Positions 1-64,000 of a stretch of 64,000 nucleotides of DNA are shown here, piece by piece. The stretch lies in the IMG/VR virus record IMGVR_UViG_3300036770_001342, positions 42,894 to 106,893 of that record; one strand, given 5' to 3'. How positions within the stretch are numbered: position 1 is the stretch's first letter; every line of letters starts with the position of its first letter. The notes beneath the pieces are model-generated. The model ran no database searches. It saw only the letters and a list, made by a program, of their open reading frames with translations, and was not told the DNA's origin. Made by a program: the position numbers and the translations under genes. This stretch comes from a virus.

Positions 1-868
1 AAAATTTACTTTGTTCTGGATCTAACACAGACATAGGCAAATCTAGTTTATCTCGCAAAATATTTCCTATAATATCAATCTCTGTTTTAGGATCTTTACT
101 TTTAAATTCTTCCCATAGTATAGAAAAATTATCAAACCACATCACATCTTTATGATCCCAAGTTGATAGCATTGTCATATATGTACCCAATCTAGCACCA
201 TATATTGCCCACAAGCCGTTTTCAACGTCACTGCCTACATTATGCCATATAGTTAAATGATTAAAGTTTCTTCCCGGGACGCGATTTTTAAATTCATCTA
301 CACTGGGTTTACAACCCCTCTCCAAGCACATTTTAACGCCTTCACGAAATCCTGCACGCCATGCTTGAAAAGGTGTATAATTGGGATAAGTTATGCTGTA
401 GCAATCATACATATGCCAGTATAGATTATCTTTAGTGCCGTCCATACAGAAATCTACTTGAGTATGGTCGCTGCCGTCAGTATTTTCATGAGTTTTCATG
501 TTCATGACATAATCTTTTGTCCATGAACTCATCCCACCATTGCCATAACGCAATCCATTAATGTTATTAATTGCTTTCCATCTGAATTGTGCTAGGTGGG
601 CGTTAGCAGGTGCATCTGTAAAATCTAATTGTAGGTTAAAGAAACTCTCTTCGGGCATATTATCGCCATCAATAAGAATAAAGCGTTCTGTGTCGCTGGC
701 TTCAGCAGCGGCTTTATGCGCTGCATCACTACCCTTTACGCCGTCAACACGTTTAGCATAAGGAACCATATTCTTAATTTTAAGCCAAAATTCTTCTTTT
801 TGCGGTTCGTCGTAACTTAAATAAATGCAGTCTAAATCAGCGATATCAATTATTTCATCAGAGTTCAT
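1..868 (-). CDS. Glycosyltransferase-like (GT-A fold) protein, 3' end runs off the window
   Basis: Missing from the ORF track because it is truncated. Manual translation from ATG at 868 gives MNSDEIIDIADLDCIYLSYDEPQKEEFW...RVDGVKGSDAAHKAAAEASDTERFILIDGDN...YGNGG...AWRAGFREGVKM, open to position 1. It has a DxD motif after a hydrophobic strand and overlaps the stop of the upstream ORF. Confidence 0.7.
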   Translation of the reverse strand, partial: MNSDEIIDIADLDCIYLSYDEPQKEEFWLKIKNMVPYAKRVDGVKGSDAAHKAAAEASDTERFILIDGDNMPEESFFNLQLDFTDAPANAHLAQFRWKAINNINGLRYGNGGMSSWTKDYVMNMKTHENTDGSDHTQVDFCMDGTKDNLYWHMYDCYSITYPNYTPFQAWRAGFREGVKMCLERGCKPSVDEFKNRVPGRNFNHLTIWHNVGSDVENGLWAIYGARLGTYMTMLSTWDHKDVMWFDNFSILWEEFKSKDPKTEIDIIGNILRDKLDLPMSVLDPEQSKF

Positions 869-1214
869 ATGTTGATAACTTCCATTGTTTACTATTTACA
901 TCGTCTAGAGTAGTCAGTATACTAATATCATCTTTAGCGCAACTTATCCCGTTACTATCTGGTTTATATTTGGATATAATTGCTCCCGAATTTAGTTTAA
1001 CTAATTTACCGTTTTGAACTTTTAAATCATATCTACATTCTGCATAAGTCTGTGCATCAATAATTAAAAAATTACCTTCGGGTTTATCGCAAGTATAAAA
1101 TAAAATTTTTCCATTTTCATCGTAATATAATCGAAATTGTGTAGGTTCATACTGAACCTCTTCTGCTATTAGGTATTCTATACCGTCAATTTCTACAACT
1201 TTTAAACGTTCCAT
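858..1214 (-). CDS. Hypothetical phage protein (118 aa) in the glycosyltransferase cluster
   Basis: Overlaps both neighbours as in an operon. No recognisable motif. Confidence 0.7.
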   Translation of the reverse strand: MERLKVVEIDGIEYLIAEEVQYEPTQFRLYYDENGKILFYTCDKPEGNFLIIDAQTYAECRYDLKVQNGKLVKLNSGAIISKYKPDSNGISCAKDDISILTTLDDVNSKQWKLSTYEL

Positions 1215-2002
1215 GCCAAACTCAACTCATTACTAAATTTTTTAACATGATAGTGAAAAGGATATTTTTGCGGTATAGTATTAATTCTTAAAGTATGGGA
1301 TAATATTTCGTACACTAATTCATTAGTCCAATCTTCAGTTTTTAACAGATTGATCATTTGTTTCATATGTACCATACTCATTTCTGTAAATGTAGGCATG
1401 GTAGTTTTTTCAGTGCCTATAATATGACAAGCAATAGCGTATACCCAATCAGTAGTTGCTTCTTCGTCTATTTTACATTTTAATATTTTTCTAAATTCAT
1501 CCCAATTTTGAAAAATTATTTTAACCATTTCAAAAAATTGTTTGGCCGTATCTGACTTCTTAAAATAGGTTAAAGCATTATAACAATCAGGCAATTTGTT
1601 TTGATCAATAAACGTTCTATAATACCTAACATCGCTAATATCTTGTTTAAAATTTCTAATCGTGGTTGATACAACTACATCTTGTTGCGAAAGTATGTCC
1701 CACCAGTATTCTATAGAAGATGGTATATACATGTCTGCTTCAAGTTTAATAGTGTGGTCATAGGGACTTGCTTCATACACTTGCCAGTCATTAATTAATT
1801 TCCATTGGCTGTTAGGTGCTTGGTCTCCATATGGTAATGCAATAACTTTATCGAAAAAATTACTATGATCTACATCGTCTGTTATTAATGATATATTAGA
1901 TGAAGGCATTACTTTTCTTATACTGTGTGCCAAAATTTCAGCACATTTGACATAATCTACTGATTCAGTATTTTGAGCAAGTATTACGTATCCTCTACTC
2001 AT
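1202..2002 (-). CDS. Glycosyltransferase-like protein (GT-A/GT8-like)
   Basis: RGYVILA...SPYDHTIKLEADM (ExD at the DxD position). Paralogous layout to the upstream ORF, with a 4-nt ATGA overlap. Confidence 0.65.
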   Translation of the reverse strand: MSRGYVILAQNTESVDYVKCAEILAHSIRKVMPSSNISLITDDVDHSNFFDKVIALPYGDQAPNSQWKLINDWQVYEASPYDHTIKLEADMYIPSSIEYWWDILSQQDVVVSTTIRNFKQDISDVRYYRTFIDQNKLPDCYNALTYFKKSDTAKQFFEMVKIIFQNWDEFRKILKCKIDEEATTDWVYAIACHIIGTEKTTMPTFTEMSMVHMKQMINLLKTEDWTNELVYEILSHTLRINTIPQKYPFHYHVKKFSNELSLAWNV

Positions 2003-2805
2003 TTGATAAGATCCATAAAAATATCTTTATTAATAATATGAAAATCCATATCTTTTACAACAATATATTCCTTTTTAATTTTATTACGCAACCATTTATC
2101 ATAAACAATAGTATATTCAGTATTATATAACTCATCGTTGTTCTTATAGACAAAAGTTTTTGGTCCAATATGCATTAAATTCCAAGGTATTATATCATTG
2201 CTAATATCTATATGCCCATTTACGATACGTAGTGCTAATGTAAGACCGTAATCATTTCTATACGTATCAGTAGAAAACTTATGAATATTAGCGTAGTGTT
2301 CATAATTTTCTTGAACCATTTTTAAACATTCAAAAATTTGTTTAACTTTTTGTGTTTTTTTAAATGCAACTACAGTAGCCCAAACTGTAGGCAAATTAAT
2401 ACCTTGTCCTAAATACTCTTCTTTTGTATAGTCATCCATTAAAAAAGATATTGTTTTATGGCAGACAAAATCATTCATGATTTCAAATGTTTTGTTAAGC
2501 CTATCACTATTAACTACATAATCAACATCTAGCAGTAATGTTTCATCGTATGGACTTAATTCATAACTGCGATAGCGCCCTTTATTTAACCAAACTCTAC
2601 CCTGTAATTGATTGTTGTTATCGCTATCTATAACTATTACTTTATCAAATGTGTTATCTGTAACTGTAGATAATGACGCTTTGTCTGTAATTAATGTTGA
2701 TGGTAATTTTAAAAAATGACTTACACGCTTTGCTGTAAACTCTGCCATTTTAACATAATTATATTCCGGTGAGTTGAAAGCAAACAACAATACACCTCTT
2801 GTCAT
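1999..2805 (-). CDS. Glycosyltransferase-like protein (GT-A/GT8-like)
   Basis: RGVLLFA...SPYDETLLLDVDY (DxD)...WATVVAFKK...RND...DFH, the usual order of motifs in nucleotide-sugar transferases. Confidence 0.7.
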   Translation of the reverse strand: MTRGVLLFAFNSPEYNYVKMAEFTAKRVSHFLKLPSTLITDKASLSTVTDNTFDKVIVIDSDNNNQLQGRVWLNKGRYRSYELSPYDETLLLDVDYVVNSDRLNKTFEIMNDFVCHKTISFLMDDYTKEEYLGQGINLPTVWATVVAFKKTQKVKQIFECLKMVQENYEHYANIHKFSTDTYRNDYGLTLALRIVNGHIDISNDIIPWNLMHIGPKTFVYKNNDELYNTEYTIVYDKWLRNKIKKEYIVVKDMDFHIINKDIFMDLIK

Positions 2806-3110
2806 CTTTTAGTCTCTAATAGTTTATATTCTTTATAATATTCTTGCATAACTGTTTCATAAACAGTTTTTAATTTCTCAAGTAGTTGCAGTCTATCAAC
2901 TTCGACTGGATTGTTATGTGTATCTATTAATACTACTTTATCACTAGTAAAAGATTGTAGTGTGGCTATAGTGGTGGCATCTGCTTTCCACAATCCGTTT
3001 TGTTCGGCAATTAAAATTTTACTGCTATATTTTTCACGCAAGTATTCTTTTGCTGAATTATGACTAAATCTCGCTTTTGCTTCCGATAGTAAGGTTTGGA
3101 CGTCCATCAT
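2802..3110 (-). CDS. Hypothetical protein (102 aa), first gene of the GT operon
   Basis: GAGG RBS and a CTAAATA late promoter upstream. Overlaps the next gene. Confidence 0.75.
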   Translation of the reverse strand: MMDVQTLLSEAKARFSHNSAKEYLREKYSSKILIAEQNGLWKADATTIATLQSFTSDKVVLIDTHNNPVEVDRLQLLEKLKTVYETVMQEYYKEYKLLETKR

Positions 3111-3125
3111 TATGCCTCGTCCAAG

Positions 3126-3132
3126 TATTTAG
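3126..3132 (-). promoter_or_regulatory. Late promoter (CTAAATA) for the GT operon
   Basis: TAAATA core of T4 gp55-type late promoters, in an intergenic gap. Confidence 0.6.
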
Positions 3133-3159
3133 ATATGGGATTTTTACCTAATAAATTTA

Positions 3160-4110
3160 TTAGGCTACTGAGTTACTACCAGTTAATGTAATGGTGCCCC
3201 AAGTATTTGAAATATTTGTTGCTGAGGGCGGGGCTACAGTCAATGTGCATGTTGAACCGCTACCCAATACACCGTTACCGCTTATCTTATCTAGTACCAC
3301 GTTAACATAAACAATGCTACCATTATCACTGTTACTACCCTGTACTCCATTTGTACGGGCATATCCTAACACCTGCACTGTTGCAGTATATGGTGCTGTA
3401 CCTGAATTTTGATCAAAAATTGTTGTATTGCCTGTGCTTAGGCCAAAATAACCATTATTGGTTCCGATAGATTCTACTGAGCCGCTACCACCAATTTTAG
3501 TAACACCGTTATATGCTGTACCAGCAATAGTGCGTGAACCGCTGTTTTGACCACTAATCACAATTGTACCTACTGCTGTACATAATGTATTCATCGCAGC
3601 ATTAATACCTGCTGTTGTGTTAGCGTGGGTAACGCTAAATTTTAATTGTCCGCCTGCATTGAAGAAGTAACGTGCTGCATCACCGTTAGCAAAAGAACAA
3701 GTAAATGCAAAGTTTGCATAGTCTGTCCATGATGAAGCAGTTGTTTGTGTATTTGATGATGTAGTGCCCTGTGATGCTGCATTGCCTTTATTAGTATTAA
3801 TATTTGTAATAGCAGTGCCTAATCCAGATAAGAATGTTACGACTCCGCCTGAACTTGGTGCAGTTAATCCTGTGCTTGCGCCACCCTGGTGTGCGTTTGC
3901 ACTATTAATACTATTAATCATGCTTGCCCAGTTAGTTGCTGCTACTGTTTGTCCTGCAGCAACGTTGCTTATTGCTGTTTGACCGTAACCTGTTTGGCCG
4001 CCGCCGGTAGCCCAAACTGCATTAACAGTAGAACTACTAGTAGTAGGATTTCCACCTGCGCGAGTGTTAAAATCAGAAGCCTCAACTAAACCAAATTGTG
4101 CGTAACTCAT
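3160..4110 (-). CDS. Virion structural protein (tail/fibre-associated, G/T/S/N-rich)
   Basis: Beta-rich, low-charge composition with DAARYFFNAGG. Lies in the late structural block behind a late promoter. Confidence 0.6.
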   Translation of the reverse strand: MSYAQFGLVEASDFNTRAGGNPTTSSSTVNAVWATGGGQTGYGQTAISNVAAGQTVAATNWASMINSINSANAHQGGASTGLTAPSSGGVVTFLSGLGTAITNINTNKGNAASQGTTSSNTQTTASSWTDYANFAFTCSFANGDAARYFFNAGGQLKFSVTHANTTAGINAAMNTLCTAVGTIVISGQNSGSRTIAGTAYNGVTKIGGSGSVESIGTNNGYFGLSTGNTTIFDQNSGTAPYTATVQVLGYARTNGVQGSNSDNGSIVYVNVVLDKISGNGVLGSGSTCTLTVAPPSATNISNTWGTITLTGSNSVA

Positions 4111-4137
4111 GTATGAAATCCTATAAACTTATGAATA

Positions 4138-4145
4138 TATTTATC
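4138..4145 (-). promoter_or_regulatory. Late promoter (GATAAATA)
   Basis: Overlaps the stop of the upstream gene and lies just upstream of the 4110 start. Confidence 0.6.
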
Positions 4146-5085
4146 TTATAGTTACAATCGCCTGGACTACACCCATTTCTGCATCTGTTTTAGTTTCTAA
4201 TGCGCGACCTATAGTATTAAACGCTGTGGCCTCGCCGTCTTTTGCTGCTCTAGCACAGCCATTGCCTGCGCTAACTAAACGCTGACCTTTTACTACTGGA
4301 CCTACAACATTAACATTGACGCGACCAGATACAGCAACCGGCGGGTGAGTATTATCGTCACCTGCACCTGCGTTCATTAGATATCCTGCTGTATGTGATA
4401 TAACGCCGAAAATATCTTCGCTTAATTCATATTTGACCGCAGTAATTTCTTTACTACCGCCCAATTGGACAACTGTACCTGCATCATATGTTTGATCTGC
4501 TTCAAAACGTTCAGCAAGGTCAGCATAAGTTGATTGCAATCTTGATCCTGCAGTTAATGTCCAGTTACCAGTAAGCGAACCTGCAGTACCTGCAGATCCT
4601 GTAGTGATAACTTGTGTAGTAAGATTGCCTATGTTAGCATTTGTGATATTAGCAGTCTGTATGGTTGCAGTACCTGCGATGCTAATTGTCTGACATGCAA
4701 TATTAGGAACTGATAAGTTATTCGTAATAATTGCATTGTTTGCGCTAATCGTACCGATGACCGTTACGCCACCGAATGTCGTGTTACCGCTAGCACTAGT
4801 AGTTGCTAATGATAACCAATTAGCAGCAATTGCTTCACCATCTTCCGGGCAAACATATAACGTTGAATTATTAGTGTTGTACCACAATTGACCGCGCAAC
4901 GGGTTAGCAGGAGGTTCGGTACTTGCAAAATTTTCTGTTAGATGTACAAAGTTCGTGTCTAAAACTTGTCCATAACCAGCGTAGTTTCTACCAGGTAGCC
5001 CTAATGAGGTACTATCTGTGTTAATTTGACCGTCAGCGATAGTTGTTAATACTTGTCCATCGCTTTTTACAATCGTATATGCCAT
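4141..5085 (-). CDS. Short fibre/virion protein with C-terminal autocleaving intramolecular chaperone (Peptidase G2-like)
   Basis: N-terminal GRNYAGYG...LTENFA...P..GQLWY module. C-terminal YADLAERF...GTVV..GG...GVIS...GRV.V pattern of tail-fibre chaperone domains. Confidence 0.65.
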   Translation of the reverse strand: MAYTIVKSDGQVLTTIADGQINTDSTSLGLPGRNYAGYGQVLDTNFVHLTENFASTEPPANPLRGQLWYNTNNSTLYVCPEDGEAIAANWLSLATTSASGNTTFGGVTVIGTISANNAIITNNLSVPNIACQTISIAGTATIQTANITNANIGNLTTQVITTGSAGTAGSLTGNWTLTAGSRLQSTYADLAERFEADQTYDAGTVVQLGGSKEITAVKYELSEDIFGVISHTAGYLMNAGAGDDNTHPPVAVSGRVNVNVVGPVVKGQRLVSAGNGCARAAKDGEATAFNTIGRALETKTDAEMGVVQAIVTIR

Positions 5086-5106
5086 ATCTAATAAACTCCG
5101 CTTTTG

Positions 5107-5114
5107 TATTTATC
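5107..5114 (-). promoter_or_regulatory. Late promoter (GATAAATA)
   Basis: Intergenic, followed by GGAG RBS and ATG at 5085. Confidence 0.65.
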
Positions 5115-5115
5115 T

Positions 5116-5730
5116 CTATATAGTTAATAGGTTTGTGAGACTCTGTATTCTCACTGTATAATCTATCTGTATCTGACGATTTAGTGACTTTTGTACAGGG
5201 TGGAATATAACATGAGTCAATAGTCTAGTTATAACATTACCCTCGTTGTCGGTTCCGTAATTGGCTAGTAGTCCTAATTCATCAAATATATAATCTGAAT
5301 CTGTTTGTGTACTATTGTCGAAGGCGCCCTGTCCTGCAGGTTCACCGTAATCTAATAAACAAGATACTAAAATGTCGCTATACAATTTACCAGAAGTATG
5401 ATTTACTGTCATTTTGTTGCGTGTCGGGTCTAGATTAAACACGCTGGTATCGTCAACAATTTTAGCATATGTTTCGTTGTATAAAGCAGCATTTTGACCT
5501 GTAGTGTTGGGTGGCAAATAAGTAATAATACCGGTTTCGTCTACTGACGCTCCACCATTACCAAATGCCATTTGATATATTTCGCCATATCCACGATTAC
5601 TTAATGTGTCGGCTAATGCTTCACTCATGTTTTCGTAGTTGATAGCATTTTTCTTATCTACGAAAACTTCTAAAGAGTTAGGGTCGTAGATTTTTAAAAA
5701 TCCTTCAATTTTATAGGATACAGTTATCAT
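5116..5730 (-). CDS. Baseplate/tail structural protein (204 aa)
   Basis: MAFGNGG...FDELGL...LLTHVIFHPVQKSLNR..IDYTVR resembles tail-collar/baseplate attachment proteins. Lies directly downstream of the wedge genes. Confidence 0.6.
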   Translation of the reverse strand: MITVSYKIEGFLKIYDPNSLEVFVDKKNAINYENMSEALADTLSNRGYGEIYQMAFGNGGASVDETGIITYLPPNTTGQNAALYNETYAKIVDDTSVFNLDPTRNKMTVNHTSGKLYSDILVSCLLDYGEPAGQGAFDNSTQTDSDYIFDELGLLANYGTDNEGNVITRLLTHVIFHPVQKSLNRQIQIDYTVRIQSLTNLLTI

Positions 5731-5894
5731 TAATCGTCGGCCCTCTTTTGCACAAATATCTCTTTGGTATTAGGATCGTAAATTTTGACATGTGAGGAGA
5801 AATACACACCGCTTTTTTCATCAGGTTTTTTCTCTAATTTTTGCTCTTTTTTGTCGCTAATTTCCGACTTATTCCCTATAGATTTATTTATCAT
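5730..5894 (-). CDS. Small protein (up to 54 aa), below the ORF track cutoff
   Basis: MINKSIGNKSEISDKKEQKLEKKPDEKSGVYFSSHVKIYDPNTKEIFVQKRADD*. Its TAA overlaps the next ATG (TAATG). HVKIYDPNTKEIFVQKR resembles FLKIYDPNSLEVFVDKK of the next gene. Start codon uncertain. Confidence 0.6.
   Translation of the reverse strand: MINKSIGNKSEISDKKEQKLEKKPDEKSGVYFSSHVKIYDPNTKEIFVQKRADD
5885..5892 (-). promoter_or_regulatory. Late promoter (GATAAATA)
   Basis: Immediately after the stop of the 6437-aa gene. Confidence 0.55.
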
Positions 5895-5897
5895 AAA

Positions 5898-8800
5898 CTA
5901 AACATCCAATCTTAAGAAGTTAGGTGCTGACCCTTCTGCGATCTGCAAGGGGTCGCCCTGTGTAGTATTATAGATTCCGGGAATCTTATTCCAAGTATCA
6001 TTATAATTTATGTTCGTCATAGTATTCTTATCTAAAAAACTATAAACTTCGGTATATTTTGGAATGTACACTTGTATACCAGAACCGTTGGCCCCGCGCT
6101 CTACTTCCATACTATTGGTAAATTGATCCACACTCAATACACGCATGTATTCACCCTGCATGTATATCAATTTACCCTCATATACAGTAATTGTCAACAA
6201 GTCTCCTTGTTCAATCCAATCTCCTTCCTGTATTCTAATGTATGGTCCTGTTGATCTGACTTCTAATTGTAAGAAATCTTCTTCAATAAGTCCTTCACGT
6301 CCTAAGGTGTTATTATATACACTTACGTCTATGATATCATTTTTATCTGCATTTAATGGTATGTAATAATAACCTGCTTCCTTAATAGGAGCAACATTTG
6401 TTTGAACACTCTTGAAAGTTAGATTATTAATATCATTTACATAAACAATGTTTTGATATTCTGTCAATACTTCTGTCAACCAAGTTCTTGAATCGCTGTT
6501 TGCTCTGTAAACAGTACCTTGATTATTTTTATCCACTGTATTTACATACACCATTTCGTTAGGTGTTGCAGAAGGCATCATGCTAGTGATAACAATTTCA
6601 TCATCTATACCGATAGGAGCCAATATACTTACTTCATTTGCTGCGTTCAATCTTAATTCAGAAGATGGTACACGTTTACCATTTACAGTTACCCATAAAC
6701 GGTCAACATTAGTTTGTTCCCATTGAGTCAATACTATGTTAGTTGACAGTTGAGGTGTGAGTAATATTGGTGCGCCGTTTATTGTTTCGCTGACACTAAT
6801 CTTGTTATTATCATGATCTATACTACTAATGTAATATTTTTCTCCTGCAATAATTTGAGGAATAGAAGTTGAAGTTCCTAATTTAACATTACTTTCTGTA
6901 AAGTAAACAGGAGTATACAATACTAACGGCAATATATTTTGTACTTCTAGTTCTGTGCTTGTGCAACTTGTAACTCTAGTGGTTTCTAAAATCCAAGTAT
7001 CAGAAGGCCATACATAGCCGCCACTAATATAACTGTCGGATATTGTTATAGGATAATTTACAGCATCTACATATGGGCTATAATTCTCTTCTGGATGTTC
7101 GGGGAAATATTGATATAGATCAAATTGTTCAGAATTGATCACATGTACATAGAACAAATTATTGTTTAATTGTACACTACCCTGAATACCATCTATACGC
7201 ACTAAGTCATTTGTTGATAGTAAATGAGGTACAGCAGTTTGAACACGAACTGCTGGTTGACCACCAACTGCTACGTGCATTAATCCACTGTCGTTGACTG
7301 TTGGATATTCTAAACCATTTTCGTCAATTACTTTGAATCTATTGCCAGAAATAACTTCATGTACCTTATATTCAGTACCGTCTGTATTGACACCGCCAAA
7401 TCCTTGATATACTGGGCTACTACCAGGAATATCAATTTGGAATAATACATTTTGTCCTATAACCATATTTGTTGTGCTATCTGCTATAAAATAGCCCCCT
7501 ACTGCACTTGAAGTTTGAGTGTCTAGTAATGGTTGAGTTATAGTGTTATAAACATTGTTGATAGCAGTAACGTTAATTGGACTTAATTCATATTGAGTGT
7601 TTAAATACTGTCTTTGTGTATCATTGAATGTAGTTACCGCAATCGTATCATTTACTGTTGGTTCTAATGTATCAAATACTAGTACAGCCTGATTATAGTT
7701 AATAGTATATTGATCAGGCATTATTCTTAAACCATTCACTTCAACGATAGCGTTTGTATCGTTATCTTCGCCTAAATAATTTGTTAGATAATAACTACCT
7801 TTTGTTCCGTTACCTGCAAATACTTGAGTTTGCGGTAATGTATAACCATATTGTGTAGGTAATGTTTCTCCAAAGAAAGTAAATGAGATATAATCTACAG
7901 ATGTATCGTACTCACTAGCGAATACTACCTTGGCAGAAATTTGATTATCTGCTAACATAACTGCATAATCTTCTGTGATGAAGTTTGATTTACCTAATGC
8001 ATTTGTTAATGTTACAGCAGGACCTCCTACTGTATCGGATACAGTAAATTGAGTTCCCCCTGATAATACTTCTTTAATGTAATATGTTTTGTGAGGAATT
8101 AGTCCGCCAAATATATTATTATCAAATATAATTTTTTGATTTGGTAATAATCCAACTGTAGAATATGTGATCAAACTATTGTCTGATGCTTTGGATCTAA
8201 TAACTAAATTAGTATCACCGTTAATTAGTTTATTACCATTATAGAATACAGCAGGTGGTGTCCAGTATAAACCAGGACCATTTTGCGCTACTGCAATCAT
8301 ACCAGATCCTGTATCAGAAGTTAAATCAAATATAGGACCTGCAATACCTTCATTAATTGAGTCTGAAACTGTTATAGTTTTTTGTACTGAGTCAATAGTT
8401 TTGACATAATACGGAGTATTTTCATTTAACCCACCAAATACTTCGCCAGTAAAGTAAACGTCATCATTTAAAGTGAATATAGATACGTCATTTACTGTTA
8501 TAGTGTTCAATAAACTATCAGTTGCAATTGCTTCTGTAGAAGTAGGATCAGTAGTTGGTCTTATGATTCCGCTACCGTTTAATCTGTCTGCGGTATAGTT
8601 ACAATTCAACCAAATTTCTTGGAATCCAGTATTACTATTGTCACGTAATGGATCAATTTGTGTATTTGATTTGACTAATTGATCGCCATTACCGACTTCA
8701 TATACATCCACACGTAATTGCTGTGTTTCAGTAATATTTGTGTTTAAGGTTATAGTTTTATTTACATAGTCTACAACATAATCATTATTTGGATAGATAG

Positions 8801-11800
8801 CAGTTGATAAACTATTATCTGTGATATAAACAGCAATACTTGATGGGACTTCAACAACATCAGCAAAACTATATTCACCGCTGCTATCATAGTCTAATTC
8901 GATACTCACTACATTATAACCTACGTGCGCATATTCTGTTGCTGGCCAATTAGTACCCGGACGTGTTGTTACAGTCATTGTTAATTGATCAGTGACTATA
9001 CCGGGAACTAATTCTTCTGGACCATAACCAGACATGAATGGATCACCCTTAATTGTATATGCAGGGTCAGGTATGCTAAACAATTGGGTTCTATCCCATA
9101 CTATAGGATCAGCATTCATATTAGAAGTTTGGAATAATGTATTATTGTTTCCTGCTATAGTCCATTCATTTTTATCACTATTATAATAAATCTTGTTTAA
9201 ATTTTCTGTTGTGCCTGTAGTTTTTTCTGTCCATGTCAACCCGTTTACACTAGTAATCAATTTACCATTATTACCAACAATAGCAAATACACCATCACCA
9301 TATGCTGAACTATTCCAAGAAGTCGCTGAACCATATGCGCCTTGGAACGCATATCCACCTGGTATACTTCTATACACTACCCCTAAATCTCCTGCTAACA
9401 CTACGATATTATTACCGAAAGTTACCGATTTTAAAGGTGCAGTTCGTTGTGCAAATGTTGCGCCGGTATTAATAAAGGCCAAAGTCTCTGTCCAAATTTC
9501 ACCATCAATACTTTGTAATACTAACTTATTAGAATTTTTAGTACCTACTGCTATAAATCCAGTAAATGTAGCAGTTTCAACATATGCCACATCGTATATG
9601 TATCCGGTATTACCTGTTGTGAACTTGTAAGTTTCTACCCAATTTACTGCTGAATCGCTAGTGCAAATATTTTGTCCTACGGCTACATATTTTCCGTTAC
9701 CATATGCAACATTATTAAATGCTAATTTAGATTGAATTAACAATTTTCTTTCAAATTCTAATTCATTATCTTCTACGCCGAATGGGACAAAGAATCCATT
9801 GATTGACCATCCATTTGCATCAGTGCTTGTCAATATAGGAGTAGCACTGTTTGTTGATGTCATTACATATAAATCATCTGTTTTAATAATGTCAGTAATG
9901 TTTAGAGGTTTGTTGCTTAATCTACCCAACAACCAGTCATCAGTTACTTCCATATCTTTTGCAATTGCTGTATAATTAGGCAAATTTGCAGGAGAAATAT
10001 AGTTTACACCGTTCCAGGCTATACCATTGATACTGACATTTTCTGGATAGAAAATTTGATCTTGTAAGATAGTGTCAATGTCATATTGATCGGCAGGATC
10101 GAACGCATTTCCCTTATATGTAGTATTTGGGTATGTTACTCCGGTAAACAATTGATTTAAATCCGTACCCGGCATATTAATTGTTGGTTGATAGTAACCT
10201 TTTACGCGATCCATTGCGTTTAACCTACGATCACCACTATTCAACTCTTCCCATTTACCGAACACAAACTGATCATCATTGTTGGATACAACACAAATAT
10301 AAACACGGTTGTTGTATTTGACAATACTCTGATTGAAATAGAAAGGTTCAGGTAAGAACATAAATGAGCCTGAAGAGGCAACTGTCATAGAACCAGACTC
10401 TACAGAAGTAGTAACCGGCAGTCCACCTGGTTCGTCACTAATAGTTATTGTACTACTTCCCGTATCAATATTTGTTATATAATATGTTTGTCCTAATGTG
10501 ATATTACCGAACACATTTCCTGTAAATACCACCGCACTGTTAAGATTAAATTCAGATACATCATTTAATGTTATGACACCATTAGATGCAACACTTGAAA
10601 CAGTGGATACAGTAGCACCTTGATAGCCTAATGTTAGCCCGCTAACTGGTATCGTCATTCTTGGATCACTGTAGACTTTAAATTGATTTGCAGTAATAAC
10701 TTTCAAGTAATAATTGTTTGTAACAGCATTTGGTTTTCCAGAACAAATTACGCTGACAATGTTGCCATTACTTTCAATAGGTAATGACCAACTAAAAGTA
10801 CCTGGTACTATTGCATCTATTTTATTAACTTTAATAGTTAAATCATTTTTAGGAGAAGATCCTCCCAACAAATTACCCGGTATTGTAATAGTATTGTTTG
10901 CTGTTAATCCTGCTCCCGGATTTGAGATCAATACTTTATATCCACCTAAAATGTAACTTACATCAAATACTGGATCTACTGTAATTTTTTGACTTAATGT
11001 TGCTGGACCATAATCATCTGATGTTATTGCAACATTTACTTTGACATAATCAGGACCTGTACCTATCATACTACCATTATTAGTAGTCAATGCTATAGTA
11101 TCGCCTGTTAAACTATCTTTAATTGTAAATTTAGTAGAATCAATTATATCTTTTACGTAGTATGTTACACCAATTATTATGCTTCCCAATGGATTTCCTG
11201 AAAATACTATAGGCATATTTTCGTATAAACTACTAGTTGTACCGTCAACTGTGAATGTATTACTTGATGCTGAACTATTAGTAATTGCTATTTTTATTTC
11301 ATCAATTTCTTCTATAGTATATGTTGTGCCTGCAATTAGACCACCAATATTTTCATCTACTGTAATTGGCATGCCGATATACATGCCAGTAGTACCACCA
11401 CTTTTATGTGTTAATGTAATTAGGTTAGCAGCGGTGGAAGTATGATCTATCATTCTCTCAATCAAATTACCATAATTTGTTGCTGTAATATTAGTAAATT
11501 GATTGCTTGTTGGATAGAATGTGAACAACTGGCCATCAACTTGGCCAGGACTTGCTGGTAACTGAATATTAACAGTCATATTTCCATTTGCTGTTGTTAA
11601 TGCAAAATTAGTTTCTTGATCCACAAAAAAGCAATAAGTTTGACTATTTGATGTTACAGGTGTTAGGGCAAATGTTGAACCACCTAATGTTTCACTGATT
11701 GTTATAACATTGACATCAATAGTTTTTACATAATATATGTTACCTTGTTGTATATTTCCCCAACTTGTAACTGGCTCACCTTCAACAGTCATGTTGCTAA

Positions 11801-14800
11801 AGACGATACGGTCATTTACATTTAAACTCGTAGTATTTTGAACTATGATTTGATTTGATGCATTGATACTTAATGCTTTAATACGTACAAATTCATCTGT
11901 ATCACTGATTGTAAAATTTTCTTTATCTAATACGGCACTTACGAAATAAACAACGTGTTCTTCAATTCCACCAAACACATTTCCAGTAAAGACGATTGGA
12001 ATACCTGTATACAATCCCGTTGTACCGCCAGTGCCTATTTCAGTTAATGGTATAGTTACAACGCTGTTAGTTGAGTTGGTTGCAGTAACATTTCTGATTC
12101 CTGGATAGTATGTAGAAATTATAGCAGTATCAATTACTTGTGCTGTATAGCATTTCAAATTGGTTGCTGATGAACTATCACCTACATTATATACAGGACC
12201 GTATTGAGTTGCACTGATCTTAAATTGTGTTTCATTGATAATTTCATTAACATAATAAGTAGTACCGGGTACAATTAAACTTGTACCGGGTATACCAATA
12301 AATTTAATTGGCATACCTATTGTGAAACCAATTGTAGAACCGCTTGCATTTTCGGTTATTACATCAACATCTAATGTAATAATATCAGATGAACTAGTAT
12401 TAGCAACCGTACGCTCAAACTCTGACCAATCGATTTCGCGCTCATTATCTACATTTACTATAGGCAATACTAATCCATCATTACTTGCAAGTATTGTATT
12501 GATTGGTGGTAAGGTTGACTGCAAGTCTATGCTTGAACTACTGACATTTTCAGTATTATTATAGGATCCTGCAAAGAATGCGCCATAGAATGAGCCAGGA
12601 ACCCAATCAGTTATTTGACTCTCATAAGTTGTTCTATCAAAACGTAATGTAATATTATTTTCACGTATTGGATAACTTGAACTTACTGCACTTGCTTTTG
12701 CACCCAATTCAAACTTATGATTTGATCCAGTACCTTGACTATAAATTTCAACTCTGTTTTGATCTCTTAATGCGTCACTATAATTTGCATAAAGAGCCAA
12801 AATAGTTAATGGGCTGTTACTTAGTACGTTAATATAATAATATTGATTGTTTTCTAATCCACCAATATTTTCACCAGTTACATTAACATAACGAACTAAA
12901 TCGCCTGTCTGCAATGCTGGTGCATACAATTCTATTGTACTTTCAACTGCTGTTACGTTATCACTAGTAAATGTGAATGTTGCAGCAGGGTCGATAACAA
13001 TATTTGGTAATGCTGCATATCCAATACCCGGATTAATTACATTGATTCCTACTACGGAATCTAGACTCATAACTGCTTCTAATACTGCTTCTTCTTTAGG
13101 AGCAGGATATTTTGTTAAGTCTATTTGAGCCAATACTCTAGGAGGATTGCTATATCCTCTACCACCGTCTAATACTACAACAGGAGGCAAGTCAATGAAC
13201 ACGTTTTCACCAGGAATGTGATCATATTCTGGTGTGCCATTTAATCCTCTTGTCAGACCAAATAACGTATTTGTATTGGTATCTACTGAACTATAGCCGA
13301 TAATCTCAAAGCGGGATGGATTTTCAACGTCTGCTATTTTTATTGTTCCATTAATAGGGAAACCTTGAGCATTATCTACAATTAAGAATGTTGCTCCAAT
13401 TGGTAAGTAACTAGCAGTTTCAGTTATTAAATAATTTTCTTGACCTACTAGGCTTACACCGTAGTTGTTTCTCCACTCAGTATATTGTGGTAATTCCCAA
13501 ACTGCATCATCTGGTAAAAACTCATCTTGTTGATTTGGATTACTGTATACAAGTTGAGGAGTTATAAATGATTGTGTAGCAGAGTCATATGCTGCTGGTA
13601 GATCAAAGTCAGTTATATTTCCTTGATAGATATCTTCGCCTGTATATTCAAATAAAAATTCTTTAATTACTACGTGATAAGGTTTAACTTCATTTACATA
13701 GCCGGCTAAAAACTCTTGATTATCAGACTTGAAGTTTTGTAGTGGAACTAATTCACGTATTTTATGTGAAACATCAACGAGTGATGTTTTGTTTAACCAC
13801 GGCAAATAGTTTTGATTTTCAACCGTTTCTGTCTGGATATATTCAAACAATAGAATTAATGATTTGTTACGATAGATTAATAAATCATCGGTATAAATCT
13901 GTTCGTTTAACGCACGAATAATATTGCGTGTTTCTCTACTTGGATATTGATCATATGGGGTAGTGCCATAGAAGTCGTCACCATACCCTGTTTGACCTTC
14001 GCTGTAATCCCAAAGTTCAGTTTTAAATCTTATAGTACCGTTCTGTAAACCAATTCTAGTCCAAACATTGTTTTCATCTAAGCGATAATATTCTGTAAAT
14101 CCCTGACTGTTTTGATTTACTGCTACAATTGTTCCTGTTGCTACAGTTAATGTAGAAAGATCGGCATAAAATTCAACTTGTATTGCCGCTTTAGTATTAT
14201 CATTATAGCCCGGTGACCACCAATTTACACGTTCCCAATATAAAGTAGTGTCATAGTAATCTCCCTTTTCATTTAAGAATGAGATTAAAGGTCTTATTTC
14301 AGTGATAGGGAATAAACTTAATACTGTATTGGCATATTGCAAATAGTTTTGTAATGCGGTATAACGATCATAGAAGAAACTTTGACGTGGGCGCGCCAAT
14401 ACACCAGTTTGTACTAATTTTGGTAAGAATGGATCAGGTAATACACCACCTTCTTCATCTACCCCTGCTAGGCTATCTAATAGTCTGTCATACAGCCCTC
14501 TTGGTTCAAAAATACCTTGAGTTGGATTTACAAATCCTGGCAAGAAATCGCTTGCAAAATCCTCACGTATTAATTGATAAGACTGATGGCTAGGATCGTC
14601 ATTTTGACCATTGCTATAACCTATATGTAAAACACTTTCTTGTGCATTAATATACTGCTGACTGTTATACAATGCAAATACATTAGTATCAACAGGAGCA
14701 AAGTATGTAATACCGGAACTGATAGGGCTAGCAATATAAGCAGCAATATTAACATCTGCTAAAGTTTTATTACCTAATACTAAACCACTATTACGTACCC

Positions 14801-17800
14801 AAAAATAGTATATAGGTTGTATAGTGTTAGAACTATTAATTATTGTTTGTACAGTATAACTATTAACATCTCTAGGTGTGCCGGGACCTTGATATTCAGT
14901 TGGTAATACATTACTACCTACCCATGTATAAACAGCAACATCACTTCCCGGGAATAACGTACCCCAATATTTTGAATTGTAAACATTATCATTTTGATGA
15001 TAATTTACAAATCTCATATTAGTTGTGTCTAACCATATTGTACCTGTTTGTTCTGCGCCCCAAACAAAACCACTTTGTGTATTAGTTTCGTTATTGTATG
15101 TTGCTGGATCAATATTAGATATTGTATCAATATTTTGTCTTATAGCACCTAATAGTTTACCTTGCAATGGATCAAAATAATCCATATTAATCAATGTTTG
15201 ATTATTTTCAGTATTGTAGATTTGAATGTTTTGAATTCTATCAATATCAACAATAGGGTTAGTTTGTCTATATACTGACCAGTTAGGTATACCTAATTCA
15301 TTAATGTATACAATTACTTGACCATCTATGTCGTCTGGACGATAATTTGGTGTACCGATTATAACTTTGTTTTCGTTGAAATCTAACACTCTGCCATAAT
15401 ATGGTTGTGAGCCGTATACTTGATCTTTTGCGTTTACGCTTTGAGCGTAAGTATACGCTCCTATGTTATTTAAATTCTCTTCGTAATTTGCAAGATAATC
15501 ATACATGTATACTGCGCCAGCATTTGGGTATGAATCAACAAATTGAGTAGCATTATTATCAAATACTAAATCGTTTGAATAATCATCGTCATCAACAAAA
15601 TCAAATGTTGTTTGAGCATATCTAGTTCCGCTTGGTGCACTAATTACAACAGAATTACTTTCGTTAAATGCAACAGCATAACCAAATTGTGTTGGACCTG
15701 TTAAATGAGGGCACTGTAACACTTGAGTTTGAGTATATAATGTTAAACCCAATTCTGTAAATGTTGTTAGATCAGTGGCGCTTAATAATAATTTTTCATT
15801 TAAAGTTGCTAAATTTTGATCTATTACAGAAATAATTAGTTTACCATTTGAAGATACTGCTTCAATATTAGTAATTTTTGCTTGATTAATTGTAAGTGCT
15901 GCCAAATCACTATCGCCGGCTGGTAAAGTTACAAGATAACCATTAATTAATAAGTCTCTACTAGTTGTCAAATTTACATTTTCTGTACCAACTACTATAC
16001 CAAAACGTGCACCTGCATTAGTAAATCTATATGCAGCACCTTCTTCATTTGTGCTGTTAAGAGCAAAAGGTGCACCTACTATAATTTCATTACCGAATTT
16101 ATTTGTATCTAATCCAGTACCAAACATAACTCCTATTCTTGGATTAGTTTCCGTTGTAAGAACTTGTGCGAGGTTAAAGTTGCAACTATTAATTTCTAAT
16201 ATATCACCTGCCTTTAATGTGCCGGTGTAACTTAAACTTGTTCCTACAATTGTATATTCTGTATTACTTACGATTCTACCATTGCGATAAATGATTGGAT
16301 CTTGACTTCCAGTTGGTGTAAATGCAAGTGTAAACGTTGATGGAGTTGAAGTTGAGTTTTCTTGAACTTCAAAATTTTGAATCATTCTATTGAATACGTA
16401 GGCTCTGCCCCAATTTTCTGTGTTGACATCGTAATCGTACTCGGGTGATCCAACTACTACAACATTTCCGTAATAATTAGTTGCAATTACAGAACCAAAC
16501 TTGTCTGGGGTAATTTCGGGACTTTCAATTGTAGTTACGAACTCATAATCAATATTAGTTGCAGTTCCCGTGCCTGTTGCAGCAATGCCGTTATATACAA
16601 AATATATACCAACTTTGTTTTCTACTGCACCTAATGCTGTAAAGTCTGTTGTTCCTAATGCGGTAATTTGATAAGTTAGGCCTGTCGTTAATGCGTCTGC
16701 ATTTACAATAGAATTATTTCTACGATATGCATGTACTTTATTTCTTATGTTTAATGGATTTGTGTCGTAATCGCTAACGTACAACCAGTTAGCGTCACCT
16801 GACATTGCCAATCCAGTACCAAAATTAGTTGAACCAGCCGGTGCTGATAATACTGTGCCAAAAATTTCAATGTCATCTGTAATTGTAGTATCATTTACAT
16901 AATAGAAATAAATTGTTGGATCAACTGTTGCTTGCGAAATAGCATAAACATTTTGAGCATAAGCAATATTTGTACCAAAACTTACATCATTTGTAATTGT
17001 TTGATCTTGCTCATAAACTTTATTCAATGCATCATACTGGAATCTATAAACATTGCCTGTGCCTGCATCACCAAACAAGTAATCACCTTTGCTTGTAAAT
17101 GCAACGGAAGAACCAAATGTTACGCTATTTTCAATAGAAAAATCTGCATCGTATTTGTAATTAATACCCTTACGATATACTGCCCATCCGCCATCATTAT
17201 TGAGATCAACCCATGCTGTATTTTGAACAAATTCTTTAGATAATAAATTTAAATTTTGAATATCGCTAGGTTGATTTACACGCTGTGAACTAAAGTTATA
17301 GGCAATACCTTGTCCTGTAACTGTTCTTACACTATTACTTAATACTAATGGTACAATAACTTGATATGGATTTACAATTTGAGTAGCAACATAATATCCA
17401 TTAACACTATTGTCAAAGTTTATAATAGCAAAAATATCAAATTGATTTAAGTTATGCGGTCTATCAAATACAATAGTAGTAGTACCGTTTAAATTTGCAT
17501 TTGCTTCTATGACTTGAGCAATTACATTAGGAGTCATTACCTGCCATTTTGCTAGATAATTTGCTATCCAAACATAATCACCTACGTAAAAATCATTAAT
17601 AGGAACAATAATGCCGTTTTGATTTACCCCTACTGATAATTGCTCAAAGAAGTAAGCACTCATTTTTACATCGTTGAAATTTACATATCCTGCATCCGGA
17701 AATACAGTGCTAGGAGTATATTGACTAATAGTTGGTAAAACATTTGAATTGTTAACTGGTTGTCCGTAATTTGTTAAACTATATAATGGGACTACTTGTT

Positions 17801-20800
17801 GTGCTCCGGGCACAGTTTGTCCGGTAGTTAAACCTACGATACCAGGATTACCTGTTAATAAATTTTGATTGAGTTTAAATTCTATAAAGTTGTTATTAAG
17901 AACACCGCCAAATGTACCGGACATGATTGCCCAGTTTTCATAGATGTTATAATCTATACCACCTTGAGGTAAGTTTGCGCCTTTAAACACACTCAATGCT
18001 GAACGAGTACCTTTTTCTTTAATAAAGTTTTTATAAACATTTACTTGAGTAATGTCAGTTAAATCTGCGCTTGCCATGTAAGGTCTTGATCTAAAACCAA
18101 TCAAACTAAACGCTACTTGATCACCATCTTCTTCTAAATTTGCTTCATTGGTATTATAATACAATGCGCTTTCGTAACTGCGTGTACTACTATTTGGTAA
18201 CAGTCCCTTTTGTATTTCGTTATAATCTGTCTCTTTCCATTCAGTTTCTTTAAATTCTTTACTTGGTTGAACTATTGTTAATGCTGTAAAATACTTGTTT
18301 TTAAATTTGACAATAGCACCCTTAGTATATTTTGTATTCTCGCGCCATTCTTCAATATTATCTTGGTTATAAATGAAACCACTAGCAAACATAGTACCGT
18401 TCCATTCGGCACTCTTAGTACCTTGCAGGAATATACGATTTTGCTTTAAGCCAGATATTAAGTTATAAACAACATCACCGAATATAGTAGTATTATCAAA
18501 AACTATACCATGTTCGATATTACTTAAATTAAATTGTCCATACGCAATACTATCACCTACGTTTAATGCAGACACACTAAACAAAGTACCATCTCTTACT
18601 ATTGATAAGTCTTTTGATTCTATAGGATATAAGTTTTGATTTAATACAAAGTTTGTTTGTCTAAATGTTAGTGGTTGGACAATTTGACTTTCCTTGTCAA
18701 CAACTAACGTATTTGCAGCAGGGTTAAGTGTAACAATGCTCCCTACACTCCAACCTACTTGAGTCCAATATAAGAATTCTGCAACCATCTGTTCCCAATT
18801 AATTTCAAGACCAGATTCAATGATATCAAATTTGGCTCCTATAGACTTCAAATAAGCACCATAACTCATTAAAAACTGTGAAACTTCTTGTGCTGTATAA
18901 AATACTGTGCCGTATGGTATTAATTTAACTGTGCTAGAATAATCATCAGCAACTTTTACAGTTTGATCTTCTACTGTAATAGTTTTACTGTTTGAATTAA
19001 TAACAGGTGATAAAGTTTTAAAGTAGTTAGTAGTTTGACTATTACCAAATATTTTATAGCCTTCTGATGTAAGTTGTACAATTACTGCGCTATAAACTAG
19101 TTTATCATATGGTTGATTTTCATATAACAATATCTGATAACTTTCATCAGGAATCAATAGTGATGAATTTTGAGATCCGGGTGTTCCTTTTTCAACAAAA
19201 AACTTCAACAATGTTTTGTCACTAAAACCTGCAAGACGATATACTAATCTTACATCTAAGTTAGTTAATAAGTTTTTAATATTTGTAGTAGCATCAACGC
19301 CTAATTGTTTTTCGTAATCTACGATCCAATTAATGTAACTAGTTTTTGCGGTGCCATTACCATAAATTTGTACATCTTGAGGAACTAAATGATTTCTGTC
19401 GTCAATTAAAAATTGATTAAATTCTTGATTGTATTTGTAGTTGTCAATGTCTACGCCTAAATTGAAGAAATTAGCAGGCTTCAATAATGCTTGCAAACGC
19501 ATTAAATCATATGGCCAAGTTGAACTACGACGATAACTAAATTCAACCGGTCCTACATCTCCTATAGTCCAATCGCGCTGGAATGTGTTTGGATTATAAT
19601 TACCTACTAATGCGAATAATGGATTAATTAATTCACCTTGATCATTTACAGGTAAAATGTTTAATAAACCCGGACGCTTATAGATTTCGATCTCAATAGG
19701 ATCGCCGTTATTCCAGTCAAGACCATTTTCCATATCTTGCCATAATATTAAGTTATCGCTAGTATATGGGGCAGGACCATAACGTGTTTCCCACCATGCT
19801 GGCTTGTTAGCATAACCTATCATTTGCCAAGGAGTAGCGTTAGGTGTACTTGTATCGAAATAATACAAATATATACCGCGCCAGTTACCCTGCTGTACTA
19901 TTGTTTTGTTTAACTTATCTCTGCTATTAGTATAATTGTATGTGTACTCGTTGGTGCTCAAATACAATTGAGTTTTATAGTCTAATCTGTTTTGTCCTAC
20001 CCAATCTAAAAATGTTGCGCTGTACATGTTTAACCATTCATCATAGTTAACAGTAGAACTTCTAAAATAACCCGGAATAATATCTGCTGCTTGAATTGGA
20101 ATAGTGTTGCTTAATTTTAAGTTATTGTAAACTCTAGTTTCAAATTCTAGTAATACTTGATCTCTATAATCAATTAATCCCAATACAGGATCATAATTTC
20201 CATATAGTTTTGTGTAGGAACCGTCGTGACCAACAATAAAATAAGTTGGTTGATTATATGAATTATCTAATACTACTTCTGGTACGCTTGCAGGATACAA
20301 ACCTAATTTAGTAGGAGTATTAGGTATGTAACTTCCATAAGTCTGATTATACTCTTTAATAATAATCTTATCGCCATTAATCAAATCTTTTGTTACAATT
20401 AATGAAGGAGTATCAGTGCTTATAGTATAGTCAATATTCTTAATTAATTGTTTAGTTACAGTAGTACCTTGCAGTTTAGTTTCCAAATATACTAATACAC
20501 CATCATAATTGGCTGTAGTAAAATTATAAATTTTGCTTAGTGGGAACGTGGTTGTGTCAATATTATTAAAGAACGTATAGGTGTTAGTTATAAACGCTGC
20601 CTTATTTGGTATCATGTCTGACCAAAAGAAAGGCATCTCTTGATTTTTTACGCTTGTAATTTCGTCTAACGCTTCATCTAATAATGCTGATGGATTGTAT
20701 CTTTGTTGCCAATCGATTTTGTTAGCGGTTTCTACTAATAAATTTTTAAATTTTATATATTCTCTGCTATTATACAATAATGAGTCAAATAAACTATGTT

Positions 20801-23800
20801 CCGCTTGACGTAAAAATGCTCCAGGCAATACTAAACTTGCACTGTTTTGAATAATTCTGTTTCCCCATGGAATAATATTACCTAAATCTCTAGTATTGTT
20901 TGCACCAAATACTTGACCTGTTGTATTTGGGTTGTTGTAGAAAATACTCTGATAATGACCACGAATATCACCGATGTCAACTGTTGTTACATCAGAATTG
21001 AATGGGTTGTTACTTAAATTGATAGGTATAGAATAATAAGCATTCTGACTGGTTTGATTGCTTAAAAGTGCAACTTGAATAACTGTTTCAAACAGTGCAG
21101 GAATCTGCACTGTTACATTTGTGAAATTACTACCGTGTTCTACGGTATAGTCTGTATCAATAGTTAAAATATTATTGTTATTGTAAACTTCAATGCTTGG
21201 CCAAATTGTATTTTCGACGTTAAGTTGCGCTATATCACAGTTGACTGTATAAAAAATAGTATCGCCTTCAGCAAACTCAATAGTAGTATCAGGAGTATAT
21301 TTAAATTCAAATATTTGATATTGTACGCTAGGGGCAACAGCCGTTTGCCAACCAATCAATCTTTCAAAATCTGTTCTACTAGTTACATTGTAAACGTATC
21401 CAGTATTAACTTTTTGAGTTTCGGTAACATTTTGTTGTATACCAGTTACATAATTAAACGTGTCTACGTTAAGAGCAACTTCAAACGTAATGTCGCCTAC
21501 ATTATTAATAGAACTATAACTAATTGGAAACCCTAAAATGCTATCATTGATACCTACGCCTGGTTTGTATCTTAATAAATCACAGCCAATAAATGTTGTA
21601 GATTCGTAAAACTCTTCGTTGCCAAAACTAATACCATTTTTATCGTAAACATCAAATTTTGGCGGTTGATTAATTGTTACTTTTTGTTGTGCTTGTATAA
21701 AGTTTTCGCCGTCGTAGTAAAAACTTGTACCCTGATAATTTTGACCACGCAATACAGCAAATTGATCGTTGGCAAGAATTTCGCCATCTAACGCTTCTGT
21801 TAGTGTGATGATTGGATATGATCCGCTAATTGTTTTACTATAGTTTGCAACATAAATTTTATTTTTAAGTAATGGAGTACTTTCATTTAAAAATACAATT
21901 CTTGCGCCTGGAAATAATAGTAAATCACTATTATTTTTACTATTAGCGACAAATGATATTTCTGGGCTTGTAAATGCAGGCGGAACAATTAAACTTGCAC
22001 TGCCCGGAATTATTGTAGGTAATGGGTAAAATACTGTTATGGTATACGTGCTTGTACCTTCAATAGACAAAATTCTAGTATTGGCAGGAAGTTGACTTTG
22101 ATTATAACGTATTTGATCATTGATATACATACCAACTGTCAAATTACCAACAACTTCATGTGCAGGTATTGTAATCGTAGTTGCTGTTAATGAAAGTGAA
22201 GTGCCGTTACCTTGAGTCGCTAATCCTGTACCTACTGCGGGAGCAGTAGCGACAAATGTTTCTCCTACGTATGGAGTAGGCGATGCTCCTATATTTTCCC
22301 ATAATGTAGTACCTAATTGTGTAATTGTATAGGGGATGCCTGCTATAATTTGATTTGAATTTATTTCGCCGGTACTTTGTGCTACAAACAATGTCTCTGC
22401 TGCCTGACCCCCGCCAGAACCTACAATTTCCCCCGAGTATGCGGCTGTAAAAATTGATCCTATGTTATATGTAACACCTATAGTACCTGCTATAGCGTTC
22501 CAATCAGTAGTACCTAATGATGTAATAACATATTCAATGCCCGGTACAAATTCACCCTCAACAAAAACTTTGACACCTAACGCTACCCAAGCAGCAGGTG
22601 CGGTAGTACCAATACTAGTAACTCTATATTGTTGTCCTATTAAAAATTGACCTTGTGTTACAGTTGGGCTTGCATTAATTGTTGCTAATGATGAATAATT
22701 TGTATATGTTTCAACGTCTGGATAATATGCTGCTTCTCCTGCTACAGCAGAAAATGCATCAGTTGTCCTTGTGTCTACAAAGTCTACGCTTGCTTTTGCA
22801 ACAGTACCGCTATTAAACAATTTTAAATTTGGATAAAACTCAAGTATAGGTCTTTTTGCTTTATTTGCAGAATTTGCAAATGTTGTTAAAATATTAGGGT
22901 CATCATTATATTCTGCTGTCGCTTTAATCACATCACTGTGGAACCAGCGGTTACTACGTGACCAAGCATTTCTATTAATGCTATTTCTTGCAATAGTAAT
23001 ATAATCTGGATTTTCAGGTATAAACAGTGCAGCATCAAAATTACCAATATCAAAATTTGTAGTATCATATGGTAATGATGTTTCTGTAGTAAAACTTTCT
23101 GGTACTACTAAAGTTTCTACAGGTATTAGTTCAATTGCTGTACCTACACCCTGAACGTAATATTGTCCAGACAAATAACTTGTTGGAATAACGTCGCCAT
23201 CAAATTCTACTTTAAGTCCATTAGTAAACACTACACCGTTAGTAGAAGTAAAATTCTTTTGACCTAATATTTGAGTGTTTACGTTTAATGTATTAAGCGA
23301 ATTACTTTCGATTAAACGTATTACCCCTACCTTGTTAGGATTTGTACCGTCTTGATAATATAATGTATCAAGCGGTGCTGAAATATATGGATATTGTTCT
23401 ATAAATCCATCTTGATTTTTAAAGAAATTTAATCCGACATAAGCAGTACCAAATTGAGCAGTAATTTTTTGTTCAGTTGGTATTAATCCACTTATTGCAG
23501 GAGTTAGTTTAATAACCGGATCGTTAATATCTCCTACATATGTAATTGTAAAGAAATAATCATTAACGTTGACATAAAATCCTTCTTCGTATAAACCTTC
23601 ATTTACTCTTACGGTCATTGATCCCGACGCTGCCGGTCCAGGAGTAAATGTGGGGCCATTTAGTGACTGGCTTATTGTAATAGTGCTGTTACTAGGATTG
23701 ATTGTTTTTACATAATAAATGAATGGATCATAACGTTTTACCTTACCTGTACCTGAAATAGGACCGGTTGATGTAAATATTTTTCCATCCTGTAAATCAT

Positions 23801-25211
23801 ATACATCAATATTTGTATTTGCTACAGTTTGTGGTATGCTTACAAAATATGTGTATTTTCCAGTAAGTCCTGTGGTTTCTGCATCATAACCAGTAATAGT
23901 AGTGCCAGATATAATTCCTGGACCTACTAATGTCATACCTATATTAAATGCTCCGGATACAACACTTTCAAGCGTTAGCAAATTCCCGTTAATTTCTCCA
24001 TTTATAACTGCGTTAGTAGTTACACCTGCTGATATCCAATTAGTATCACCTAAATCGGTTATCCAATACATGGCTCCTGCAACCATGCTTGATGCGGAAA
24101 TTTCAGGAAAACCAGCCGGGCTGTATGCTCTAATATTTCCAAAAGTATTTCCGCTAAAAGTAATACTAGTGCCTATTTCTAAATTTTCTACACTAGTTAA
24201 GGTGATTTCGCCTGAAACGTTTATTTCAGTTGCAGTTGTTGTAATAGGAGCGACTAAATTAGCATAATTAGTATCGTATCTACCTTCGTCAAAGAAATTT
24301 GAAACATATCCTACTTCGTTGCTTATACCGGTATTGTAGAACATTACTGTTCTACCATTAAGTGATGTTACCCCATCAATATTATTAATGTCTGATAATT
24401 TTGCTCCATTAATTTGCGCGAAAGGTTTAGTACTGACCACCCCTACCGGATTATTACCTGGATAATTAAAATTATCTTGCGCATCTTTAAACGGTACATT
24501 GAATGTAATTATACCACTTTTTGCACCATTATTGTCTACACCGTATACATCACGCACATACAAATTTGTTTGTACCGGACTAAATCCGCTTACTCCCGGC
24601 TCACCTTGAATCCAAAATTGTGTATCTTGGTCTACAAAAAAGTTATAGGATCCGCCGCGAATTAATGTAATTGTAGGATTGTCCGCGCCTGCTCCTGCAC
24701 CTACTGCTCTTATGTTATATGTATTAGGTAAACTTTCTACAATGTATTCGTTATTCAAAAATACTGTATCACTAGCAACGATTACTGCGGGAGGTCCTTC
24801 TGGTAGCCAGTAATACTGATTGTAGTTGATGATCATATCTAAGTTGGTAAAACTATCCCAACTGTAGAATTGACTATTAAACAAAGTGCTATTATCGGTA
24901 GTGATGCCGCCTTGTAATTTTAACGCATCTAACAAACCTGGATAACTTATAAAATCTTTTGCAACGCTTTCATTATCTTTTAAAAATGTGATACCGGGTT
25001 CTAATTGATAATCTGTTCTAACTTTAGTTGGCTCCGTGACATAGTAATCGTTAGCATTAATACCGTAACCAAATTTACTTCCCACATAACCTTGAATTTT
25101 TTTAGTTAATGGAGGGTTAACTAATTGATCCAATGTAGCCGAAAGAAATTGGCTATTGGTTGGAGTTTGAAATATGCTTGGTAAAAATTCTAAGGTACGT
25201 ATTCTGGTCAT
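5898..25211 (-). CDS. Giant multidomain baseplate wedge-associated/adhesin-like protein (gp7 position), 6437 aa
   Basis: Directly follows gp6 (TAA-A-ATG). Starts MTRIRTLEFLPSIFQT. Has a VNEVKPYHV wedge-like motif, FG-GAP-like propeller repeats, Asp-box-like repeats and many (P)IVFxGxxFGG..YYV repeats. Confidence 0.75.
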   Translation of the reverse strand: MTRIRTLEFLPSIFQTPTNSQFLSATLDQLVNPPLTKKIQGYVGSKFGYGINANDYYVTEPTKVRTDYQLEPGITFLKDNESVAKDFISYPGLLDALKLQGGITTDNSTLFNSQFYSWDSFTNLDMIINYNQYYWLPEGPPAVIVASDTVFLNNEYIVESLPNTYNIRAVGAGAGADNPTITLIRGGSYNFFVDQDTQFWIQGEPGVSGFSPVQTNLYVRDVYGVDNNGAKSGIITFNVPFKDAQDNFNYPGNNPVGVVSTKPFAQINGAKLSDINNIDGVTSLNGRTVMFYNTGISNEVGYVSNFFDEGRYDTNYANLVAPITTTATEINVSGEITLTSVENLEIGTSITFSGNTFGNIRAYSPAGFPEISASSMVAGAMYWITDLGDTNWISAGVTTNAVINGEINGNLLTLESVVSGAFNIGMTLVGPGIISGTTITGYDAETTGLTGKYTYFVSIPQTVANTNIDVYDLQDGKIFTSTGPISGTGKVKRYDPFIYYVKTINPSNSTITISQSLNGPTFTPGPAASGSMTVRVNEGLYEEGFYVNVNDYFFTITYVGDINDPVIKLTPAISGLIPTEQKITAQFGTAYVGLNFFKNQDGFIEQYPYISAPLDTLYYQDGTNPNKVGVIRLIESNSLNTLNVNTQILGQKNFTSTNGVVFTNGLKVEFDGDVIPTSYLSGQYYVQGVGTAIELIPVETLVVPESFTTETSLPYDTTNFDIGNFDAALFIPENPDYITIARNSINRNAWSRSNRWFHSDVIKATAEYNDDPNILTTFANSANKAKRPILEFYPNLKLFNSGTVAKASVDFVDTRTTDAFSAVAGEAAYYPDVETYTNYSSLATINASPTVTQGQFLIGQQYRVTSIGTTAPAAWVALGVKVFVEGEFVPGIEYVITSLGTTDWNAIAGTIGVTYNIGSIFTAAYSGEIVGSGGGQAAETLFVAQSTGEINSNQIIAGIPYTITQLGTTLWENIGASPTPYVGETFVATAPAVGTGLATQGNGTSLSLTATTITIPAHEVVGNLTVGMYINDQIRYNQSQLPANTRILSIEGTSTYTITVFYPLPTIIPGSASLIVPPAFTSPEISFVANSKNNSDLLLFPGARIVFLNESTPLLKNKIYVANYSKTISGSYPIITLTEALDGEILANDQFAVLRGQNYQGTSFYYDGENFIQAQQKVTINQPPKFDVYDKNGISFGNEEFYESTTFIGCDLLRYKPGVGINDSILGFPISYSSINNVGDITFEVALNVDTFNYVTGIQQNVTETQKVNTGYVYNVTSRTDFERLIGWQTAVAPSVQYQIFEFKYTPDTTIEFAEGDTIFYTVNCDIAQLNVENTIWPSIEVYNNNNILTIDTDYTVEHGSNFTNVTVQIPALFETVIQVALLSNQTSQNAYYSIPINLSNNPFNSDVTTVDIGDIRGHYQSIFYNNPNTTGQVFGANNTRDLGNIIPWGNRIIQNSASLVLPGAFLRQAEHSLFDSLLYNSREYIKFKNLLVETANKIDWQQRYNPSALLDEALDEITSVKNQEMPFFWSDMIPNKAAFITNTYTFFNNIDTTTFPLSKIYNFTTANYDGVLVYLETKLQGTTVTKQLIKNIDYTISTDTPSLIVTKDLINGDKIIIKEYNQTYGSYIPNTPTKLGLYPASVPEVVLDNSYNQPTYFIVGHDGSYTKLYGNYDPVLGLIDYRDQVLLEFETRVYNNLKLSNTIPIQAADIIPGYFRSSTVNYDEWLNMYSATFLDWVGQNRLDYKTQLYLSTNEYTYNYTNSRDKLNKTIVQQGNWRGIYLYYFDTSTPNATPWQMIGYANKPAWWETRYGPAPYTSDNLILWQDMENGLDWNNGDPIEIEIYKRPGLLNILPVNDQGELINPLFALVGNYNPNTFQRDWTIGDVGPVEFSYRRSSTWPYDLMRLQALLKPANFFNLGVDIDNYKYNQEFNQFLIDDRNHLVPQDVQIYGNGTAKTSYINWIVDYEKQLGVDATTNIKNLLTNLDVRLVYRLAGFSDKTLLKFFVEKGTPGSQNSSLLIPDESYQILLYENQPYDKLVYSAVIVQLTSEGYKIFGNSQTTNYFKTLSPVINSNSKTITVEDQTVKVADDYSSTVKLIPYGTVFYTAQEVSQFLMSYGAYLKSIGAKFDIIESGLEINWEQMVAEFLYWTQVGWSVGSIVTLNPAANTLVVDKESQIVQPLTFRQTNFVLNQNLYPIESKDLSIVRDGTLFSVSALNVGDSIAYGQFNLSNIEHGIVFDNTTIFGDVVYNLISGLKQNRIFLQGTKSAEWNGTMFASGFIYNQDNIEEWRENTKYTKGAIVKFKNKYFTALTIVQPSKEFKETEWKETDYNEIQKGLLPNSSTRSYESALYYNTNEANLEEDGDQVAFSLIGFRSRPYMASADLTDITQVNVYKNFIKEKGTRSALSVFKGANLPQGGIDYNIYENWAIMSGTFGGVLNNNFIEFKLNQNLLTGNPGIVGLTTGQTVPGAQQVVPLYSLTNYGQPVNNSNVLPTISQYTPSTVFPDAGYVNFNDVKMSAYFFEQLSVGVNQNGIIVPINDFYVGDYVWIANYLAKWQVMTPNVIAQVIEANANLNGTTTIVFDRPHNLNQFDIFAIINFDNSVNGYYVATQIVNPYQVIVPLVLSNSVRTVTGQGIAYNFSSQRVNQPSDIQNLNLLSKEFVQNTAWVDLNNDGGWAVYRKGINYKYDADFSIENSVTFGSSVAFTSKGDYLFGDAGTGNVYRFQYDALNKVYEQDQTITNDVSFGTNIAYAQNVYAISQATVDPTIYFYYVNDTTITDDIEIFGTVLSAPAGSTNFGTGLAMSGDANWLYVSDYDTNPLNIRNKVHAYRRNNSIVNADALTTGLTYQITALGTTDFTALGAVENKVGIYFVYNGIAATGTGTATNIDYEFVTTIESPEITPDKFGSVIATNYYGNVVVVGSPEYDYDVNTENWGRAYVFNRMIQNFEVQENSTSTPSTFTLAFTPTGSQDPIIYRNGRIVSNTEYTIVGTSLSYTGTLKAGDILEINSCNFNLAQVLTTETNPRIGVMFGTGLDTNKFGNEIIVGAPFALNSTNEEGAAYRFTNAGARFGIVVGTENVNLTTSRDLLINGYLVTLPAGDSDLAALTINQAKITNIEAVSSNGKLIISVIDQNLATLNEKLLLSATDLTTFTELGLTLYTQTQVLQCPHLTGPTQFGYAVAFNESNSVVISAPSGTRYAQTTFDFVDDDDYSNDLVFDNNATQFVDSYPNAGAVYMYDYLANYEENLNNIGAYTYAQSVNAKDQVYGSQPYYGRVLDFNENKVIIGTPNYRPDDIDGQVIVYINELGIPNWSVYRQTNPIVDIDRIQNIQIYNTENNQTLINMDYFDPLQGKLLGAIRQNIDTISNIDPATYNNETNTQSGFVWGAEQTGTIWLDTTNMRFVNYHQNDNVYNSKYWGTLFPGSDVAVYTWVGSNVLPTEYQGPGTPRDVNSYTVQTIINSSNTIQPIYYFWVRNSGLVLGNKTLADVNIAAYIASPISSGITYFAPVDTNVFALYNSQQYINAQESVLHIGYSNGQNDDPSHQSYQLIREDFASDFLPGFVNPTQGIFEPRGLYDRLLDSLAGVDEEGGVLPDPFLPKLVQTGVLARPRQSFFYDRYTALQNYLQYANTVLSLFPITEIRPLISFLNEKGDYYDTTLYWERVNWWSPGYNDNTKAAIQVEFYADLSTLTVATGTIVAVNQNSQGFTEYYRLDENNVWTRIGLQNGTIRFKTELWDYSEGQTGYGDDFYGTTPYDQYPSRETRNIIRALNEQIYTDDLLIYRNKSLILLFEYIQTETVENQNYLPWLNKTSLVDVSHKIRELVPLQNFKSDNQEFLAGYVNEVKPYHVVIKEFLFEYTGEDIYQGNITDFDLPAAYDSATQSFITPQLVYSNPNQQDEFLPDDAVWELPQYTEWRNNYGVSLVGQENYLITETASYLPIGATFLIVDNAQGFPINGTIKIADVENPSRFEIIGYSSVDTNTNTLFGLTRGLNGTPEYDHIPGENVFIDLPPVVVLDGGRGYSNPPRVLAQIDLTKYPAPKEEAVLEAVMSLDSVVGINVINPGIGYAALPNIVIDPAATFTFTSDNVTAVESTIELYAPALQTGDLVRYVNVTGENIGGLENNQYYYINVLSNSPLTILALYANYSDALRDQNRVEIYSQGTGSNHKFELGAKASAVSSSYPIRENNITLRFDRTTYESQITDWVPGSFYGAFFAGSYNNTENVSSSSIDLQSTLPPINTILASNDGLVLPIVNVDNEREIDWSEFERTVANTSSSDIITLDVDVITENASGSTIGFTIGMPIKFIGIPGTSLIVPGTTYYVNEIINETQFKISATQYGPVYNVGDSSSATNLKCYTAQVIDTAIISTYYPGIRNVTATNSTNSVVTIPLTEIGTGGTTGLYTGIPIVFTGNVFGGIEEHVVYFVSAVLDKENFTISDTDEFVRIKALSINASNQIIVQNTTSLNVNDRIVFSNMTVEGEPVTSWGNIQQGNIYYVKTIDVNVITISETLGGSTFALTPVTSNSQTYCFFVDQETNFALTTANGNMTVNIQLPASPGQVDGQLFTFYPTSNQFTNITATNYGNLIERMIDHTSTAANLITLTHKSGGTTGMYIGMPITVDENIGGLIAGTTYTIEEIDEIKIAITNSSASSNTFTVDGTTSSLYENMPIVFSGNPLGSIIIGVTYYVKDIIDSTKFTIKDSLTGDTIALTTNNGSMIGTGPDYVKVNVAITSDDYGPATLSQKITVDPVFDVSYILGGYKVLISNPGAGLTANNTITIPGNLLGGSSPKNDLTIKVNKIDAIVPGTFSWSLPIESNGNIVSVICSGKPNAVTNNYYLKVITANQFKVYSDPRMTIPVSGLTLGYQGATVSTVSSVASNGVITLNDVSEFNLNSAVVFTGNVFGNITLGQTYYITNIDTGSSTITISDEPGGLPVTTSVESGSMTVASSGSFMFLPEPFYFNQSIVKYNNRVYICVVSNNDDQFVFGKWEELNSGDRRLNAMDRVKGYYQPTINMPGTDLNQLFTGVTYPNTTYKGNAFDPADQYDIDTILQDQIFYPENVSINGIAWNGVNYISPANLPNYTAIAKDMEVTDDWLLGRLSNKPLNITDIIKTDDLYVMTSTNSATPILTSTDANGWSINGFFVPFGVEDNELEFERKLLIQSKLAFNNVAYGNGKYVAVGQNICTSDSAVNWVETYKFTTGNTGYIYDVAYVETATFTGFIAVGTKNSNKLVLQSIDGEIWTETLAFINTGATFAQRTAPLKSVTFGNNIVVLAGDLGVVYRSIPGGYAFQGAYGSATSWNSSAYGDGVFAIVGNNGKLITSVNGLTWTEKTTGTTENLNKIYYNSDKNEWTIAGNNNTLFQTSNMNADPIVWDRTQLFSIPDPAYTIKGDPFMSGYGPEELVPGIVTDQLTMTVTTRPGTNWPATEYAHVGYNVVSIELDYDSSGEYSFADVVEVPSSIAVYITDNSLSTAIYPNNDYVVDYVNKTITLNTNITETQQLRVDVYEVGNGDQLVKSNTQIDPLRDNSNTGFQEIWLNCNYTADRLNGSGIIRPTTDPTSTEAIATDSLLNTITVNDVSIFTLNDDVYFTGEVFGGLNENTPYYVKTIDSVQKTITVSDSINEGIAGPIFDLTSDTGSGMIAVAQNGPGLYWTPPAVFYNGNKLINGDTNLVIRSKASDNSLITYSTVGLLPNQKIIFDNNIFGGLIPHKTYYIKEVLSGGTQFTVSDTVGGPAVTLTNALGKSNFITEDYAVMLADNQISAKVVFASEYDTSVDYISFTFFGETLPTQYGYTLPQTQVFAGNGTKGSYYLTNYLGEDNDTNAIVEVNGLRIMPDQYTINYNQAVLVFDTLEPTVNDTIAVTTFNDTQRQYLNTQYELSPINVTAINNVYNTITQPLLDTQTSSAVGGYFIADSTTNMVIGQNVLFQIDIPGSSPVYQGFGGVNTDGTEYKVHEVISGNRFKVIDENGLEYPTVNDSGLMHVAVGGQPAVRVQTAVPHLLSTNDLVRIDGIQGSVQLNNNLFYVHVINSEQFDLYQYFPEHPEENYSPYVDAVNYPITISDSYISGGYVWPSDTWILETTRVTSCTSTELEVQNILPLVLYTPVYFTESNVKLGTSTSIPQIIAGEKYYISSIDHDNNKISVSETINGAPILLTPQLSTNIVLTQWEQTNVDRLWVTVNGKRVPSSELRLNAANEVSILAPIGIDDEIVITSMMPSATPNEMVYVNTVDKNNQGTVYRANSDSRTWLTEVLTEYQNIVYVNDINNLTFKSVQTNVAPIKEAGYYYIPLNADKNDIIDVSVYNNTLGREGLIEEDFLQLEVRSTGPYIRIQEGDWIEQGDLLTITVYEGKLIYMQGEYMRVLSVDQFTNSMEVERGANGSGIQVYIPKYTEVYSFLDKNTMTNINYNDTWNKIPGIYNTTQGDPLQIAEGSAPNFLRLDV

Positions 25212-25212
25212 T

Positions 25213-28200
25213 TTATGCTATTTGTAATTCGTTTGGTGTCAATGCAGGGATAACTAAAATATCGTTTGCTGTTGCTGCGTTAACAAATATTTCAAAAGGA
25301 GCACACTTAATTTCATATAGTGTTCCAAACGGTTCGTTTGGATCATTTGGAACTAATACTGCCGAACTAATTAAACTACCTAATTGATTGTGTAGGTAGG
25401 CGCTTAATTCTGAGAAGAAGAAGGTGTCTCCAAAACTCCAATTATTAATATCAAAATACTGGTTCATACTTGTTAATACTGCACTGCGTATTTCACTGTC
25501 ACTTGCTGTCGTTGTGTTGTTTTTAATAACTTTAATTGTTCCTCTTAAAGCCTGTGCTGCTTTAGGACCAAATAAAGGTTTAAACACTACACTATTTAAT
25601 ACCACACTATCACTCAACATTTTGTAATCATTTACTTTACTATAACTTGCTGACAACTCAGCAATAGTAGGTCTTGATGGTTCTGGTATTGTATTAGTAG
25701 TATCTTGAACATAATTTGAATAGGCTGTATAATATGCTTGAGTTACAACATATAAATCAACTATGTTTGTTGTAGCAGGATCAATACGTGTTGTGTTATT
25801 GCTATTGTGTCTGTATTGAAAACTAAAACCTTGTCTACCATACTTAATTGAATATTCTGGTTGAGGAGTTAATACATAGAAAGGTGTTCTAACTGTAGTG
25901 TCTTGAACAGTTTTATAAAAAATATCATCACTAAAAGCGTAGAACAGTTGACCCACAGGATAATCGTACTTTACTACTTCAATTTGATCCATTGTACCAT
26001 ATTGATAAATGACATCTACTGATGGAACAATTTCTAAACGTGTTAGATTTGCTGCATCCTGAACTGTTCTAAAAAATACATATTTTCCTATATTGCTACT
26101 ACCATTTTCAACACCTGTTAGTGTGCTGAAAAAATCTGGATTTAATATCAATTGTTTATTATTTGTGTCTGTTGCGCTGACTTCTACCTCAAAGTCATTT
26201 ACATAACCATCGCTTTCTACTGTTTGACCTAATATATTAACTTTGTAATCGCGCCCTAAAGCACTAGTAGAACTTGGTGCAGTATTAATACCTAAAACAT
26301 TAATGAAATCTTGTAGTATTTTACCGCTAAATGGATCGTACACAACTTGATTTAAATTGTATGTAAATCTAGTATCGCTAACACTTCCAAAATAATAACG
26401 TAATGAACGTACTAGTATTTGATATCTGCGATTACCTAAACTAGTAAATTGAACAAACCAATTATTATCATTATGTGGACGTATAGTCCATCTGTCCTGA
26501 TTAACTAGTAGTGAATTATTAAAGACCAAACTAAAATCTTGTTCTAATTCCATTTTAACAATGGCTTCTTGTATATTTGAAATACTAATTGAATTATCAA
26601 ATACAGGAATAATTTGTGATAGTAAACAACCACTAGGCACAAATCCATTTAATGTTACTGGTCCATTACCGTTACTAAAATTACCTTCACCATTATTACT
26701 ACCATCGCCTATTACATTTAATACAGTAGTCCAAAGCGTTGTTGGATTAGTGCCCGGCAAACCTAATACTAATCTATTATTATTATCAAAGTAATAACCA
26801 GTTGGAGCAGTAAATTGTAGCATTGCTCCTTTTGTAATATATTTGGTATTAGTAGTTGAGAAAATACCTATCTGTGTTGGTACTCTTATAGTTAAATCTA
26901 CATTATAAAAATAACCATTTTCACTTGTAGCATCTACTGTGCTTGTTTGCCAGTATACTGCTGAAGAGCCAGTGCTAGGTGTAGTAAATCTTTTGTACCA
27001 ACTACCTTCAGTAGTGCTTGTTTGATTTATATAATATTGATTAGCACGATTTAACGCTAATGTTCCGGCAAGTGTATCTGTAAAGAAATTGATGACATCA
27101 CTATTATTATTAATAGTTAAATCTAAAACAATATTATCATTGTTTTCCCAAATTGCACCGTCATCACCAAAACTGTTGATACTGCTATATTTGCCTGTTG
27201 GATCAAGCAAGTCTAAATTCTTTGATACACCAATCGAACTGCGATTGATCGCTTTTGATTTTATAATTGAACTGTATAATGTATATGGGAAATTATTATA
27301 ATCTTCACCATTAACCATACGATTCTGTGTATAGTAACGTGTTGGTGCGCGTTGTTTGATGCTCGGCAAACTTTCGCGTGATTGTGCATTGCTTACTGGT
27401 TGTGTTAACTGTAATCCTAAAGTTAATGTTTCAGCACGACCTTCTCTTGTAATATAAGTAAATGCAACTGTAATGCCTTGCATTTCATTTGGATCAATTG
27501 TATAAGTTAATCCGTTACTTGAACGAACATATGCTCTAAATGTTCCAACAGGAATGTTACTAAACACGCCGTCACCAAAATTATAAGTGACTTGATCATT
27601 AAATCTTGAACTTACACTAAAAATACTTTTTTGTGATGTTTCTGTTTGCAAATAAGCATTAGCATAAACATTGTCAACTTGATTCCATAATATGCGTGTG
27701 TTGTTATTTGCATTTAACTGATATAACCATGTATCTGTATTGTTTATGCCTTGAATATTAATAGGTACTGCTTGATTAGCAATTTGTTGTTCTAACACAA
27801 AATCAAAATTGTTTAATGAGCCCTGTTTAAAATAAAAGAAGTAACCAGTATTTGCACTACCAAAACCTAATCTGTCGTTTCTATACAACATATTAAATTT
27901 ACCAGTAGGTGCCGGTGGCAATTCATATAATGCATCGCTGTCTACACTGGATACACTTACTAATTCAAAATTCATGCTAATACCATCAACTGATGTGCTG
28001 AATGGTACTATTGGTAAACTGTTTGCAGGTATTTGTATTGCGTACTCTGCTGTTGCTACGCCTAATAAGTCGCTTACGTTGCCCGGTCTACCTACACGCT
28101 GACTACTAACTAAAGCAGCATTAATAATTGTATTATACTGTTCAAACCAATTTGGGTTTGCTGGGTCATTCCATAATATAATAGCATTACTTAAATTGAC

Positions 28201-28602
28201 ACCGTTAAAATCTGTTATGTTTTGTGTAGTTTGTATGCTGACTATTTTTAGCATACCTTCAGCACAGAGATTGCGTTTTGGTGTGTAACTGACTAGATTT
28301 GCTAGTTTGATAACGCTATCTCTACGCTCTGCTGTGTCGATAAAGTTCTCGCGGGCGTTTAAGTCATTTCTAAATGCAAGACCTTGACCCATGAATGCCA
28401 TAACGTCAAGTAGTGCGATAAATTCTGACGATTCGATATAATCGTTATATGTTTCTGGGTAGTAAACACGCAGGTAGTCTATGAAACTCTTGCGTAATGT
28501 TTCATAGTCATAACTTCTAAAGTCGGCTTCGCGGAAAGTCTGGTAGATTGTTTTCCAATCATTTACACCAAATAATGCCGCTTGTCTAGAACTTGTAGCC
28601 AT
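25213..28602 (-). CDS. gp6: Baseplate wedge subunit, T4 gp6-like
   Basis: SYDYETLRKSFIDYL...DYIESSE..ALLD...ENFIDTAERRDSV..LA..VSY.P; FGDG.F..IP.G; ES...IK..AP..Y.TQNRMV..EDY. Adjacent to gp25. Confidence 0.85.
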   Translation of the reverse strand: MATSSRQAALFGVNDWKTIYQTFREADFRSYDYETLRKSFIDYLRVYYPETYNDYIESSEFIALLDVMAFMGQGLAFRNDLNARENFIDTAERRDSVIKLANLVSYTPKRNLCAEGMLKIVSIQTTQNITDFNGVNLSNAIILWNDPANPNWFEQYNTIINAALVSSQRVGRPGNVSDLLGVATAEYAIQIPANSLPIVPFSTSVDGISMNFELVSVSSVDSDALYELPPAPTGKFNMLYRNDRLGFGSANTGYFFYFKQGSLNNFDFVLEQQIANQAVPINIQGINNTDTWLYQLNANNNTRILWNQVDNVYANAYLQTETSQKSIFSVSSRFNDQVTYNFGDGVFSNIPVGTFRAYVRSSNGLTYTIDPNEMQGITVAFTYITREGRAETLTLGLQLTQPVSNAQSRESLPSIKQRAPTRYYTQNRMVNGEDYNNFPYTLYSSIIKSKAINRSSIGVSKNLDLLDPTGKYSSINSFGDDGAIWENNDNIVLDLTINNNSDVINFFTDTLAGTLALNRANQYYINQTSTTEGSWYKRFTTPSTGSSAVYWQTSTVDATSENGYFYNVDLTIRVPTQIGIFSTTNTKYITKGAMLQFTAPTGYYFDNNNRLVLGLPGTNPTTLWTTVLNVIGDGSNNGEGNFSNGNGPVTLNGFVPSGCLLSQIIPVFDNSISISNIQEAIVKMELEQDFSLVFNNSLLVNQDRWTIRPHNDNNWFVQFTSLGNRRYQILVRSLRYYFGSVSDTRFTYNLNQVVYDPFSGKILQDFINVLGINTAPSSTSALGRDYKVNILGQTVESDGYVNDFEVEVSATDTNNKQLILNPDFFSTLTGVENGSSNIGKYVFFRTVQDAANLTRLEIVPSVDVIYQYGTMDQIEVVKYDYPVGQLFYAFSDDIFYKTVQDTTVRTPFYVLTPQPEYSIKYGRQGFSFQYRHNSNNTTRIDPATTNIVDLYVVTQAYYTAYSNYVQDTTNTIPEPSRPTIAELSASYSKVNDYKMLSDSVVLNSVVFKPLFGPKAAQALRGTIKVIKNNTTTASDSEIRSAVLTSMNQYFDINNWSFGDTFFFSELSAYLHNQLGSLISSAVLVPNDPNEPFGTLYEIKCAPFEIFVNAATANDILVIPALTPNELQIA

Positions 28603-28622
28603 GATTTATCTCGTATTTTAAT

Positions 28623-28630
28623 TATTTATC
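28623..28630 (-). promoter_or_regulatory. Late promoter (GATAAATA) for gp6
   Basis: Intergenic TAAATA about 20 nt upstream of the ATG. Confidence 0.65.
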
Positions 28631-28656
28631 AATCCGAAAAAACCGGTTTTTTAAGA

Positions 28657-29106
28657 TTAGGCTACACTAGCACTATTAGTATTTGCATCGAAAAATACAC
28701 TTAATAGTTCTGTTTGATTGAATGGAACTACGGATAATTCTATTTCCATTAATATGCCGTTTTGCTGCGGGTACGCATTGACATAATTAATCATAAGTCT
28801 CGGATCCTGACTGGCAATGCGTCTAATTTCAGTTTCTAATGCTAACTGTGTATCTTGAATGTTAGGGTCAAATACATATCCCCAAATAGTAGTACCGTAA
28901 TCAGGTTGACCTACTTTTTCACCCTGACGGATATTAAGTGCGTTTATTAAATCTTGTACTACCAAACGTTCGTCTGTTAAACGATATTTTTTACCTGCTA
29001 TTACTGGGGCAGTAATAGAGCCTACGCCTCCTTGATAACCAGTTTGCATATTGGTTGATCTAGGTTTATTGGCGTTAAGTGTGCTGAATCCTATATATTG
29101 TGGCAT
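28657..29106 (-). CDS. gp25: Baseplate wedge protein gp25-like (GPW/gp25 family)
   Basis: LVVQDLINALNIRQGEKVGQPDYGTTIWGYVFDP...IRRIASQDPRL is the gp25 family signature. Confidence 0.85.
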   Translation of the reverse strand: MPQYIGFSTLNANKPRSTNMQTGYQGGVGSITAPVIAGKKYRLTDERLVVQDLINALNIRQGEKVGQPDYGTTIWGYVFDPNIQDTQLALETEIRRIASQDPRLMINYVNAYPQQNGILMEIELSVVPFNQTELLSVFFDANTNSASVA

Positions 29107-29111
29107 AAAAG

Positions 29112-29119
29112 TATTTATC
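29112..29119 (-). promoter_or_regulatory. Late promoter (GATAAATA), 5 nt before the gp25 ATG
   Basis: GATAAATA-CTTTT-ATG, with no room for a Shine-Dalgarno after the start site. Confidence 0.6.
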
Positions 29120-30950
29120 TTACTGTTCCGGGACGCCCTGTCGTTTGACTCGTACTATTTTTACTTGTATCCGCTGTGTTTCTAATAGCAAATTCAGGGA
29201 ACTCTTTATATAAATCATCTAGTTGTTTTTTAATAGCATTTCTTTCTGCTGCTTTTGCTTCATATTTTGCTTTTAGACTTGCAACGATACTTGACCCTTG
29301 AGGTAGTGTGTTTTCAGCAAGCCCATGTGCGGTATATGCTGCCATAAATTCTTCATTTTTCTTTTTGAATTTTTCTTTAAGTTCTTTTTGCTTAACGATA
29401 AACTCTTTTCTTTCTTCTGTAGTTTTTTCTATCTTGCCTGACGCTTGCTCACTTACACCTATATAATTAGGTTCTGGTATAGCCGCATCGTTCATAGCAT
29501 TTCTTAATTCGGCTGCTATAGTTTTTCTATCTGGCACAGTATTCACACCGGCACTAGGTGATTTTAATCCTAATCCTGCTGCTGATATCGAACCTAAAGC
29601 ATTTTGTAACAGTGATGCTGCTCCTGCAGGGAGTTTGCTTGAAACCATATCTACAAGACCATTTACACCTGATGCATTATTCAATATAGATAATCCTTGT
29701 GTCTGTATGTTGTTCATAGCGTCTGCTGATAAATTTTTAAGTTCTGCTTGTAAATCAGCAGTGCCGGGTAATTCTGGAGCATTTCCTTTACTAAAGTCGG
29801 TAATGCTAGCAACAGATCCTAGTGATCCGGGTAAGTTGTTTAATCCTGCTGCTAGTGAGGCTGCTGTTGTTGCCAAAGAACCAGTATTAGTGGCTGTAGC
29901 AAAATCTTTAAGTGAGGTGCCTGTAAATGGATTTGATAGAATATCAGGTAGTTCTGCTCCACTATCCATACTTGTACTGCTGCTAAGAGGAACGTTTGCT
30001 AAATTCATTAATGATTGCCCTACACTGCTTATTCCTTGAGGTAAGCGTGTAGTGCCCGTTAATCTACCTTGTATTTGTTGAGATAATTCGTTAGATGAAG
30101 ATCCTAATGAGGCGTCAGATACTTGTAGTGCTTTTAATTTTTGTAATTCTATTAAATCGTTGGGTTGATTTGGTTTTAGATTAGGTATACTATTTTTAAT
30201 TGTTTCGTATGCATCTGCTTGTAATCCTCGACCAGTGCTTACTAAACTACTTGAATTTGGATTTTTTGCTAAACTTTGCAATGCTGTTTCAACACCGCCT
30301 AAAGTTCCTAATCCACTTTCTGCTAACTTGCCTGCATAGTTACCCGCTTCAATATCTTTTTGTGTTTCGTCTAATAATCCTATAGGTTGTCTTTGTATTA
30401 AAGTACCATTTAAATCTCTATTGCTTTTTATTGTTCCTAAAACACTATCAACACCATTGTTGGCTGCACTTAATACAACACCGTTAATTTCACTAGGTGC
30501 TTCTGCACCTGTAATTAAACCTGAATTTTGTAACGCTGTTTGCGCTACCTGTAAATTTTTTACAACAGCATTTGATTGTGCCGGAATATTTCTAACAAAA
30601 CTATTATAATCTTTTGCACCTGACTTGCCTGTAAAAATAGCAGGAGGCATTGCCTGTGATATGTCATTGCCTGATGATAACAAACTTTGAACTAAACTAC
30701 TTGACCCAGGTTTAATAATACCTGCGTTCTCTAATTGTTTTGGTGTTAGTGCATATTGTCCTATGTAGGTTTCTGCACCTTGCGGTGTTTCAATAGTAGT
30801 ATAACCCTTCGTAGCGGCGGGTGCCAAATCACTTTGAACAACATTTTGTGCTATTGTACCCAATGTAGCCTGTGTGGTTAGTGGCCCAATGCTAGGACTT
30901 ACTTCAGGAGTTTTTGTTGCTTTTATTATATTGGCACTATCAACTATCAT
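29115..30950 (-). CDS. Tail-tip associated protein with degenerate lysozyme-like N-terminal domain and C-terminal coiled coil (611 aa)
   Basis: Lies between gp5 and gp25. YIGQYAL..KQLENAGIIK...FTGKSG...F..N..AQ resembles phage lysozyme-fold domains. AGGA RBS. Confidence 0.5.
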   Translation of the reverse strand: MIVDSANIIKATKTPEVSPSIGPLTTQATLGTIAQNVVQSDLAPAATKGYTTIETPQGAETYIGQYALTPKQLENAGIIKPGSSSLVQSLLSSGNDISQAMPPAIFTGKSGAKDYNSFVRNIPAQSNAVVKNLQVAQTALQNSGLITGAEAPSEINGVVLSAANNGVDSVLGTIKSNRDLNGTLIQRQPIGLLDETQKDIEAGNYAGKLAESGLGTLGGVETALQSLAKNPNSSSLVSTGRGLQADAYETIKNSIPNLKPNQPNDLIELQKLKALQVSDASLGSSSNELSQQIQGRLTGTTRLPQGISSVGQSLMNLANVPLSSSTSMDSGAELPDILSNPFTGTSLKDFATATNTGSLATTAASLAAGLNNLPGSLGSVASITDFSKGNAPELPGTADLQAELKNLSADAMNNIQTQGLSILNNASGVNGLVDMVSSKLPAGAASLLQNALGSISAAGLGLKSPSAGVNTVPDRKTIAAELRNAMNDAAIPEPNYIGVSEQASGKIEKTTEERKEFIVKQKELKEKFKKKNEEFMAAYTAHGLAENTLPQGSSIVASLKAKYEAKAAERNAIKKQLDDLYKEFPEFAIRNTADTSKNSTSQTTGRPGTVR

Positions 30951-30953
30951 ATG

Positions 30954-32435
30954 TTATCCTCTACCTCTTGTAAGAGGACCTTTAGGTGCAGTAGGTAATT
31001 TATTACTTGCTGCTCCGCTTGTTTGTACATTAACACCCAATCCTGCCATATCCCATGGCGCATGTGCTGGTGCGCGACTAGTAATACTTTTAAGTTTATT
31101 TGGTGCAGCAGTCCAGCCTTTTGTATTATCAAACAATGTATCTGTATGTTGGGTTTGATCAATGACTGGTACAGTTTGTGGGTTGGTTGATGTTTTGCCG
31201 GAGTTTAAATTTACTCTGCTACCATTAACAAATGCTTTTGCACCACTAGCCATACTTATATCACCTTGACTATACATGCTGTATGGACCATCTGCTTTTA
31301 CTGTATGTGTGCCTGTAGTATACTGATTGAAGTTTGCTCCCGATCTTACTTTCATATCTTTTTTACTTTCAATCTGTATATTTTCTGCTTGTATATTAAG
31401 ATTTTTAGTGGCATGTATGTTTACGTTATTATCTGCGTGTAGGTTTAAATCACCCTGTGTTCTGACGTTTACGCTGTTTGTACTATAAACATCGACAGTT
31501 CCTTCTTTACCCAATTCAATATAACTTTGACCGTTAGCGTGTAGTATCATTAATGTTTGACCACTGTCGCTCATCATAATCTGATGCCCTAATGATGAAC
31601 GTATGCGTACTAAGTTATCTTTACCTGCTATGTCGCCGTCATCCATTACAATACTATGTCCACCGCGACGAGCAACAACTTTTAATTGTTTATTTTTTTC
31701 TTGTAGATTATCAACAACTGTTTCGTCATTGTAGCCGCCTTCATATATTGGACGTCCGGGTGTGCTTACACCAAATCCTACTCTGCTTATATTTTCACGT
31801 TGTGCGCTACTTGTAATAGGACCGCGAATAGGATCTCTAATAACACCCTGCTGCCACATAGTACTTGCTATCCAACTCTGTACAGGTTTTGCGGCAGTCA
31901 AATATTTTGTTGTGTTTGAATATTCAGGGTTATTAGAATTAATATTTGTTGTTGGCAATATAGGTGCATCACCATACTTTTGCGCTTCAGTAGGGTTAGG
32001 AACGATAGCATTAGTTGCGCCTATAGCCGGCACCATTTGTAGTGCATCTGCTTCAGGAATACATCCTATGTAAAACCCACTGTCCAATTGTCCATCAGCA
32101 AAAATACACAATACTTGTGTGCCCACATCCGGCGGACTAAACCACATGCCATAACTACTTGAGTTGCCTTTATATGTTCCTTCTCCTGAGTTAGGACTAG
32201 TTGCCCTAGTTAATCCATAAAAAGGACTTAAAAATTGTACCTTACGCCAATTGCGATAATCTTCGGGGTCGGTACCGCTGTTATCTAATAGATAAACTTC
32301 TAATGTTCCCATACGTTTAGGATCGCTATTGTTTTTAACGATACCTATTACAGGTGTTAATCTGGGGTTGGCACCACCACTGAACGGACTATTTCTTTTT
32401 GTAGGGCCTTTGGGTTTTTGTACGTCTTGTGCCAT
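30954..32435 (-). CDS. gp5: Baseplate hub spike protein gp5/VgrG-like
   Basis: N-terminal OB fold (GIVKNNSDPKRMGTLEV...GMWFSPPDVGTQVLCIF), GHSIVMDD...RIRSSLGHQI, and C-terminal beta-helix repeats. Confidence 0.85.
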   Translation of the reverse strand: MAQDVQKPKGPTKRNSPFSGGANPRLTPVIGIVKNNSDPKRMGTLEVYLLDNSGTDPEDYRNWRKVQFLSPFYGLTRATSPNSGEGTYKGNSSSYGMWFSPPDVGTQVLCIFADGQLDSGFYIGCIPEADALQMVPAIGATNAIVPNPTEAQKYGDAPILPTTNINSNNPEYSNTTKYLTAAKPVQSWIASTMWQQGVIRDPIRGPITSSAQRENISRVGFGVSTPGRPIYEGGYNDETVVDNLQEKNKQLKVVARRGGHSIVMDDGDIAGKDNLVRIRSSLGHQIMMSDSGQTLMILHANGQSYIELGKEGTVDVYSTNSVNVRTQGDLNLHADNNVNIHATKNLNIQAENIQIESKKDMKVRSGANFNQYTTGTHTVKADGPYSMYSQGDISMASGAKAFVNGSRVNLNSGKTSTNPQTVPVIDQTQHTDTLFDNTKGWTAAPNKLKSITSRAPAHAPWDMAGLGVNVQTSGAASNKLPTAPKGPLTRGRG

Positions 32436-32437
32436 GT

Positions 32438-34975
32438 TTATCCTTTAAATCTTCCTGTACGTATTAATTCAATTTCGTCAGGTACATATCCTAAATTAAA
32501 CAACTCTGCATCACTTAAACTATTTAAATCAGTAGGTTCTCTACCTTGGTTTTCTGTTTGCGGAGCATTGTCAGGTACTGGTTGAACGTTACTGTCATCG
32601 TCAGCCACTTGTCCTTTAGGAGTGGTAATAGTTTCTTGACTACTTTGCTGTGATGGTGCTGCTTGTGTAGCGGGTGATCCTTCTTGCGGAGCCTTAGCAG
32701 GTTTGCTACCCGGAAAAGTAGGACCTATCAAGTTTAACGTTTGTTCAAATCTACCATTTGCAAAAACACTATCAACTTCTGTTAACATATAAACGATGTT
32801 GTCTTTTGCTATCGCTTTAACATCATCTGGATATTCTATAAACAAAATATTTTGATTTATTTTTTGTAATCCTGTACCGTCGTTGTAATCTTTGCCTTCT
32901 TTAAAACTTACTTCTACAAATACTTGTCCACCTTGAGCGTTAACTGTAAAGCCATCGGTGTCGTAGAATTGGTCGTATAGTGAACTAAGTGATGAAACTC
33001 CATCACGTACTAAAAAGTCTGGATCTCCTAAAATTTTCATACGTCCAGAATAGTATGCACCTAAATCATTTAGATAAGTTACAATACTATTTTGTGCTTC
33101 TAGTCCTACACCCAATGATGAAGTTCTGTCTCCATTATTTCTTACACCGGTAGCGATAGGCATTATTCCGCCACCGGTTGCAGTACCTGCAGGGTTGTCA
33201 CCACCACCGCCGTCTGATCGCAACCCTGTATTACCTGATGATGCACCATTACCTCCGGTACCCGGACCAGAATTATTTGCAGGATTTTGTGCTTCTCTGC
33301 CGCCCGCACTTGTTTGACCGCCACTTCCAGCCGCGTTTACTGAAGGTCCTAATCCTAACACACTATTAAAATACAGATAGTTAAAATTAAAATTCATATC
33401 TAAAATTTCAGTATTTTGTCCTGTAAACCAATATTCATATCTTTTGTGAGGACCATAATACTTTTTACCTGCTATACCATATGGAGTTTCTATACTAGGT
33501 ACATCATACATTTGTATAACATAATTCATTTTATATACCCAGTCTCCTAATATTGGATCCCAATTTGCTTCAGTAATTTCTGGTTTAATGTTTACCCATC
33601 TAATAGGTGCAGGTTCTTTTTGAGTTTGTTCGTAATTTTTCTTTTCGACATCGGGTTCTTGGGCGTTAAGAAAAATAGTTTTTAATGCTTTTTCCATAAA
33701 CGTGCTGCGTTTAATGATTGTTTCTATCGCTGATATAATCGCAGTGTCTTGATTAAATTGAAACTCTCTTTCTGTGGGTTCCGCAGTTTTATAATTTTGT
33801 CCGTCAGTGGATTCACCGGTCGTAGTCGCAGTTGTTGATCCCCAACGATATTTTTTTAAATCGGCGTCTGAAACTAACGGTGCGTCCTTAATTAAAATTT
33901 CTGCATCGCCTAAATATGTAACTGTGTATTCGTTGGCAAATTTTTGACTTGGAGGATTTATTGTTGTTTTATCTTTTTCTATTTTGTTTAAATTTTTAAA
34001 CAATCCTAATTCGCCCATTAATGCGTCATGTACCGTTTTTCCTTTAACTTTATTTCCTTGAGGCATTCTACCACGTTTAATACCAAACAGTGCTTGACCA
34101 TTTACGCTTACAGCCTTACATTGATATTGTACTGCTCTGCCATTAATTTGAAATTTCATTTCACTAATTTGAATATCATAAAAATTTTCAAACAATGCAT
34201 CGCCACCTAATGGATCAATGGCGTTTCCATAACGTGCATCTGATCCTTTTACTAGTCTACCGTCTTGATCATATCCGTAAAAACGAATACCTAAAACAAA
34301 GAACTGTCTAAATGCATTAAACAATTGTTGATAGTCTGGTGTGCTACTATATGCTTTAAGTGCCTCACTGGCTCTTTTTAAATCACTTAAAAAACTAAAT
34401 CCATATGGCTCAGTAATAGTAAATGATAATTCTGATACTGCTGTTGCTGGCGCGCCGGTACTTTTTGTACTAGTAAGTGTTTTAAATCTTAAGTTATCTA
34501 TAAAATAATCTACCGGCTCATTTTGACTTGATGGGGGCATTCTTTGACTGTTTGAATTATTAATACCGCCGCTTTGTGCAACAATAAATGCTCCACCTGT
34601 TACAGGTTTTGAACCTTGCCCCACTGGAGTAGCGCGACTTAATGCATCAATTTTTTTTCTACCTGAAGCCACAAAAGCCTTATATGCGTCAGGAGTAATC
34701 ATATACAAACTAATATTGTAAGTGTAACTTGCTAGTTTACTTAACGGGTTGTTTAATCTACGACCGGGTCTGCCGGCTGCAGGAGTTGGTTCTGCAACTC
34801 TTTTACCTGTTACTACAACTTCTTCTAAATCGTCTTTGGTTGTTGAAATACCTATTTCTGGTATTCCATCTGCGCCTATAGTTGCTTCTTGACCTGGGTC
34901 TGTTGGTCCAAATCCATCTACTGCATTTTTCTTATTAGGATTACTATCATCGTTATCCAAATTTTCATTTGCCAT
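32438..34975 (-). CDS. Baseplate hub protein (gp27/gpD position), 845 aa
   Basis: Lies between gp53 and gp5. NPLSKLASYTYNISL, FTITEPYGFSF, MKILGDPDF and Y.LTEVDSVFANGRFEQTL are typical of contractile-tail hub proteins. Confidence 0.65.
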   Translation of the reverse strand: MANENLDNDDSNPNKKNAVDGFGPTDPGQEATIGADGIPEIGISTTKDDLEEVVVTGKRVAEPTPAAGRPGRRLNNPLSKLASYTYNISLYMITPDAYKAFVASGRKKIDALSRATPVGQGSKPVTGGAFIVAQSGGINNSNSQRMPPSSQNEPVDYFIDNLRFKTLTSTKSTGAPATAVSELSFTITEPYGFSFLSDLKRASEALKAYSSTPDYQQLFNAFRQFFVLGIRFYGYDQDGRLVKGSDARYGNAIDPLGGDALFENFYDIQISEMKFQINGRAVQYQCKAVSVNGQALFGIKRGRMPQGNKVKGKTVHDALMGELGLFKNLNKIEKDKTTINPPSQKFANEYTVTYLGDAEILIKDAPLVSDADLKKYRWGSTTATTTGESTDGQNYKTAEPTEREFQFNQDTAIISAIETIIKRSTFMEKALKTIFLNAQEPDVEKKNYEQTQKEPAPIRWVNIKPEITEANWDPILGDWVYKMNYVIQMYDVPSIETPYGIAGKKYYGPHKRYEYWFTGQNTEILDMNFNFNYLYFNSVLGLGPSVNAAGSGGQTSAGGREAQNPANNSGPGTGGNGASSGNTGLRSDGGGGDNPAGTATGGGIMPIATGVRNNGDRTSSLGVGLEAQNSIVTYLNDLGAYYSGRMKILGDPDFLVRDGVSSLSSLYDQFYDTDGFTVNAQGGQVFVEVSFKEGKDYNDGTGLQKINQNILFIEYPDDVKAIAKDNIVYMLTEVDSVFANGRFEQTLNLIGPTFPGSKPAKAPQEGSPATQAAPSQQSSQETITTPKGQVADDDSNVQPVPDNAPQTENQGREPTDLNSLSDAELFNLGYVPDEIELIRTGRFKG

Positions 34976-34976
34976 A

Positions 34977-35291
34977 TTAGATACCTAACACTTGTCTTAA
35001 TGTTTCCATTTTAGGTATGTATATTTGAACGCCGGTTACAAAATCAAAGTATGGATCAAAACCCAGTCTGTTAGGATTACGTGCAGCAAACACCCACCAC
35101 AATCTACCATCGCTATACAAGTCATACGCTAATAAATCAGGGCGATATTGATAGACTTCTGGTATGGTATAAAGAACATCGCTAGAGAAACTAGGTATAG
35201 GTCTATATACCATAAAGTCTAAGAACTTGTCATTAAAAATTCCTGTATCTTTATAAGGACTTGTTGATGGATATAAATTATTCTGTGCCAT
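34977..35291 (-). CDS. gp53: Baseplate wedge protein gp53-like (LysM-type)
   Basis: YQYRPDLLAYDLYSDGRLWWVFAARN...G.QIYIP is the gp53/LysM signature. Confidence 0.8.
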   Translation of the reverse strand: MAQNNLYPSTSPYKDTGIFNDKFLDFMVYRPIPSFSSDVLYTIPEVYQYRPDLLAYDLYSDGRLWWVFAARNPNRLGFDPYFDFVTGVQIYIPKMETLRQVLGI

Positions 35292-36979
35292 TACCAGTGA
35301 CCTGCTCCTTTTCTACCTTGTGCTCCGTAACCTCTTATTAAGTTACCGTTAGCATAATCTTTAAGACTAAACACGTTACTTGTTTCATAACGTGACATAA
35401 TAGGTACACAACTTATTTGTAAATTAATTTTAGTTGGTACATAAGTTACATTTTGTTCATTGACAAACGAACCCGGTTTAAATCCTGACTGTACCCAATC
35501 AGGTGCGGACAATGCACCGCCTGGTGTTAGATTTAAACCTATTGCATTACCTACTGCTGCTATACCTTGTGACAAACGCCCCTGAATGTAATCCTGTGCC
35601 ATTTGACCCCAACCTTTTTTGATGACAGGTTTATTTGGGATATTTGGTGTTCTTTTTCCTGTAATTGTAACTTCTTCTAGTCCGTCACTTTCAGGATTAG
35701 CACCTGCTCTAATATAATCAACATCTGATGGCAATACGTAATTAAAGTTTTGTATTGCTAATGGATGCGCATTGAATTGAAATTCTCCTAACCCATATAG
35801 AAAACACATTGGTGGAGGTGTGCCTGGTTTAGGATTTTGATCTTGACCATAAAACATTTTAGTTGCGCTTCTAAAAAAATGTATGACCGCTAATAGATAT
35901 CTTGCTTCTGTAGTGTCTTGCGCTGTAAATTCACAACCAATATTAATATTGTCTACATAACTATTTTCATATTGATAATATCTATAGTTGCTATGTGCAG
36001 GATCGCTTGGTTGATAATTTGCCCCATATGTAACTTGAATGTTTGGAGTGTATGGAAAAATTACTCCGTCAGTTGTTCTTAATGGTTCTAGTAATGTATT
36101 ACTGCTATCATTGTAAAGATATGTAGAGCCGGGTGACAATGCTAAACGCACTCTCCAATCTTTTCTTGCTTTAAAATTAGTAGATTCTCTTTGAGTTGTT
36201 TGATTACGTGCATTGTTGGTTGCGCCGGTCGTACTGTTTGGTCTACGTGCAGTAACTACAACCTCTTCTAATCCATCATCTTCTGGTAAATTAAAATTAG
36301 GAGCATCTACGTTGATAGGACCTGCTCCTATCATACCGGGTTCATCAACTACAAGGTTATCGCCAAAATTAATATTAGGTGCGGAAACATTTACATCTCC
36401 TGCAGTGCCAGGAATATTAGGGTCAGAAATTTCTAAATTGTTATTAAGTCTTGAGCCGGTTACTGTAACAGTAGGTAAGTTAGCATCGGGATCATCAATA
36501 TTTGTATTTGCCGGAAACTGAGCACCTGCTGTACCTGTACCCTGCGCATTTACAGGTATACTTGCGCCCGGACCTTTACCGGCACTACCGGGATCGCCAT
36601 TACCTGCATTATTTGTACTTTGTGTTGATTGTCTAGTTGCTTGCTGCGCTTTAGCATATGCGGCATTAACTTTAGTTACAATTGGTTCTAAACGTTGAGC
36701 CAAACTTGTAAATTGATTCAACAATGCTCTTGCTTGATCTGCTTGCGCTTTACAACCTGCTCTAGTTGCTTGTTCTATAAATTGTGTAAGATAGGTCACT
36801 ACTATTTGTGCTTGACCTAAATCTACGTTAACAGCATTTGATATGCTGCTTAGTGAGGGTATATCAGTAGGTAATGTTCCAGACCCGCGACTAATACTTT
36901 GATTTCCTCTACTTAAGTAACTAGTAAAGTCACTACGTTGTTGATCTAATTCTTTTTGAAAATCTGCACAAGTTGCCAT
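35291..36979 (-). CDS. Tail tube initiator / baseplate-tube junction protein (gp48/gp54-like) with long N-terminal extension
   Basis: GVIFPYTPNI...HSNY...FTAQ...EARYLLAVIHFFRSATKMFYG...PPP...YG...P..I..F...LP.DVDY...VPT is a tube-fold initiator pattern. Upstream of gp53. Confidence 0.65.
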   Translation of the reverse strand: MATCADFQKELDQQRSDFTSYLSRGNQSISRGSGTLPTDIPSLSSISNAVNVDLGQAQIVVTYLTQFIEQATRAGCKAQADQARALLNQFTSLAQRLEPIVTKVNAAYAKAQQATRQSTQSTNNAGNGDPGSAGKGPGASIPVNAQGTGTAGAQFPANTNIDDPDANLPTVTVTGSRLNNNLEISDPNIPGTAGDVNVSAPNINFGDNLVVDEPGMIGAGPINVDAPNFNLPEDDGLEEVVVTARRPNSTTGATNNARNQTTQRESTNFKARKDWRVRLALSPGSTYLYNDSSNTLLEPLRTTDGVIFPYTPNIQVTYGANYQPSDPAHSNYRYYQYENSYVDNINIGCEFTAQDTTEARYLLAVIHFFRSATKMFYGQDQNPKPGTPPPMCFLYGLGEFQFNAHPLAIQNFNYVLPSDVDYIRAGANPESDGLEEVTITGKRTPNIPNKPVIKKGWGQMAQDYIQGRLSQGIAAVGNAIGLNLTPGGALSAPDWVQSGFKPGSFVNEQNVTYVPTKINLQISCVPIMSRYETSNVFSLKDYANGNLIRGYGAQGRKGAGHW

Positions 36980-37001
36980 TGTTTTTGTCCCGCAATGCTA
37001 G

Positions 37002-37009
37002 TATAAATA
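37002..37009 (+). promoter_or_regulatory. Late promoter (TATAAATA) pointing into the sigma-factor gene
   Basis: Exact T4 late consensus. Confidence 0.55.
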
Positions 37010-37023
37010 GCATGTCTGTGTAT

Positions 37024-37031
37024 TATTTATC
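37024..37031 (-). promoter_or_regulatory. Late promoter (GATAAATA) for the baseplate operon
   Basis: TAAATA about 45 nt upstream of the 36979 ATG. Confidence 0.65.
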
Positions 37032-37063
37032 GCCCTAAAAATCACCAATTTTTACTATAGGAC

Positions 37064-37092
37064 TTGACATTCATCGTCGGGCGTTGTATCAT
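37064..37092 (+). promoter_or_regulatory. Sigma70-type promoter TTGACA-N17-TATCAT for the late sigma gene
   Basis: Perfect -35, 17-nt spacer, 5/6 -10. Followed by GAGG RBS and ATG at 37120. Confidence 0.8.
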
Positions 37093-37119
37093 TTTTACAA
37101 CACAATTATAAGAGGAAAC

Positions 37120-38016
37120 ATGTCTACAGCAAAAAAACCAGTAAACTATCTAAACAATAAGGATATCTTAAAAGAGATACATGCAAGCAAAACCAGTTTT
37201 TGCAGTTTTTCAAGACAAGAGTATCATCAGTACGATCTAATCATAGATACTCCACAAAACACATTAGAAAAAAGCCTAGCATTAATTTCAAAGCCTAAAA
37301 ATATTAAGGCTGCTAGAGAAGCAAGAGCAGCAAGAATTCTAGTTCAGACCGGACAAGAAGTAAAACTAAAGGACATTCCAGTAACCGATCTAGTCTTTCG
37401 TGTCATGACTTGGGATCATATTCCAGTTAGCCCAAAACAACCACGTAAGGTTGTCAAGAAAAAGACTGCTAAAGACATATTAGAATTTGATGACATAGAT
37501 GACGAAAATCTATTTGAAGATTTAGAGATTGAAGAGACCAAAGATGATGTAGATGACATGGTTCATGTCAAGGTCAACTTCCCTCCTTTTCAACACTATA
37601 AGTTAGACGAAAACAATTCAGCCGTGTGTGTTGGCAAGAGTCATTGGAAAGGTGGTGTCAAGACTGGTGAGTTCAGTAAAGATCATGGTAAGATCACTGA
37701 TAAGTTAGCACGTATGTTTATCATGCTTTGCGAAAAGTATGCCATGAAATTCAACTGGCGCGGTTATACTTACAATGATGAAATGCGTAACAGTGCCATT
37801 CTTCAATTGACATATGTTGGACTGCGTTTCAACGAGGCTAAATCAGCAAATCCATTCGCATACTACACAGCCGCTATCACAAATAGTTTCTGTCGTGTAT
37901 TGAATACCGAAAAGCGTAATCAAAACATTCGTGATGATATTTTAGAAATGAATGGATTGAACCCAAGTTATACACGCCAAATGCGTGATCAGAAGTTTAA
38001 CGTTTACGAAGAATAA
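37120..38016 (+). CDS. gp55: Late-transcription sigma factor, T4 gp55-like
   Basis: NYLNNKD...; L..M...L...YA.K.NWRGYTYNDEM...AI.....FN..KS.NPFAYYT....NSF.R....EK..Q.I matches gp55. Upstream of gp47/46 as in T4. Start moved to 37120 on RBS and promoter evidence. Confidence 0.8.
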   Translation: MSTAKKPVNYLNNKDILKEIHASKTSFCSFSRQEYHQYDLIIDTPQNTLEKSLALISKPKNIKAAREARAARILVQTGQEVKLKDIPVTDLVFRVMTWDHIPVSPKQPRKVVKKKTAKDILEFDDIDDENLFEDLEIEETKDDVDDMVHVKVNFPPFQHYKLDENNSAVCVGKSHWKGGVKTGEFSKDHGKITDKLARMFIMLCEKYAMKFNWRGYTYNDEMRNSAILQLTYVGLRFNEAKSANPFAYYTAAITNSFCRVLNTEKRNQNIRDDILEMNGLNPSYTRQMRDQKFNVYEE

Positions 38017-38025
38017 CCAAAAAAC

Positions 38026-38054
38026 TTGAAGTAAATCAATAACTTACATAAAAT
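38026..38054 (+). promoter_or_regulatory. Sigma70-type promoter TTGAAG-N17-TAAAAT with an IHF-consensus site in the spacer
   Basis: The -10 ends 6 nt before the gp47 ATG. AATCAATAACTTA (38034-38046) matches WATCAANNNNTTR. Confidence 0.55.
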
Positions 38055-38060
38055 ATACTG

Positions 38061-39077
38061 ATGGCAAATTTATTTAAAAAAGCAGCAGCCTTCACCGACA
38101 TACATTTTGGACTTAAGAGCAACAGTCTTGAACATAATCAAGACTGTAGCGATTTTGTTGATTGGTTCATAGAAACTGCTAAAGCAGAGGGATGTGAAAC
38201 TTGTCTTTTCTTAGGTGATTACAATCACCATCGTGCAAGTATCAATATCCATACTATGCAATATGGCTTACGTGCCCTTGAAAAACTAAACGATGCATTT
38301 GAGAAAGTGTATTTCATTCCAGGCAATCACGATCTTTATTATCGTGATCGTAGAGATATTCATAGTGTAGAGTGGGCAAAGCATTTGCCTAATGTACATA
38401 TTGTCAATGACTGGTTTAATGAGGGCGATGTTGTTATTGCTCCTTGGTTAGTAGGAGATGATTATAAGAAGTTAGCCAAGATGCATGGCAAGTATATGTT
38501 TGGTCATCTTGAACTTCCACGATTTTATATGAACGCCATGGTTGAAATGCCTGATCATGGTGAAATTAATGACGAACACGTTAGTGGTTTTGAACAAGTG
38601 TTCAGCGGCCATTTTCATAAACGTCAAGCACGTAAAAACATTTGGTACATGGGCAATGCTTTCCCACATAACTATGCTGACGCAAGTGATGATGCTAGAG
38701 GCATGATGATACTTGAATGGGGTTGTGACCCAGTATTCAAGTCATGGCCACAACAACCTGTATTCAGAGTTTACAAACTAAGTGATGTACTAGAAAATCC
38801 AGAGGGTTTGCTATTGCCTCAAGCAAGTGTTAGAGTACATCTTGATATTGATATTAGTTACGAAGAAGCAAACTACATCAAAGAAACATTGATACCAAAA
38901 CATCAACTACGCGAAATGTCATTGATACCAATCAAACTAGAACAACATCAATTGGATCTTGCTCCGGGTGAGTTGAAATTTGAAAGTGTTGATCAGATAA
39001 TAACCGATCAAATCAGCAACATCGAAAGTCAATTTTATGATCCTAAAATGTTGTTAGAGATTTATAGGAATTTATGA
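38061..39077 (+). CDS. gp47: Recombination endonuclease subunit (Mre11/SbcD-like), T4 gp47
   Basis: Metallophosphoesterase motifs DIH, LGD, GNHD, GHL, GHFH. Confidence 0.9.
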   Translation: MANLFKKAAAFTDIHFGLKSNSLEHNQDCSDFVDWFIETAKAEGCETCLFLGDYNHHRASINIHTMQYGLRALEKLNDAFEKVYFIPGNHDLYYRDRRDIHSVEWAKHLPNVHIVNDWFNEGDVVIAPWLVGDDYKKLAKMHGKYMFGHLELPRFYMNAMVEMPDHGEINDEHVSGFEQVFSGHFHKRQARKNIWYMGNAFPHNYADASDDARGMMILEWGCDPVFKSWPQQPVFRVYKLSDVLENPEGLLLPQASVRVHLDIDISYEEANYIKETLIPKHQLREMSLIPIKLEQHQLDLAPGELKFESVDQIITDQISNIESQFYDPKMLLEIYRNL

Positions 39078-40837
39078 TAGTACTAAAGAATATTACATTA
39101 CGAAACTTTTTGAGTATTGGTCAAGTTACACAGGCTGTAAACTTTGATAGCAAAGAACTCACATTGATTCTTGGTGAGAACCTTGATCTTGGTGGTGATG
39201 GCGCACGTAATGGTACTGGCAAGACTACACTAATTCAAGGTCTTTCATATGTACTATTCGGTACACCAATCAACAACATTCGTAAAGATAATCTAGTCAA
39301 TCGAACAAATGGAAAGAGTATGATGGTTACGCTAGAGTTTAGCGTAAACGGTGTTGACTACAAAATCGAACGTGGTCGCAAGCCAAACATACTCAAGTTT
39401 TATGTAGATAATAAAGAAGAAGAATGTGTCAACGATGCTCAAGGTGAAAACAAAGAAACACAAGAGCATATTGAACGTGCCATAAACATGACACCCGACA
39501 TGTTCAAACATATCGTTGCATTGAATACTTATAGCGAACCATTTTTGGCTATGAAAGCCAATGATCAGCGTAATGTTATTGAACAGTTACTTGGCATTAC
39601 GTTACTAAGTGAAAAAGCAGACCTCATCAAAGAACAAATCAAAAGTACAAAAGATAAAATTACCGAAGAAGAATATAAAAACAAAGCAATCGAAGAAGCA
39701 AATAAACGTATACAAGAACAAATTGATAATCTAAAGCGTAGAGCAAAGTTATGGGATAGTAAACACGATGAAGATTTACAAAAACTACGTGATGATTTAG
39801 AGGAACTACAAAAGATTGATATTGATCTTGAGTTGCAAGGTCATAAAGACTTTACCCTTTATAATCAGCGGAAAAAAGATCACGCAGACTTAGATAAAAG
39901 TATCAATAGAACCGAAGAAGATATTGCTAAAGAAGAAAAATCACTAAAGAAAATTGTAAAAGAATTAGAACAACTACAAGACCACAAGTGTTATGCTTGT
40001 GGTCAAGATTTCCATGATGAAAAACATACTTCAGTATTAAAAGAAAAAGAAAAGTCAAAGAAAGAGTGCGAAAAGAACATCAAGGAATATAGTGAATTAT
40101 TAGTAGAACTAAAGAAAACAAAAGAAGAATTAGGCCCTATCGGCAAGCAACCTAAACTATATTACGATACGGAACAAGAGGCGTTCCAGCATCGTAGTTT
40201 AGTTGATGGTTTAGTGAAGTCGATAGACGAAAAAACCAACGATGTGAACCCGTATAACGATCAAATAAGTGAAATGGAAAACCAAGCACTTCAAACTATA
40301 AGTTTTGATAAAATCAACGAGTACACCAGACTTGTTGATCATCAAAAGTTCTTGCTTGACTTATTGACAAGCAAGGATAGTTTTGTGCGTAAGAAAATTA
40401 TCGACCAAAACCTCAGTTATCTCAACGCAAGACTCACACACTACTTGGACAAGATAGGTCTGCCTCATCAAGTTATATTTTTGAATGACCTATCGGTTGA
40501 GATAACTGAACTTGGACGCGAACTAGATTTTGACAATCTAAGTCGCGGTGAACGTAATAGATTGATTCTTGGCTTGAGTTTTGCTTTCCGTGATGTATGG
40601 GAAAGTTTGTATCGCCCAATCAATACATTGTTCATCGACGAATTGATTGACAGTGGGTTAGATAGCATAGGTGTTGAAAATGCTATGGCCATATTGAAAG
40701 ATATGAGCCGCAATCGCAGTAAGAGTGTATGGCTTGTAAGCCATAGAGAAGAATTAGCAGGACGTGTACCTAGCGTATTGAAAGTAGTGAAAGAAAACGG
40801 ATTTACTACGTATAATACTAGCCACGATTTAGCATAA
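39074..40837 (+). CDS. gp46: Recombination ATPase subunit (Rad50/SbcC-like), T4 gp46
   Basis: NFLS, Walker A NGTGKTT, coiled coil with CYAC zinc hook, signature LSRGE, Walker B LFIDE, H-loop VSH. Confidence 0.92.
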   Translation: MIVLKNITLRNFLSIGQVTQAVNFDSKELTLILGENLDLGGDGARNGTGKTTLIQGLSYVLFGTPINNIRKDNLVNRTNGKSMMVTLEFSVNGVDYKIERGRKPNILKFYVDNKEEECVNDAQGENKETQEHIERAINMTPDMFKHIVALNTYSEPFLAMKANDQRNVIEQLLGITLLSEKADLIKEQIKSTKDKITEEEYKNKAIEEANKRIQEQIDNLKRRAKLWDSKHDEDLQKLRDDLEELQKIDIDLELQGHKDFTLYNQRKKDHADLDKSINRTEEDIAKEEKSLKKIVKELEQLQDHKCYACGQDFHDEKHTSVLKEKEKSKKECEKNIKEYSELLVELKKTKEELGPIGKQPKLYYDTEQEAFQHRSLVDGLVKSIDEKTNDVNPYNDQISEMENQALQTISFDKINEYTRLVDHQKFLLDLLTSKDSFVRKKIIDQNLSYLNARLTHYLDKIGLPHQVIFLNDLSVEITELGRELDFDNLSRGERNRLILGLSFAFRDVWESLYRPINTLFIDELIDSGLDSIGVENAMAILKDMSRNRSKSVWLVSHREELAGRVPSVLKVVKENGFTTYNTSHDLA

Positions 40838-40874
40838 ATTTTTCAAGCACTTGTAAATGAGATAAAATATACAC

Positions 40875-41441
40875 ATGCCTAGTCCACAAAAACAAAAAGG
40901 TTCGAGTTGGGAGCGTGAGGTAGCACGATACCTCAGTGAAATTTATCAAGAAAGTTTTATACGTGCTCCAGGAAGTGGAGCATATGTAGGCGGTAAAAAT
41001 AAAGTGCGTACTCAAATTTTACATGAAGGGCAGATACGCAGTTTTAAGGGAGACATTGTTCCAGGACAAAATTTTCCAAAATTTAACGCAGAGTGTAAAA
41101 GTTATGCTGATTTTCCTTTTCATTTAGTACTTACAGGACATTGTAAAGTATTAGATGGATGGTTAGATCAAATGATGGATGTTAGCGAACCGGGTGATTT
41201 AAATATTCTTTTCATGAAATTTAATCGCAAGGGTAGTTTCGTCTGTGTGCAAACTAACTTAACATGGATCACAGATCAATTTTTATATTATACAAGTGAA
41301 AAACACAAAGATTGGCTCATTATTGAGTTCGAACATTTTTTCAAACTCAACAAAGAATTACTTAAAACATATTGTTCAGGCTCATCAGACATAAAGTCTA
41401 ACTCCCCACAATTTAATACTTTAATTAATACAAACAATTAG
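40875..41441 (+). CDS. Holliday junction resolvase (PD-(D/E)xK, Hjc-like)
   Basis: KQKGSSWEREVA...RAPGSGA...GDI...AECK motif order. Confidence 0.7.
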   Translation: MPSPQKQKGSSWEREVARYLSEIYQESFIRAPGSGAYVGGKNKVRTQILHEGQIRSFKGDIVPGQNFPKFNAECKSYADFPFHLVLTGHCKVLDGWLDQMMDVSEPGDLNILFMKFNRKGSFVCVQTNLTWITDQFLYYTSEKHKDWLIIEFEHFFKLNKELLKTYCSGSSDIKSNSPQFNTLINTNN

Positions 41442-41444
41442 TTT

Positions 41445-41854
41445 GATAGGGGCAGCCCTATCCTCCTTGAGCAAGTCTAGTACACTAGTCACCTGCGGAT
41501 CTGGAGTAAAGATATACATTTGTATATCGTATACCGAGTGGGCAATCGACAGGTTTGCGAACCCACAATGAGTACATATCTTATTTCGTTTTGCGGATAT
41601 GTAACATGCGTTATAGTAGATGATGAGTCTACAACTACAGTCCATAAACTTTACAGTATAACCGGTAGCGTATAACATCACAACAGGGTAGTTATACGGG
41701 AACAAACGACATGGGTGAAGGGCAGGCAAGTCCAACCTTTGGTAGTGCTGAGATAGCACTACCATGGATTCAAAGCGGCAAGTAATCTAAATCCATATAA
41801 AAATTTAAATGACTGAGTGAGCGAAGCGAACGAAGTGTTGTCCGAAAGGACAAC
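41445..41854 (+). ncRNA. Unidentified large structured non-coding element (candidate ncRNA and/or replication origin)
   Basis: About 410 nt without a credible ORF in a gene-dense genome, visibly more GC-rich than its flanks, with about ten stems readable by eye. Strand tentative (GAAA loop on +). Confidence 0.6.
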
Positions 41855-41855
41855 G

Positions 41856-42086
41856 TTAAAAATAAGGAAGATTAGTTTTCTTTACCGTTTCCATGTGATC
41901 TTCAATTATTTCATTAATATATTTTCTTTCGGCATTGGACATATTTAAAATGTCTTGGTAACTTGCTCCACCACGAAGATGCCATGCCATGGATAATGCT
42001 GATTTTTTAATTCCCCCGATTTCTGCTTCCATATTTTTAACTAACTTCTCAACCTCATCGGGGGTTGCGTTTAGAAGTCTTAGCCG
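41856..42086 (-). CDS. gp51-like / tail assembly chaperone C-terminal ORF (own ATG at 42032, or reached by -1 frameshift)
   Basis: Manual translation: RLRLLNATPDEVEKLVKN-MEAEIGGIKKSALSMAWHLRGGASYQDILNMSNAERKYINEIIEDHMETVKKTNLPYF*. The S..DI.NM...ER helix pattern is typical of gp51/gpT-type chaperone parts. Confidence 0.7.
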   Translation of the reverse strand, partial: RLRLLNATPDEVEKLVKNMEAEIGGIKKSALSMAWHLRGGASYQDILNMSNAERKYINEIIEDHMETVKKTNLPYF

Positions 42087-42904
42087 AAAAAATCGCTAGC
42101 GTTTAGTGTAAATGGTTGTTTATATTGATGTGAGCAAGCAGCACATTGTATATCCAAAGGTTGAAGTTCTGTGCTAGCCTTTAATCTTGTGTTATAATCT
42201 CTTATAGTTTCATACATATTGGCATCACAGTTGCGTAGAAAATCTAGGATGTAGTCTTTTTGATCTACTGCTCCGTTTGGAGTTTCTACATACTCAATTG
42301 ATTTAGCAATTAATTGCATTGTTATGTCAGTAATACTTTTAATTGCTACTTGTGTAGCAGCAATTTTTTGCTTTTCATCTTCAATCTTTTCAATTTCAGC
42401 AAAACTTCTTTGAATATCAAATTGACCCAATGCTGCTTCATTCATTTCAGCATAGGTCATAGGTTTAAACTTAATTGATAGGTTATTAACATCTAGTTTT
42501 TGATCATAATTGCCCATTTTTAATGTTTGTAATACATTAACTAGATTGACACCGTATGTGTTAGTTTCTTTACATGAAGGACAACTTGTAGTGACATCTA
42601 AAGTGTTGTCGCCACCGGCTGCTCTTATACCAATCAGAACTGCGTCTAAGTCACTTGTAGTTAATCTCCATGGATCTTTAATATTAGGCAAACAACTTTT
42701 AATGACTTCTGCTACAGCGTTACCGTTAAACAATGCGTCTGGTGTTCTTAACGTAATTTCATCGATTGCTGTCATAGGATAAACCGGCAGTTCGCCGTTT
42801 TCAGGCATCGACAATACGTCAGGTGCATATCCCTTACCTTTGCTAGGCAATGTAATAAACACAGCGGGTCTACGAAAGTATTGTTTTAGCGGATTATTGT
42901 CCAT
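42080..42904 (-). CDS. gp26: Baseplate hub assembly / tail chaperone, T4 gp26-like
   Basis: ITLPSKG...V.PMTA.DE..L...DLDAVLIGIRAA...CPSC...CAAC...DFFG*. Divergent from the tape measure gene. Confidence 0.75.
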   Translation of the reverse strand: MDNNPLKQYFRRPAVFITLPSKGKGYAPDVLSMPENGELPVYPMTAIDEITLRTPDALFNGNAVAEVIKSCLPNIKDPWRLTTSDLDAVLIGIRAAGGDNTLDVTTSCPSCKETNTYGVNLVNVLQTLKMGNYDQKLDVNNLSIKFKPMTYAEMNEAALGQFDIQRSFAEIEKIEDEKQKIAATQVAIKSITDITMQLIAKSIEYVETPNGAVDQKDYILDFLRNCDANMYETIRDYNTRLKASTELQPLDIQCAACSHQYKQPFTLNASDFFG

Positions 42905-42922
42905 AAATTGAACCTCTTAAAT

Positions 42923-42989
42923 TTTGGTATTTTTACCAATTATAAATAATATAAGTCGAGATATTTATAATTAGGTAAAATACCCGAAA
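42923..42989. promoter_or_regulatory. Face-to-face TATAAATA late promoter pair inside an imperfect inverted repeat
   Basis: TATAAATA on + at 42941-42948 and on - at 42962-42969. Arms tttggtatttttaccaattataaata and tatttataattaggtaaaatacccgaaa. Confidence 0.7.
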
Positions 42990-42992
42990 AAA

Positions 42993-45900
42993 ATGACACC
43001 CGAACAATTACAAGAACTTTCAAATAACCTTAGCGATCTACGTGCAGCCATAAATCAGATTGCCGGATCTAGTAGTATTATGGCTAGTAGTCTTAATAGA
43101 ACTATTCAAGGGTTGGGTCAAGTTGACCCTGCATTTAGACGAGCAGCATCAGCATTGGGTGAAAGTGTTGATAGAACTAGACAAGCCGGTAATGCAATAC
43201 AGCAAGAGCAGCAAATAGCAGCACAAACCATTAAAAGAAATGCACAAGATCAAGAAAGTGCTACTAGAGGTTATGTATCTTCTTTAAGAAATTTAACTAA
43301 CGGCTTAACATCAGCAACTACAAGTTTACAGAATTTGTCGGGAGTAGCAGGTATTGCAGGAAATGCAGTATCGTCATTAGGTGTAAAAATGGGCGCAGCC
43401 GGCGAGAAAGCGGATGCGTTTGGAAAGTTTGTAGAGAACGTTGGCGGAGATATTTTAAGACAAGCAGAAGCATATAACTCTTTAAGAAATGCATTACAAA
43501 GATTGGGTGGTGCAGGAGAGCAAACTGCATCAAGTTTATATGCATATGCTAAAGCAGCAGGATTACACCAGGATACATTGAATTATATGCTTGCACCAAT
43601 GAGAACATTGGGCAACAGTATAATATCATTAGGTAAAGGTGCCGGCGATGCTCAAAGAGCATTTATGGAAATGCTTCAAGTCAGTGATGACCAAAGAGCA
43701 ATGTTTGCTCGTTTGGGCATGTTCCAAGAAGATTTGATTGCTAGACAGGCTGATTATGTAGCACAACAAACAGCAGCAGGTATCAGTATTAGAAATATGA
43801 ATACTGATATGCAAAGTTTGCGCAAAGCAAGCCTTGACTATGTAAGAAGTTTATATGATTTAAGTGCGTTAACTGGTCAATCAATTGAGCAAGAGCGCGA
43901 AAAACAAAAAGAGGCTGTTTACGAACGTAGATTGATGACCGAAATGTTCGCTAAACAGGCAGAAGCCGCCCGTTTAAGACGCGAAGCAGATGAAGCAGAA
44001 GCATTAGGCACACCTGAAGGTTTAGAAGAAGCGAGAAGAAAACGCGGTGAAGCAGCAGCGTTAGATAGACAGGTTCAAGCACAAGAAAAACTAATAAGAT
44101 CATTAAGCGAATTGCCGAAAGAAATGCGTGATGGCATTATTGGAGCAATGACAACAGGCGGTATTGTTAATGAAGGTGCAGAAGTATTAGCACGTCAGGG
44201 TGTTCTTGACGATATATTAGAAATTACAACCAATCTTAAAGATCGTGCAGAAAGAGGCGAACAGGTTGATCCAGAAATGGAAGCCCAACGCATCATGCAA
44301 ATTATTGGTGAAGGTCAAGCAAAAAATGCTGAAGTACTTAAAAATGCATTACTAGTAGGCGGAGATGACCTCGCTAAGAAATTAGGTTTTAGCATTAGAG
44401 ATATAGAATTTGCTAGAGACCAATTAGGTAGAGATCGCCCAGCAGAACTTGAAGCAGCAAGACGCAGAAGAGAAGCAGCAGAAGCACCGGGTGCTGATCG
44501 CGCCGCTGACACAGCAGCAGCATTACAAAATTTATCTATAAATGCTAACCAATTATCTAACGAATTAACAGCAGCAACAAGTCCATTTATACAAAGTTTT
44601 AATCTGATGACTAATACTGCTGAAGGTACTTCAACAGTATTGGGTAAATTAGGACAAGCGGCTGTAGATGCTATTACTGGACTATTAGAATTTGGATCGG
44701 GAGTTACAGGCGGTGCTGCAACAATACCTGAAAAGTTTGCAGGATTACCAACACAAGGCGGTAGCAGCACAATAGGACGTAGGCCTCCTGTCGATCAACA
44801 AGTAACTACCGCGCCTCCACCGCCACCTACAACTACTGCAACACCTGTAGTTGCTCCTCCGGCTACTACGCCGGTAACTACTCCTGTTACAGGAACACAG
44901 TCACAACCTGTTGCACCTACTCAAGCACCTACTACTGTACCTGCAGGAACAGCACAGCCTGCACCTAGTGCCACTAGCACGCCAGTACCTACATATACTC
45001 CTATTACTGTGGAAACAAATTTAGGAAATAGAATAACATTAAATGCCGGTGCAGTAGGAAAAATTGCAGGACAAATTAGAGAAGGAAAAAATAGAGACCA
45101 ATTAAGAAATGAAATTAAAAAATTAATTGGCACAAATACTGGATACAATACGGCTACAATTGATAAAGTTATAGATAAAGTTGCAGAGAGTTCAAATTTA
45201 CCTAAACCTGCAGGTAGTCAAGCAGTTGCTCCAACTACAGCGCAACCTGCCGCCCCTGCTACAGAAGTTGCTACACCTACTACTGAACCAGTCGTACCAA
45301 CTACAGCACAGCCTACTCCTGCAACAGCACCGATTGTTGCACCACCTACTACCGCAGCGGTAACACCTGAACCTGCAAGACCTGCTGAAAGACCTGTCAC
45401 TACTGTACAACCTCAAGTTGAAACTACTGGTAAAATTCCTGCTGATTTACCAGCACAAGAGTTTACACCTAGTGCTGATTTGAAAAATTGGATTAGAAGT
45501 CAAATTAGAAGGGGTCTAAGAAGAGACGCAGTGCGTAATGCGTTAATAGCCAATGGGTATACTCCTCAACAAGCAGACATTGCATTAACCGCCGAATTAG
45601 GAAACATACCAGGACAAATTGCGCAACCTACAACACCGGTTACTACTGCTAGACCTGAAACAACTCCTGCAACCGGAGCCGCCCGCCCAACTACATCCGG
45701 TGCAGCACCTACAACAGGTGGAAGTTCTCGACCAAATAGACCTGCAGCAACTACTGGTACTGGACCAACAGACTTTGACTTATCTACCCCTAATACGATT
45801 GATACTGTAAGTCCAGATCAACGTAGTTGGCAAAATCGTGAAAACGAGTTACGTGATCGTTTAAGTGATATGCTACGTAACAAGAAAACTATCACAAAAG

Positions 45901-46985
45901 ATCAAGCCAATCAGATATTAGATTACTATGATAGCATTAAAGATAAAGGTGCTATACCTACTGTTGATCAAATCATACAAAATTCCGGCGCATTACGTAA
46001 ACCCACAACTACATCAACTAGACCAACTAGTGTAACAGGTACACAACCTGAAACTTCACCTAGAGTTCAAGCAACTATGCGCAGACCTAGAGAAGTTAAC
46101 CCTCCTACTGATGTAGCAAGACGAGCAGGATATAGAGAAACACTGCCGGGTAATATTAATACTTCATTACCTGAATTGGTCGAAGCAGGTTTACCGGCTT
46201 CAGTATTGCGCGGTACAGGAACACAAGAACCATTAGGCGGGGATAGAGATCCGGGTACTTTTGATACTCATGGTGAAGGTGCACAAATTGACCCAAGATT
46301 GTTATCTGCGGTAAATCAATTAGTAGCAATGACAGGTACCGGTACTGCTCCATTTAAGATATCACACTTGACAGCACTTAATGATTATTATCATAATGTG
46401 AACGAACCGGGTAGTCCACATACTAAGGGTAGAGCAGTTGACTTTAAATTACAATTGCCCCCCGGCCAAGAAGCACCTACTGACAGACAGTTTAATGAAA
46501 TACAAAGTTTCTTAAAAAATTCATTAGGGTTTGATTATGTAAGCAACGAGTATAAGCAAAAATCAGCAGGATGGACTGGTCCACACATACACGCACATTT
46601 TGATGATCCAGAAAAAACTATGATGGGTGGCGATAATTTTCAAATCCCTACTGATATGTTGCAGGCAGCATTAGGCGGAATAGCATCAGGTCCAAAATCA
46701 GGATATCCCGCAATGCTTCATGGAAACGAAATTATAGTCCCATTAGACCCTAATAGTATTCTTGCTGATTTAGGTAAAAAATCACAAGAACAAATTAAAA
46801 CAGAAATGACAACATTTGAAAAATCTATGTCGTCAGATACTATAGATCCTAATATGATCAAAGACATTACTAGACAAAATCAGCAATTAATGGAAATGTT
46901 GGGTAGTAAGTTAGATAACGTCATTAATAAATTAGACACAGGCAACGATACTCAAAGCAAGATATTACAATATAGCCAAGCATAA
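42993..46985 (+). CDS. Tape measure protein with Pro/Thr-rich linkers and a C-terminal M15-like peptidase
   Basis: Long Ala/Gln helical N-terminal half. SPHTKGRAVDF (H-x6-D) and GPHIHAH (HxH) zinc ligands. GGIASGP.SGY...LHG.E.IVPL tail motif. Next to the chaperone genes. Confidence 0.75.
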   Translation: MTPEQLQELSNNLSDLRAAINQIAGSSSIMASSLNRTIQGLGQVDPAFRRAASALGESVDRTRQAGNAIQQEQQIAAQTIKRNAQDQESATRGYVSSLRNLTNGLTSATTSLQNLSGVAGIAGNAVSSLGVKMGAAGEKADAFGKFVENVGGDILRQAEAYNSLRNALQRLGGAGEQTASSLYAYAKAAGLHQDTLNYMLAPMRTLGNSIISLGKGAGDAQRAFMEMLQVSDDQRAMFARLGMFQEDLIARQADYVAQQTAAGISIRNMNTDMQSLRKASLDYVRSLYDLSALTGQSIEQEREKQKEAVYERRLMTEMFAKQAEAARLRREADEAEALGTPEGLEEARRKRGEAAALDRQVQAQEKLIRSLSELPKEMRDGIIGAMTTGGIVNEGAEVLARQGVLDDILEITTNLKDRAERGEQVDPEMEAQRIMQIIGEGQAKNAEVLKNALLVGGDDLAKKLGFSIRDIEFARDQLGRDRPAELEAARRRREAAEAPGADRAADTAAALQNLSINANQLSNELTAATSPFIQSFNLMTNTAEGTSTVLGKLGQAAVDAITGLLEFGSGVTGGAATIPEKFAGLPTQGGSSTIGRRPPVDQQVTTAPPPPPTTTATPVVAPPATTPVTTPVTGTQSQPVAPTQAPTTVPAGTAQPAPSATSTPVPTYTPITVETNLGNRITLNAGAVGKIAGQIREGKNRDQLRNEIKKLIGTNTGYNTATIDKVIDKVAESSNLPKPAGSQAVAPTTAQPAAPATEVATPTTEPVVPTTAQPTPATAPIVAPPTTAAVTPEPARPAERPVTTVQPQVETTGKIPADLPAQEFTPSADLKNWIRSQIRRGLRRDAVRNALIANGYTPQQADIALTAELGNIPGQIAQPTTPVTTARPETTPATGAARPTTSGAAPTTGGSSRPNRPAATTGTGPTDFDLSTPNTIDTVSPDQRSWQNRENELRDRLSDMLRNKKTITKDQANQILDYYDSIKDKGAIPTVDQIIQNSGALRKPTTTSTRPTSVTGTQPETSPRVQATMRRPREVNPPTDVARRAGYRETLPGNINTSLPELVEAGLPASVLRGTGTQEPLGGDRDPGTFDTHGEGAQIDPRLLSAVNQLVAMTGTGTAPFKISHLTALNDYYHNVNEPGSPHTKGRAVDFKLQLPPGQEAPTDRQFNEIQSFLKNSLGFDYVSNEYKQKSAGWTGPHIHAHFDDPEKTMMGGDNFQIPTDMLQAALGGIASGPKSGYPAMLHGNEIIVPLDPNSILADLGKKSQEQIKTEMTTFEKSMSSDTIDPNMIKDITRQNQQLMEMLGSKLDNVINKLDTGNDTQSKILQYSQA

Positions 46986-46986
46986 C

Positions 46987-46994
46987 AATAAATA
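46987..46994 (+). promoter_or_regulatory. Late promoter (AATAAATA) for the portal gene
   Basis: Intergenic TAAATA about 22 nt before the ATG. Confidence 0.6.
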
Positions 46995-47016
46995 CTACAT
47001 AACCTAAAACCATATT

Positions 47017-48819
47017 ATGCCATTTAAAAAGAAATTTGTTAACAAATCGGGTATTTCTAGCCCTATATCAGGTGCCAATAGCAATAGCGGCGCTTGGAAT
47101 GGTGGTGCAGGACAGAATGTAAACCCAACAGGTGGCTGGAATAATAATGATTTTGGTTATAAAAATTATATGTCACGTTTGCCGGAAGTATATACCGGAC
47201 ATCCAAACAGAATTGAGCGTTATAATCAATATGAAATGATGGATGTTGATGCTGAAATTAACGCTTGCTTAGACATTATCAGCGAATTCAGTACACAGAA
47301 AAACGAACACAACAAAACACCATTTAATCTAGAATTTAAAATTGATCCCACACCGCACGAAATTAATATACTAAAAGAGCAGTTACAACAGTGGTGTAAA
47401 TTAAACGAATTTGATCAGAGAATTTTTAAAATATTCCGTAACGTCATCAAGTATGGCGATCAAGTATTTGTACGCGATCCAGAAAACTTTAAGTTATATT
47501 GGGTCGATATGGTTAAAGTTATTAAAGTTATTGTTAACGAAAGTGAAGGTAAACTTCCAGAACAATATGTACTAAAAGATTTAAACATTAATCTACAAAA
47601 TTTATCAGTTGCACAGAAAACTAATACAGATTTTGCTGCTAACCCAGCAACTGGATTAGGCGGTACTGGTGGCGGTACAAATACACCTTATACAGTACCT
47701 GCAATGCCATATAATACGACTGGATCACGTTTCACATTAGGTCAAAGTGAAAGTGCTATAGACGCGAAACACATAGTTCATTTAAGTTTAACTGAAGGGC
47801 TTGACCGCTTTTGGCCTTTTGGTCAGTCTATATTAGAAAACATCTTTAAAGTATACAAGCAGAAAGAATTGCTTGAAGATGCGGTATTGATCTATCGTGT
47901 ACAACGTGCACCAGAACGCAGACTATTCAAAATTGATGTTGGTAACATGCCAAGTCACATGGCTATGGCTTATGTAGAACGTATTAAAAATGAAATACAC
48001 CAACGCAGAATTCCAAGTGTTTATGGTGGTCAATCAATCGTAGATGCTACCTATAATCCACTATCAATGAACGAAGATTACTTCTTCCCAGTCACCGCAG
48101 ACGGTCGCGGATCAAGTGTAGAAGTTATGCCTGGTGGACAGAATTTAGGCGAAATTGATGACTTGCGTTACTTTAATAACAGATTGGCACGTGGTTTACG
48201 TGTACCAAGCAGTTATCTACCAACTGGACCAGACGATAGCCAAACACCATTAAGTGATGGTCGTGTTGGTACAGCAATGATTCAAGAATATCGCTTTAAT
48301 CAATATTGCGAAAGATTACAAAGTTATATTGCAACTAAACTAGACGAAGAATTTAAGTTATTCTTACGTTGGAGAGGCTTCAATATAGATAGTGGATTGT
48401 TTCAATTAGAATTTAATCCACCGCAAAACTTTGCCGCCTATCGCCAAAGTGAATTAGATACAGCAAGAGTAAACGTATTCAGTTCAATTGAACAATTGCC
48501 ATATATCAGTAAGCGTTTTGCTATGGAACGTTTCTTAGGTCTTACAGAAGATGAAATCAATAAGAACGAAAAATTATGGCGTGAAGAGAACGGCAAAGAA
48601 GTACTTGAAGAGCCATCAGGTAGCGATCTACGCAGTGTAGGCGTCAGTGTTAGCGACATTGAATCGGATACAGAAACTGGTGAACAAATGGCAGAACCAG
48701 AAGCGGGAACAGAACAAGGTGCTGAAGTTGCAGGTCCCGTTGCTGGAGGAGCAGGTGGCGCACCCGGTGGCACAGCAGCACCAACAGCGCCAGCCACTCC
48801 CGCAAGTCCTCCAGCATAA
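47017..48819 (+). CDS. gp20: Portal protein, T4 gp20-like
   Basis: LLEDAVLIYRVQRAPERRLFKIDVGNMP, SMNEDYFFP...GRGS.VE.MPGGQNLGEIDD..YF...L.R.LRVP.S. Confidence 0.95.
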   Translation: MPFKKKFVNKSGISSPISGANSNSGAWNGGAGQNVNPTGGWNNNDFGYKNYMSRLPEVYTGHPNRIERYNQYEMMDVDAEINACLDIISEFSTQKNEHNKTPFNLEFKIDPTPHEINILKEQLQQWCKLNEFDQRIFKIFRNVIKYGDQVFVRDPENFKLYWVDMVKVIKVIVNESEGKLPEQYVLKDLNINLQNLSVAQKTNTDFAANPATGLGGTGGGTNTPYTVPAMPYNTTGSRFTLGQSESAIDAKHIVHLSLTEGLDRFWPFGQSILENIFKVYKQKELLEDAVLIYRVQRAPERRLFKIDVGNMPSHMAMAYVERIKNEIHQRRIPSVYGGQSIVDATYNPLSMNEDYFFPVTADGRGSSVEVMPGGQNLGEIDDLRYFNNRLARGLRVPSSYLPTGPDDSQTPLSDGRVGTAMIQEYRFNQYCERLQSYIATKLDEEFKLFLRWRGFNIDSGLFQLEFNPPQNFAAYRQSELDTARVNVFSSIEQLPYISKRFAMERFLGLTEDEINKNEKLWREENGKEVLEEPSGSDLRSVGVSVSDIESDTETGEQMAEPEAGTEQGAEVAGPVAGGAGGAPGGTAAPTAPATPASPPA

Positions 48820-48822
48820 ATA
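48816..48822 (+). promoter_or_regulatory. Late promoter (ATAAATA), 5 nt before the 48828 ATG
   Basis: ATAAATA-ATATT-ATG. Confidence 0.55.
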
Positions 48823-48827
48823 ATATT

Positions 48828-49052
48828 ATGAAACTATTGGAAATGTTCAATCCACCTGTTCCTGGATTTCAAGATGTTAATACAGACAATAGTAAACCAA
48901 CTTGGCGCACAAGCCGCAAAACTAAACTGACTTTAAAGCAATTAAGAAAGTTAAGAAAGATGTTGGATGTTCGTAATTATGAAAAGAAAGAATATCTAAA
49001 AAAAGTCAAAGAGCAGTATAGTCAAGCAAATAACGCTCAACCATCAGCCTAA
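48828..49052 (+). CDS. Small basic head-module protein (74 aa)
   Basis: Between the portal and core genes. RKTKLTLKQLRKLRKM. Confidence 0.7.
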   Translation: MKLLEMFNPPVPGFQDVNTDNSKPTWRTSRKTKLTLKQLRKLRKMLDVRNYEKKEYLKKVKEQYSQANNAQPSA

Positions 49053-49116
49053 TTTTGTAAAAAACACCAAAAACGTAAAAAAATCGCACTTATTGAACAG
49101 TTTTTAGTGATACTCA

Positions 49117-49123
49117 CTAAATA
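49117..49123 (+). promoter_or_regulatory. Late promoter (CTAAATA) with upstream A-tracts
   Basis: Precedes AGGAG RBS and ATG at 49160. Several A5-7 tracts at 49059-49083. Confidence 0.6.
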
Positions 49124-49159
49124 ATTCTACAAAGCCATTTACATCCAGGAGAATCAAAA

Positions 49160-49966
49160 ATGGAAAATAAGAAATACGAGCAGCTTATTGACCTAATCAT
49201 CAATGAGCAGGAAGACAAGGCACGTGAACTATTTCACGAAATCGTCGTAGAAAAGTCCAGAGAAATCTATGAGTCAATCATGGATGAAGAAGTTATGGCA
49301 GAAGCCCATGGCGAAGAAGATATGGACGAAGGAATGCATGGTCAAGTCGGTGATTTATTAGACGAAATTAACGTCGAAGAAACCGGCATGACTGAAGAAG
49401 AATCAGACGATATTCAGTTTGACGATGAAGCCGAAGAAGCCGGTGACGAACTTACTCACGATGCAGAAGAAATGCACGATGAAGAAGGTTCAGTTGACAA
49501 GGCTGAATTAGGCGACATTAAGGACAAATTAGATGATCTAATGGCTGAATTCGAAGCCCTAATGAGCGGCGGCGAAGGCAGCGAAGAGGAAGAAGTTGTA
49601 GGTGATGAAGAAGAAGTCGTTGCTGAAGCAGTAAATCTAAAGCAAGTAGGCGGTAAAACTTACAACACTTTCGGTAAGATGGGTGATGACGGCGCAGATA
49701 AGAAGAGCCCAGTACCAGCAAATTCAGGCGCAAAGGGAATGGACAGCAAGCCTGTTAAATTCTCAGGCGATCATGAGGCTGTCCCAACTGGTCCAAAAGG
49801 CCCAAGCAATGCATATGCAAAAGGCGAAAAGGATCTTCCAGGCGCAGGCAACTTTAAGAATGTTCCAGGTAAGGACAATTTTAAAGAAAAAGGCGAATCA
49901 GCACCTAAGGCAGTTACATCACAGGCTAGTGGTGTAAACAACAAAAGCCCAGTTGCTAAGGGCTAA
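49160..49966 (+). CDS. Prohead core protein (gp67/68 position), very acidic
   Basis: E/D-rich, between the portal and protease genes. Confidence 0.6.
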   Translation: MENKKYEQLIDLIINEQEDKARELFHEIVVEKSREIYESIMDEEVMAEAHGEEDMDEGMHGQVGDLLDEINVEETGMTEEESDDIQFDDEAEEAGDELTHDAEEMHDEEGSVDKAELGDIKDKLDDLMAEFEALMSGGEGSEEEEVVGDEEEVVAEAVNLKQVGGKTYNTFGKMGDDGADKKSPVPANSGAKGMDSKPVKFSGDHEAVPTGPKGPSNAYAKGEKDLPGAGNFKNVPGKDNFKEKGESAPKAVTSQASGVNNKSPVAKG

Positions 49967-49987
49967 TAAAAGGTAACTTGGAGAACA

Positions 49988-50629
49988 ATGGCTTTGTATC
50001 TACGAGAACACCTAACGTTTGATAGAGCAAACATGATCGTTGAGTCTGTCAATGAACAGGGCACCGATCTAAAGACCCTCTATATGAAGGGCATCTTTAT
50101 TCAGGGCGGGGTAAAGAACGCGAACGAGCGTGTTTATCCCGTTTCTGAAATTGAAAATGCTGTAACTACTTTAAACAAACAAATACATGAAGGTTACTCT
50201 GTATTGGGTGAAGTTGATCACCCAGATGATCTAAAGATCAATTTAGACCGTGTGTCACACATGATCACAAGTATGTGGATGGATGGCGCAAACGGTTTCG
50301 GCAAACTAAAGATTTTACCAACTCCAATGGGTCAATTAGTAAAGACTATGTTGGAGAGTGGTGTGAAACTAGGCGTTTCAAGTCGTGGATCAGGTAATGT
50401 AAGCGACTTAGACGGCAAAGTAAGTGATTTTGAAATAATCACTGTTGATATAGTTGCACAACCAAGCGCACCTAATGCATATCCTAAAGCAATTTATGAA
50501 AGCCTCATGAATATGAAGCACGGTCATAAAGTTTTAGAAATTGCTAGAGACGCAAGGGGCAACAAAAAGGTACAAAATTACTTGGGCGAGGAAGTAAAAC
50601 GCCTCATCAAGGAATTGAAAATTAAATAA
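49988..50629 (+). CDS. gp21: Prohead core protease, T4 gp21-like
   Basis: GIFIQ..VKNANERVYP, LGEVDHP, LDRVSH, TPMG, LGVSSRGSG, DIVAQPSAPNAY. Confidence 0.95.
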   Translation: MALYLREHLTFDRANMIVESVNEQGTDLKTLYMKGIFIQGGVKNANERVYPVSEIENAVTTLNKQIHEGYSVLGEVDHPDDLKINLDRVSHMITSMWMDGANGFGKLKILPTPMGQLVKTMLESGVKLGVSSRGSGNVSDLDGKVSDFEIITVDIVAQPSAPNAYPKAIYESLMNMKHGHKVLEIARDARGNKKVQNYLGEEVKRLIKELKIK

Positions 50630-50637
50630 TAGGGGAT

Positions 50638-51756
50638 ATGAGCATGTTAGATGCTATCAAACCATTACTAGAAAGTGGTCTAATCAACGAAGATGTCGGC
50701 AACGAACTTAATAAGTTGTGGGAATCAAAGTTGATGGAAGCCCGCGATCAAGTGCGTGGCGAACTCCGTGAAGAGTTTGCACAACGTTACGAACATGATC
50801 GTACTGTTATGGTAGAAGCCCTTGACAAGATGATGACCGAAAATCTCGCAACTGAAATTTCAGAATTTCATGAAGAGAGAAAGGCATTTAACGAAGATAG
50901 AGTAAAAGCCAAAGTACAATTACAAGAACACGCAAGCAAATTCAATGATTTTCTTGTTACTAAATTAGCAGAAGAAATTCGTGAGTTGCGTAATGATCGT
51001 AAAGTGTATATGGAAAATCAACAAAAACTTGAAAAATTTGTAGTTCATGCTCTTGCAAAAGAGATTAAAGAATTTACACAAGATAAACAAGCAGTTGTTG
51101 AGGCTCGTGTCAAGTTAGTTGCTGAAGGTCGTGAAAAACTAGAAGCATTAAAACAAAAATTTATTGCTGAAAGCGCAAGTCGTGTAAAATCACTAGTTGC
51201 GTCACATCTTGAAGGTGAACTATCACAGTTGAAGGAAGATATTAAATCAGCCCGTGAAAATAACTTTGGACGCAAATTGTTTGAAGCATTCGCTAGCGAG
51301 TATTCAGTAACTTATCTAAACGATAAGGCTGAAGCACGTAAGTTAATGAAGGCAATGGAAGAAAAAGAAAAGGCATTGGCTGAAGCAGCAAAAGTTGCCC
51401 AAGAGGCAGTCAAACTTGCTGAATCAAAGGATCGTGAAGTCCGCATTATTAAAGAATCAACTCAGCGTGAAAAGGAAATGGAAAAACTTCTTGCTCCTTT
51501 AAACAAAGAGAAGGCTGAAGTAATGAAGGCTTTACTAGAAAGCGTACAAACACCAAAATTACAGTCCGCTTTCGATAAGTATTTACCAGCAGTTCTTAAC
51601 ACTGGAAACCCAAAGGCAGGCGCTAAAACTGCCCTAACAGAAAGTGTTATTAAAGAAGTGACTGGTGATAAAGAAACTGCCAAAAAAGAAGTTGAAAAAG
51701 ATCCGGTTGTTGAAAACAACTTGATTGATTTCAAGCGTCTGGCAGGGCTTAAGTAA
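50638..51756 (+). CDS. gp22: Prohead core scaffold protein, T4 gp22-like
   Basis: Long charged coiled coil between gp21 and the major capsid gene, with several (L/I)xE-S candidate cleavage sites. Confidence 0.8.
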   Translation: MSMLDAIKPLLESGLINEDVGNELNKLWESKLMEARDQVRGELREEFAQRYEHDRTVMVEALDKMMTENLATEISEFHEERKAFNEDRVKAKVQLQEHASKFNDFLVTKLAEEIRELRNDRKVYMENQQKLEKFVVHALAKEIKEFTQDKQAVVEARVKLVAEGREKLEALKQKFIAESASRVKSLVASHLEGELSQLKEDIKSARENNFGRKLFEAFASEYSVTYLNDKAEARKLMKAMEEKEKALAEAAKVAQEAVKLAESKDREVRIIKESTQREKEMEKLLAPLNKEKAEVMKALLESVQTPKLQSAFDKYLPAVLNTGNPKAGAKTALTESVIKEVTGDKETAKKEVEKDPVVENNLIDFKRLAGLK

Positions 51757-51779
51757 GACATAATTAGGAGATAATGAAA

Positions 51780-52976
51780 ATGTCAAAAGTACTCTTAGAA
51801 AGCCGTTGGGACGAGACCAAGGAAGCCCTACTAGAAGGCTTGAAAGGAACTCGCCGCGGAACAATGGGTGTAGTATTAGAAAACACTCGCAAACAGTTGC
51901 TCGCAGAATCTACTGCTGGCACAACAACTGCTGGTAATATCGCAACTCTAAATCGCGTTATTCTTCCAGTAATTCGTCGTGTTATGCCAACTGTTATTGC
52001 TAACGAACTAGTCGGCGTACAGCCAATGACTGGTCCAGTTGGTCAAATCCACACATTACGTGTACGTTATGCTAACAGCTTGCAGGATAACTCAGCAGCA
52101 CAAACATCAGTAACAGCTGGTGAAGAAGCATTGAGCCCATTCAAGATTGCACAGGCATACTCACGTACAACTCTATCTGCTCCAAGCACTAATGCATACA
52201 CTGGTGCCGACACAGCAACATTAGAGGGTAACGGTGGTAAGCAAATCAGCGTACAAATCTTACGTCAGGCTGTTGAAGCCAAATCACGTAAGTTGCAAGC
52301 ACGCTGGACATTTGAAGCAGCACAAGACGCACAATCACAACACGGTATTGACGTTGAAGCAGAAATCATGGCAGCACTTGCTCAAGAAATCACTGCTGAA
52401 ATCGATCAAGAAATCTTGTTGTCATTGCGCACTCTTGCTTCAACTGAGTTCACATACAACCAAGCAACTGTATCAGGTACAGCAACTTATGTTGGTGACG
52501 AACACGCTGCTCTAGCAGTTCTAATCAACCGCGTTGCAAACTTGATTGCACAGCGCACTCGTCGTGGTGCAGGTAACTGGGCTGTTGTTTCATCAGCTTC
52601 ATTAACTGTTCTACAGTCAGCAACAACTTCAGCATTCGCAAGAACAACTGAAGGCACATTCGAAGCACCAACTAACACTAAGTTTGTTGGTACATTGAAC
52701 GGTGCAATGCGCGTATTCGTTGACTCATATGCCCCAGATACACAGGCTGTTCTAGTCGGTTATAAGGGTTCAAGTGAGACAGACGCAGCAGCATTCTACT
52801 GCCCATACATTCCATTGATGAGCAGTGGCGTTGTTCTAGATCCATCAACATTCGAACCAGTCGTGTCATTCATGACACGTTATGGCTATATCGAATTAAC
52901 TAACACTGCTTCAAGCTTCGGCAACGCAGCAGACTACGTTGGTGAGATCGCTGTACAGAACCTAACTTTCCAATAA
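51780..52976 (+). CDS. gp23: Major capsid protein, T4 gp23-like
   Basis: LP.IRR.MP..IA.ELVGVQPMTGPVGQI..LR, VEAKSRKL.A.WT.E.AQD....HG.D.E.E...L..EI..EID.E, FYCPYIPL, F.P...F.TRYG. Start 51780 fits the AGGAG spacing better than 51774. Confidence 0.97.
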   Translation: MSKVLLESRWDETKEALLEGLKGTRRGTMGVVLENTRKQLLAESTAGTTTAGNIATLNRVILPVIRRVMPTVIANELVGVQPMTGPVGQIHTLRVRYANSLQDNSAAQTSVTAGEEALSPFKIAQAYSRTTLSAPSTNAYTGADTATLEGNGGKQISVQILRQAVEAKSRKLQARWTFEAAQDAQSQHGIDVEAEIMAALAQEITAEIDQEILLSLRTLASTEFTYNQATVSGTATYVGDEHAALAVLINRVANLIAQRTRRGAGNWAVVSSASLTVLQSATTSAFARTTEGTFEAPTNTKFVGTLNGAMRVFVDSYAPDTQAVLVGYKGSSETDAAAFYCPYIPLMSSGVVLDPSTFEPVVSFMTRYGYIELTNTASSFGNAADYVGEIAVQNLTFQ

Positions 52977-53001
52977 TAGTTGGATTGTTGTTCAAAAGAT
53001 T

Positions 53002-53028
53002 GGGCGCCTTGTGCGCCCTTTCTTTTTT
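53002..53028 (+). terminator. Rho-independent terminator after the capsid gene (possibly bidirectional)
   Basis: GGGCGC-CTTGT-GCGCCC followed by TTTCTTTTTT. AAAAGA upstream could serve the opposite strand. Confidence 0.85.
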
Positions 53029-53395
53029 ATGTTATGGTAATGTCTGCGTCTACAGTCATGTTCATAACTGATTTACGACCTTTTTTCAAACGTTTTTGAT
53101 ATAGACTACTACAGTTTAAACAAAGAGTTTTTAGATTACTTTCTTTTTTATTTTTCTTATTACCATCTTTGAATACAATATCCATTTGACATTTATCTTG
53201 CGCTTTAAACCCGCAAAATTCACATTTTGTTTTTTTATATTGTAGATATTTGTGTTTGTCGCTGTATAATATTTTGCTACAATCTACACAATATTTGTGC
53301 CATTTTTTAAATCCTAATTTGCTAATGCCGTTTGGTTTAGCAGGCACAATCTTACAATTAAGGCACAATGGTCTTGATTTTTGCTTAGTTAGCAT
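53027..53395 (-). CDS. Zn-binding HNH-like protein lacking the catalytic histidines
   Basis: CLNC, CVDC, CEFC, CLNC pairs. MDIVFKDGNKKNKKESNLKTLCLNCSS aligns to the HNH pattern xxHHxDGNxxNNxxxNLxxLCxNCH. Start set at 53395 by the CTAAATA-N5-ATG arrangement. Confidence 0.6.
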   Translation of the reverse strand: MLTKQKSRPLCLNCKIVPAKPNGISKLGFKKWHKYCVDCSKILYSDKHKYLQYKKTKCEFCGFKAQDKCQMDIVFKDGNKKNKKESNLKTLCLNCSSLYQKRLKKGRKSVMNMTVDADITIT

Positions 53396-53400
53396 ACACA

Positions 53401-53407
53401 TATTTAG
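53401..53407 (-). promoter_or_regulatory. Late promoter (CTAAATA), 5 nt before ATG 53395
   Basis: CTAAATA-TGTGT-ATG. Confidence 0.55.
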
Positions 53408-53457
53408 AAAAAAGTTCTAATTGGATCTTTTTTTCGCACCTTATAAATTTTTATTTT

Positions 53458-53465
53458 GATAAATA
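53458..53465 (+). promoter_or_regulatory. Late promoter (GATAAATA) for the fibre gene
   Basis: Followed by GAGG RBS and ATG at 53488. Confidence 0.65.
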
Positions 53466-53487
53466 TTAAAATAGAGGACTTGTGTAG

Positions 53488-56400
53488 ATGTCAACTTCCG
53501 ATCCATTTAACTCACCTGGTGGTTTTAGTGTAGGGATTCCCCCTGAATTAGTAATTGATGCTTTTGGAAACATCGTAACTAATGTTAACGCCCCTAATGC
53601 TAATGTAACTGCTAATCGTGTTTTTGCAAATTCTTATCTATATGCTAACGGACAACCATTAAGCATTGGTGCTAGCGGATCAAATACTCAGGTTCAATAT
53701 AATAGCAATGGATTATTAGGCGCAAGTTCTGCATTCACATTCAATAGTTCTACTAATCTTTTAACAGTAACAAATTTACAAGTAGGTAATAGAGCCAATT
53801 TAGGTAACGTTTCTAATGTAGTTATTTTAGGCGGTACTAACGGATATTTTTTACAGACTGACGGTGCAGGTAATTTAACATGGGCTCCTGCAGGTAACGG
53901 CACTTCAAGTAATGGTACTCCCGGCGGCGCAAACACACAAGTTCAATTTAACAATGCGGGATCATTTGGTGGTGATGCAGGGTTTACATATAACAGTTCA
54001 ACTAACTTATTGTCAGTAGATAATATCAATACAGGAAACATTACTGCAAATTATATCTCTACTGCATGGGATGTAACTGCAAACGTTGTTGTAGCCAATT
54101 ATCTATATGGTGACGGATCAAATATTTCAAATGTTGTTGCTACTATAGCAGCCACAGCAAATAGTGTAGCAGGTGCAAATGTAACTGGTGAAGTTAATTT
54201 TGCTGCTGTAGCAAACAGCGTAGCCGGTAGCAATGTTACAGGACAAGTAAATTTTGCAAATGTTGCAAATAATGTTGCAGGTGCTAATGTTAATGGTCAA
54301 GTAGCAAATGCACTTGTAGCCGGTACGGTATACACAGCAGCACAACCAAATATTACTAGTGTAGGTAATTTAACATCATTAACAGTTGTGGGCAATACAA
54401 CATTAGGCAATCAAGTTGTAGCAAATTTCTTTATTGGAAATTTATTTGGCACAGCAAACTTAGCAAGAAATGTAACATTAGGTGCACAACCAAATATTAC
54501 TAGCGTTGGTACATTAACATCATTAACTGTAAGCGGTAATACAACATTAGGTAATAATGTTACTGCAAATTATTTTACTGGTAACTTATACGGTGTTGCA
54601 AATAGTGCAGTTACAGCATTAACTGCCGCATCGGCAAACCAAGCAAATCTAGCAAACATTGCTGCTGTTGCAAACTACGCCAATTATACAAATTTTACTG
54701 AGAATGCAAACACAGCAAATATTGCATATAGTATAGACGGTAGTAACGTAAACGGACAAGTAGCAAATGCATTAGTAGCTCAAACTGTAACAACAAATGC
54801 ACAACCAAATATTACTAGTGTTGGTACACTAACATCATTATCAGTATCAGGTAATATAAATGCAGGTAATGTCAATAGTAATTTTAGTGGTAATGGTAGC
54901 AGATTAAGTAACTTAACTGGTGCTAATGTAACTGGCGTAGTACCTAATGCAAATTATGCTGCCTTTAGTAATGTTGCATCCAACGCAAATAATGCAACAA
55001 CTGCAAATACAGCAAATACAGTAACAAATGCATCACAGCCAAATATTACAAGTGTTGGTACACTAACATCATTAACTGTTGCAGGTAATACTGTTACAAG
55101 TAACTTGTTTGCTAATACTGGAACTGTTAGAGCAAACATTTTAATTGGCACATTAGCCGCTATATCTGGTAATCAACCAAACATTACTAATGTTGGTACA
55201 TTGACAACATTAGTTGTTGCTGGTAATATTTCTGCCGGCAATGTAAATGCTGGTAACTTGCTAACAGCAAATTATTTAAATGGTGAACTATCCGCATCAA
55301 GCAGTTCTCAACCTAACATTAATTATATTGGAAATTTAGGACATCTGAACGTTCAAACTTCTGTGCCTGGTGGCAACGGTAATATTAATTTTAATGGAAG
55401 TTTAAATGGTACTGGTTTAGGAAGTAACATTTCTATTACTGGTAACTTAAATGCTGGTAACTTTGTACAAGCAAATTTATTGATTGGTAGTATCACAACA
55501 TCGTCACAACCAAACATTACAACAATTGGTAATTTAACATCACTAACAGTTGTAGGTAATACTAATTTAGGTAATGTTTCAAATATTACAATTACAGGTG
55601 GTACTAACGGTTATGTATTAGCCACTGACGGTACTGGCAATTTAAGTTGGGTAGCGCAATCAGGCAATGGTGGTAATGCAACTCCAGGCGGAGTGAACAC
55701 TCAAGTTCAATTTAATAACAATGGAACATTTGCAGGAAGCACCAGTTTTACTTACGATGACTCAGTTAAAGTACTATTTGTTAATGGCAATGGTAACTTT
55801 GCAAATACTGTAAATGCATCAACATTCAAATCAAACGTAGCAAATGGTACTGCACCATTTGTTGTAAATTCTGCTACACCTGTAGCGAATTTAGGCGTAG
55901 AAACTGCTGCCACTGTACGTAATAACGCACAACCAAATATTACAAGCCTTGGCGTCTTATCATCATTAGCGGTTTCAGGTAATTTAAGTAGCGGTAATTT
56001 AAACGGTGGTAACTTAGCATCGGCAAATTATTTGGCAGGTACTTTAATCACAGCAGCACAACCAAATATTACATCAGTAGGAACACTCACAAGTTTAAGC
56101 GTAAATGGTAATATTACTGCTGCTAACATTACAGCAAACACAGGCACGTTTGCCGGTAATGCAGCAGGTTTGACTAACATTCCTGGTGCAAACGTTTTAG
56201 GAATTGTATCAAATGCTGCATATGCAACAAATGCAGGTAATGCTGCCACTGCTGCACAAGCAACATCTGCAAATACAGCGGTCAATGTTACAGCACCTTC
56301 ACAACCAAACATTACTAGTGTTGGTACATTAACAAACTTAAACGTTACTGGTAATGTATTAGCAGGAAATTTAAATGCAAATAATGTTGTCACATCAAGC

Positions 56401-59400
56401 AACGGTGCATTTTACGGTAATGGTGTAGGTTTAACAACACTAAACGCAAGTAATTTAACAAGCGGTATTATATCATCATCAAGATTAACAGGCGCATATA
56501 ACATAAGTGTTACTAGCGCCAACAATGCAGCAACAGTTACTACAAATGCACAGCCAAATATTACATCAGTAGGAACACTAACCAGTCTTGGCGTAAGTGG
56601 CAATATTACTGCTGCCAACATCACAGCAAATACCGGTGTATTTACAGGTAACGCTGCAGGTTTAACAAATATACCAGGAGCAAATATAACTGGCAGTGTT
56701 GCAAATGCTGCTTATGCAACAAATGCCGGTAATGCCGCAAACGCAACAACAGCAAACACTGCAACTACTGCCGGCACTGTTACAAATAATGCGCAACCAA
56801 ATATTACAAGCATTGGTACACTATCAAGTCTAAATGTAAGTGGTAACGTACTTGCAGGAAATCTAAATGCAAATAACGTTGTATTATCAAGCAACGGTGC
56901 ATTTTTTGGTAATGGTTCAGGTTTAAGTAATTTAAATGCTTCAAATATTTCAACTGGCATTATTTCTGCTTCAAGATTGGCAGGCACATATAATATATCT
57001 GTTAATGAAGCAGATGTAGCAAATACTGTTATCCAATCAAGTCAACCAAATATTACTAGTGTTGGCACATTAACAGGTTTATCTGTTAACGGCATAACAA
57101 ATTTAGGCAATGTTTCAAATGTTAAAATTACAGGTGGCACTAACGGGTATGTTCTTGCCACTGACGGAACAGGCAACTTATCATGGACTGCACAGACAGG
57201 CGGCAATGGCAATGGTACTCCGGGCGGCGCAACTACACAAATTCAATATAATCAAGATGGAAGTTTTGCTGGTAGCCCTCGTTTAAGTTGGAATAACACT
57301 AGCAATATTTTATATGTCAGCGGTAATGCTACCATAACAGGTTATGTAAACGTTACAGTATTGACATCAAATGTTTCAACCGGTACTGCACCTTTTGTAG
57401 TTTATTCAAACACACCAGTAGCAAATTTAGGCGTAGAAACAGCAGGCACAGTGCGCAATGCAGCACAACCAAATATTACAAGTGTTGGTACATTAGGTAA
57501 TCTAAACGTATCAGGCAATATTGTTACTAACAATTTTACAGCAAATAATAACTTTACAACTAATGGAAACTTAATTACTCCATTAAATGTTTTTGCAAAT
57601 AACGGTATTGTTAGAGGTAATTTACTAACAGGTACATTAACAACTGCTGCGCAACCAAATATTACACAAGTAGGCACATTAGTAAATCTTTCTGTAACAG
57701 GAAATGTTGTTGCAGGTAATGTAAATGCAGGTAATTTATTAACTGCAAACTTTATTTTAGGTACGTTAACTACTAACGCACAGCAAAATATCAATTATTT
57801 AGGCAACATTGGTTGGTTAAATGTCAATACTTCTATACCAAATAGCAATGGTAATATAACATTTAATGGAAGTATTAGCGGTATTGGTGTAGGAAGTAAT
57901 ATCAACATAACTGGTAATATTAATGCAGCAAACTTTGTTGCTGCTGAAAACTTGATCGGTAAGATAACAACATCAGCACAGCCAAATATTACAAGTGTAG
58001 GTACATTAACTGGATTAGATATTAGTGGTCCTGCAAATTTAGGCAATGTTGCTAATATAAAAATTACTGGTGGTACTAATGGTTATGTATTATCTACTGA
58101 TGGTACTGGTAATCTAAATTGGATACCACAAAGTAACGGTGGCGGTGGCAATGGCGTACCAGGTGGCAGCAACACACAATTACAGTTTAATAATAATGGA
58201 AATTTTGGCGGTAGCGCACAACTCACATTTAATGATGTAACAAATCAATTAACATTGGTTGGTAATGCAAATATTAGCGGTAGATTAACTGCCAATACAG
58301 TAGTATCAACAGTATCAACGGGTACCGCACCATTAGTTGTGAATTCAACTACGCCTGTAGCAAATCTTGCAGTCGAAACAGCGAACACTGTTCGTGGTAA
58401 CTCACAACCTAACATTACAAGTGTAGGTACATTAGTTGGATTAAATGTAAATGGACATGCAAATGTCTCATCATTAACAGTAGATAATAACTTTACTACT
58501 ACTGGTAATATAGTTACTAATTCTAATATTTTTGCAAATAATGGATTAATACGCGGTAACTTATTAACAGGTACATTAACGACTACTGCACAACCAAACA
58601 TTACTAGTGTTGGCAATTTGATATCACTAAATGTAGTTGGAAATGCAAGCGCGGGTAATGTTAATGGTGGCAATTTAGTATCTGCTAATTTCTTAACAGG
58701 TACATTAACAACTAACGCTCAACCAAATATTAATCAAATTGGCACAATAGGTTATTTAAATGTTGATACAAGTGTTGCCAATAGTAATGGTAATATTAGA
58801 TTTAATGGAAGTTTAAGTGGTGTTGGCGCAGCAAGTAACATAACAATAACCGGTAATGTTAATGCTGGAAATTATGTTCAAGCATCACTATTAATAGGCT
58901 CATTAACAACTAGCAGCCAACCTAACATAACTACTTTAGGTAATTTGACTTCATTGCGCGTATTAGGTAATACAGATTTAGGACAAGTATCAAATATTAA
59001 AATTACTGGCGGCACCGCAAACTATGTATTAAGTACTGACGGTGCTGGTAATTTAAGTTGGGTACCACAAAGCAATGGAGGCGGTAACGCAAATCCAGGT
59101 GGCCCAAATAACAGTATTCAGTTTAACGACGGCGGCGTACTAGGTGGTGTAGCAGGATTTAATTTTAATAAATCTTCAAATTCTTTATCACTGGCAGGTA
59201 ATGCTAATATAACAGGATTAGTTAGTGCGCAGGCATTTAGATCAAATGTAACTACAGGTAGTCCTCCATTAATTGTAAATTCAACTACAACAGTAGCCAA
59301 TTTAACTGCTGAAACTGCCGAAACAGTACGTAACGCAAGCCAACCAAATATTACAAGCGTAGGTACATTAACATCACTACAAGTATCAGGTAATGCTAAT

Positions 59401-61812
59401 GTTGTAGGAACATTCACATCAGGTAACATTACTACGACAGGTACTATAGGTACCACATCATTAAATGTAACCGGTACTGCCTTATTAACAGGTAATACAA
59501 CATTAGGTAATACTACTGTTGCAACAGGAACAAAACTTAATGTAGTAGGTGGACTAAACGCAAATAGTTCAGGTAATGTAACTCTAGGTAATATCGCAAA
59601 TATTCACATATTTGGAGGTATTAATGGTTACTACCTACAGACTGACGGTGCTGGTAATCTAACATGGGCACCGGGCGGCGGTGGCGGTGGTAACGGTACT
59701 CCAGGTGGAAGCAATACTCAAGTTCAATTTAACGATGAGGGTGATTTTGGTGGAGCAGCCGGATTTACATTTAACAAAATTTCAAACTTGTTGTCAGTTA
59801 ATAGTATTGCCGTCGCAACAAATTTAAGTGCAAACACTATAAATCTTGCAAGTAATTTAACTGCAACCAATGTTACCGCAAATATTATTTCAGGTAATTT
59901 TGTAATAGGTGATGGTTCTAATTTAACAAACGTGACATCACAATTTGCTAACATCGCTAATAGTGCTAATAGTGTAGCAGGTGCTAATGTAACGGGAGAA
60001 GTAGCATTTGCTAATGTTGCTAACAGCGTAGCAGGGGCTAATGTAACGGGAGAAGTAGCATTTGCTAATACTGCTAATAGTGTAGCAGGTGCTAATGTAA
60101 CAGGTCAAGTAGGTTTTGCAGCAGTAGCAAATAGCGTAGCAGGTGCTAATGTAAATGGCACAGTTGCTAACGCAAACTTTGCTACAAATGCTGCTAACGC
60201 AAACTTTGCAACATTAGCAGGTAATACTAATTTTGCAAATTTAGCAAACACAGCAATAACAGTTACAGGTAACGATCAGCCAAATATTACAAGTGTGGGC
60301 AATCTAACTTCATTAAATGTTGTTGGAACTATACAAACAGGCAATGTATGGGCAAATTCTGGACATATCATCAGTAATACTATTACTGCAAACTTGATTG
60401 CAGGATCATTGATTACACCATCACAACCTAATATAAACAATTTAGGAAACTTAACATCGTTAACTGTGGGCGGATTCACTAATTTCTATGATAACGTTTA
60501 TGTCAATGCTAACTTGTTCGGCGCAAATGCCAACATCACAAACTTAAATTCATCTAATTTAACAAGTAATAATGCAAATATAAGCAATTTGGGTGTAAGC
60601 GGCAATGCTGTAATTTCAGGAAATTTAACTGTTAATGGCAATTTAATTTATGTAAACGTAGAAACACTAGCAGTAGAAGATCCTATTATCGAACTACAAG
60701 TAGGACCAAACGGCAATCCTCCGGTTGCTAATAGCGGTAAAGATGTAGGTACAGCACTTAACTACTTTGACACGGATGCACGTAAAGGATTTATGGGATG
60801 GGATGTCAGCGCACAAGAATTTGTCATGGCATCACGCACAGAAATCAACAACGAAGTTGTTACAGTATTACAGTTTGGTAACTTACACATTGGAAATATA
60901 ATAGGTAATGGTCAAGCATTAACCGGTATTAATGGTGCAAACGTAACTGGTATAGTAGCAAATGCTCAATATGCTGAAACAGCAAACAACGTAAACTATG
61001 CAAATTCAGCCAATACTTCTAATGTTGCAATAACTGTAAGTGGAAACGCACAACCTAATATTACTAGCGTAGGCACACTAGCAAACTTAGCAGTTATAGG
61101 AAATGTCAGTGCAGGTAATGTGTCGGGTACATTTATATCAGGCACACTAACAACAAACGCACAACCAAATATTACAAGTTTAGGATCATTAACTGGATTA
61201 ACTGTTAATGGCACTACTAATTTAGGTAGTAATTCTAATGTTAAGATTACAGGTGGCGCACTAGGACAAGTTTTAGGTACAGACGGTAACGGTAATCTAT
61301 CTTGGGTAACAGGTGCAGGTGCCCCGGGCGGTCCAAACACTGCAATTCAATTTAATGATAATGGTACGTTTGGCGGAACAGCATTCCTAACATTTAATAA
61401 GGTAACTAATACTGTACAGGTATCCGGTAACTTATTAGCGAACGGCTTCCAAATGGGAGCAGGTGCATTTGACTTTAGTTACAGCAATGTATATTTTGCT
61501 ACAACTAATAGCGCAGCACCAAATCAAGAAATATTGAATATTCCTGTTAGCGGTTTAGCAGCAGTCGATTATACAATTATTTCAACAGACGGATCAATTA
61601 GAAACTTTGTAAAAATATCAGTTGTAAGATCAGGAACTAGTGTAAATTATGTCGAATATAGCACACTTCCTGTAAATGGATATACTGGTGACTTTACAGT
61701 TGTTTATAATGCAGGCAATATTACAACTCCTGCAGGCATATCACTTAAGTTTAGTCCACAAACTGCAAACTTAATGACACATAAAATGATGGTTACGACA
61801 TATAAAGAATAG
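53488..61812 (+). CDS. Long Asn/Gly/Thr-rich repeat fibre protein (2774 aa)
   Basis: About 25 QPNITSVGTLTSL-type repeats and 7 GGxxxYxLxTDGxGNLxW...PGGxNTQxQFN modules. Very few charged residues. Late promoter. Confidence 0.8.
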   Translation: MSTSDPFNSPGGFSVGIPPELVIDAFGNIVTNVNAPNANVTANRVFANSYLYANGQPLSIGASGSNTQVQYNSNGLLGASSAFTFNSSTNLLTVTNLQVGNRANLGNVSNVVILGGTNGYFLQTDGAGNLTWAPAGNGTSSNGTPGGANTQVQFNNAGSFGGDAGFTYNSSTNLLSVDNINTGNITANYISTAWDVTANVVVANYLYGDGSNISNVVATIAATANSVAGANVTGEVNFAAVANSVAGSNVTGQVNFANVANNVAGANVNGQVANALVAGTVYTAAQPNITSVGNLTSLTVVGNTTLGNQVVANFFIGNLFGTANLARNVTLGAQPNITSVGTLTSLTVSGNTTLGNNVTANYFTGNLYGVANSAVTALTAASANQANLANIAAVANYANYTNFTENANTANIAYSIDGSNVNGQVANALVAQTVTTNAQPNITSVGTLTSLSVSGNINAGNVNSNFSGNGSRLSNLTGANVTGVVPNANYAAFSNVASNANNATTANTANTVTNASQPNITSVGTLTSLTVAGNTVTSNLFANTGTVRANILIGTLAAISGNQPNITNVGTLTTLVVAGNISAGNVNAGNLLTANYLNGELSASSSSQPNINYIGNLGHLNVQTSVPGGNGNINFNGSLNGTGLGSNISITGNLNAGNFVQANLLIGSITTSSQPNITTIGNLTSLTVVGNTNLGNVSNITITGGTNGYVLATDGTGNLSWVAQSGNGGNATPGGVNTQVQFNNNGTFAGSTSFTYDDSVKVLFVNGNGNFANTVNASTFKSNVANGTAPFVVNSATPVANLGVETAATVRNNAQPNITSLGVLSSLAVSGNLSSGNLNGGNLASANYLAGTLITAAQPNITSVGTLTSLSVNGNITAANITANTGTFAGNAAGLTNIPGANVLGIVSNAAYATNAGNAATAAQATSANTAVNVTAPSQPNITSVGTLTNLNVTGNVLAGNLNANNVVTSSNGAFYGNGVGLTTLNASNLTSGIISSSRLTGAYNISVTSANNAATVTTNAQPNITSVGTLTSLGVSGNITAANITANTGVFTGNAAGLTNIPGANITGSVANAAYATNAGNAANATTANTATTAGTVTNNAQPNITSIGTLSSLNVSGNVLAGNLNANNVVLSSNGAFFGNGSGLSNLNASNISTGIISASRLAGTYNISVNEADVANTVIQSSQPNITSVGTLTGLSVNGITNLGNVSNVKITGGTNGYVLATDGTGNLSWTAQTGGNGNGTPGGATTQIQYNQDGSFAGSPRLSWNNTSNILYVSGNATITGYVNVTVLTSNVSTGTAPFVVYSNTPVANLGVETAGTVRNAAQPNITSVGTLGNLNVSGNIVTNNFTANNNFTTNGNLITPLNVFANNGIVRGNLLTGTLTTAAQPNITQVGTLVNLSVTGNVVAGNVNAGNLLTANFILGTLTTNAQQNINYLGNIGWLNVNTSIPNSNGNITFNGSISGIGVGSNINITGNINAANFVAAENLIGKITTSAQPNITSVGTLTGLDISGPANLGNVANIKITGGTNGYVLSTDGTGNLNWIPQSNGGGGNGVPGGSNTQLQFNNNGNFGGSAQLTFNDVTNQLTLVGNANISGRLTANTVVSTVSTGTAPLVVNSTTPVANLAVETANTVRGNSQPNITSVGTLVGLNVNGHANVSSLTVDNNFTTTGNIVTNSNIFANNGLIRGNLLTGTLTTTAQPNITSVGNLISLNVVGNASAGNVNGGNLVSANFLTGTLTTNAQPNINQIGTIGYLNVDTSVANSNGNIRFNGSLSGVGAASNITITGNVNAGNYVQASLLIGSLTTSSQPNITTLGNLTSLRVLGNTDLGQVSNIKITGGTANYVLSTDGAGNLSWVPQSNGGGNANPGGPNNSIQFNDGGVLGGVAGFNFNKSSNSLSLAGNANITGLVSAQAFRSNVTTGSPPLIVNSTTTVANLTAETAETVRNASQPNITSVGTLTSLQVSGNANVVGTFTSGNITTTGTIGTTSLNVTGTALLTGNTTLGNTTVATGTKLNVVGGLNANSSGNVTLGNIANIHIFGGINGYYLQTDGAGNLTWAPGGGGGGNGTPGGSNTQVQFNDEGDFGGAAGFTFNKISNLLSVNSIAVATNLSANTINLASNLTATNVTANIISGNFVIGDGSNLTNVTSQFANIANSANSVAGANVTGEVAFANVANSVAGANVTGEVAFANTANSVAGANVTGQVGFAAVANSVAGANVNGTVANANFATNAANANFATLAGNTNFANLANTAITVTGNDQPNITSVGNLTSLNVVGTIQTGNVWANSGHIISNTITANLIAGSLITPSQPNINNLGNLTSLTVGGFTNFYDNVYVNANLFGANANITNLNSSNLTSNNANISNLGVSGNAVISGNLTVNGNLIYVNVETLAVEDPIIELQVGPNGNPPVANSGKDVGTALNYFDTDARKGFMGWDVSAQEFVMASRTEINNEVVTVLQFGNLHIGNIIGNGQALTGINGANVTGIVANAQYAETANNVNYANSANTSNVAITVSGNAQPNITSVGTLANLAVIGNVSAGNVSGTFISGTLTTNAQPNITSLGSLTGLTVNGTTNLGSNSNVKITGGALGQVLGTDGNGNLSWVTGAGAPGGPNTAIQFNDNGTFGGTAFLTFNKVTNTVQVSGNLLANGFQMGAGAFDFSYSNVYFATTNSAAPNQEILNIPVSGLAAVDYTIISTDGSIRNFVKISVVRSGTSVNYVEYSTLPVNGYTGDFTVVYNAGNITTPAGISLKFSPQTANLMTHKMMVTTYKE
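59965..60158 (+). repeat. 54-bp (18-aa) tandem repeat ANSVAGANVTGEVAFANV, about 3.5 copies
   Basis: Near-identical DNA copies (gtagcagg.gctaatgtaac.gg). A more diverged array of the same unit lies at about 54155-54310. Confidence 0.85.
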
Positions 61813-61818
61813 AAAAAC

Positions 61819-61826
61819 GATAAATA
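61819..61826 (+). promoter_or_regulatory. Late promoter (GATAAATA)
   Basis: Followed by GGAG RBS and ATG at 61851. Confidence 0.65.
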
Positions 61827-61850
61827 ATTAGATAACGGAGATTAGCACAA

Positions 61851-64000
61851 ATGGCTCTAAAACCACTTAATTCGGTCGGCGGTTTCTCAGTAGGAGAAGT
61901 GCCTGCAAATGTGATACTTGCAAATGCGGATATCACAGCAAATAACGCTACATTTAGCGGCAACGTATTGATTTCAAATAGTACGAACACATGGGGCGTA
62001 CTAACAGACAACTTATATTATAGCAACGGCGTACCTTGGGATTTTCAACAAGCCGCAGGCTCAAATGGTGAACTACAGTTCAATATGGGCGACGACTTTG
62101 CTGCTAGCCCAAATTTAACATTTGATAATACTACTCAGTTATTCACAGTAACAGGTAATGCTAATATTACAGGCACATTAACTGCCGGTGCTATCGAAGT
62201 AGACGAAATTTTTAATGGTAATAGTAATGTTGCTATTCCAGCAGCCAACGGCAATGTCAATATCTCTGTTTCAGGAAACGCCAACGTTCTAGTGGTTACG
62301 GGCACAGGCGCAAATGTTAATGGTTATATCGACGCTTCAGGAAACGTTGAAGGTGCAAATCTCCGTACTAATGATGGATACATTGAATCAACATCACCTT
62401 CTGTAGGATTATATCTTATTCCGGGCAGCAGCACAGCGGGTATTGTGGCTTATAGCAAGTTTGTTCCTAATGCTAACGTATCGCATGATTTAGGTAGCAC
62501 AAGTCTAAATTGGGCAAATGTATATGCAAACAATGCAATTATAGCAGCAAATTTACAATCAGGTAATGCAAATTTAGGTAACGCTGCCGTTGCTAATTAT
62601 GCTAACGTCAATTTTGATTTAGGTGTTACACAAACTGTATTTGCTGCTAACTTAGTAGCAAACGTCTCAGCGAACGTAAGCAACATTCAAGTTGCTAACT
62701 TTGTTGTCAGTAACTTAACACCAGCAACAGACGACCAATATAGTTTAGGTACTACATTAAAGCGTTGGAAAGATATTAATATTAGTGGTAACGCTAATAT
62801 TGCTACATTAAATGTTTCAGGCAACGGTAGTTTCTTAAATTTAAATTTTGGTAACTTACTAACTGGTAACTACGCAAACTTTAATAATGATGTTGTAGTT
62901 CAAGGCAATATTGCTAATGCTAATAATATTAGTGTAACAAATGCATTAAATGCAAATACTGGTAATTTTAGTGGCAACATCTCAGCACTAAATGCAAATC
63001 TCGGTAATCTTGCTACAGCAAATTATGTCAACGTAGCACAGAACGTAGATATTAATGGTAGTTTAGATGCAACCAACGCAAACTTTGTTGGTAACATAGC
63101 AATATCAAACAGCAATCCTGCTTATGGTATCTTAACTGACAATCTATATTATGCTAACGGTCAACCTTGGGATCTACAAGAAGCAGCAGGTAATAATAAC
63201 GAAATTCAATTTAATAGTAATGACGATTTTGCTGCTAGCGCAAACTTTACATTTAACCCAACAACAGACACATTAACTGTAAATGGTAATGCTAACGTTA
63301 CAAACACATTATTAACACCAAATGTTGATAGTGGTACAAGTAATTTAACATTAACTTCAAATGGTTATAGTTCAGTATTTGAAAATAATGGTAACGTAAC
63401 ATTCCCTGGCAACGTAATGGCTACCACATTCTACGGTAACGTAGTAGCCAATATTACAGTTACAGCAGCAAACACTACAGTATTATTCTCAGATAATGGA
63501 GCAATTAGTGGTAGTAATGCGTTCACATTTGATAAACTTTCAAATGCTATTACTACAGCCGGCAATGTCAATGTAGGCGGTAATTTAGATGTTAACGGTA
63601 CTACAAACTTAGATGGTAATTTAACTGCTGTCTATGCTAACTTTGTAGGCAACGTCCACATCGCTCCAAGCGGTGCAAACAATTTTGGTATAATGACAGA
63701 TTACTTGTATTATGCTAACGGCGCTGCATGGGACCTACAACAAGCAGCAGGATCAAATACTCAGATTCAATATAACATGGGTAATGATTTTGCAGCAAGC
63801 GCAAACTTTACTTATGATGACTTAACACAACAATTTACTGTATTAGGTAATGGTCAATTTAATAATGCAAATCTTGGCAATTTAGCAATTGCTAACTTTG
63901 TAAATGTTGCCAGCAACGTAACTACAAGTAATCTAACAGTCAATACTGAACTTGCTGGTAATACAGCAAACTTTAGTGGTAACGTTGTTGTAAATAATTT
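61851..64000 (+). CDS. Second Asn-rich fibre protein, truncated by the window end
   Basis: MALKPLNSVGGFSVGEVPANVILANADITAN..., appearing open to the end. Three copies of G(V/I)(L/M)TD.LYY.NG..WD.Q.AAG.N..(L/I)Q(F/Y)N. Shares its N-terminal motif with the 2774-aa fibre. Confidence 0.8.
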   Translation, partial: MALKPLNSVGGFSVGEVPANVILANADITANNATFSGNVLISNSTNTWGVLTDNLYYSNGVPWDFQQAAGSNGELQFNMGDDFAASPNLTFDNTTQLFTVTGNANITGTLTAGAIEVDEIFNGNSNVAIPAANGNVNISVSGNANVLVVTGTGANVNGYIDASGNVEGANLRTNDGYIESTSPSVGLYLIPGSSTAGIVAYSKFVPNANVSHDLGSTSLNWANVYANNAIIAANLQSGNANLGNAAVANYANVNFDLGVTQTVFAANLVANVSANVSNIQVANFVVSNLTPATDDQYSLGTTLKRWKDINISGNANIATLNVSGNGSFLNLNFGNLLTGNYANFNNDVVVQGNIANANNISVTNALNANTGNFSGNISALNANLGNLATANYVNVAQNVDINGSLDATNANFVGNIAISNSNPAYGILTDNLYYANGQPWDLQEAAGNNNEIQFNSNDDFAASANFTFNPTTDTLTVNGNANVTNTLLTPNVDSGTSNLTLTSNGYSSVFENNGNVTFPGNVMATTFYGNVVANITVTAANTTVLFSDNGAISGSNAFTFDKLSNAITTAGNVNVGGNLDVNGTTNLDGNLTAVYANFVGNVHIAPSGANNFGIMTDYLYYANGAAWDLQQAAGSNTQIQYNMGNDFAASANFTYDDLTQQFTVLGNGQFNNANLGNLAIANFVNVASNVTTSNLTVNTELAGNTANFSGNVVVNN

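Follow-up and report, generated by a model that had tools for sequence, protein, structure and literature searches.

The Ton box of TonB-dependent transporters has an acidic or polar start and a beta-strand core, [LIV]-[VI]-V-T-[AG], which is often followed by x-[RK]. The Ton box of Bt1763, DEVVVTG, has been validated experimentally, its deletion or alanine change abolishing function (PMC7782687), and the Ton-box peptide of BtuB is PDTLVVTANR (PMC5413942). Piracy of TonB by a parasite-borne Ton box is already known from group B colicins and S-type pyocins, which carry their own box on a disordered N-terminal arm that is pulled by TonB (PMC11658791, PMC12905483). Infection by the phages T1 and phi80 requires TonB and an energised membrane, TonB being needed for their irreversible adsorption to FhuA (PMC11658791). 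No report of a Ton box of their own in these two phages was found in the literature searched, nor any report of Ton-box piracy by tailed-phage virion proteins or any match to the peptide string EEVVVT. The virion protein g3p of filamentous phages binds TolA. Little is yet understood of the way in which contractile-tail phages open the tip of the tube and pass the periplasm and the inner membrane.

The window analysed here is a stretch of 64,000 nucleotides from the 106,893-bp contig of an uncultured giant lake phage, and all coordinates refer to it. An earlier note on this DNA had described four TonB-box-like motifs in two adjacent proteins, and each of them was recovered exactly on translation, three of them also in a six-frame scan. 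The hub protein P0001 contains LEEVVVTGKR (34799..34828, minus strand, residues 50-59) in a disordered N-terminal head. The tube-initiator-like protein P0002 contains three copies, also on the minus strand: motif a, the variant Ton-box-like LPTVTVTGSR (36449..36478, residues 168-177), in a disordered linker; motif b, LEEVVVTARR (36242..36271, residues 237-246), in the same linker directly ahead of the fold; and motif c, LEEVTITGKR (35651..35680, residues 434-443), in a low-pLDDT insertion within the tube-like domain. A decayed fifth copy, IPEIGISTTK (34835..34864, minus strand, P0001 residues 38-47), lies upstream of the hub motif, at a site occupied by a full second motif in the homologue P0132. 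An example of a candidate TonB-binding peptide is KDDLEEVVVTGKRVA.

The strict pattern [LIVM][EDQ]E[IV]x[IV]T[GA]x[RK] gave 3 matches in the six-frame scan of the whole contig, and none of its remaining real ORFs matched; the earlier note had noticed none in the other proteins. The enrichment over shuffled sequences that it had proposed as a test was also found: when each of the 87 ORFs of at least 100 aa was shuffled 2000 times, the mean was 0.002 strict matches and no shuffle gave more than 1. With three strict copies and one variant against 0.002 expected, a chance origin is excluded. At the DNA level the copies have a mean column identity of 67% and differ at synonymous and flanking positions, which rules out recent DNA duplication.

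Both carriers appear to belong to the centre of a contractile-tail baseplate, and the identities proposed for them earlier agree with the Foldseek results. P0002 (562 aa, 35291..36979, minus strand) matches PHROG 12050, 'virion structural protein' (E 4e-45). Its AlphaFold model comprises an N-terminal helical bundle (residues 1-120), a disordered linker (121-271) and a tube-like fold (272-430 and 510-562) with a low-confidence insertion (431-509). The best Foldseek matches are cyanophage A-1(L) baseplate initiators, Afp/PVC tube-baseplate proteins and the T4 baseplate-tube complex (E ~3e-3, probability 0.97-1.0), at low TM-scores, half of the chain being disordered. The predicted tail-tube-like fold is thus closest, among its best matches, to baseplate tube initiators (gp48/54-like), and this assignment is supported by conserved synteny, the gene order tube-gp53-hub being kept in 80/80 IMG/VR loci. 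Between the two motif-bearing genes sits one for a gp53-like baseplate wedge protein (104 aa, 34977..35291, minus strand; Pfam Phage_gp53, E 8e-6; PHROG 7145, E 1e-21). P0001 (845 aa, 32438..34975, minus strand) is modelled with a disordered head (1-70), a hub fold, a Gly/Ser/Asn-rich disordered stretch (533-639) and a C-terminal tail. Foldseek matches it to VgrG, Mu gp44, T4 gp27 and CIS spikes (E 1e-6 to 1e-3, probability 1.0), and the model together with the adjoining spike gene identifies it as a gp27/VgrG/Mu gp44-type hub. The spike gene, directly downstream, encodes a gp5-like central spike (493 aa, 30954..32435, minus strand; PHROG 13211, 'baseplate hub subunit and tail lysozyme', E 2e-33) with additional weak Phage_base_V/DUF2345 matches. 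The locus resembles the T4 gp27-gp5 hub and gp48/gp54 initiators in its folds and in its neighbourhood with gp53, gp5-like, gp25 and late sigma factor gp55 genes, but differs from T4-type baseplates in its long disordered motif-bearing heads, linkers and tails, which are not seen in the cultured relatives examined.

AlphaFold places all four motifs in segments of pLDDT <50 (hub 1-70; tube protein 121-271 and 431-462), with no assigned secondary structure and outside the folds, in line with their earlier description as lying beyond the conserved domains. On these models the copies lie in flexible segments, as Ton boxes do, and their sequences conform to the Ton-box pattern. EEVVVTG is identical to the Bt1763 box at 6/7 positions. 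A search of 596 Gb of bacterial genomes with exact back-translated EEVVVTGKR returned 17 matching stretches, 14 of which encode the peptide in frame; of ten such bacterial proteins tested, seven are TonB-dependent transporters in which no more than ~35 residues separate the motif from the following Plug domain, which bears out the resemblance that had been noted. Transporters with the exact peptide occur in Bacteroidota, Sulfuricella and others. A profile built from the phage copies had its best match 10-17 residues ahead of the Plug start in 17/30 transporters, drawn from five genomes; with a cut-off of 3.5 bits it gave 6 matches, 6/6 at the Ton-box place, against 1 in 43,116 other residues. 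Real Ton boxes score weakly with it (maximum 7.6 bits), host boxes being less stereotyped than the phage motif. A 15-column motif profile, too short for such a search, found only chance matches among all PDB sequences (HPr, cytochrome c; E ~1).

The likeness to transporters thus extends to sequence class and to a flexible segment adjoining a folded, plug-like domain. However, the phage carriers are virion proteins without a barrel, and Pfam finds neither Plug nor TonB_dep_Rec in P0001 or P0002. A single phage chain holds up to 3 copies here and 5 in relatives, and the phage motif can lie N-terminally, C-terminally or within an internal loop.

Homologues were counted among the best 120 of each protein (n=121 per protein), with relatives coming from lake metagenomes, where copy number ranges from 0 to 5. 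The motif is present in 60/121 tube proteins (1-5 copies each, some as tandem 14-aa units) and in 26/121 hubs (1-3 copies each), where its relative position is 0.03-0.21 or 0.86-0.97. Homologues have LQEFTVTG or LQEVxVTG at the site aligned with motif a, while motif c is kept in homologues down to ~50% identity and lost in more distant ones. One 15-member clade of the hub tree is motif-positive throughout (15/15), and within it some members have the motif on the C-terminal tail, some on the N-terminal head and some on both ends; the whole tree cannot be explained with fewer than 6 gains or losses. Of 6156 six-frame ORFs in 160 related loci (2.25 Mb), 25 reach 10 bits or more, every one of them a hub or tube homologue, and in a 100%-complete relative of 348.7 kb the hub holds the sole match. 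The motif tends to co-occur in both proteins (Fisher p = 6e-4 on counts of 5/2/11/94, without a correction for phylogeny). The contrast in conservation is modest in the 12 closest tube homologues (motif columns 0.61-0.66, other linker 0.51-0.59), so that the case for selection rests on recurrence, relocation and exclusivity. Judged by these sequence comparisons, the copies behave as a selected short linear motif, persistently present through the motif clade while its position and copy number change.

The motif is absent from many more distant homologues and from the cultured relatives examined (Sinorhizobium phage Phosso, Xanthomonas phage XaC1 and Vibrio phage 2.275.O). These three infect TonB-bearing hosts, which indicates that this baseplate type can do without the motif. 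XaC1 and Vibrio 2.275.O have no N-terminal linker at all, and Phosso has an N-terminal extension with no motif. The earlier note had counted loss of the motif from homologues with persisting linkers as evidence against a TonB function: the loss is real in many distant and in all examined cultured relatives, but the linkers there also differ or are absent. When 50,697 cultured-phage records were searched by tblastn for a tandem-motif segment, only chance matches came up, namely Aeromonas phiA8-29 orf_091 and the tail protein of Vibrio phi 3, whose translations show no motif.

We hypothesize that selection has maintained the four peptides as linear motifs that imitate the Ton box, are displayed on disordered tube-tip arms and engage host TonB, a reading to which we give about an even chance. 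Neither TonB_C nor ExbB genes were found in the contig or in five relatives, so any TonB partner would be the host's. The disordered arms would sit on the two proteins closing the distal end of the tail tube, with ~21 boxes per virion on the assumption of a T4-like stoichiometry, a trimeric hub and a hexameric initiator. Sheath contraction would drive the tube tip across the outer membrane and expose the arms beneath it, within reach of the TonB C-terminal domain. A box could then be bound by TonB or one of its paralogues via beta-strand addition, as with transporters, group B colicins and pyocins, and the ExbBD motor could exert a pull. This pull may detach the hub-spike plug from the tube, akin to the action of TonB on a transporter plug, or may fasten the tube tip to the inner membrane instead; by either route the delivery of DNA would be tied to the energised state of the host. 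Coupling of tip opening or anchoring to the proton-motive force through host-TonB binding is a plausible hypothesis. The fuller proposal, that a freshwater giant-myovirus clade bears ~3-21 Ton boxes on the tube tip so that host TonB-ExbBD uncorks the tube or reels the tip inward, is tentative and somewhat doubtful. In the virion the arms may lie in the lumen, inside the baseplate or at the surface, and tandem copies could instead build beta structure of their own.

The best functional analogy is with group B colicins and S-type pyocins, in which a parasite protein likewise carries its own Ton box on a disordered arm. However, those bacteriocins are toxins in soluble form that make their way through a transporter, whereas the phage boxes would be located at the tip of the tube in a contractile tail, a device able to breach the outer membrane by mechanical force; P0001 and P0002 have none of the receptor-binding or cytotoxic domains of either bacteriocin class in Pfam or PHROG. 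The infection proposed for this phage would share with T1 and phi80 its dependence on TonB and an energised membrane. With g3p it would share the engagement of a periplasmic, proton-motive-force-linked Ton/Tol protein by a virion protein for entry, although g3p belongs to another phage type and works through the Tol system with a folded N1 domain rather than a linear Ton box.

The motif might also be a phage-internal docking strand that pairs as a beta strand with a phage protein, for example at the edge of a tube-fold ring or on a baseplate wedge protein, and holds hub, initiator and tube together while they assemble; its likeness to the Ton box would then have arisen by convergence on a sequence that makes a good edge strand. 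Extended arms and strand exchange are known means by which tail-tube-fold proteins join subunits, and the alternating V-x-V-T beta pattern, the adjoining positions of both carriers in the baseplate centre, their tube-like domains and the co-occurrence of the motif in both would suit such a strand. It would be expected at a fixed position and number, yet there are 0-5 copies that relocate between head and tail within one hub clade, and the motif is lacking in many relatives that share the folds. Furthermore, the match to transporters runs past the strand into the TG-x-R tail, with identity over 9-10 residues, and AlphaFold docks no motif on its own chain; we consider assembly docking unlikely.

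Less probable again is that the peptide binds another component of the host envelope, such as a TolA-like or other TonB-family paralogue that has a different role, the interior of a transporter barrel, or a periplasmic chaperone or protease, and aids adsorption or penetration without the Ton motor. The Ton box of apo Bt1763 is tucked in the barrel against the plug, which implies more than one natural binding site, and TonB paralogues are numerous in Bacteroidota (PMC7782687). The peptide is not limited to transporters either, since MEEVVVTGKR also follows a CarboxypepD_reg-like domain in a Plug-free Bacteroidales protein of vWF/YfbK type. Nevertheless, TonB is the sole experimentally established partner for this sequence class, and the present data point to no specific alternative.

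That the copies are functionless by-products of repeat expansion is very improbable: the linkers are fast-evolving and repeat-prone, with other short repeats in other lineages, such as NPETGE[TP]Y, ENVFDPTG and DPNTNIG, and some copies form tandem 14-aa units, but a 10-residue motif recurs at non-homologous positions in two unrelated proteins and in lineages down to ~40% identity, is missing from the other ~6000 ORFs of the related loci, and keeps its peptide though synonymous sites differ between copies. A T4-type prohead-protease site (L-x-E) was discarded by reasoning, as conservation spans V-x-V-T-G-x-R and the carriers are tail rather than head proteins.

If the TonB reading is true, these would be the first tailed-phage virion proteins known with their own Ton box, a TonB-powered uncorking step would be added to genome delivery, and the type of box could mark the type of host envelope. 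Binding of the motif to TonB would tie delivery to the energy state of the host, offer a simple peptide-level assay and perhaps make host envelope traits readable from uncultured phage genomes. It would also explain why the linkers evolve like host-interaction modules, a view suggested by the different short motifs found at the same places in other lineages.

The 845-aa baseplate hub of gp27/VgrG type (window 32438–34975, minus strand) and the 562-aa tube-initiator-like baseplate protein (35291–36979, minus strand; hereafter the tube protein) both translate as described in an earlier note, which had read peptides in them as resembling Ton boxes, the transporter segments that dock TonB. A six-frame scan of the whole contig with the strict pattern [LIVM][EDQ]E[IV]x[IV]T[GA]x[RK] returned only three matches, LEEVVVTGKR in the hub (34799–34828) and LEEVVVTARR (36242–36271) and LEEVTITGKR (35651–35680) in the tube protein. 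Together with a variant copy in the tube protein, LPTVTVTGSR (36449–36478), these are the motifs that had been reported. Strict matches in shuffled proteomes averaged 0.002 and never exceeded one. At the DNA level, synonymous and flanking positions differ between the copies. Immediately upstream of the hub motif lies a decayed copy, IPEIGISTTK; in the homologous hub P0132 this place is taken by a complete second motif. In AlphaFold models, each of the four motifs lies where pLDDT is <50.

The window is the final 64 kb of a 106,893-bp virus record in IMG/VR, for which CheckV estimates a completeness of 31%, implying a genome of roughly 345 kb. T4-core genes are present, among them those for a gp55-type late sigma factor (37084–38016), gp47/gp46-type SbcCD (38061–40837), a gp53-like wedge protein (34977–35291), a gp5-like spike (30954–32435) and gp25 (28657–29106). 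In the same late operon, a single ORF of 6437 aa (5898–25211, minus strand) lies directly downstream of an 1129-aa baseplate gene (25213–28602). Among cultured phages, its distant relatives are jumbo myoviruses of the 121Q, Atu_ph07, PA5oct, XaC1, SCTP-2 and Phosso kind. Lake metagenomes are the source of the overwhelming majority of related contigs, one of which has 'TBL ... HYPO' within its name. Another relative (IMGVR_UViG_3300042997_002652, 266,967 bp) is labelled 'provirus' in IMG/VR; its host flanks, if really present, could point to the host of the phage group.

The designation of the 845-aa protein as a hub is borne out by Foldseek, in which its fold matches VgrG, Mu gp44, T4 gp27 and contractile-injection-system spikes (E 1e-6 to 1e-3, probability 1.0). 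AlphaFold models residues 1–70 as a disordered head (pLDDT about 30), and residues 533–639 as a disordered region rich in Gly, Ser and Asn. Two acidic clusters are nearly invariant in the family, DNDD near the N-terminus (34946–34957) and ADDDS in the C-terminal tail (32591–32605), including D9, D10 and D793; they are located in disordered ends that otherwise vary. Five homologous hubs (P0124, P0125, P0127, P0129 and P0130; 74–90% identity) have an additional N-terminal domain of ~110 aa plus a linker, ~140 aa in all, after which the motif follows; this domain is absent from P0126, P0128 and the window's hub (N-terminal part, 34766–34975).

In the tube protein, AlphaFold predicts a confident helical bundle (residues 1–120), a disordered linker (121–271), a tube-like fold (272–430 and 510–562) and a low-confidence insertion (431–509). 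In structure comparison the protein comes closest to baseplate initiators of cyanophage A-1(L), tube-baseplate proteins of Afp/PVC and the baseplate-tube complex of T4, with E of only about 3e-3, so its label as tube-initiator-like holds less firmly than that of the hub. Cys4 and Cys76 are nearly invariant in the N-terminal bundle (36620–36979), a domain that the cultured phages XaC1 and Vibrio 2.275.O do not have. In nine other related loci (L006, L009, L011, L013, L014, L018, L049, L065 and L079), the same linker carries other short repeats (NPETGE[TP]Y-like, ENVFDPTGN, DPNTNIG and ELGINTD), and it resembles a general cassette for such motifs.

Both carrier families have many members: among scored candidates, 6622 and 695 proteins reach E ≤1e-3. 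With the tube protein's top 120 homologues, 60 of 121 sequences contain 1–5 copies of D-x-L-[EQ]-E-V-x-V-T-G-x-[RK] and the others none; some have tandem 14-aa units, such as NPDELEEVTVTGRR. The motif occurs in 26 of 121 hubs, either in the N-terminal head (relative position 0.03–0.21) or in the C-terminal tail (0.86–0.97), and at both ends in two. A tree built on the hub fold alone requires at least six gains or losses, and contains a well-supported clade, including the window's protein, in which all 15 members are positive and the motif sits in the C-terminal tail, at both ends or in the N-terminal head according to subclade. The motif is retained there without a fixed position, which is what marks a short linear motif acting independently of the fold. 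More distant hubs show diverged versions in the same place (VPEIVITADRP, IPEITITAKRP and GEVVITAKRP). Phosso, XaC1 and Vibrio 2.275.O, all cultured relatives, lack the motif, and in the latter two the linker is entirely missing.

A profile built from the phage copies was used to scan 160 related loci (2.25 Mb; 6156 six-frame ORFs of at least 60 aa); the 25 ORFs scoring at least 10 bits were all homologues of the hub (17) or the tube protein (8). The sole match in a 100%-complete relative of 348.7 kb is in the hub. Hub and tube proteins tend to carry the motif jointly (both 5, tube only 2, hub only 11, neither 94; Fisher p = 6e-4, uncorrected for shared ancestry). Both the observation of the motif and its status as a short linear motif are solid.

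Across 596 Gb of genomes from bacteria and archaea, the exact nonapeptide EEVVVTGKR, back-translated, has 17 matches, 14 of which give this peptide in frame on translation. Seven of the ten proteins scanned with Pfam are TonB-dependent transporters with a Plug domain starting no more than about 35 residues after the motif, mostly from Bacteroidota and with a CarboxypepD_reg-like N-terminal domain, plus one each from Sulfuricella and an unclassified bacterium; two further proteins share this layout or have the motif immediately preceded by a signal peptide. When 30 transporters from five of these genomes were scored, the phage profile matched best at the Ton-box position, 10–17 residues ahead of the Plug start, in 17 of them. 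All six matches of at least 3.5 bits were at that position, whereas other ORFs, 43,116 residues in all, gave one. Scores did not rise above 7.6 bits, because real Ton boxes are less uniform than the phage motif. In Bacteroides Bt1763 the Ton box is 82-DEVVVTG-88, and its deletion or change to alanine abolishes function (PMC7782687); the BtuB peptide of TonB binding studies is PDTLVVTANR (PMC5413942). A Bacteroidales protein (L087:358–2232, minus strand) has MEEVVVTGKR between a CarboxypepD_reg-like domain and vWF_A/VWA/YfbK_C, with no Plug domain, so Ton-box-like peptides follow the CarboxypepD_reg-like domain outside transporters too.

The main alternative to TonB binding is that the motif is a docking strand internal to the phage, consistent with its beta pattern and with the two proteins being neighbours, but a poor fit to a copy number that varies, to relocation between hub ends and to the 9–10-residue identity with transporters. 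The motif may instead bind another host partner, given that Ton boxes also rest within the transporter barrel (PMC7782687) and that the Bacteroidales vWF-type protein with the peptide has no Plug domain. Neutral repeat expansion is an unlikely explanation, since the motif recurs in two unrelated proteins and is absent from about 6000 other ORFs. The odds on the TonB reading are about even.

Under the outer membrane, Ton boxes are bound by the TonB C-terminal domain through beta-strand addition; ExbBD turns proton-motive force into pull. In group B colicins and S-type pyocins, a disordered N-terminal arm bears a Ton box of the toxin's own. Reviews describe in general terms the hijacking of Ton and Tol systems by phages and bacteriocins (PMC11658791, PMC12905483). 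Hub, spike and tube initiators would pass the outer membrane with the tube tip, as in T4-type tails, placing disordered arms of 70–150 residues where TonB searches. If TonB is bound, pulling on the hub head could strip the hub-spike plug from the tube, much as TonB removes the transporter plug, and pulls on the initiator arms could hold the tube tip or draw it towards the inner membrane. Neither this contig nor five relatives, the complete genome included, contain TonB_C or ExbB genes, so the TonB partner would be the host's. Ton-box piracy is already known from bacteriocins; here it would be on a contractile-tail tip. The literature searched yielded no description of a Ton box on virion proteins of tailed phages.

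In their N-terminal heads, many hubs that lack the Ton-box-like motif (L011–L080, L113–L168) share a different short conserved motif, roughly TTQAGK-x-GT-x-AA (such as AGTTQAGKSGTSAA and PTTQAGKAGTPAAK), which lies about as far ahead of the fold as the Ton-box-like motif does. This may represent an alternative, second motif for interaction; the hubs of L044 and L142 have the two together.

What the first reader, a model, noticed from the sequence alone, without database searches (positions are those of the whole stretch)
41445..41796. Ornate ~350-nt hairpin array between convergent genes: candidate undescribed large phage ncRNA
Seen stems: GATAGGG/CCCTATC (41445-41462), CTAG/CTAG (41477-41488), GATATAC/GTATATC (41511-41528), GTGGG/CCCAC (41538-41566), TACATATC/GATATGTA (41573-41603), GTAGA/TCTAC (41616-41632), CGTATAAC/GTTATACG (41669-41698), TGGTAGTGCT/AGCACTACCA (41740-41764) and TGGATT/AATCCA (41765-41795). 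They are joined by short A-rich linkers, and CTCC/GGAG and TCCAT/ATGGG could close multiloops. GTATAAC occurs twice (41656, 41670), so both copies could compete for GTTATAC. This is the largest non-coding gap in the window, and it starts 3 nt after the resolvase stop. I could not match it to tRNA, tmRNA, RNase P or group I/II introns. Inference: a structured RNA co-transcribed with the gp47-gp46-resolvase operon, possibly a replication primer RNA, a ribozyme or a large RNA of the GOLLD/ROOL kind.
Basis: partly seen in the sequence, partly recalled or inferred. Interest (0 to 1): 0.85.

Follow-up and report, generated by a model that had tools for sequence, protein, structure and literature searches.

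The report
New knotted RNA of jumbo phages
The gene-free stretch behind a small nuclease gene of this uncultured giant T4-like phage encodes a real, about 350-base RNA with an intricate doubly knotted fold. About 200 related phage contigs keep it at the same spot, no RNA catalogue lists it, and its job is unknown.

Summary
Window 41445-41797 (+ strand) is a conserved, non-coding, highly structured RNA.

- **Distribution.** All 199 usable related IMG/VR loci carry it, giving 127 distinct full-length copies. It always lies between a small endonuclease gene (after gp47/gp46) and a convergent gp26-like baseplate gene. It is single-copy in three complete 352-525 kb genomes.
- **Not coding.** No reading frame is conserved.
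- **Structure.** On 56 sequences, 96.5% of cells pair, against 81.5% shuffled and 30-43% with slid partners. 47 of 75 pairs show compensatory changes.
- **Pseudoknots.** Mutual information reveals two: UCGUU 41586-90 with AACGA 41705-09, and UCC 41641-43 with GGA 41699-701.
- **Strand.** G·U-type cells outnumber A·C-type 419 to 43, so the + strand is the RNA.
- **Twin boxes.** Two loops flanking an invariant hairpin carry the same 5-9-nt box (GGCAAK). The boxes change together between phages.
- **Known families.** There is no Rfam match (GOLLD, ROOL, Polynucleobacter-1, introns, RNase P) and no tRNA or tmRNA.

Function is inferred only. Most likely it is a trans-acting scaffold RNA that presents the twin boxes to a partner. 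Expression could not be checked. This scan has already noted the same family on other DNA.

The parts
41445..41797 (+). The whole structured RNA (about 350 nt); conservation fades after box 2
   Evidence: Homologous in all 199 usable loci. Covariation. Strand.
41445..41462 (+). H1, the 5' hairpin; its sequence varies but its structure is kept
   Evidence: All 95 distinct segments form a hairpin of at least 5 bp that ends just before CUCC. Many different stems occur.
41463..41506 (+). P1 (CUCC 41463-66 with GGAG 41503-06) enclosing the variable P2 hairpin. The invariant CCUCCUUGA resembles the 3' end of 16S rRNA.
   Evidence: P1 is paired in 100% of cells, with 3 C-G to U-A swaps. P2 has 4 of 5 pairs with changes on both sides.
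41511..41528 (+). H3, a hypervariable hairpin
   Evidence: 7 of 7 pairs have changes on both sides.
41532..41667 (+). Core four-way junction. P4 (41532-36/41663-67) closes P5+P5a (41538-66), P6 (41568-41607) and P7 (41610-15/41657-62). P7 holds arm H7a and the conserved strand ACUACAGUCC(C)AUAAACUUUACAG.
   Evidence: Cells are 98-100% paired, with 2-4 pair types per position. Divergent members carry compensatory swaps even in 'invariant' pairs. Model R1 scores 128.8 bits here.
41586..41590 (+). Pseudoknot B, 5' strand (UCGUU in the P6 loop); pairs with 41705-41709
   Evidence: Five consecutive pairs are 98-100% standard, with 3 pair types each. These pairs rank near the top of the mutual-information list.
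41641..41643 (+). Pseudoknot A, 5' strand (UCC in the P7 internal strand); pairs with GGA 41699-41701
   Evidence: Pair 41641:41701 reads UA 84, CG 16, AU 13, GC 9. The neighbouring pairs swap CG to UA.
41669..41698 (+). P8 hairpin
   Evidence: 10 of 11 pairs have changes on both sides.
41699..41709 (+). 3' strands of pseudoknots A (GGA 41699-701) and B (AACGA 41705-09)
41710..41739 (+). P9 region, a less well defined hairpin whose loop carries box 1 (GGGCAGGCAAG, 41720-41730)
   Evidence: Per-sequence folds; box analysis.
41740..41764 (+). P10, an invariant 10-bp hairpin UGGUAGUGCU-loop-AGCACUACCA
   Evidence: Invariant in 127 copies. It has 2 compensatory loop-closing swaps and 2 G·U changes.
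41765..41797 (+). P11 region: invariant AUGG, then a loop CUUCAAAGCGGCAA carrying box 2 (GCGGCAAG, 41775-41782). The closing stem is only partly conserved.
41812..41855 (+). Downstream GAGCGAnAGCGAA-type hairpin, then a terminator-like hairpin GUUGUCC-GAAA-GGACAAC. This is the likely 3' end of the transcription unit.
   Evidence: 109 of 127 relatives have the GARCGAA motif. In the relatives listed, the second hairpin is followed by UUUAAAAG on the + strand. The simple terminator scan found nothing.
40875..41441 (+). Upstream PDDEXK_15 endonuclease gene (context; not required by the RNA)
   Evidence: Pfam E = 8.6e-23. It lies within 120 nt upstream in 167 of 171 loci. In L196 a GIY-YIG-like ORF takes its place.

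Best explanation
**Shown.** Window 41445-41797 (+ strand) is a single-copy gene for a new class of large, compactly folded non-coding RNA. It is specific to a clade of uncultured jumbo T4-like phages. By gp46, their nearest cultured relatives are PA5oct, Phosso/Atu_ph07 and Rak2-like phages.

The fold has these parts:
- a 5' hairpin (H1);
- a small P1/P2 domain;
- a variable hairpin (H3);
- a four-way junction core (P4-P7);
- hairpin P8;
- a 3' strand that ties back into the core through two pseudoknots;
- a 3' module in which an invariant hairpin (P10) is flanked by two loops carrying the same short box (consensus GGCAAK).

**Inferred.** The RNA is made as the terminal part of the rightward gp47-gp46-endonuclease transcription unit, or from an unrecognised promoter just upstream. 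Transcription ends at the conserved hairpins 40-100 nt downstream.

The RNA acts in trans as a rigid scaffold. The two identical boxes, and probably P10, engage two copies of one partner: a dimeric protein, or two identical sites on a nucleic acid. That would explain why the boxes must stay identical to each other while they drift between phages.
For: **Conservation and synteny.**
- 79 of 80 loci found through the nuclease protein carry the element; the 80th ends too early to show it.
- All 120 loci found through the P10 pattern carry it.
- The gp26-like gene lies downstream in 178 of 178 loci with room to show it.

**Not coding.** No frame stays open across homologs.

**Structure.**
- RNAalifold finds compensatory changes in 35 of 60 pairs.
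- For the named structure with both pseudoknots, 96.5% of cells pair, against 81.5% shuffled and 30-43% slid. 47 of 75 pairs are compensatory, and 0 of 500 shuffles reach the observed value on any of the five measures.
- The pseudoknots came out of mutual information computed without any structural prior.

**Strand.** 419 G·U-type cells against 43 A·C-type cells.

**Copy number.** One copy in the window's own record and in three complete genomes of 352, 525 and 367 kb.

**Twin boxes.**
- 16 of 28 variant box-2 5-mers recur in the same RNA's box-1 region. The background for 14 of these 16 is 2-15%; for GGCAU (2 sequences) it is 48%.
- At least 8 different box variants occur.
- No complementary segment inside the RNA covaries with the boxes. 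This points to a partner in trans.

**Independence from the nuclease.** L196 keeps the RNA behind a different, GIY-YIG-like gene.
Against: - Transcript ends, abundance and processing are unknown.
- No partner for the boxes was identified.
- The box identity could have a cause other than a shared partner.
- P9 and P11, the hairpins said to present the boxes, are weakly defined.
- The many invariant unpaired nucleotides fit a ribozyme or a ligand-binding RNA equally well.
- No promoter was recognised. The phage's late motif (G)ATAAATA is absent in front of the RNA.
Confidence: 0.45

Rival explanations
1. It is a ribozyme, either self-cleaving or otherwise catalytic. For example, it could process the 3' end of the operon transcript. 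The pseudoknotted core would form the active site.
For: - The size, the two pseudoknots and the many invariant unpaired nucleotides resemble large ribozymes. Examples of such nucleotides are ACUACAGUCC(C)AUAAACUUUACAG, GCAAUCG, GCGAAC and UGCGUU.
- The slot in front of the RNA holds homing-endonuclease-like genes. In T4-like phages such genes often accompany introns (general knowledge).
Against: - No Rfam ribozyme or intron model matches, even at E up to 10.
- The RNA does not interrupt a gene. gp46 aligns over residues 1-580 of 587 with PA5oct gp46, and the downstream gene is convergent.
- The order of helices does not match the group I P3/P7 topology (my own comparison, not computed).
- Catalysis would not explain the twin boxes.
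Confidence: 0.15
2. It is a cis-acting 3'-UTR element. It would stabilise the gp47-gp46-nuclease mRNA against 3' exonucleases, or insulate the convergent early and late transcription units.
For: It starts 3 nt after a stop codon and lies at the convergence point of two gene blocks. Conserved terminator-like hairpins follow it.
Against: - A protective or terminating element needs stable helices. It does not need two pseudoknots, dozens of invariant unpaired bases, or co-varying identical boxes.
- The RNA persists when the upstream gene is replaced.
Confidence: 0.15
3. It is a replication-origin transcript. A structured primer RNA, like ColE1 RNA II or the T4 origin transcripts, would form a persistent hybrid with the template and prime DNA synthesis.
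For: - It lies next to recombination and resolvase genes.
- T4 origins use transcripts as primers (general knowledge).
- Short GCGAA-type repeats and hairpins lie just downstream.
- In phage Phosso the analogous gap is followed by an RNase HI gene.
Against: - The GC-skew profile around the element shows no obvious switch (local only, weak evidence).
- No iterons or AT-rich unwinding element were identified.
- Primer function does not require the tertiary fold seen here.
Confidence: 0.1
4. It is a DNA-level element, such as a protein-binding palindrome or a recombination or packaging site, and not an RNA.
For: P10 is a perfect, invariant 10-bp inverted repeat, as protein operators often are.
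Against: - The 10:1 excess of G·U-type over A·C-type pairs is strand-specific and makes sense only for RNA.
- Long-range pseudoknot covariation has no known DNA reading.
Confidence: 0.03

Closest known systems
GOLLD (RF01998) and ROOL (RF03087), large ornate RNAs often carried by phages and prophages (cryo-EM: PMC12286853)
   Same: It is a large, intricately folded, protein-free-looking non-coding RNA encoded by phages. It has strong covariation and no known function.
   Different: There is no sequence or structure match in Rfam searches at E up to 10. It is smaller (about 350 nt, against about 580-800 nt). It sits at a fixed single-copy position behind recombination genes rather than near tRNAs. 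Multimer formation was not tested.
The 'twin-box' / knotted jumbo-phage RNA noted earlier by this scan on other windows (unpublished AI notes e1-5820344, e1-5635456, e1-5677072, e1-5368496)
   Same: The position is the same (behind a small nuclease gene, before convergent genes). The size is about 350-400 nt. It has two pseudoknots and two short identical boxes that change together. The element in e1-5820344 shares short words with this window.
   Different: Those notes are not a published family. I re-derived the features independently here. Some of the notes name Polynucleobacter-1 as closest known, which does not match this RNA.
Polynucleobacter-1 RNA motif (RF01718; Weinberg 2010, PMC2864571)
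   Same: That motif was reported from Burkholderiales and from fresh water and estuary metagenomes. Earlier notes link it to other jumbo-phage RNAs.
   Different: It gives no hit at E up to 10 in the window or in six diverse family members.
Candidate structured RNAs predicted from IMG/VR (Fremin et al. 2023, PMC10690425)
   Same: They were mined from the same collection by covariation. Pieces of this RNA may be among the 8,495 candidates.
   Different: Those candidates are 29-151 nt long and carry no function. The supplementary alignments are not held, so overlap could not be checked.
Group I introns of T4-like phages
   Same: Similar size, a pseudoknotted core, and a neighbouring homing-endonuclease-like gene.
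   Different: The RNA is not inserted in a gene. There is no RF00028 match, and the helix order differs from P3-P9.

Membership tests
Any Rfam 15 family (including GOLLD, ROOL, OLE, raiA, HEARO, RNase P, group I/II introns, riboswitches) | Covariance-model score at or above the family's gathering threshold | tested here: not met
   0 hits at gathering over the whole window. At E up to 10 only chance-level hits appear. The best is RAGATH-33 on the minus strand, at 19.7 bits against a cut-off of 120.4.
Polynucleobacter-1 (RF01718) | Match to the RF01718 covariance model | tested here: not met
   Not listed at E up to 10 in window 41300-42000 or in six relatives.
tRNA / tmRNA | Cloverleaf or tRNA-like domain recognised by ARAGORN | tested here: not met
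   0 genes in the window.
Group I intron | Interrupts a host gene, with exons that join into an intact product | tested here: not met
   gp46 aligns over residues 1-580 of 587 with PA5oct gp46. The next gene downstream is on the other strand.
Group I intron | P3-P7 pseudoknot core with a G-binding site | tested here: inconclusive
   No RF00028 hit. The helix order found does not map onto P3-P9 by inspection. No 3D test is possible.
Twin-box jumbo-phage RNA (this scan's earlier notes) | Sits behind the small nuclease gene after gp46 and before a convergent block; about 350-400 nt | tested here: met
Twin-box jumbo-phage RNA (this scan's earlier notes) | Two short boxes that are identical within each RNA but differ between phages | tested here: met
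   16 of 28 variant boxes are matched within the same RNA. For most of these 5-mers the background is 2-15%.
Protein-coding gene | A reading frame kept open in homologs | tested here: not met
   The 114-aa minus-strand ORF 41421-41765 is closed in most relatives. In several homologs the longest open stretch is under 60 codons. It has no Pfam hit.
IMG/VR csRNA set (PMC10690425) | Sequence overlap with a DNAVirus_X alignment | not testable with these tools
   The supplementary files are not held.

The most novel reading that the evidence does not exclude
The twin boxes are guide-like segments. The RNA would use two identical 5-9-nt loops, held at a fixed geometry by the knotted core and the invariant P10 hairpin, to base-pair with two copies of one target sequence. 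It would thereby bridge, or direct an enzyme to, phage or host nucleic acid. That would be a new kind of programmable phage RNA.
Probability: 0.12. Interest if true: 0.9.

Novelty: categorically new. Interest (0 to 1): 0.72.

Why it matters
Large RNAs with complex tertiary folds are rare. Almost every class whose function has been worked out turned out to be a ribozyme, a ribonucleoprotein core or a guide RNA.

This class is single-copy, fixed in position, and more tightly constrained in many unpaired positions than its protein-coding neighbours. It is confined to giant phages, whose biology is poorly known.

Its co-varying identical boxes give a concrete experimental handle. Mutating one or both boxes and looking for the partner could reveal a new RNA-based function in phage infection.

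Tried and rejected
**Searches that found nothing**
- Nucleotide searches of 50,697 phage records found no relative.
- The profile HMM found no homolog in the syntenic region of PA5oct. Covariance model R1 found none there or in Phosso, Atu_ph07, fHe-Yen9-04 or XaC1. No Rfam family lies in those regions either.

- The genome-contig scan used too loose a pattern. It therefore says nothing about presence in bacterial genomes.
- MAFFT Q-INS-i was not installed; L-INS-i was used instead.

**Readings rejected**
- The 114-aa minus-strand ORF as a gene: it is not conserved.
- The P2 loop or the P7 5' strand as partner of the boxes: neither covaries with them.
- The boxes as a target-site duplication around P10. 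Repeated joint changes at a fixed position do not fit a single insertion.
- A canonical late promoter in front of the RNA: the motif is absent.
- An RNA guide for the PDDEXK nuclease: the RNA persists with a different upstream gene.

**Literature.** Searches found no description of this RNA.

Full report
**Context**

The window comes from a 106.9-kb IMG/VR record that CheckV estimates at 31% complete. Around the finding lie these genes:
- a gp47-like phosphoesterase (38061-39077, +);
- a gp46-like SMC/AAA nuclease subunit (39074-40837, +);
- a PDDEXK_15 endonuclease (40875-41441, +; Pfam E = 8.6e-23);
- the gene-free stretch;
- a 58-aa ORF (41856-42032, -);
- a gp26-like baseplate protein (42080-42904, -).

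By gp46, the nearest cultured phages are jumbo phages: PA5oct at 51% identity, then Phosso, Atu_ph07 and Rak2-like phages.

**The observation**

Folding of the single sequence is only moderately better than dinucleotide shuffles, with z = -2.4 on the + strand and -2.7 on the - strand. Folding energy alone would therefore not settle the matter.

A 114-aa ORF on the minus strand (41421-41765) overlaps the region. Its product has no Pfam match, and the frame is closed in most relatives. In several homologs no frame stays open for 60 codons. The stretch is not coding.

**Relatives**

Nucleotide searches of deposited phage genomes found nothing. Two searches of IMG/VR did find relatives:
- A search with the nuclease protein gave 80 loci. 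79 carry a homolog of the element directly behind the nuclease gene, and the remaining locus ends too early to show it.
All of them carry the element.

Synteny is almost absolute:
- The gp26-like gene lies downstream on the other strand in 178 of 178 loci with enough flank.
- The nuclease gene ends within 120 nt upstream in 167 of 171 loci.

In one locus (L196) a GIY-YIG-like ORF replaces the PDDEXK gene and the element is still there. The element therefore does not depend on that nuclease. 127 distinct full-length copies were collected.

**Structure**

RNAalifold on 56 sequences predicted 60 pairs, 35 of them with compensatory changes. I then computed APC-corrected mutual information (average product correction) on the 127-sequence alignment, without any structural prior. 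It recovered the helices and added two long-range pairings:
- UCGUU in the P6 loop (41586-41590) pairs with AACGA (41705-41709). These are five consecutive pairs, 98-100% standard, with three pair types each.
- UCC (41641-41643) pairs with GGA (41699-41701). Pair 41641:41701 reads UA 84, CG 16, AU 13, GC 9.

Both pairings cross P4, so they are pseudoknots.

I counted the full named structure on alignment A1:

| Measure | Observed | Shuffled 3' letters | Partner slid 1-3 columns |
|---|---|---|---|
| Cells forming a standard pair | 96.5% | 81.5% | 30-43% |
| Covariation score | 0.426 | 0.156 | 0.041-0.081 |

47 of 75 pairs have changes on both sides. None of 500 shuffles reaches the observed value on any of the five measures.

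Two further points:
- The 5' hairpin H1 was misaligned by MAFFT. However, all 95 distinct upstream segments fold into a hairpin of at least 5 bp that ends exactly before CUCC, with many different stems.
- In divergent members, even the 'invariant' helices P4 and P5a show compensatory swaps.

P9 and P11 are less certain.

**Strand**

In the supported helices there are 419 G·U-type cells on the + strand, against 43 A·C-type cells. A·C-type cells are what would read as G·U if the minus strand were the RNA. The RNA is therefore the + strand, the strand of gp47-gp46-nuclease.

**Twin boxes**

Mutual information also flagged column pairs that keep identical rather than complementary letters. One example is 41722 with 41775: GG 89, UU 20.

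Listing both regions shows a short box, consensus GGCAAK, in two places:
- once in the loop region before the invariant hairpin P10;
- once in the conserved loop after it.

When the box differs it tends to differ in both places. Variants seen include GGCAUG, AGCAGA, AGCAAU, AGCAUG, GAUAAU, CGGUAA, AGUAAU and GCAAGUA.

Of 28 sequences with a non-standard 5-mer in box 2, 16 have that same 5-mer in their own box-1 region. In other sequences most of these 5-mers occur at 2-15%; GGCAU, carried by 2 of the 16, occurs at 48%.

No complementary segment inside the RNA covaries with the boxes. This confirms a feature that earlier notes of this scan reported for look-alike RNAs on other DNA.

**Ends and copy number**

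- The phage's late-promoter-like motif (G)ATAAATA precedes 10 of 31 genes in the window, but not the RNA.
- A conserved TAAAAAT(T/G)nGTT lies just 5' of H1. In many copies it includes the nuclease stop codon.
- Downstream, 109 of 127 copies have a GAGCGAnAGCGAA-type hairpin. A second hairpin follows, and in the relatives listed it is followed by UUUAAAAG on the + strand. The simple terminator scan reports nothing.
- A covariance model of the core (R1) finds one copy in the window's own record and one in each of three complete genomes of 352, 525 and 367 kb.
- R1 finds nothing in the syntenic regions of five cultured relatives. Those regions do contain unannotated gaps.

**Comparison with known families**

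- Rfam 15 gives no hit at gathering thresholds. At E up to 10 it gives only chance-level hits, in the window and in six diverse relatives. That covers GOLLD, ROOL, Polynucleobacter-1, introns and RNase P.
- ARAGORN finds no tRNA or tmRNA.
- Literature searches found no description.
- A 2023 survey predicted 8,495 short (29-151 nt) structured candidates from IMG/VR. It may contain fragments of this RNA, but its alignments are not held.

**Function**

Three features argue for a trans-acting, precisely folded RNA rather than a mere terminator or mRNA stabiliser:
- the density of invariant unpaired nucleotides;
- the two pseudoknots;
- the single-copy, fixed position.

The twin boxes suggest that two copies of one partner are bound. 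I give this reading 0.45. The rivals are:
- a ribozyme (0.15);
- a cis 3'-UTR element (0.15);
- an origin primer RNA (0.10);
- a DNA element (0.03).

That the stretch is a genuine structured RNA I hold at about 0.95.

Noticed in passing
window 41812-41855: A GAGCGAAGCGAACGAAG segment followed by the hairpin GTTGTCC-GAAA-GGACAAC. A GARCGAA-type motif occurs at this place in 109 of 127 relatives. In the relatives listed, a second hairpin followed by TTTAAAAG lies downstream of it. This looks like the terminator module of the rightward unit.
   Followed up: partly
window 41462-41470 and 41499-41508: The invariant CCUCCUUGA equals the anti-Shine-Dalgarno end of 16S rRNA (CCUCCUUA). It is paired in P1 with an invariant SD-like GGAG that is preceded by GGAUC. 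This could be chance, or a mimic of the SD:anti-SD duplex. No start codon is conserved after the GGAG.
   Followed up: partly
L196:2147-2599 in the orientation with the RNA on the + strand (reverse complement of the stored locus): In this relative a 150-aa GIY-YIG-like ORF (motif GFLYRITEISTGMEYVGKK) takes the place of the PDDEXK gene between gp46 and the RNA. The slot therefore seems to host mobile endonuclease genes.
   Followed up: partly
window, upstream of 10 of 31 long ORFs (e.g. before 4141-5085, 25213-28602, 47017-48819): The 7-mer ATAAATA, often as GATAAATA, is about 50-fold enriched within 70 nt upstream of genes. It looks like the late promoter of T4-type phages.
   Followed up: partly
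L202:7017-8531 (PA5oct), L325:5660-6389 (fHe-Yen9-04), L326:5641-6434 (XaC1), L323:6410-7425 (Phosso): Cultured jumbo relatives have gaps of 0.7-1.5 kb, unannotated or holding only tiny ORFs, next to their resolvase gene near gp46 and the baseplate hub. They have no homolog of this RNA and no Rfam family. These gaps may hold other large RNAs, as earlier notes of the scan claim.
   Followed up: partly
window 41433-41444 and the same place in relatives: A conserved TAAAAAT(T/G)nGTT lies directly 5' of the first hairpin. In the window it is the weaker form CAAACAATTAGTTT. It overlaps the nuclease stop codon in many copies. Its role (promoter element, processing site or part of the RNA) is open.
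   Followed up: partly
   Followed up: no

Follow-up and report, generated by a model that had tools for sequence, protein, structure and literature searches.

Directly behind a large structured RNA, the + strand of an uncultured T4-like jumbo phage carries two small abutting hairpins, H1 and H2. From the comparison of related phages we judge this twin hairpin to be real and under selection on the + strand, since base pairing, compensatory changes and a fixed Y-GA-R context were found across the relatives. We tentatively favour the reading that both hairpins are the strand-specific single-stranded DNA (ssDNA) signal of a transcript-primed origin, at which the strands would be opened, an R-loop would form and synthesis would be primed. 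The alternative that H1 and H2 constitute the 3' tail of the large non-coding RNA and are co-transcribed with its core is nearly as likely.

The window, i.e. the whole stretch of DNA analysed here, makes up the right-hand 64 kb of a viral contig of 106.9 kb with 36% G+C and a CheckV completeness of about 31%. The closest counterparts of its portal protein are found in PA5oct, Atu_ph07 and Phosso. Related loci were collected from IMG/VR, 80 via the RusA-like protein and at least 120 more via an invariant word of the upstream element. The alignments used comprise 45 distinct relatives (hand-checked), 88 distinct sequences (model-aligned) and, for the loops, 128 unique tails; a covariance model of the twin hairpin was built from 45 distinct sequences.

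The twin hairpin and its conservation

The hairpins are situated behind a block of genes which are all on the + strand and which, according to PHROG matches, encode a gp55-like late sigma factor (37084-38016), the SbcD/SbcC-like proteins gp47 and gp46 and a RusA-like Holliday-junction resolvase (40875-41441). The gp55-like gene forms the upstream end of this gp55-gp47-gp46-RusA block, and a sigma-70-like promoter (37064-37092, + strand; 11 of 12 matches in a consensus scan) lies ahead of it. The RusA-like gene is the last of the block, and its stop is located 3 nt 5' of the structured non-coding RNA core (41445-41782, + strand, about 340 nt). An A-rich A/T linker (41783-41811, + strand), with ATATAAAAATTTAAAT at 41795-41810 just 5' of H1, connects the core with the hairpins. 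H1 (41812-41836, + strand) reads ACT-GA-GT-GA-GC-GAA-GC-GA-AC-GA-AGT and consists of an ACT/AGT helix, a tandem G.A, GT/AC, a second tandem G.A and GC/GC closing a GAA loop, so that its apex is GCGAAGC. H2 (41837-41854, + strand) follows with no spacer and reads GTTGTCC-GAAA-GGACAAC, a perfect 7-bp stem with a GAAA loop and a C-G closing pair. On the minus strand a 58-aa ORF and a baseplate-hub-like gene (41856-42904; ORF and PHROG evidence, synteny) run convergently towards the hairpins, and the minus-strand stop codon is 1 nt from H2. The RusA-like gene and the convergent minus-strand genes are separated by an ORF-poor gap of 415 nt (41442-41855); the second-largest gene-free gap of the window (48820-49159, 341 nt) is found after the portal gene.

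Two observations concern the 3' part of the RusA-like gene. The conserved word AGACACCA(A/C)GTCAA (41345-41360, + strand) is located near its end, 60-75 nt 5' of the RNA core, and probably codes for D-T-K/T-S. The C-terminal tail of the RusA-like protein is variable, yet the A-rich word AAAAATTNG directly before RNA helix 1 is kept.

The twin hairpin is present in all of the at least ~190 related IMG/VR jumbo-phage loci examined. A strict scanner recovered it in 66 of the 120 added loci, the remainder being visible variants with inserted helices, and the covariance model found exactly one significant match in each locus, in every case on the strand that carries the upstream element. In the 45 hand-checked relatives 93.9% of the cells pair and both sides have changed at 14 of the 16 pairs, a level of covariation that was reached by none of 500 shuffles; slid controls paired at 28-41%. 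The 88 model-aligned sequences yielded 93.7% paired cells and compensatory change at 15 of the 16 pairs, and here the six inner stem pairs of H2 are paired throughout (100%), with many double changes.

The tandem G.A pairs are always embedded in the context 5'-Y-GA-R-3' (columns 7/20 and 10/17 of the 45-sequence alignment). Their number is one, two or three per relative, and sometimes a helix of 6-8 bp is inserted between them. The L007 lineage has GA-AC-GA...GA-GT-GA where the window has GA-GT-GA...GA-AC-GA, and the G.A steps are retained.

Counts of the motif speak for a unique element. The word Y-GA-R-C-G-N-A-G-Y-GA-R occurs once in the window and not at all in 100 shuffles. The core word with a loop centre of 1-2 nt is found once in the 107-kb contig (0.18 in shuffles) and once in the complete 352-kb relative G001 (0.59 in shuffles), at homologous sites, and the covariance model likewise has a single significant match in each of the two sequences. 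The gene order RusA (+), RNA (+), hairpins, hub genes (-) was found in 102 of 104 distinct loci. Strand-specific conserved hairpins in one copy per genome and on the + strand only are the pattern of a single-strand initiation signal.

The element had been pointed out in an earlier note on the window sequence, and its description proved accurate: the parse of H1 and its immediate neighbour GTTGTCC-GAAA-GGACAAC match the window exactly, the order of structured RNA, AT patch and hairpins is kept in every relative, and the recombination genes gp47-gp46-RusA do adjoin on the + strand. The conservation check proposed there, with G.A steps kept and Watson-Crick steps compensated, was passed, for example by the swap of GT/AC and AC/GT in L007. 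Neither of the two objections raised there that can be checked by computation holds: the compensatory changes speak against a lack of conservation, and a REP-like dispersed repeat is ruled out by the single copy in 107 kb and in 352 kb.

The RNA core, the linker and transcription of the hairpins

Judged from the alignment, the RNA core is a genuine structured RNA. Compensatory changes were found at 42 of its 71 predicted pairs, and its variable cells contain 90 G.U as against 10 A.C combinations; this excess of G.U shows that the + strand is the functional RNA strand. The core was found in at least 120 IMG/VR contigs with sizes up to 524 kb and contains many invariant unpaired stretches, e.g. 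CCTCCTTGAG and ACCGGTAGCG, as well as a 10-bp hairpin followed by CCATGG. The whole gap between the RusA-like gene and the minus-strand genes is conserved in the sampled loci. Across the relatives neither the core nor the whole gap contains a conserved ORF in any frame, and a coding reading of the gap was therefore dropped.

The window has no Rfam match at the gathering score and no relevant match at E≤10, and eight relatives gave none at E≤1. This includes RF01718 (Polynucleobacter-1), which was found neither in the window (E≤10) nor in the eight relatives (E≤1). Neither tRNA nor tmRNA genes were found in the window. A hammerhead reading of CUGAGUGA...GAA was rejected, as the spacing is wrong by one base too many and the word is absent from most relatives. 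Like GOLLD, ROOL and Polynucleobacter-1, the core is a large, covarying, phage-borne RNA from lake metagenomes; to our knowledge a hairpin tail of the H1/H2 kind is absent from the descriptions of these three RNAs.

The linker varies between 21 and 65 nt in the relatives, and its sequence is not conserved. It is composed of 80% A+T, with 52% A and 28% T on the + strand; the last 10 nt 5' of H1 contain on average 6.2 A, and both flanks of the hairpin pair are A-rich on this strand.

The word (G/T)ATAAATA recurs 20-60 nt 5' of structural genes, on the + strand at 42941, 46987, 53458 and 61819 and on the minus strand at 4138, 5107, 28623, 29112, 37024 and 42962. It is a T4-type late-promoter consensus and fits the encoded gp55-like sigma factor. 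The exact late-promoter word GATAAATA is absent from the linker; a late promoter in the A/T patch was rejected, as only the near match TATAAAAA to GATAAATA is present there and is not conserved. Type-A relatives carry a conserved module 10-20 nt 3' of H2 (L060:2215-2250 and homologous places), ACCCG...GATAAATGAA...CGGGT, which the window's lineage lacks. On its + strand this module includes a sequence close to the late-promoter word, and its 3' arm might form pairs with the word ACCGTAA further upstream.

Since the hairpins are on the same strand as the RNA, directly behind it and with no terminator between, they are very probably co-transcribed with the core. The promoter at 37064-37092 is a candidate source of + strand transcripts that would reach the hairpins; no terminator-like site is listed on the + strand between this promoter and position 41854. 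The terminator scan listed no canonical terminator on either strand of the window. Behind H2 the + strand has 2.7 T in 10 nt, and as there is no U tract 3' of H2, this hairpin is not an intrinsic terminator. With no match in the scan either, an intrinsic terminator on the + strand is ruled out.

Transcription of the hairpins is the starting point for the alternative that they are the tail of the RNA. Two stacked RNA hairpins could define the mature 3' end and protect it against 3'-5' exonucleases, or they could be a handle for a protein, with the tandem sheared G.A pairs and the GNA loops as recognition surface. This is the default reading for covarying hairpins which adjoin an RNA gene. It is supported by the position of the tail, which shares the strand of the core and without exception follows it at a distance of 21-65 nt, in at least ~190 loci and with unchanged synteny, and by the uninterrupted path from the core into the tail. 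The A-rich flanks are typical of single-stranded RNA linkers, and the same bias (52% A vs 28% T) counts against an ssDNA signal, as an unwinding element needs no such asymmetry. An ssDNA signal is further weakened by the probable presence of the hairpins as RNA, on which selection could act. The missing U tract, and with it the missing terminator, speaks against an RNA tail and in favour of the ssDNA signal. The hairpins resemble 3' stabiliser and terminator hairpins such as the C(UUCG)G hairpins of T4 in being stable hairpins on the transcribed strand at the 3' side of a transcript. They differ from these in the absence of a U tract, in having GNA/GNNA instead of UNCG loops and in the tandem G.A pairs, which weaken an RNA stem.

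We also considered termination on the opposite strand. Read on the minus strand, H2 and H1 precede a U-rich stretch, the complement of the A tract, and might in this orientation terminate or insulate the late genes that converge on the hairpins, which we regard as quite improbable. The 6.2 A in the 10 nt before H1 would be U in a minus-strand transcript, a single nucleotide (1 nt) separates the stop of the minus-strand ORF from H2, and a 7-bp stem is retained by the H1 complement of type-A relatives. In the window, however, this complement is unfolded (0 kcal/mol) and H2 is 25 nt away from the U-rich tract; the scan lists no terminator on this strand; and a terminator on one strand is no reason to conserve Y-GA-R mismatches and the G...A loop ends on the other.

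Loops, base pairs and folding energies

The ssDNA signal and the RNA tail make different demands on the loops. DNA mini-hairpins have the consensus GCGNAGC / GCGNNAGC (PMC13037366). In the published melting experiments, which tested isolated 7-8-mers only, GCGAAGC, GCGATAGC, GCGACAGC and GCGTTAGC melted at 69.5-76.5°C as DNA, and r(GCGAAAGC) at 39°C (PMC13037366). For each of the loops GATA, GACA, GTTA, GAAA, GTAA and GCAA a DNA melting temperature of about 70-76°C has been published (PMC13037366), and these loops are the commonest 4-nt loop variants in the phages studied here. Natural mini-hairpins are known from the G4 origin (GCGAAAGC), from St-1 and alpha3 (GCGTTAGC), from ssiA of RSF1010 (CCGAAGG) and from the N4 promoters; all of them are start sites on ssDNA (PMC13037366), and these precedents count for an ssDNA signal.

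The 256 loops of the 128 unique tails are GNA in 193 and GNNA in 40 cases (233 together), and 238 are closed by a 5'-C...G-3' pair. The H2 loop is GNA in 104 of the 128 tails, and the apex of H1 reads GCGATAGC, GCGACAGC, GCGTAGC and others in the relatives. Both loops and their variants fit C-G-N(1-2)-A-G, in agreement with Hirao's loop and closing pair, and the DNA-type hairpin seen at GCGAAGC in the earlier note thus obeys the published consensus (PMC13037366). The second apex pair is G-C in the window and in 42 of the 88 sequences and A-T in 40 of the 88; the second pair of H2 varies. Only 8 of the 40 GNNA loops are GNRA, whereas 32 have a pyrimidine at position 3 (GATA, GACA, GTTA and others), so that the 4-nt loops are mostly GNYA. 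This agrees with a DNA mini-hairpin and is unfavourable for an RNA tail.

Elsewhere these phages use other loops. Among 52 other gene-end hairpins C(UUCG)G was found five times, C(UACG)G three times and C(GNA)G never; as far as can be judged from these loops, RNA hairpins of the phages are capped by loops of the RNA type. This favours the ssDNA signal over the RNA tail, and the RNA tail is also disfavoured by the hairpin loops of the core itself, none of which has the form C-GNA-G in the alignment. Outside the window, at G000:C1:14976-15001, an 11-bp hairpin has the sequence C(UUCG)G when read along the minus (coding) strand; it is capped in the classic RNA manner, unlike the GNA loops of the twin hairpin.

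The pairs were compared as well. G.U makes up 90 of the 1705 variable cells of the RNA core (5.3%), compared with 1 of 675 (0.15%) in the twin-hairpin tail of the 45 sequences or 11 of 1371 (0.8%) in that of the 88. Half of the tail's pairs are A-T. G.U pairs are thus about six times rarer in the tail than in the core, although the depletion is milder with 88 sequences, and we regard this as suggestive of a tail selected as DNA; the G.U pairs in the tail are rarer, not absent, which limits the argument.

Other features of the hairpins fit RNA equally well. The tandem G.A pair is well known as a classic motif of RNA, and its sheared form in a Y-GA-R context is equally typical of RNA and DNA. 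GAA and GCA are among the commoner triloops of natural RNAs, and tandem sheared G.A pairs are common there too (PMC4615370). These points support the RNA tail and weaken the case for an ssDNA signal.

Folding energies were calculated for both chemistries. As RNA, H1 alone is marginal (-4.0 kcal/mol, z -1.4), which counts against the RNA tail and for the ssDNA signal. Together, H1 and H2 fold at -16.5 kcal/mol (z -4.2) in the RNA model, and both are predicted in most relatives, in support of an RNA tail. With the standard DNA parameters of ViennaRNA H1 does not fold (0 kcal/mol); DNA folding energies are uninformative here, since this parameter set contains no terms for sheared G.A pairs and mini-hairpins. 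Within these models, energies alone do not single out H1.

A G.A pair on the + strand corresponds to T.C on the other strand, so that only the + strand folds, an asymmetry which we count in favour of the ssDNA signal. The claim that the hairpin folds on the + strand only was borne out in the window, where the complement of H1 is unfolded. The argument from the TC/TC mismatches of the complement fixes the strand; it does not fix whether the hairpin acts as DNA or as RNA.

A promoter of the N4 type, read on a single-stranded template by a virion RNA polymerase, was considered as a further DNA reading. H2, with a stem of 7-8 bp and a 3-nt GNA loop, is like the N4 early promoters (PMC13037366). 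On the other hand, PF00940 (T7/N4-type polymerase) was not found, even as a first-pass candidate, in four complete relatives or in the contig, where a silent control leaves the absence unproven; each genome here has one copy and N4 has several; and transcription would run antisense into the RNA gene. We therefore consider such a promoter very unlikely.

A possible transcript-primed origin

If the hairpins are an ssDNA signal, the following course of events would be conceivable. Early transcripts of gp55-gp47-gp46-RusA-RNA would run into the A/T tract, and unwinding at the end of the RNA gene upstream, or behind it, would free the + (non-template) strand. The displaced + strand would fold up into neighbouring mini-hairpins, H1 and H2, that could stack coaxially, both with a C-G(N)NA-G cap and H1 with the added stiffness of its tandem sheared G.A pairs. 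These hairpins would be far more stable as DNA than as RNA and would trap the displaced strand and hold the A/T tract open. Because the duplex could not close again over the hairpin-trapped + strand, the transcript would stay on the template as an R-loop and would prime rightward synthesis. The hairpin pair, to which SSB would bind poorly, would mark the start for helicase loading or for priming of the leftward strand. Through the G.A/T.C asymmetry the duplex would also avoid being a true palindrome close to the genes of a palindrome-cutting nuclease.

The proximity of these genes allows another interpretation. SbcCD-type nucleases cut DNA hairpins. The twin hairpin could be a programmed hairpin substrate for the SbcCD-like gp46/gp47 nuclease or for the RusA-like resolvase, i.e. 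a recombination hot spot which creates an end for recombination-dependent replication. The strict linkage to the gp47-gp46-RusA genes and the DNA type of the hairpins are in line with this, but the linkage may be plain synteny and the G.A/T.C asymmetry hinders cruciform extrusion. We regard such a substrate as improbable.

The putative transcript-primed origin can be compared with known systems. The apex of H1 follows the same consensus as the origins of G4, St-1 and alpha3 and ssiA of RSF1010, with C-G closure, a G...A frame and any middle base, and the CCGAAGG of ssiA is also present in H2 of many relatives. There as here, only one strand folds. The ssi-type sites are found in ssDNA phages and plasmid origins, where they are read by DnaG or RepB', whereas the candidate signal described here belongs to a dsDNA jumbo phage. 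H1 differs from them by the addition of one to three tandem G.A steps and, in about 40% of the relatives, by an A-T second apex pair.

The ColE1 origin region consists of RNA II, the origin and a primosome assembly site; the T7 primary origin has promoters, an AT-rich region and primase sites; and oriF and oriG of T4 are composed of a promoter and an unwinding element. The same order, a probably transcribed structured RNA, a variable A/T-rich tract and a structure on the strand that would be displaced, is found here, likewise at the end of an early-type operon. The differences are that the tract is A-biased, that the RNA core is far more conserved and intricate than the origin transcripts of T4 and T7, and that RNase HI was not found in four complete relatives. 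The more specific proposal of a transcript-primed three-part origin in giant T4-like lake phages, made up of structured RNA, A/T tract and a twin DNA mini-hairpin that would lock the displaced strand open and mark the second-strand start, is doubtful.

The position of the element was assessed with the help of G001, the complete relative, whose assembly has a 194-bp terminal overlap. Its genes are arranged in two divergent arms of about 263 kb and about 88 kb, which meet at a hinge of about 7 kb. The hinge contains the gp55-to-RusA block, the RNA with the hairpins and the hub gene; the element is its largest non-coding stretch and has its sole copy in G001 there. In G001 the cumulative GC skew is lowest at 19.5 kb and peaks near 283 kb, and the element is at 13.2 kb; in the contig of the window the minimum lies at 79-80 kb and the element at 84.7 kb. 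The minimum falls within the region of divergent promoters that precedes the gp55-like gene, and in both sequences the skew follows gene orientation, which is why the element is near, not at, the inflection. A single copy in a 352-kb genome, placed in the 7-kb hinge and 6 kb from the skew minimum, argues for an origin signal. Against it, the site is convergent, not divergent, for transcription, and the skew minimum is 5-6 kb off and is explained by gene orientation. The GC-skew inflection proposed as a check lies at this distance from the element and is attributable to gene direction. The position is compatible with an origin in the hinge but is not a demonstration of one.

Proteins which could read the signal were searched for in four complete relatives. 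A DnaB/gp41-like helicase is encoded by all four (in G001 at 132.9 kb) and was the only such candidate reader found. PF01807 and PF13662 (DnaG-type zinc ribbon, Toprim_4) had no match there and RNase HI was not found, the controls being positive in each case. PF16793 and PF08993 (RepB' primase, gp59 N-domain) gave no match in the same four genomes with silent controls, so that their absence is unproven. That no such primase, RNase HI or gp59-type loader was detected counts against an ssDNA signal.

No published description of the twin hairpin was found in the literature and no catalogued RNA family matches it; a literature search for phage RNA motifs with tandem G.A pairs and GNA loops found nothing relevant. 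Hardly anything is known about where jumbo phages start replication, and no function has been assigned to the large, ornate RNAs of phages; the element links both questions. It is small, sharply defined and single-copy, and its sequence rules allow a role as DNA to be told apart from one as RNA. As an ssDNA signal it would extend the ssi-type mini-hairpin origin signals to a dsDNA jumbo phage for the first time, and the orphan large RNA would gain a function as primer or regulator. As an RNA tail, it would add a new 3' module, characterised by tandem G.A pairs and GNA loops, to an RNA family that is widespread and uncatalogued.

In the cultured relatives PA5oct, SCTP-2 and Phosso the gene order differs, and no significant match to the twin-hairpin model was obtained. 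Four ncRNAs of PA5oct are known from RNA-seq, all of them elsewhere in that genome (PMC7318152). The Sinorhizobium phage Phosso has an unannotated gap of about 1 kb between its RNase HI and RusA-like resolvase genes (L223:1487-2500). The association of a large RNA with the resolvase gene may be an old one. Within the Phosso gap, a 9-bp hairpin with a C-GAA-G loop is located at 1805-1825 on the strand of the resolvase gene.
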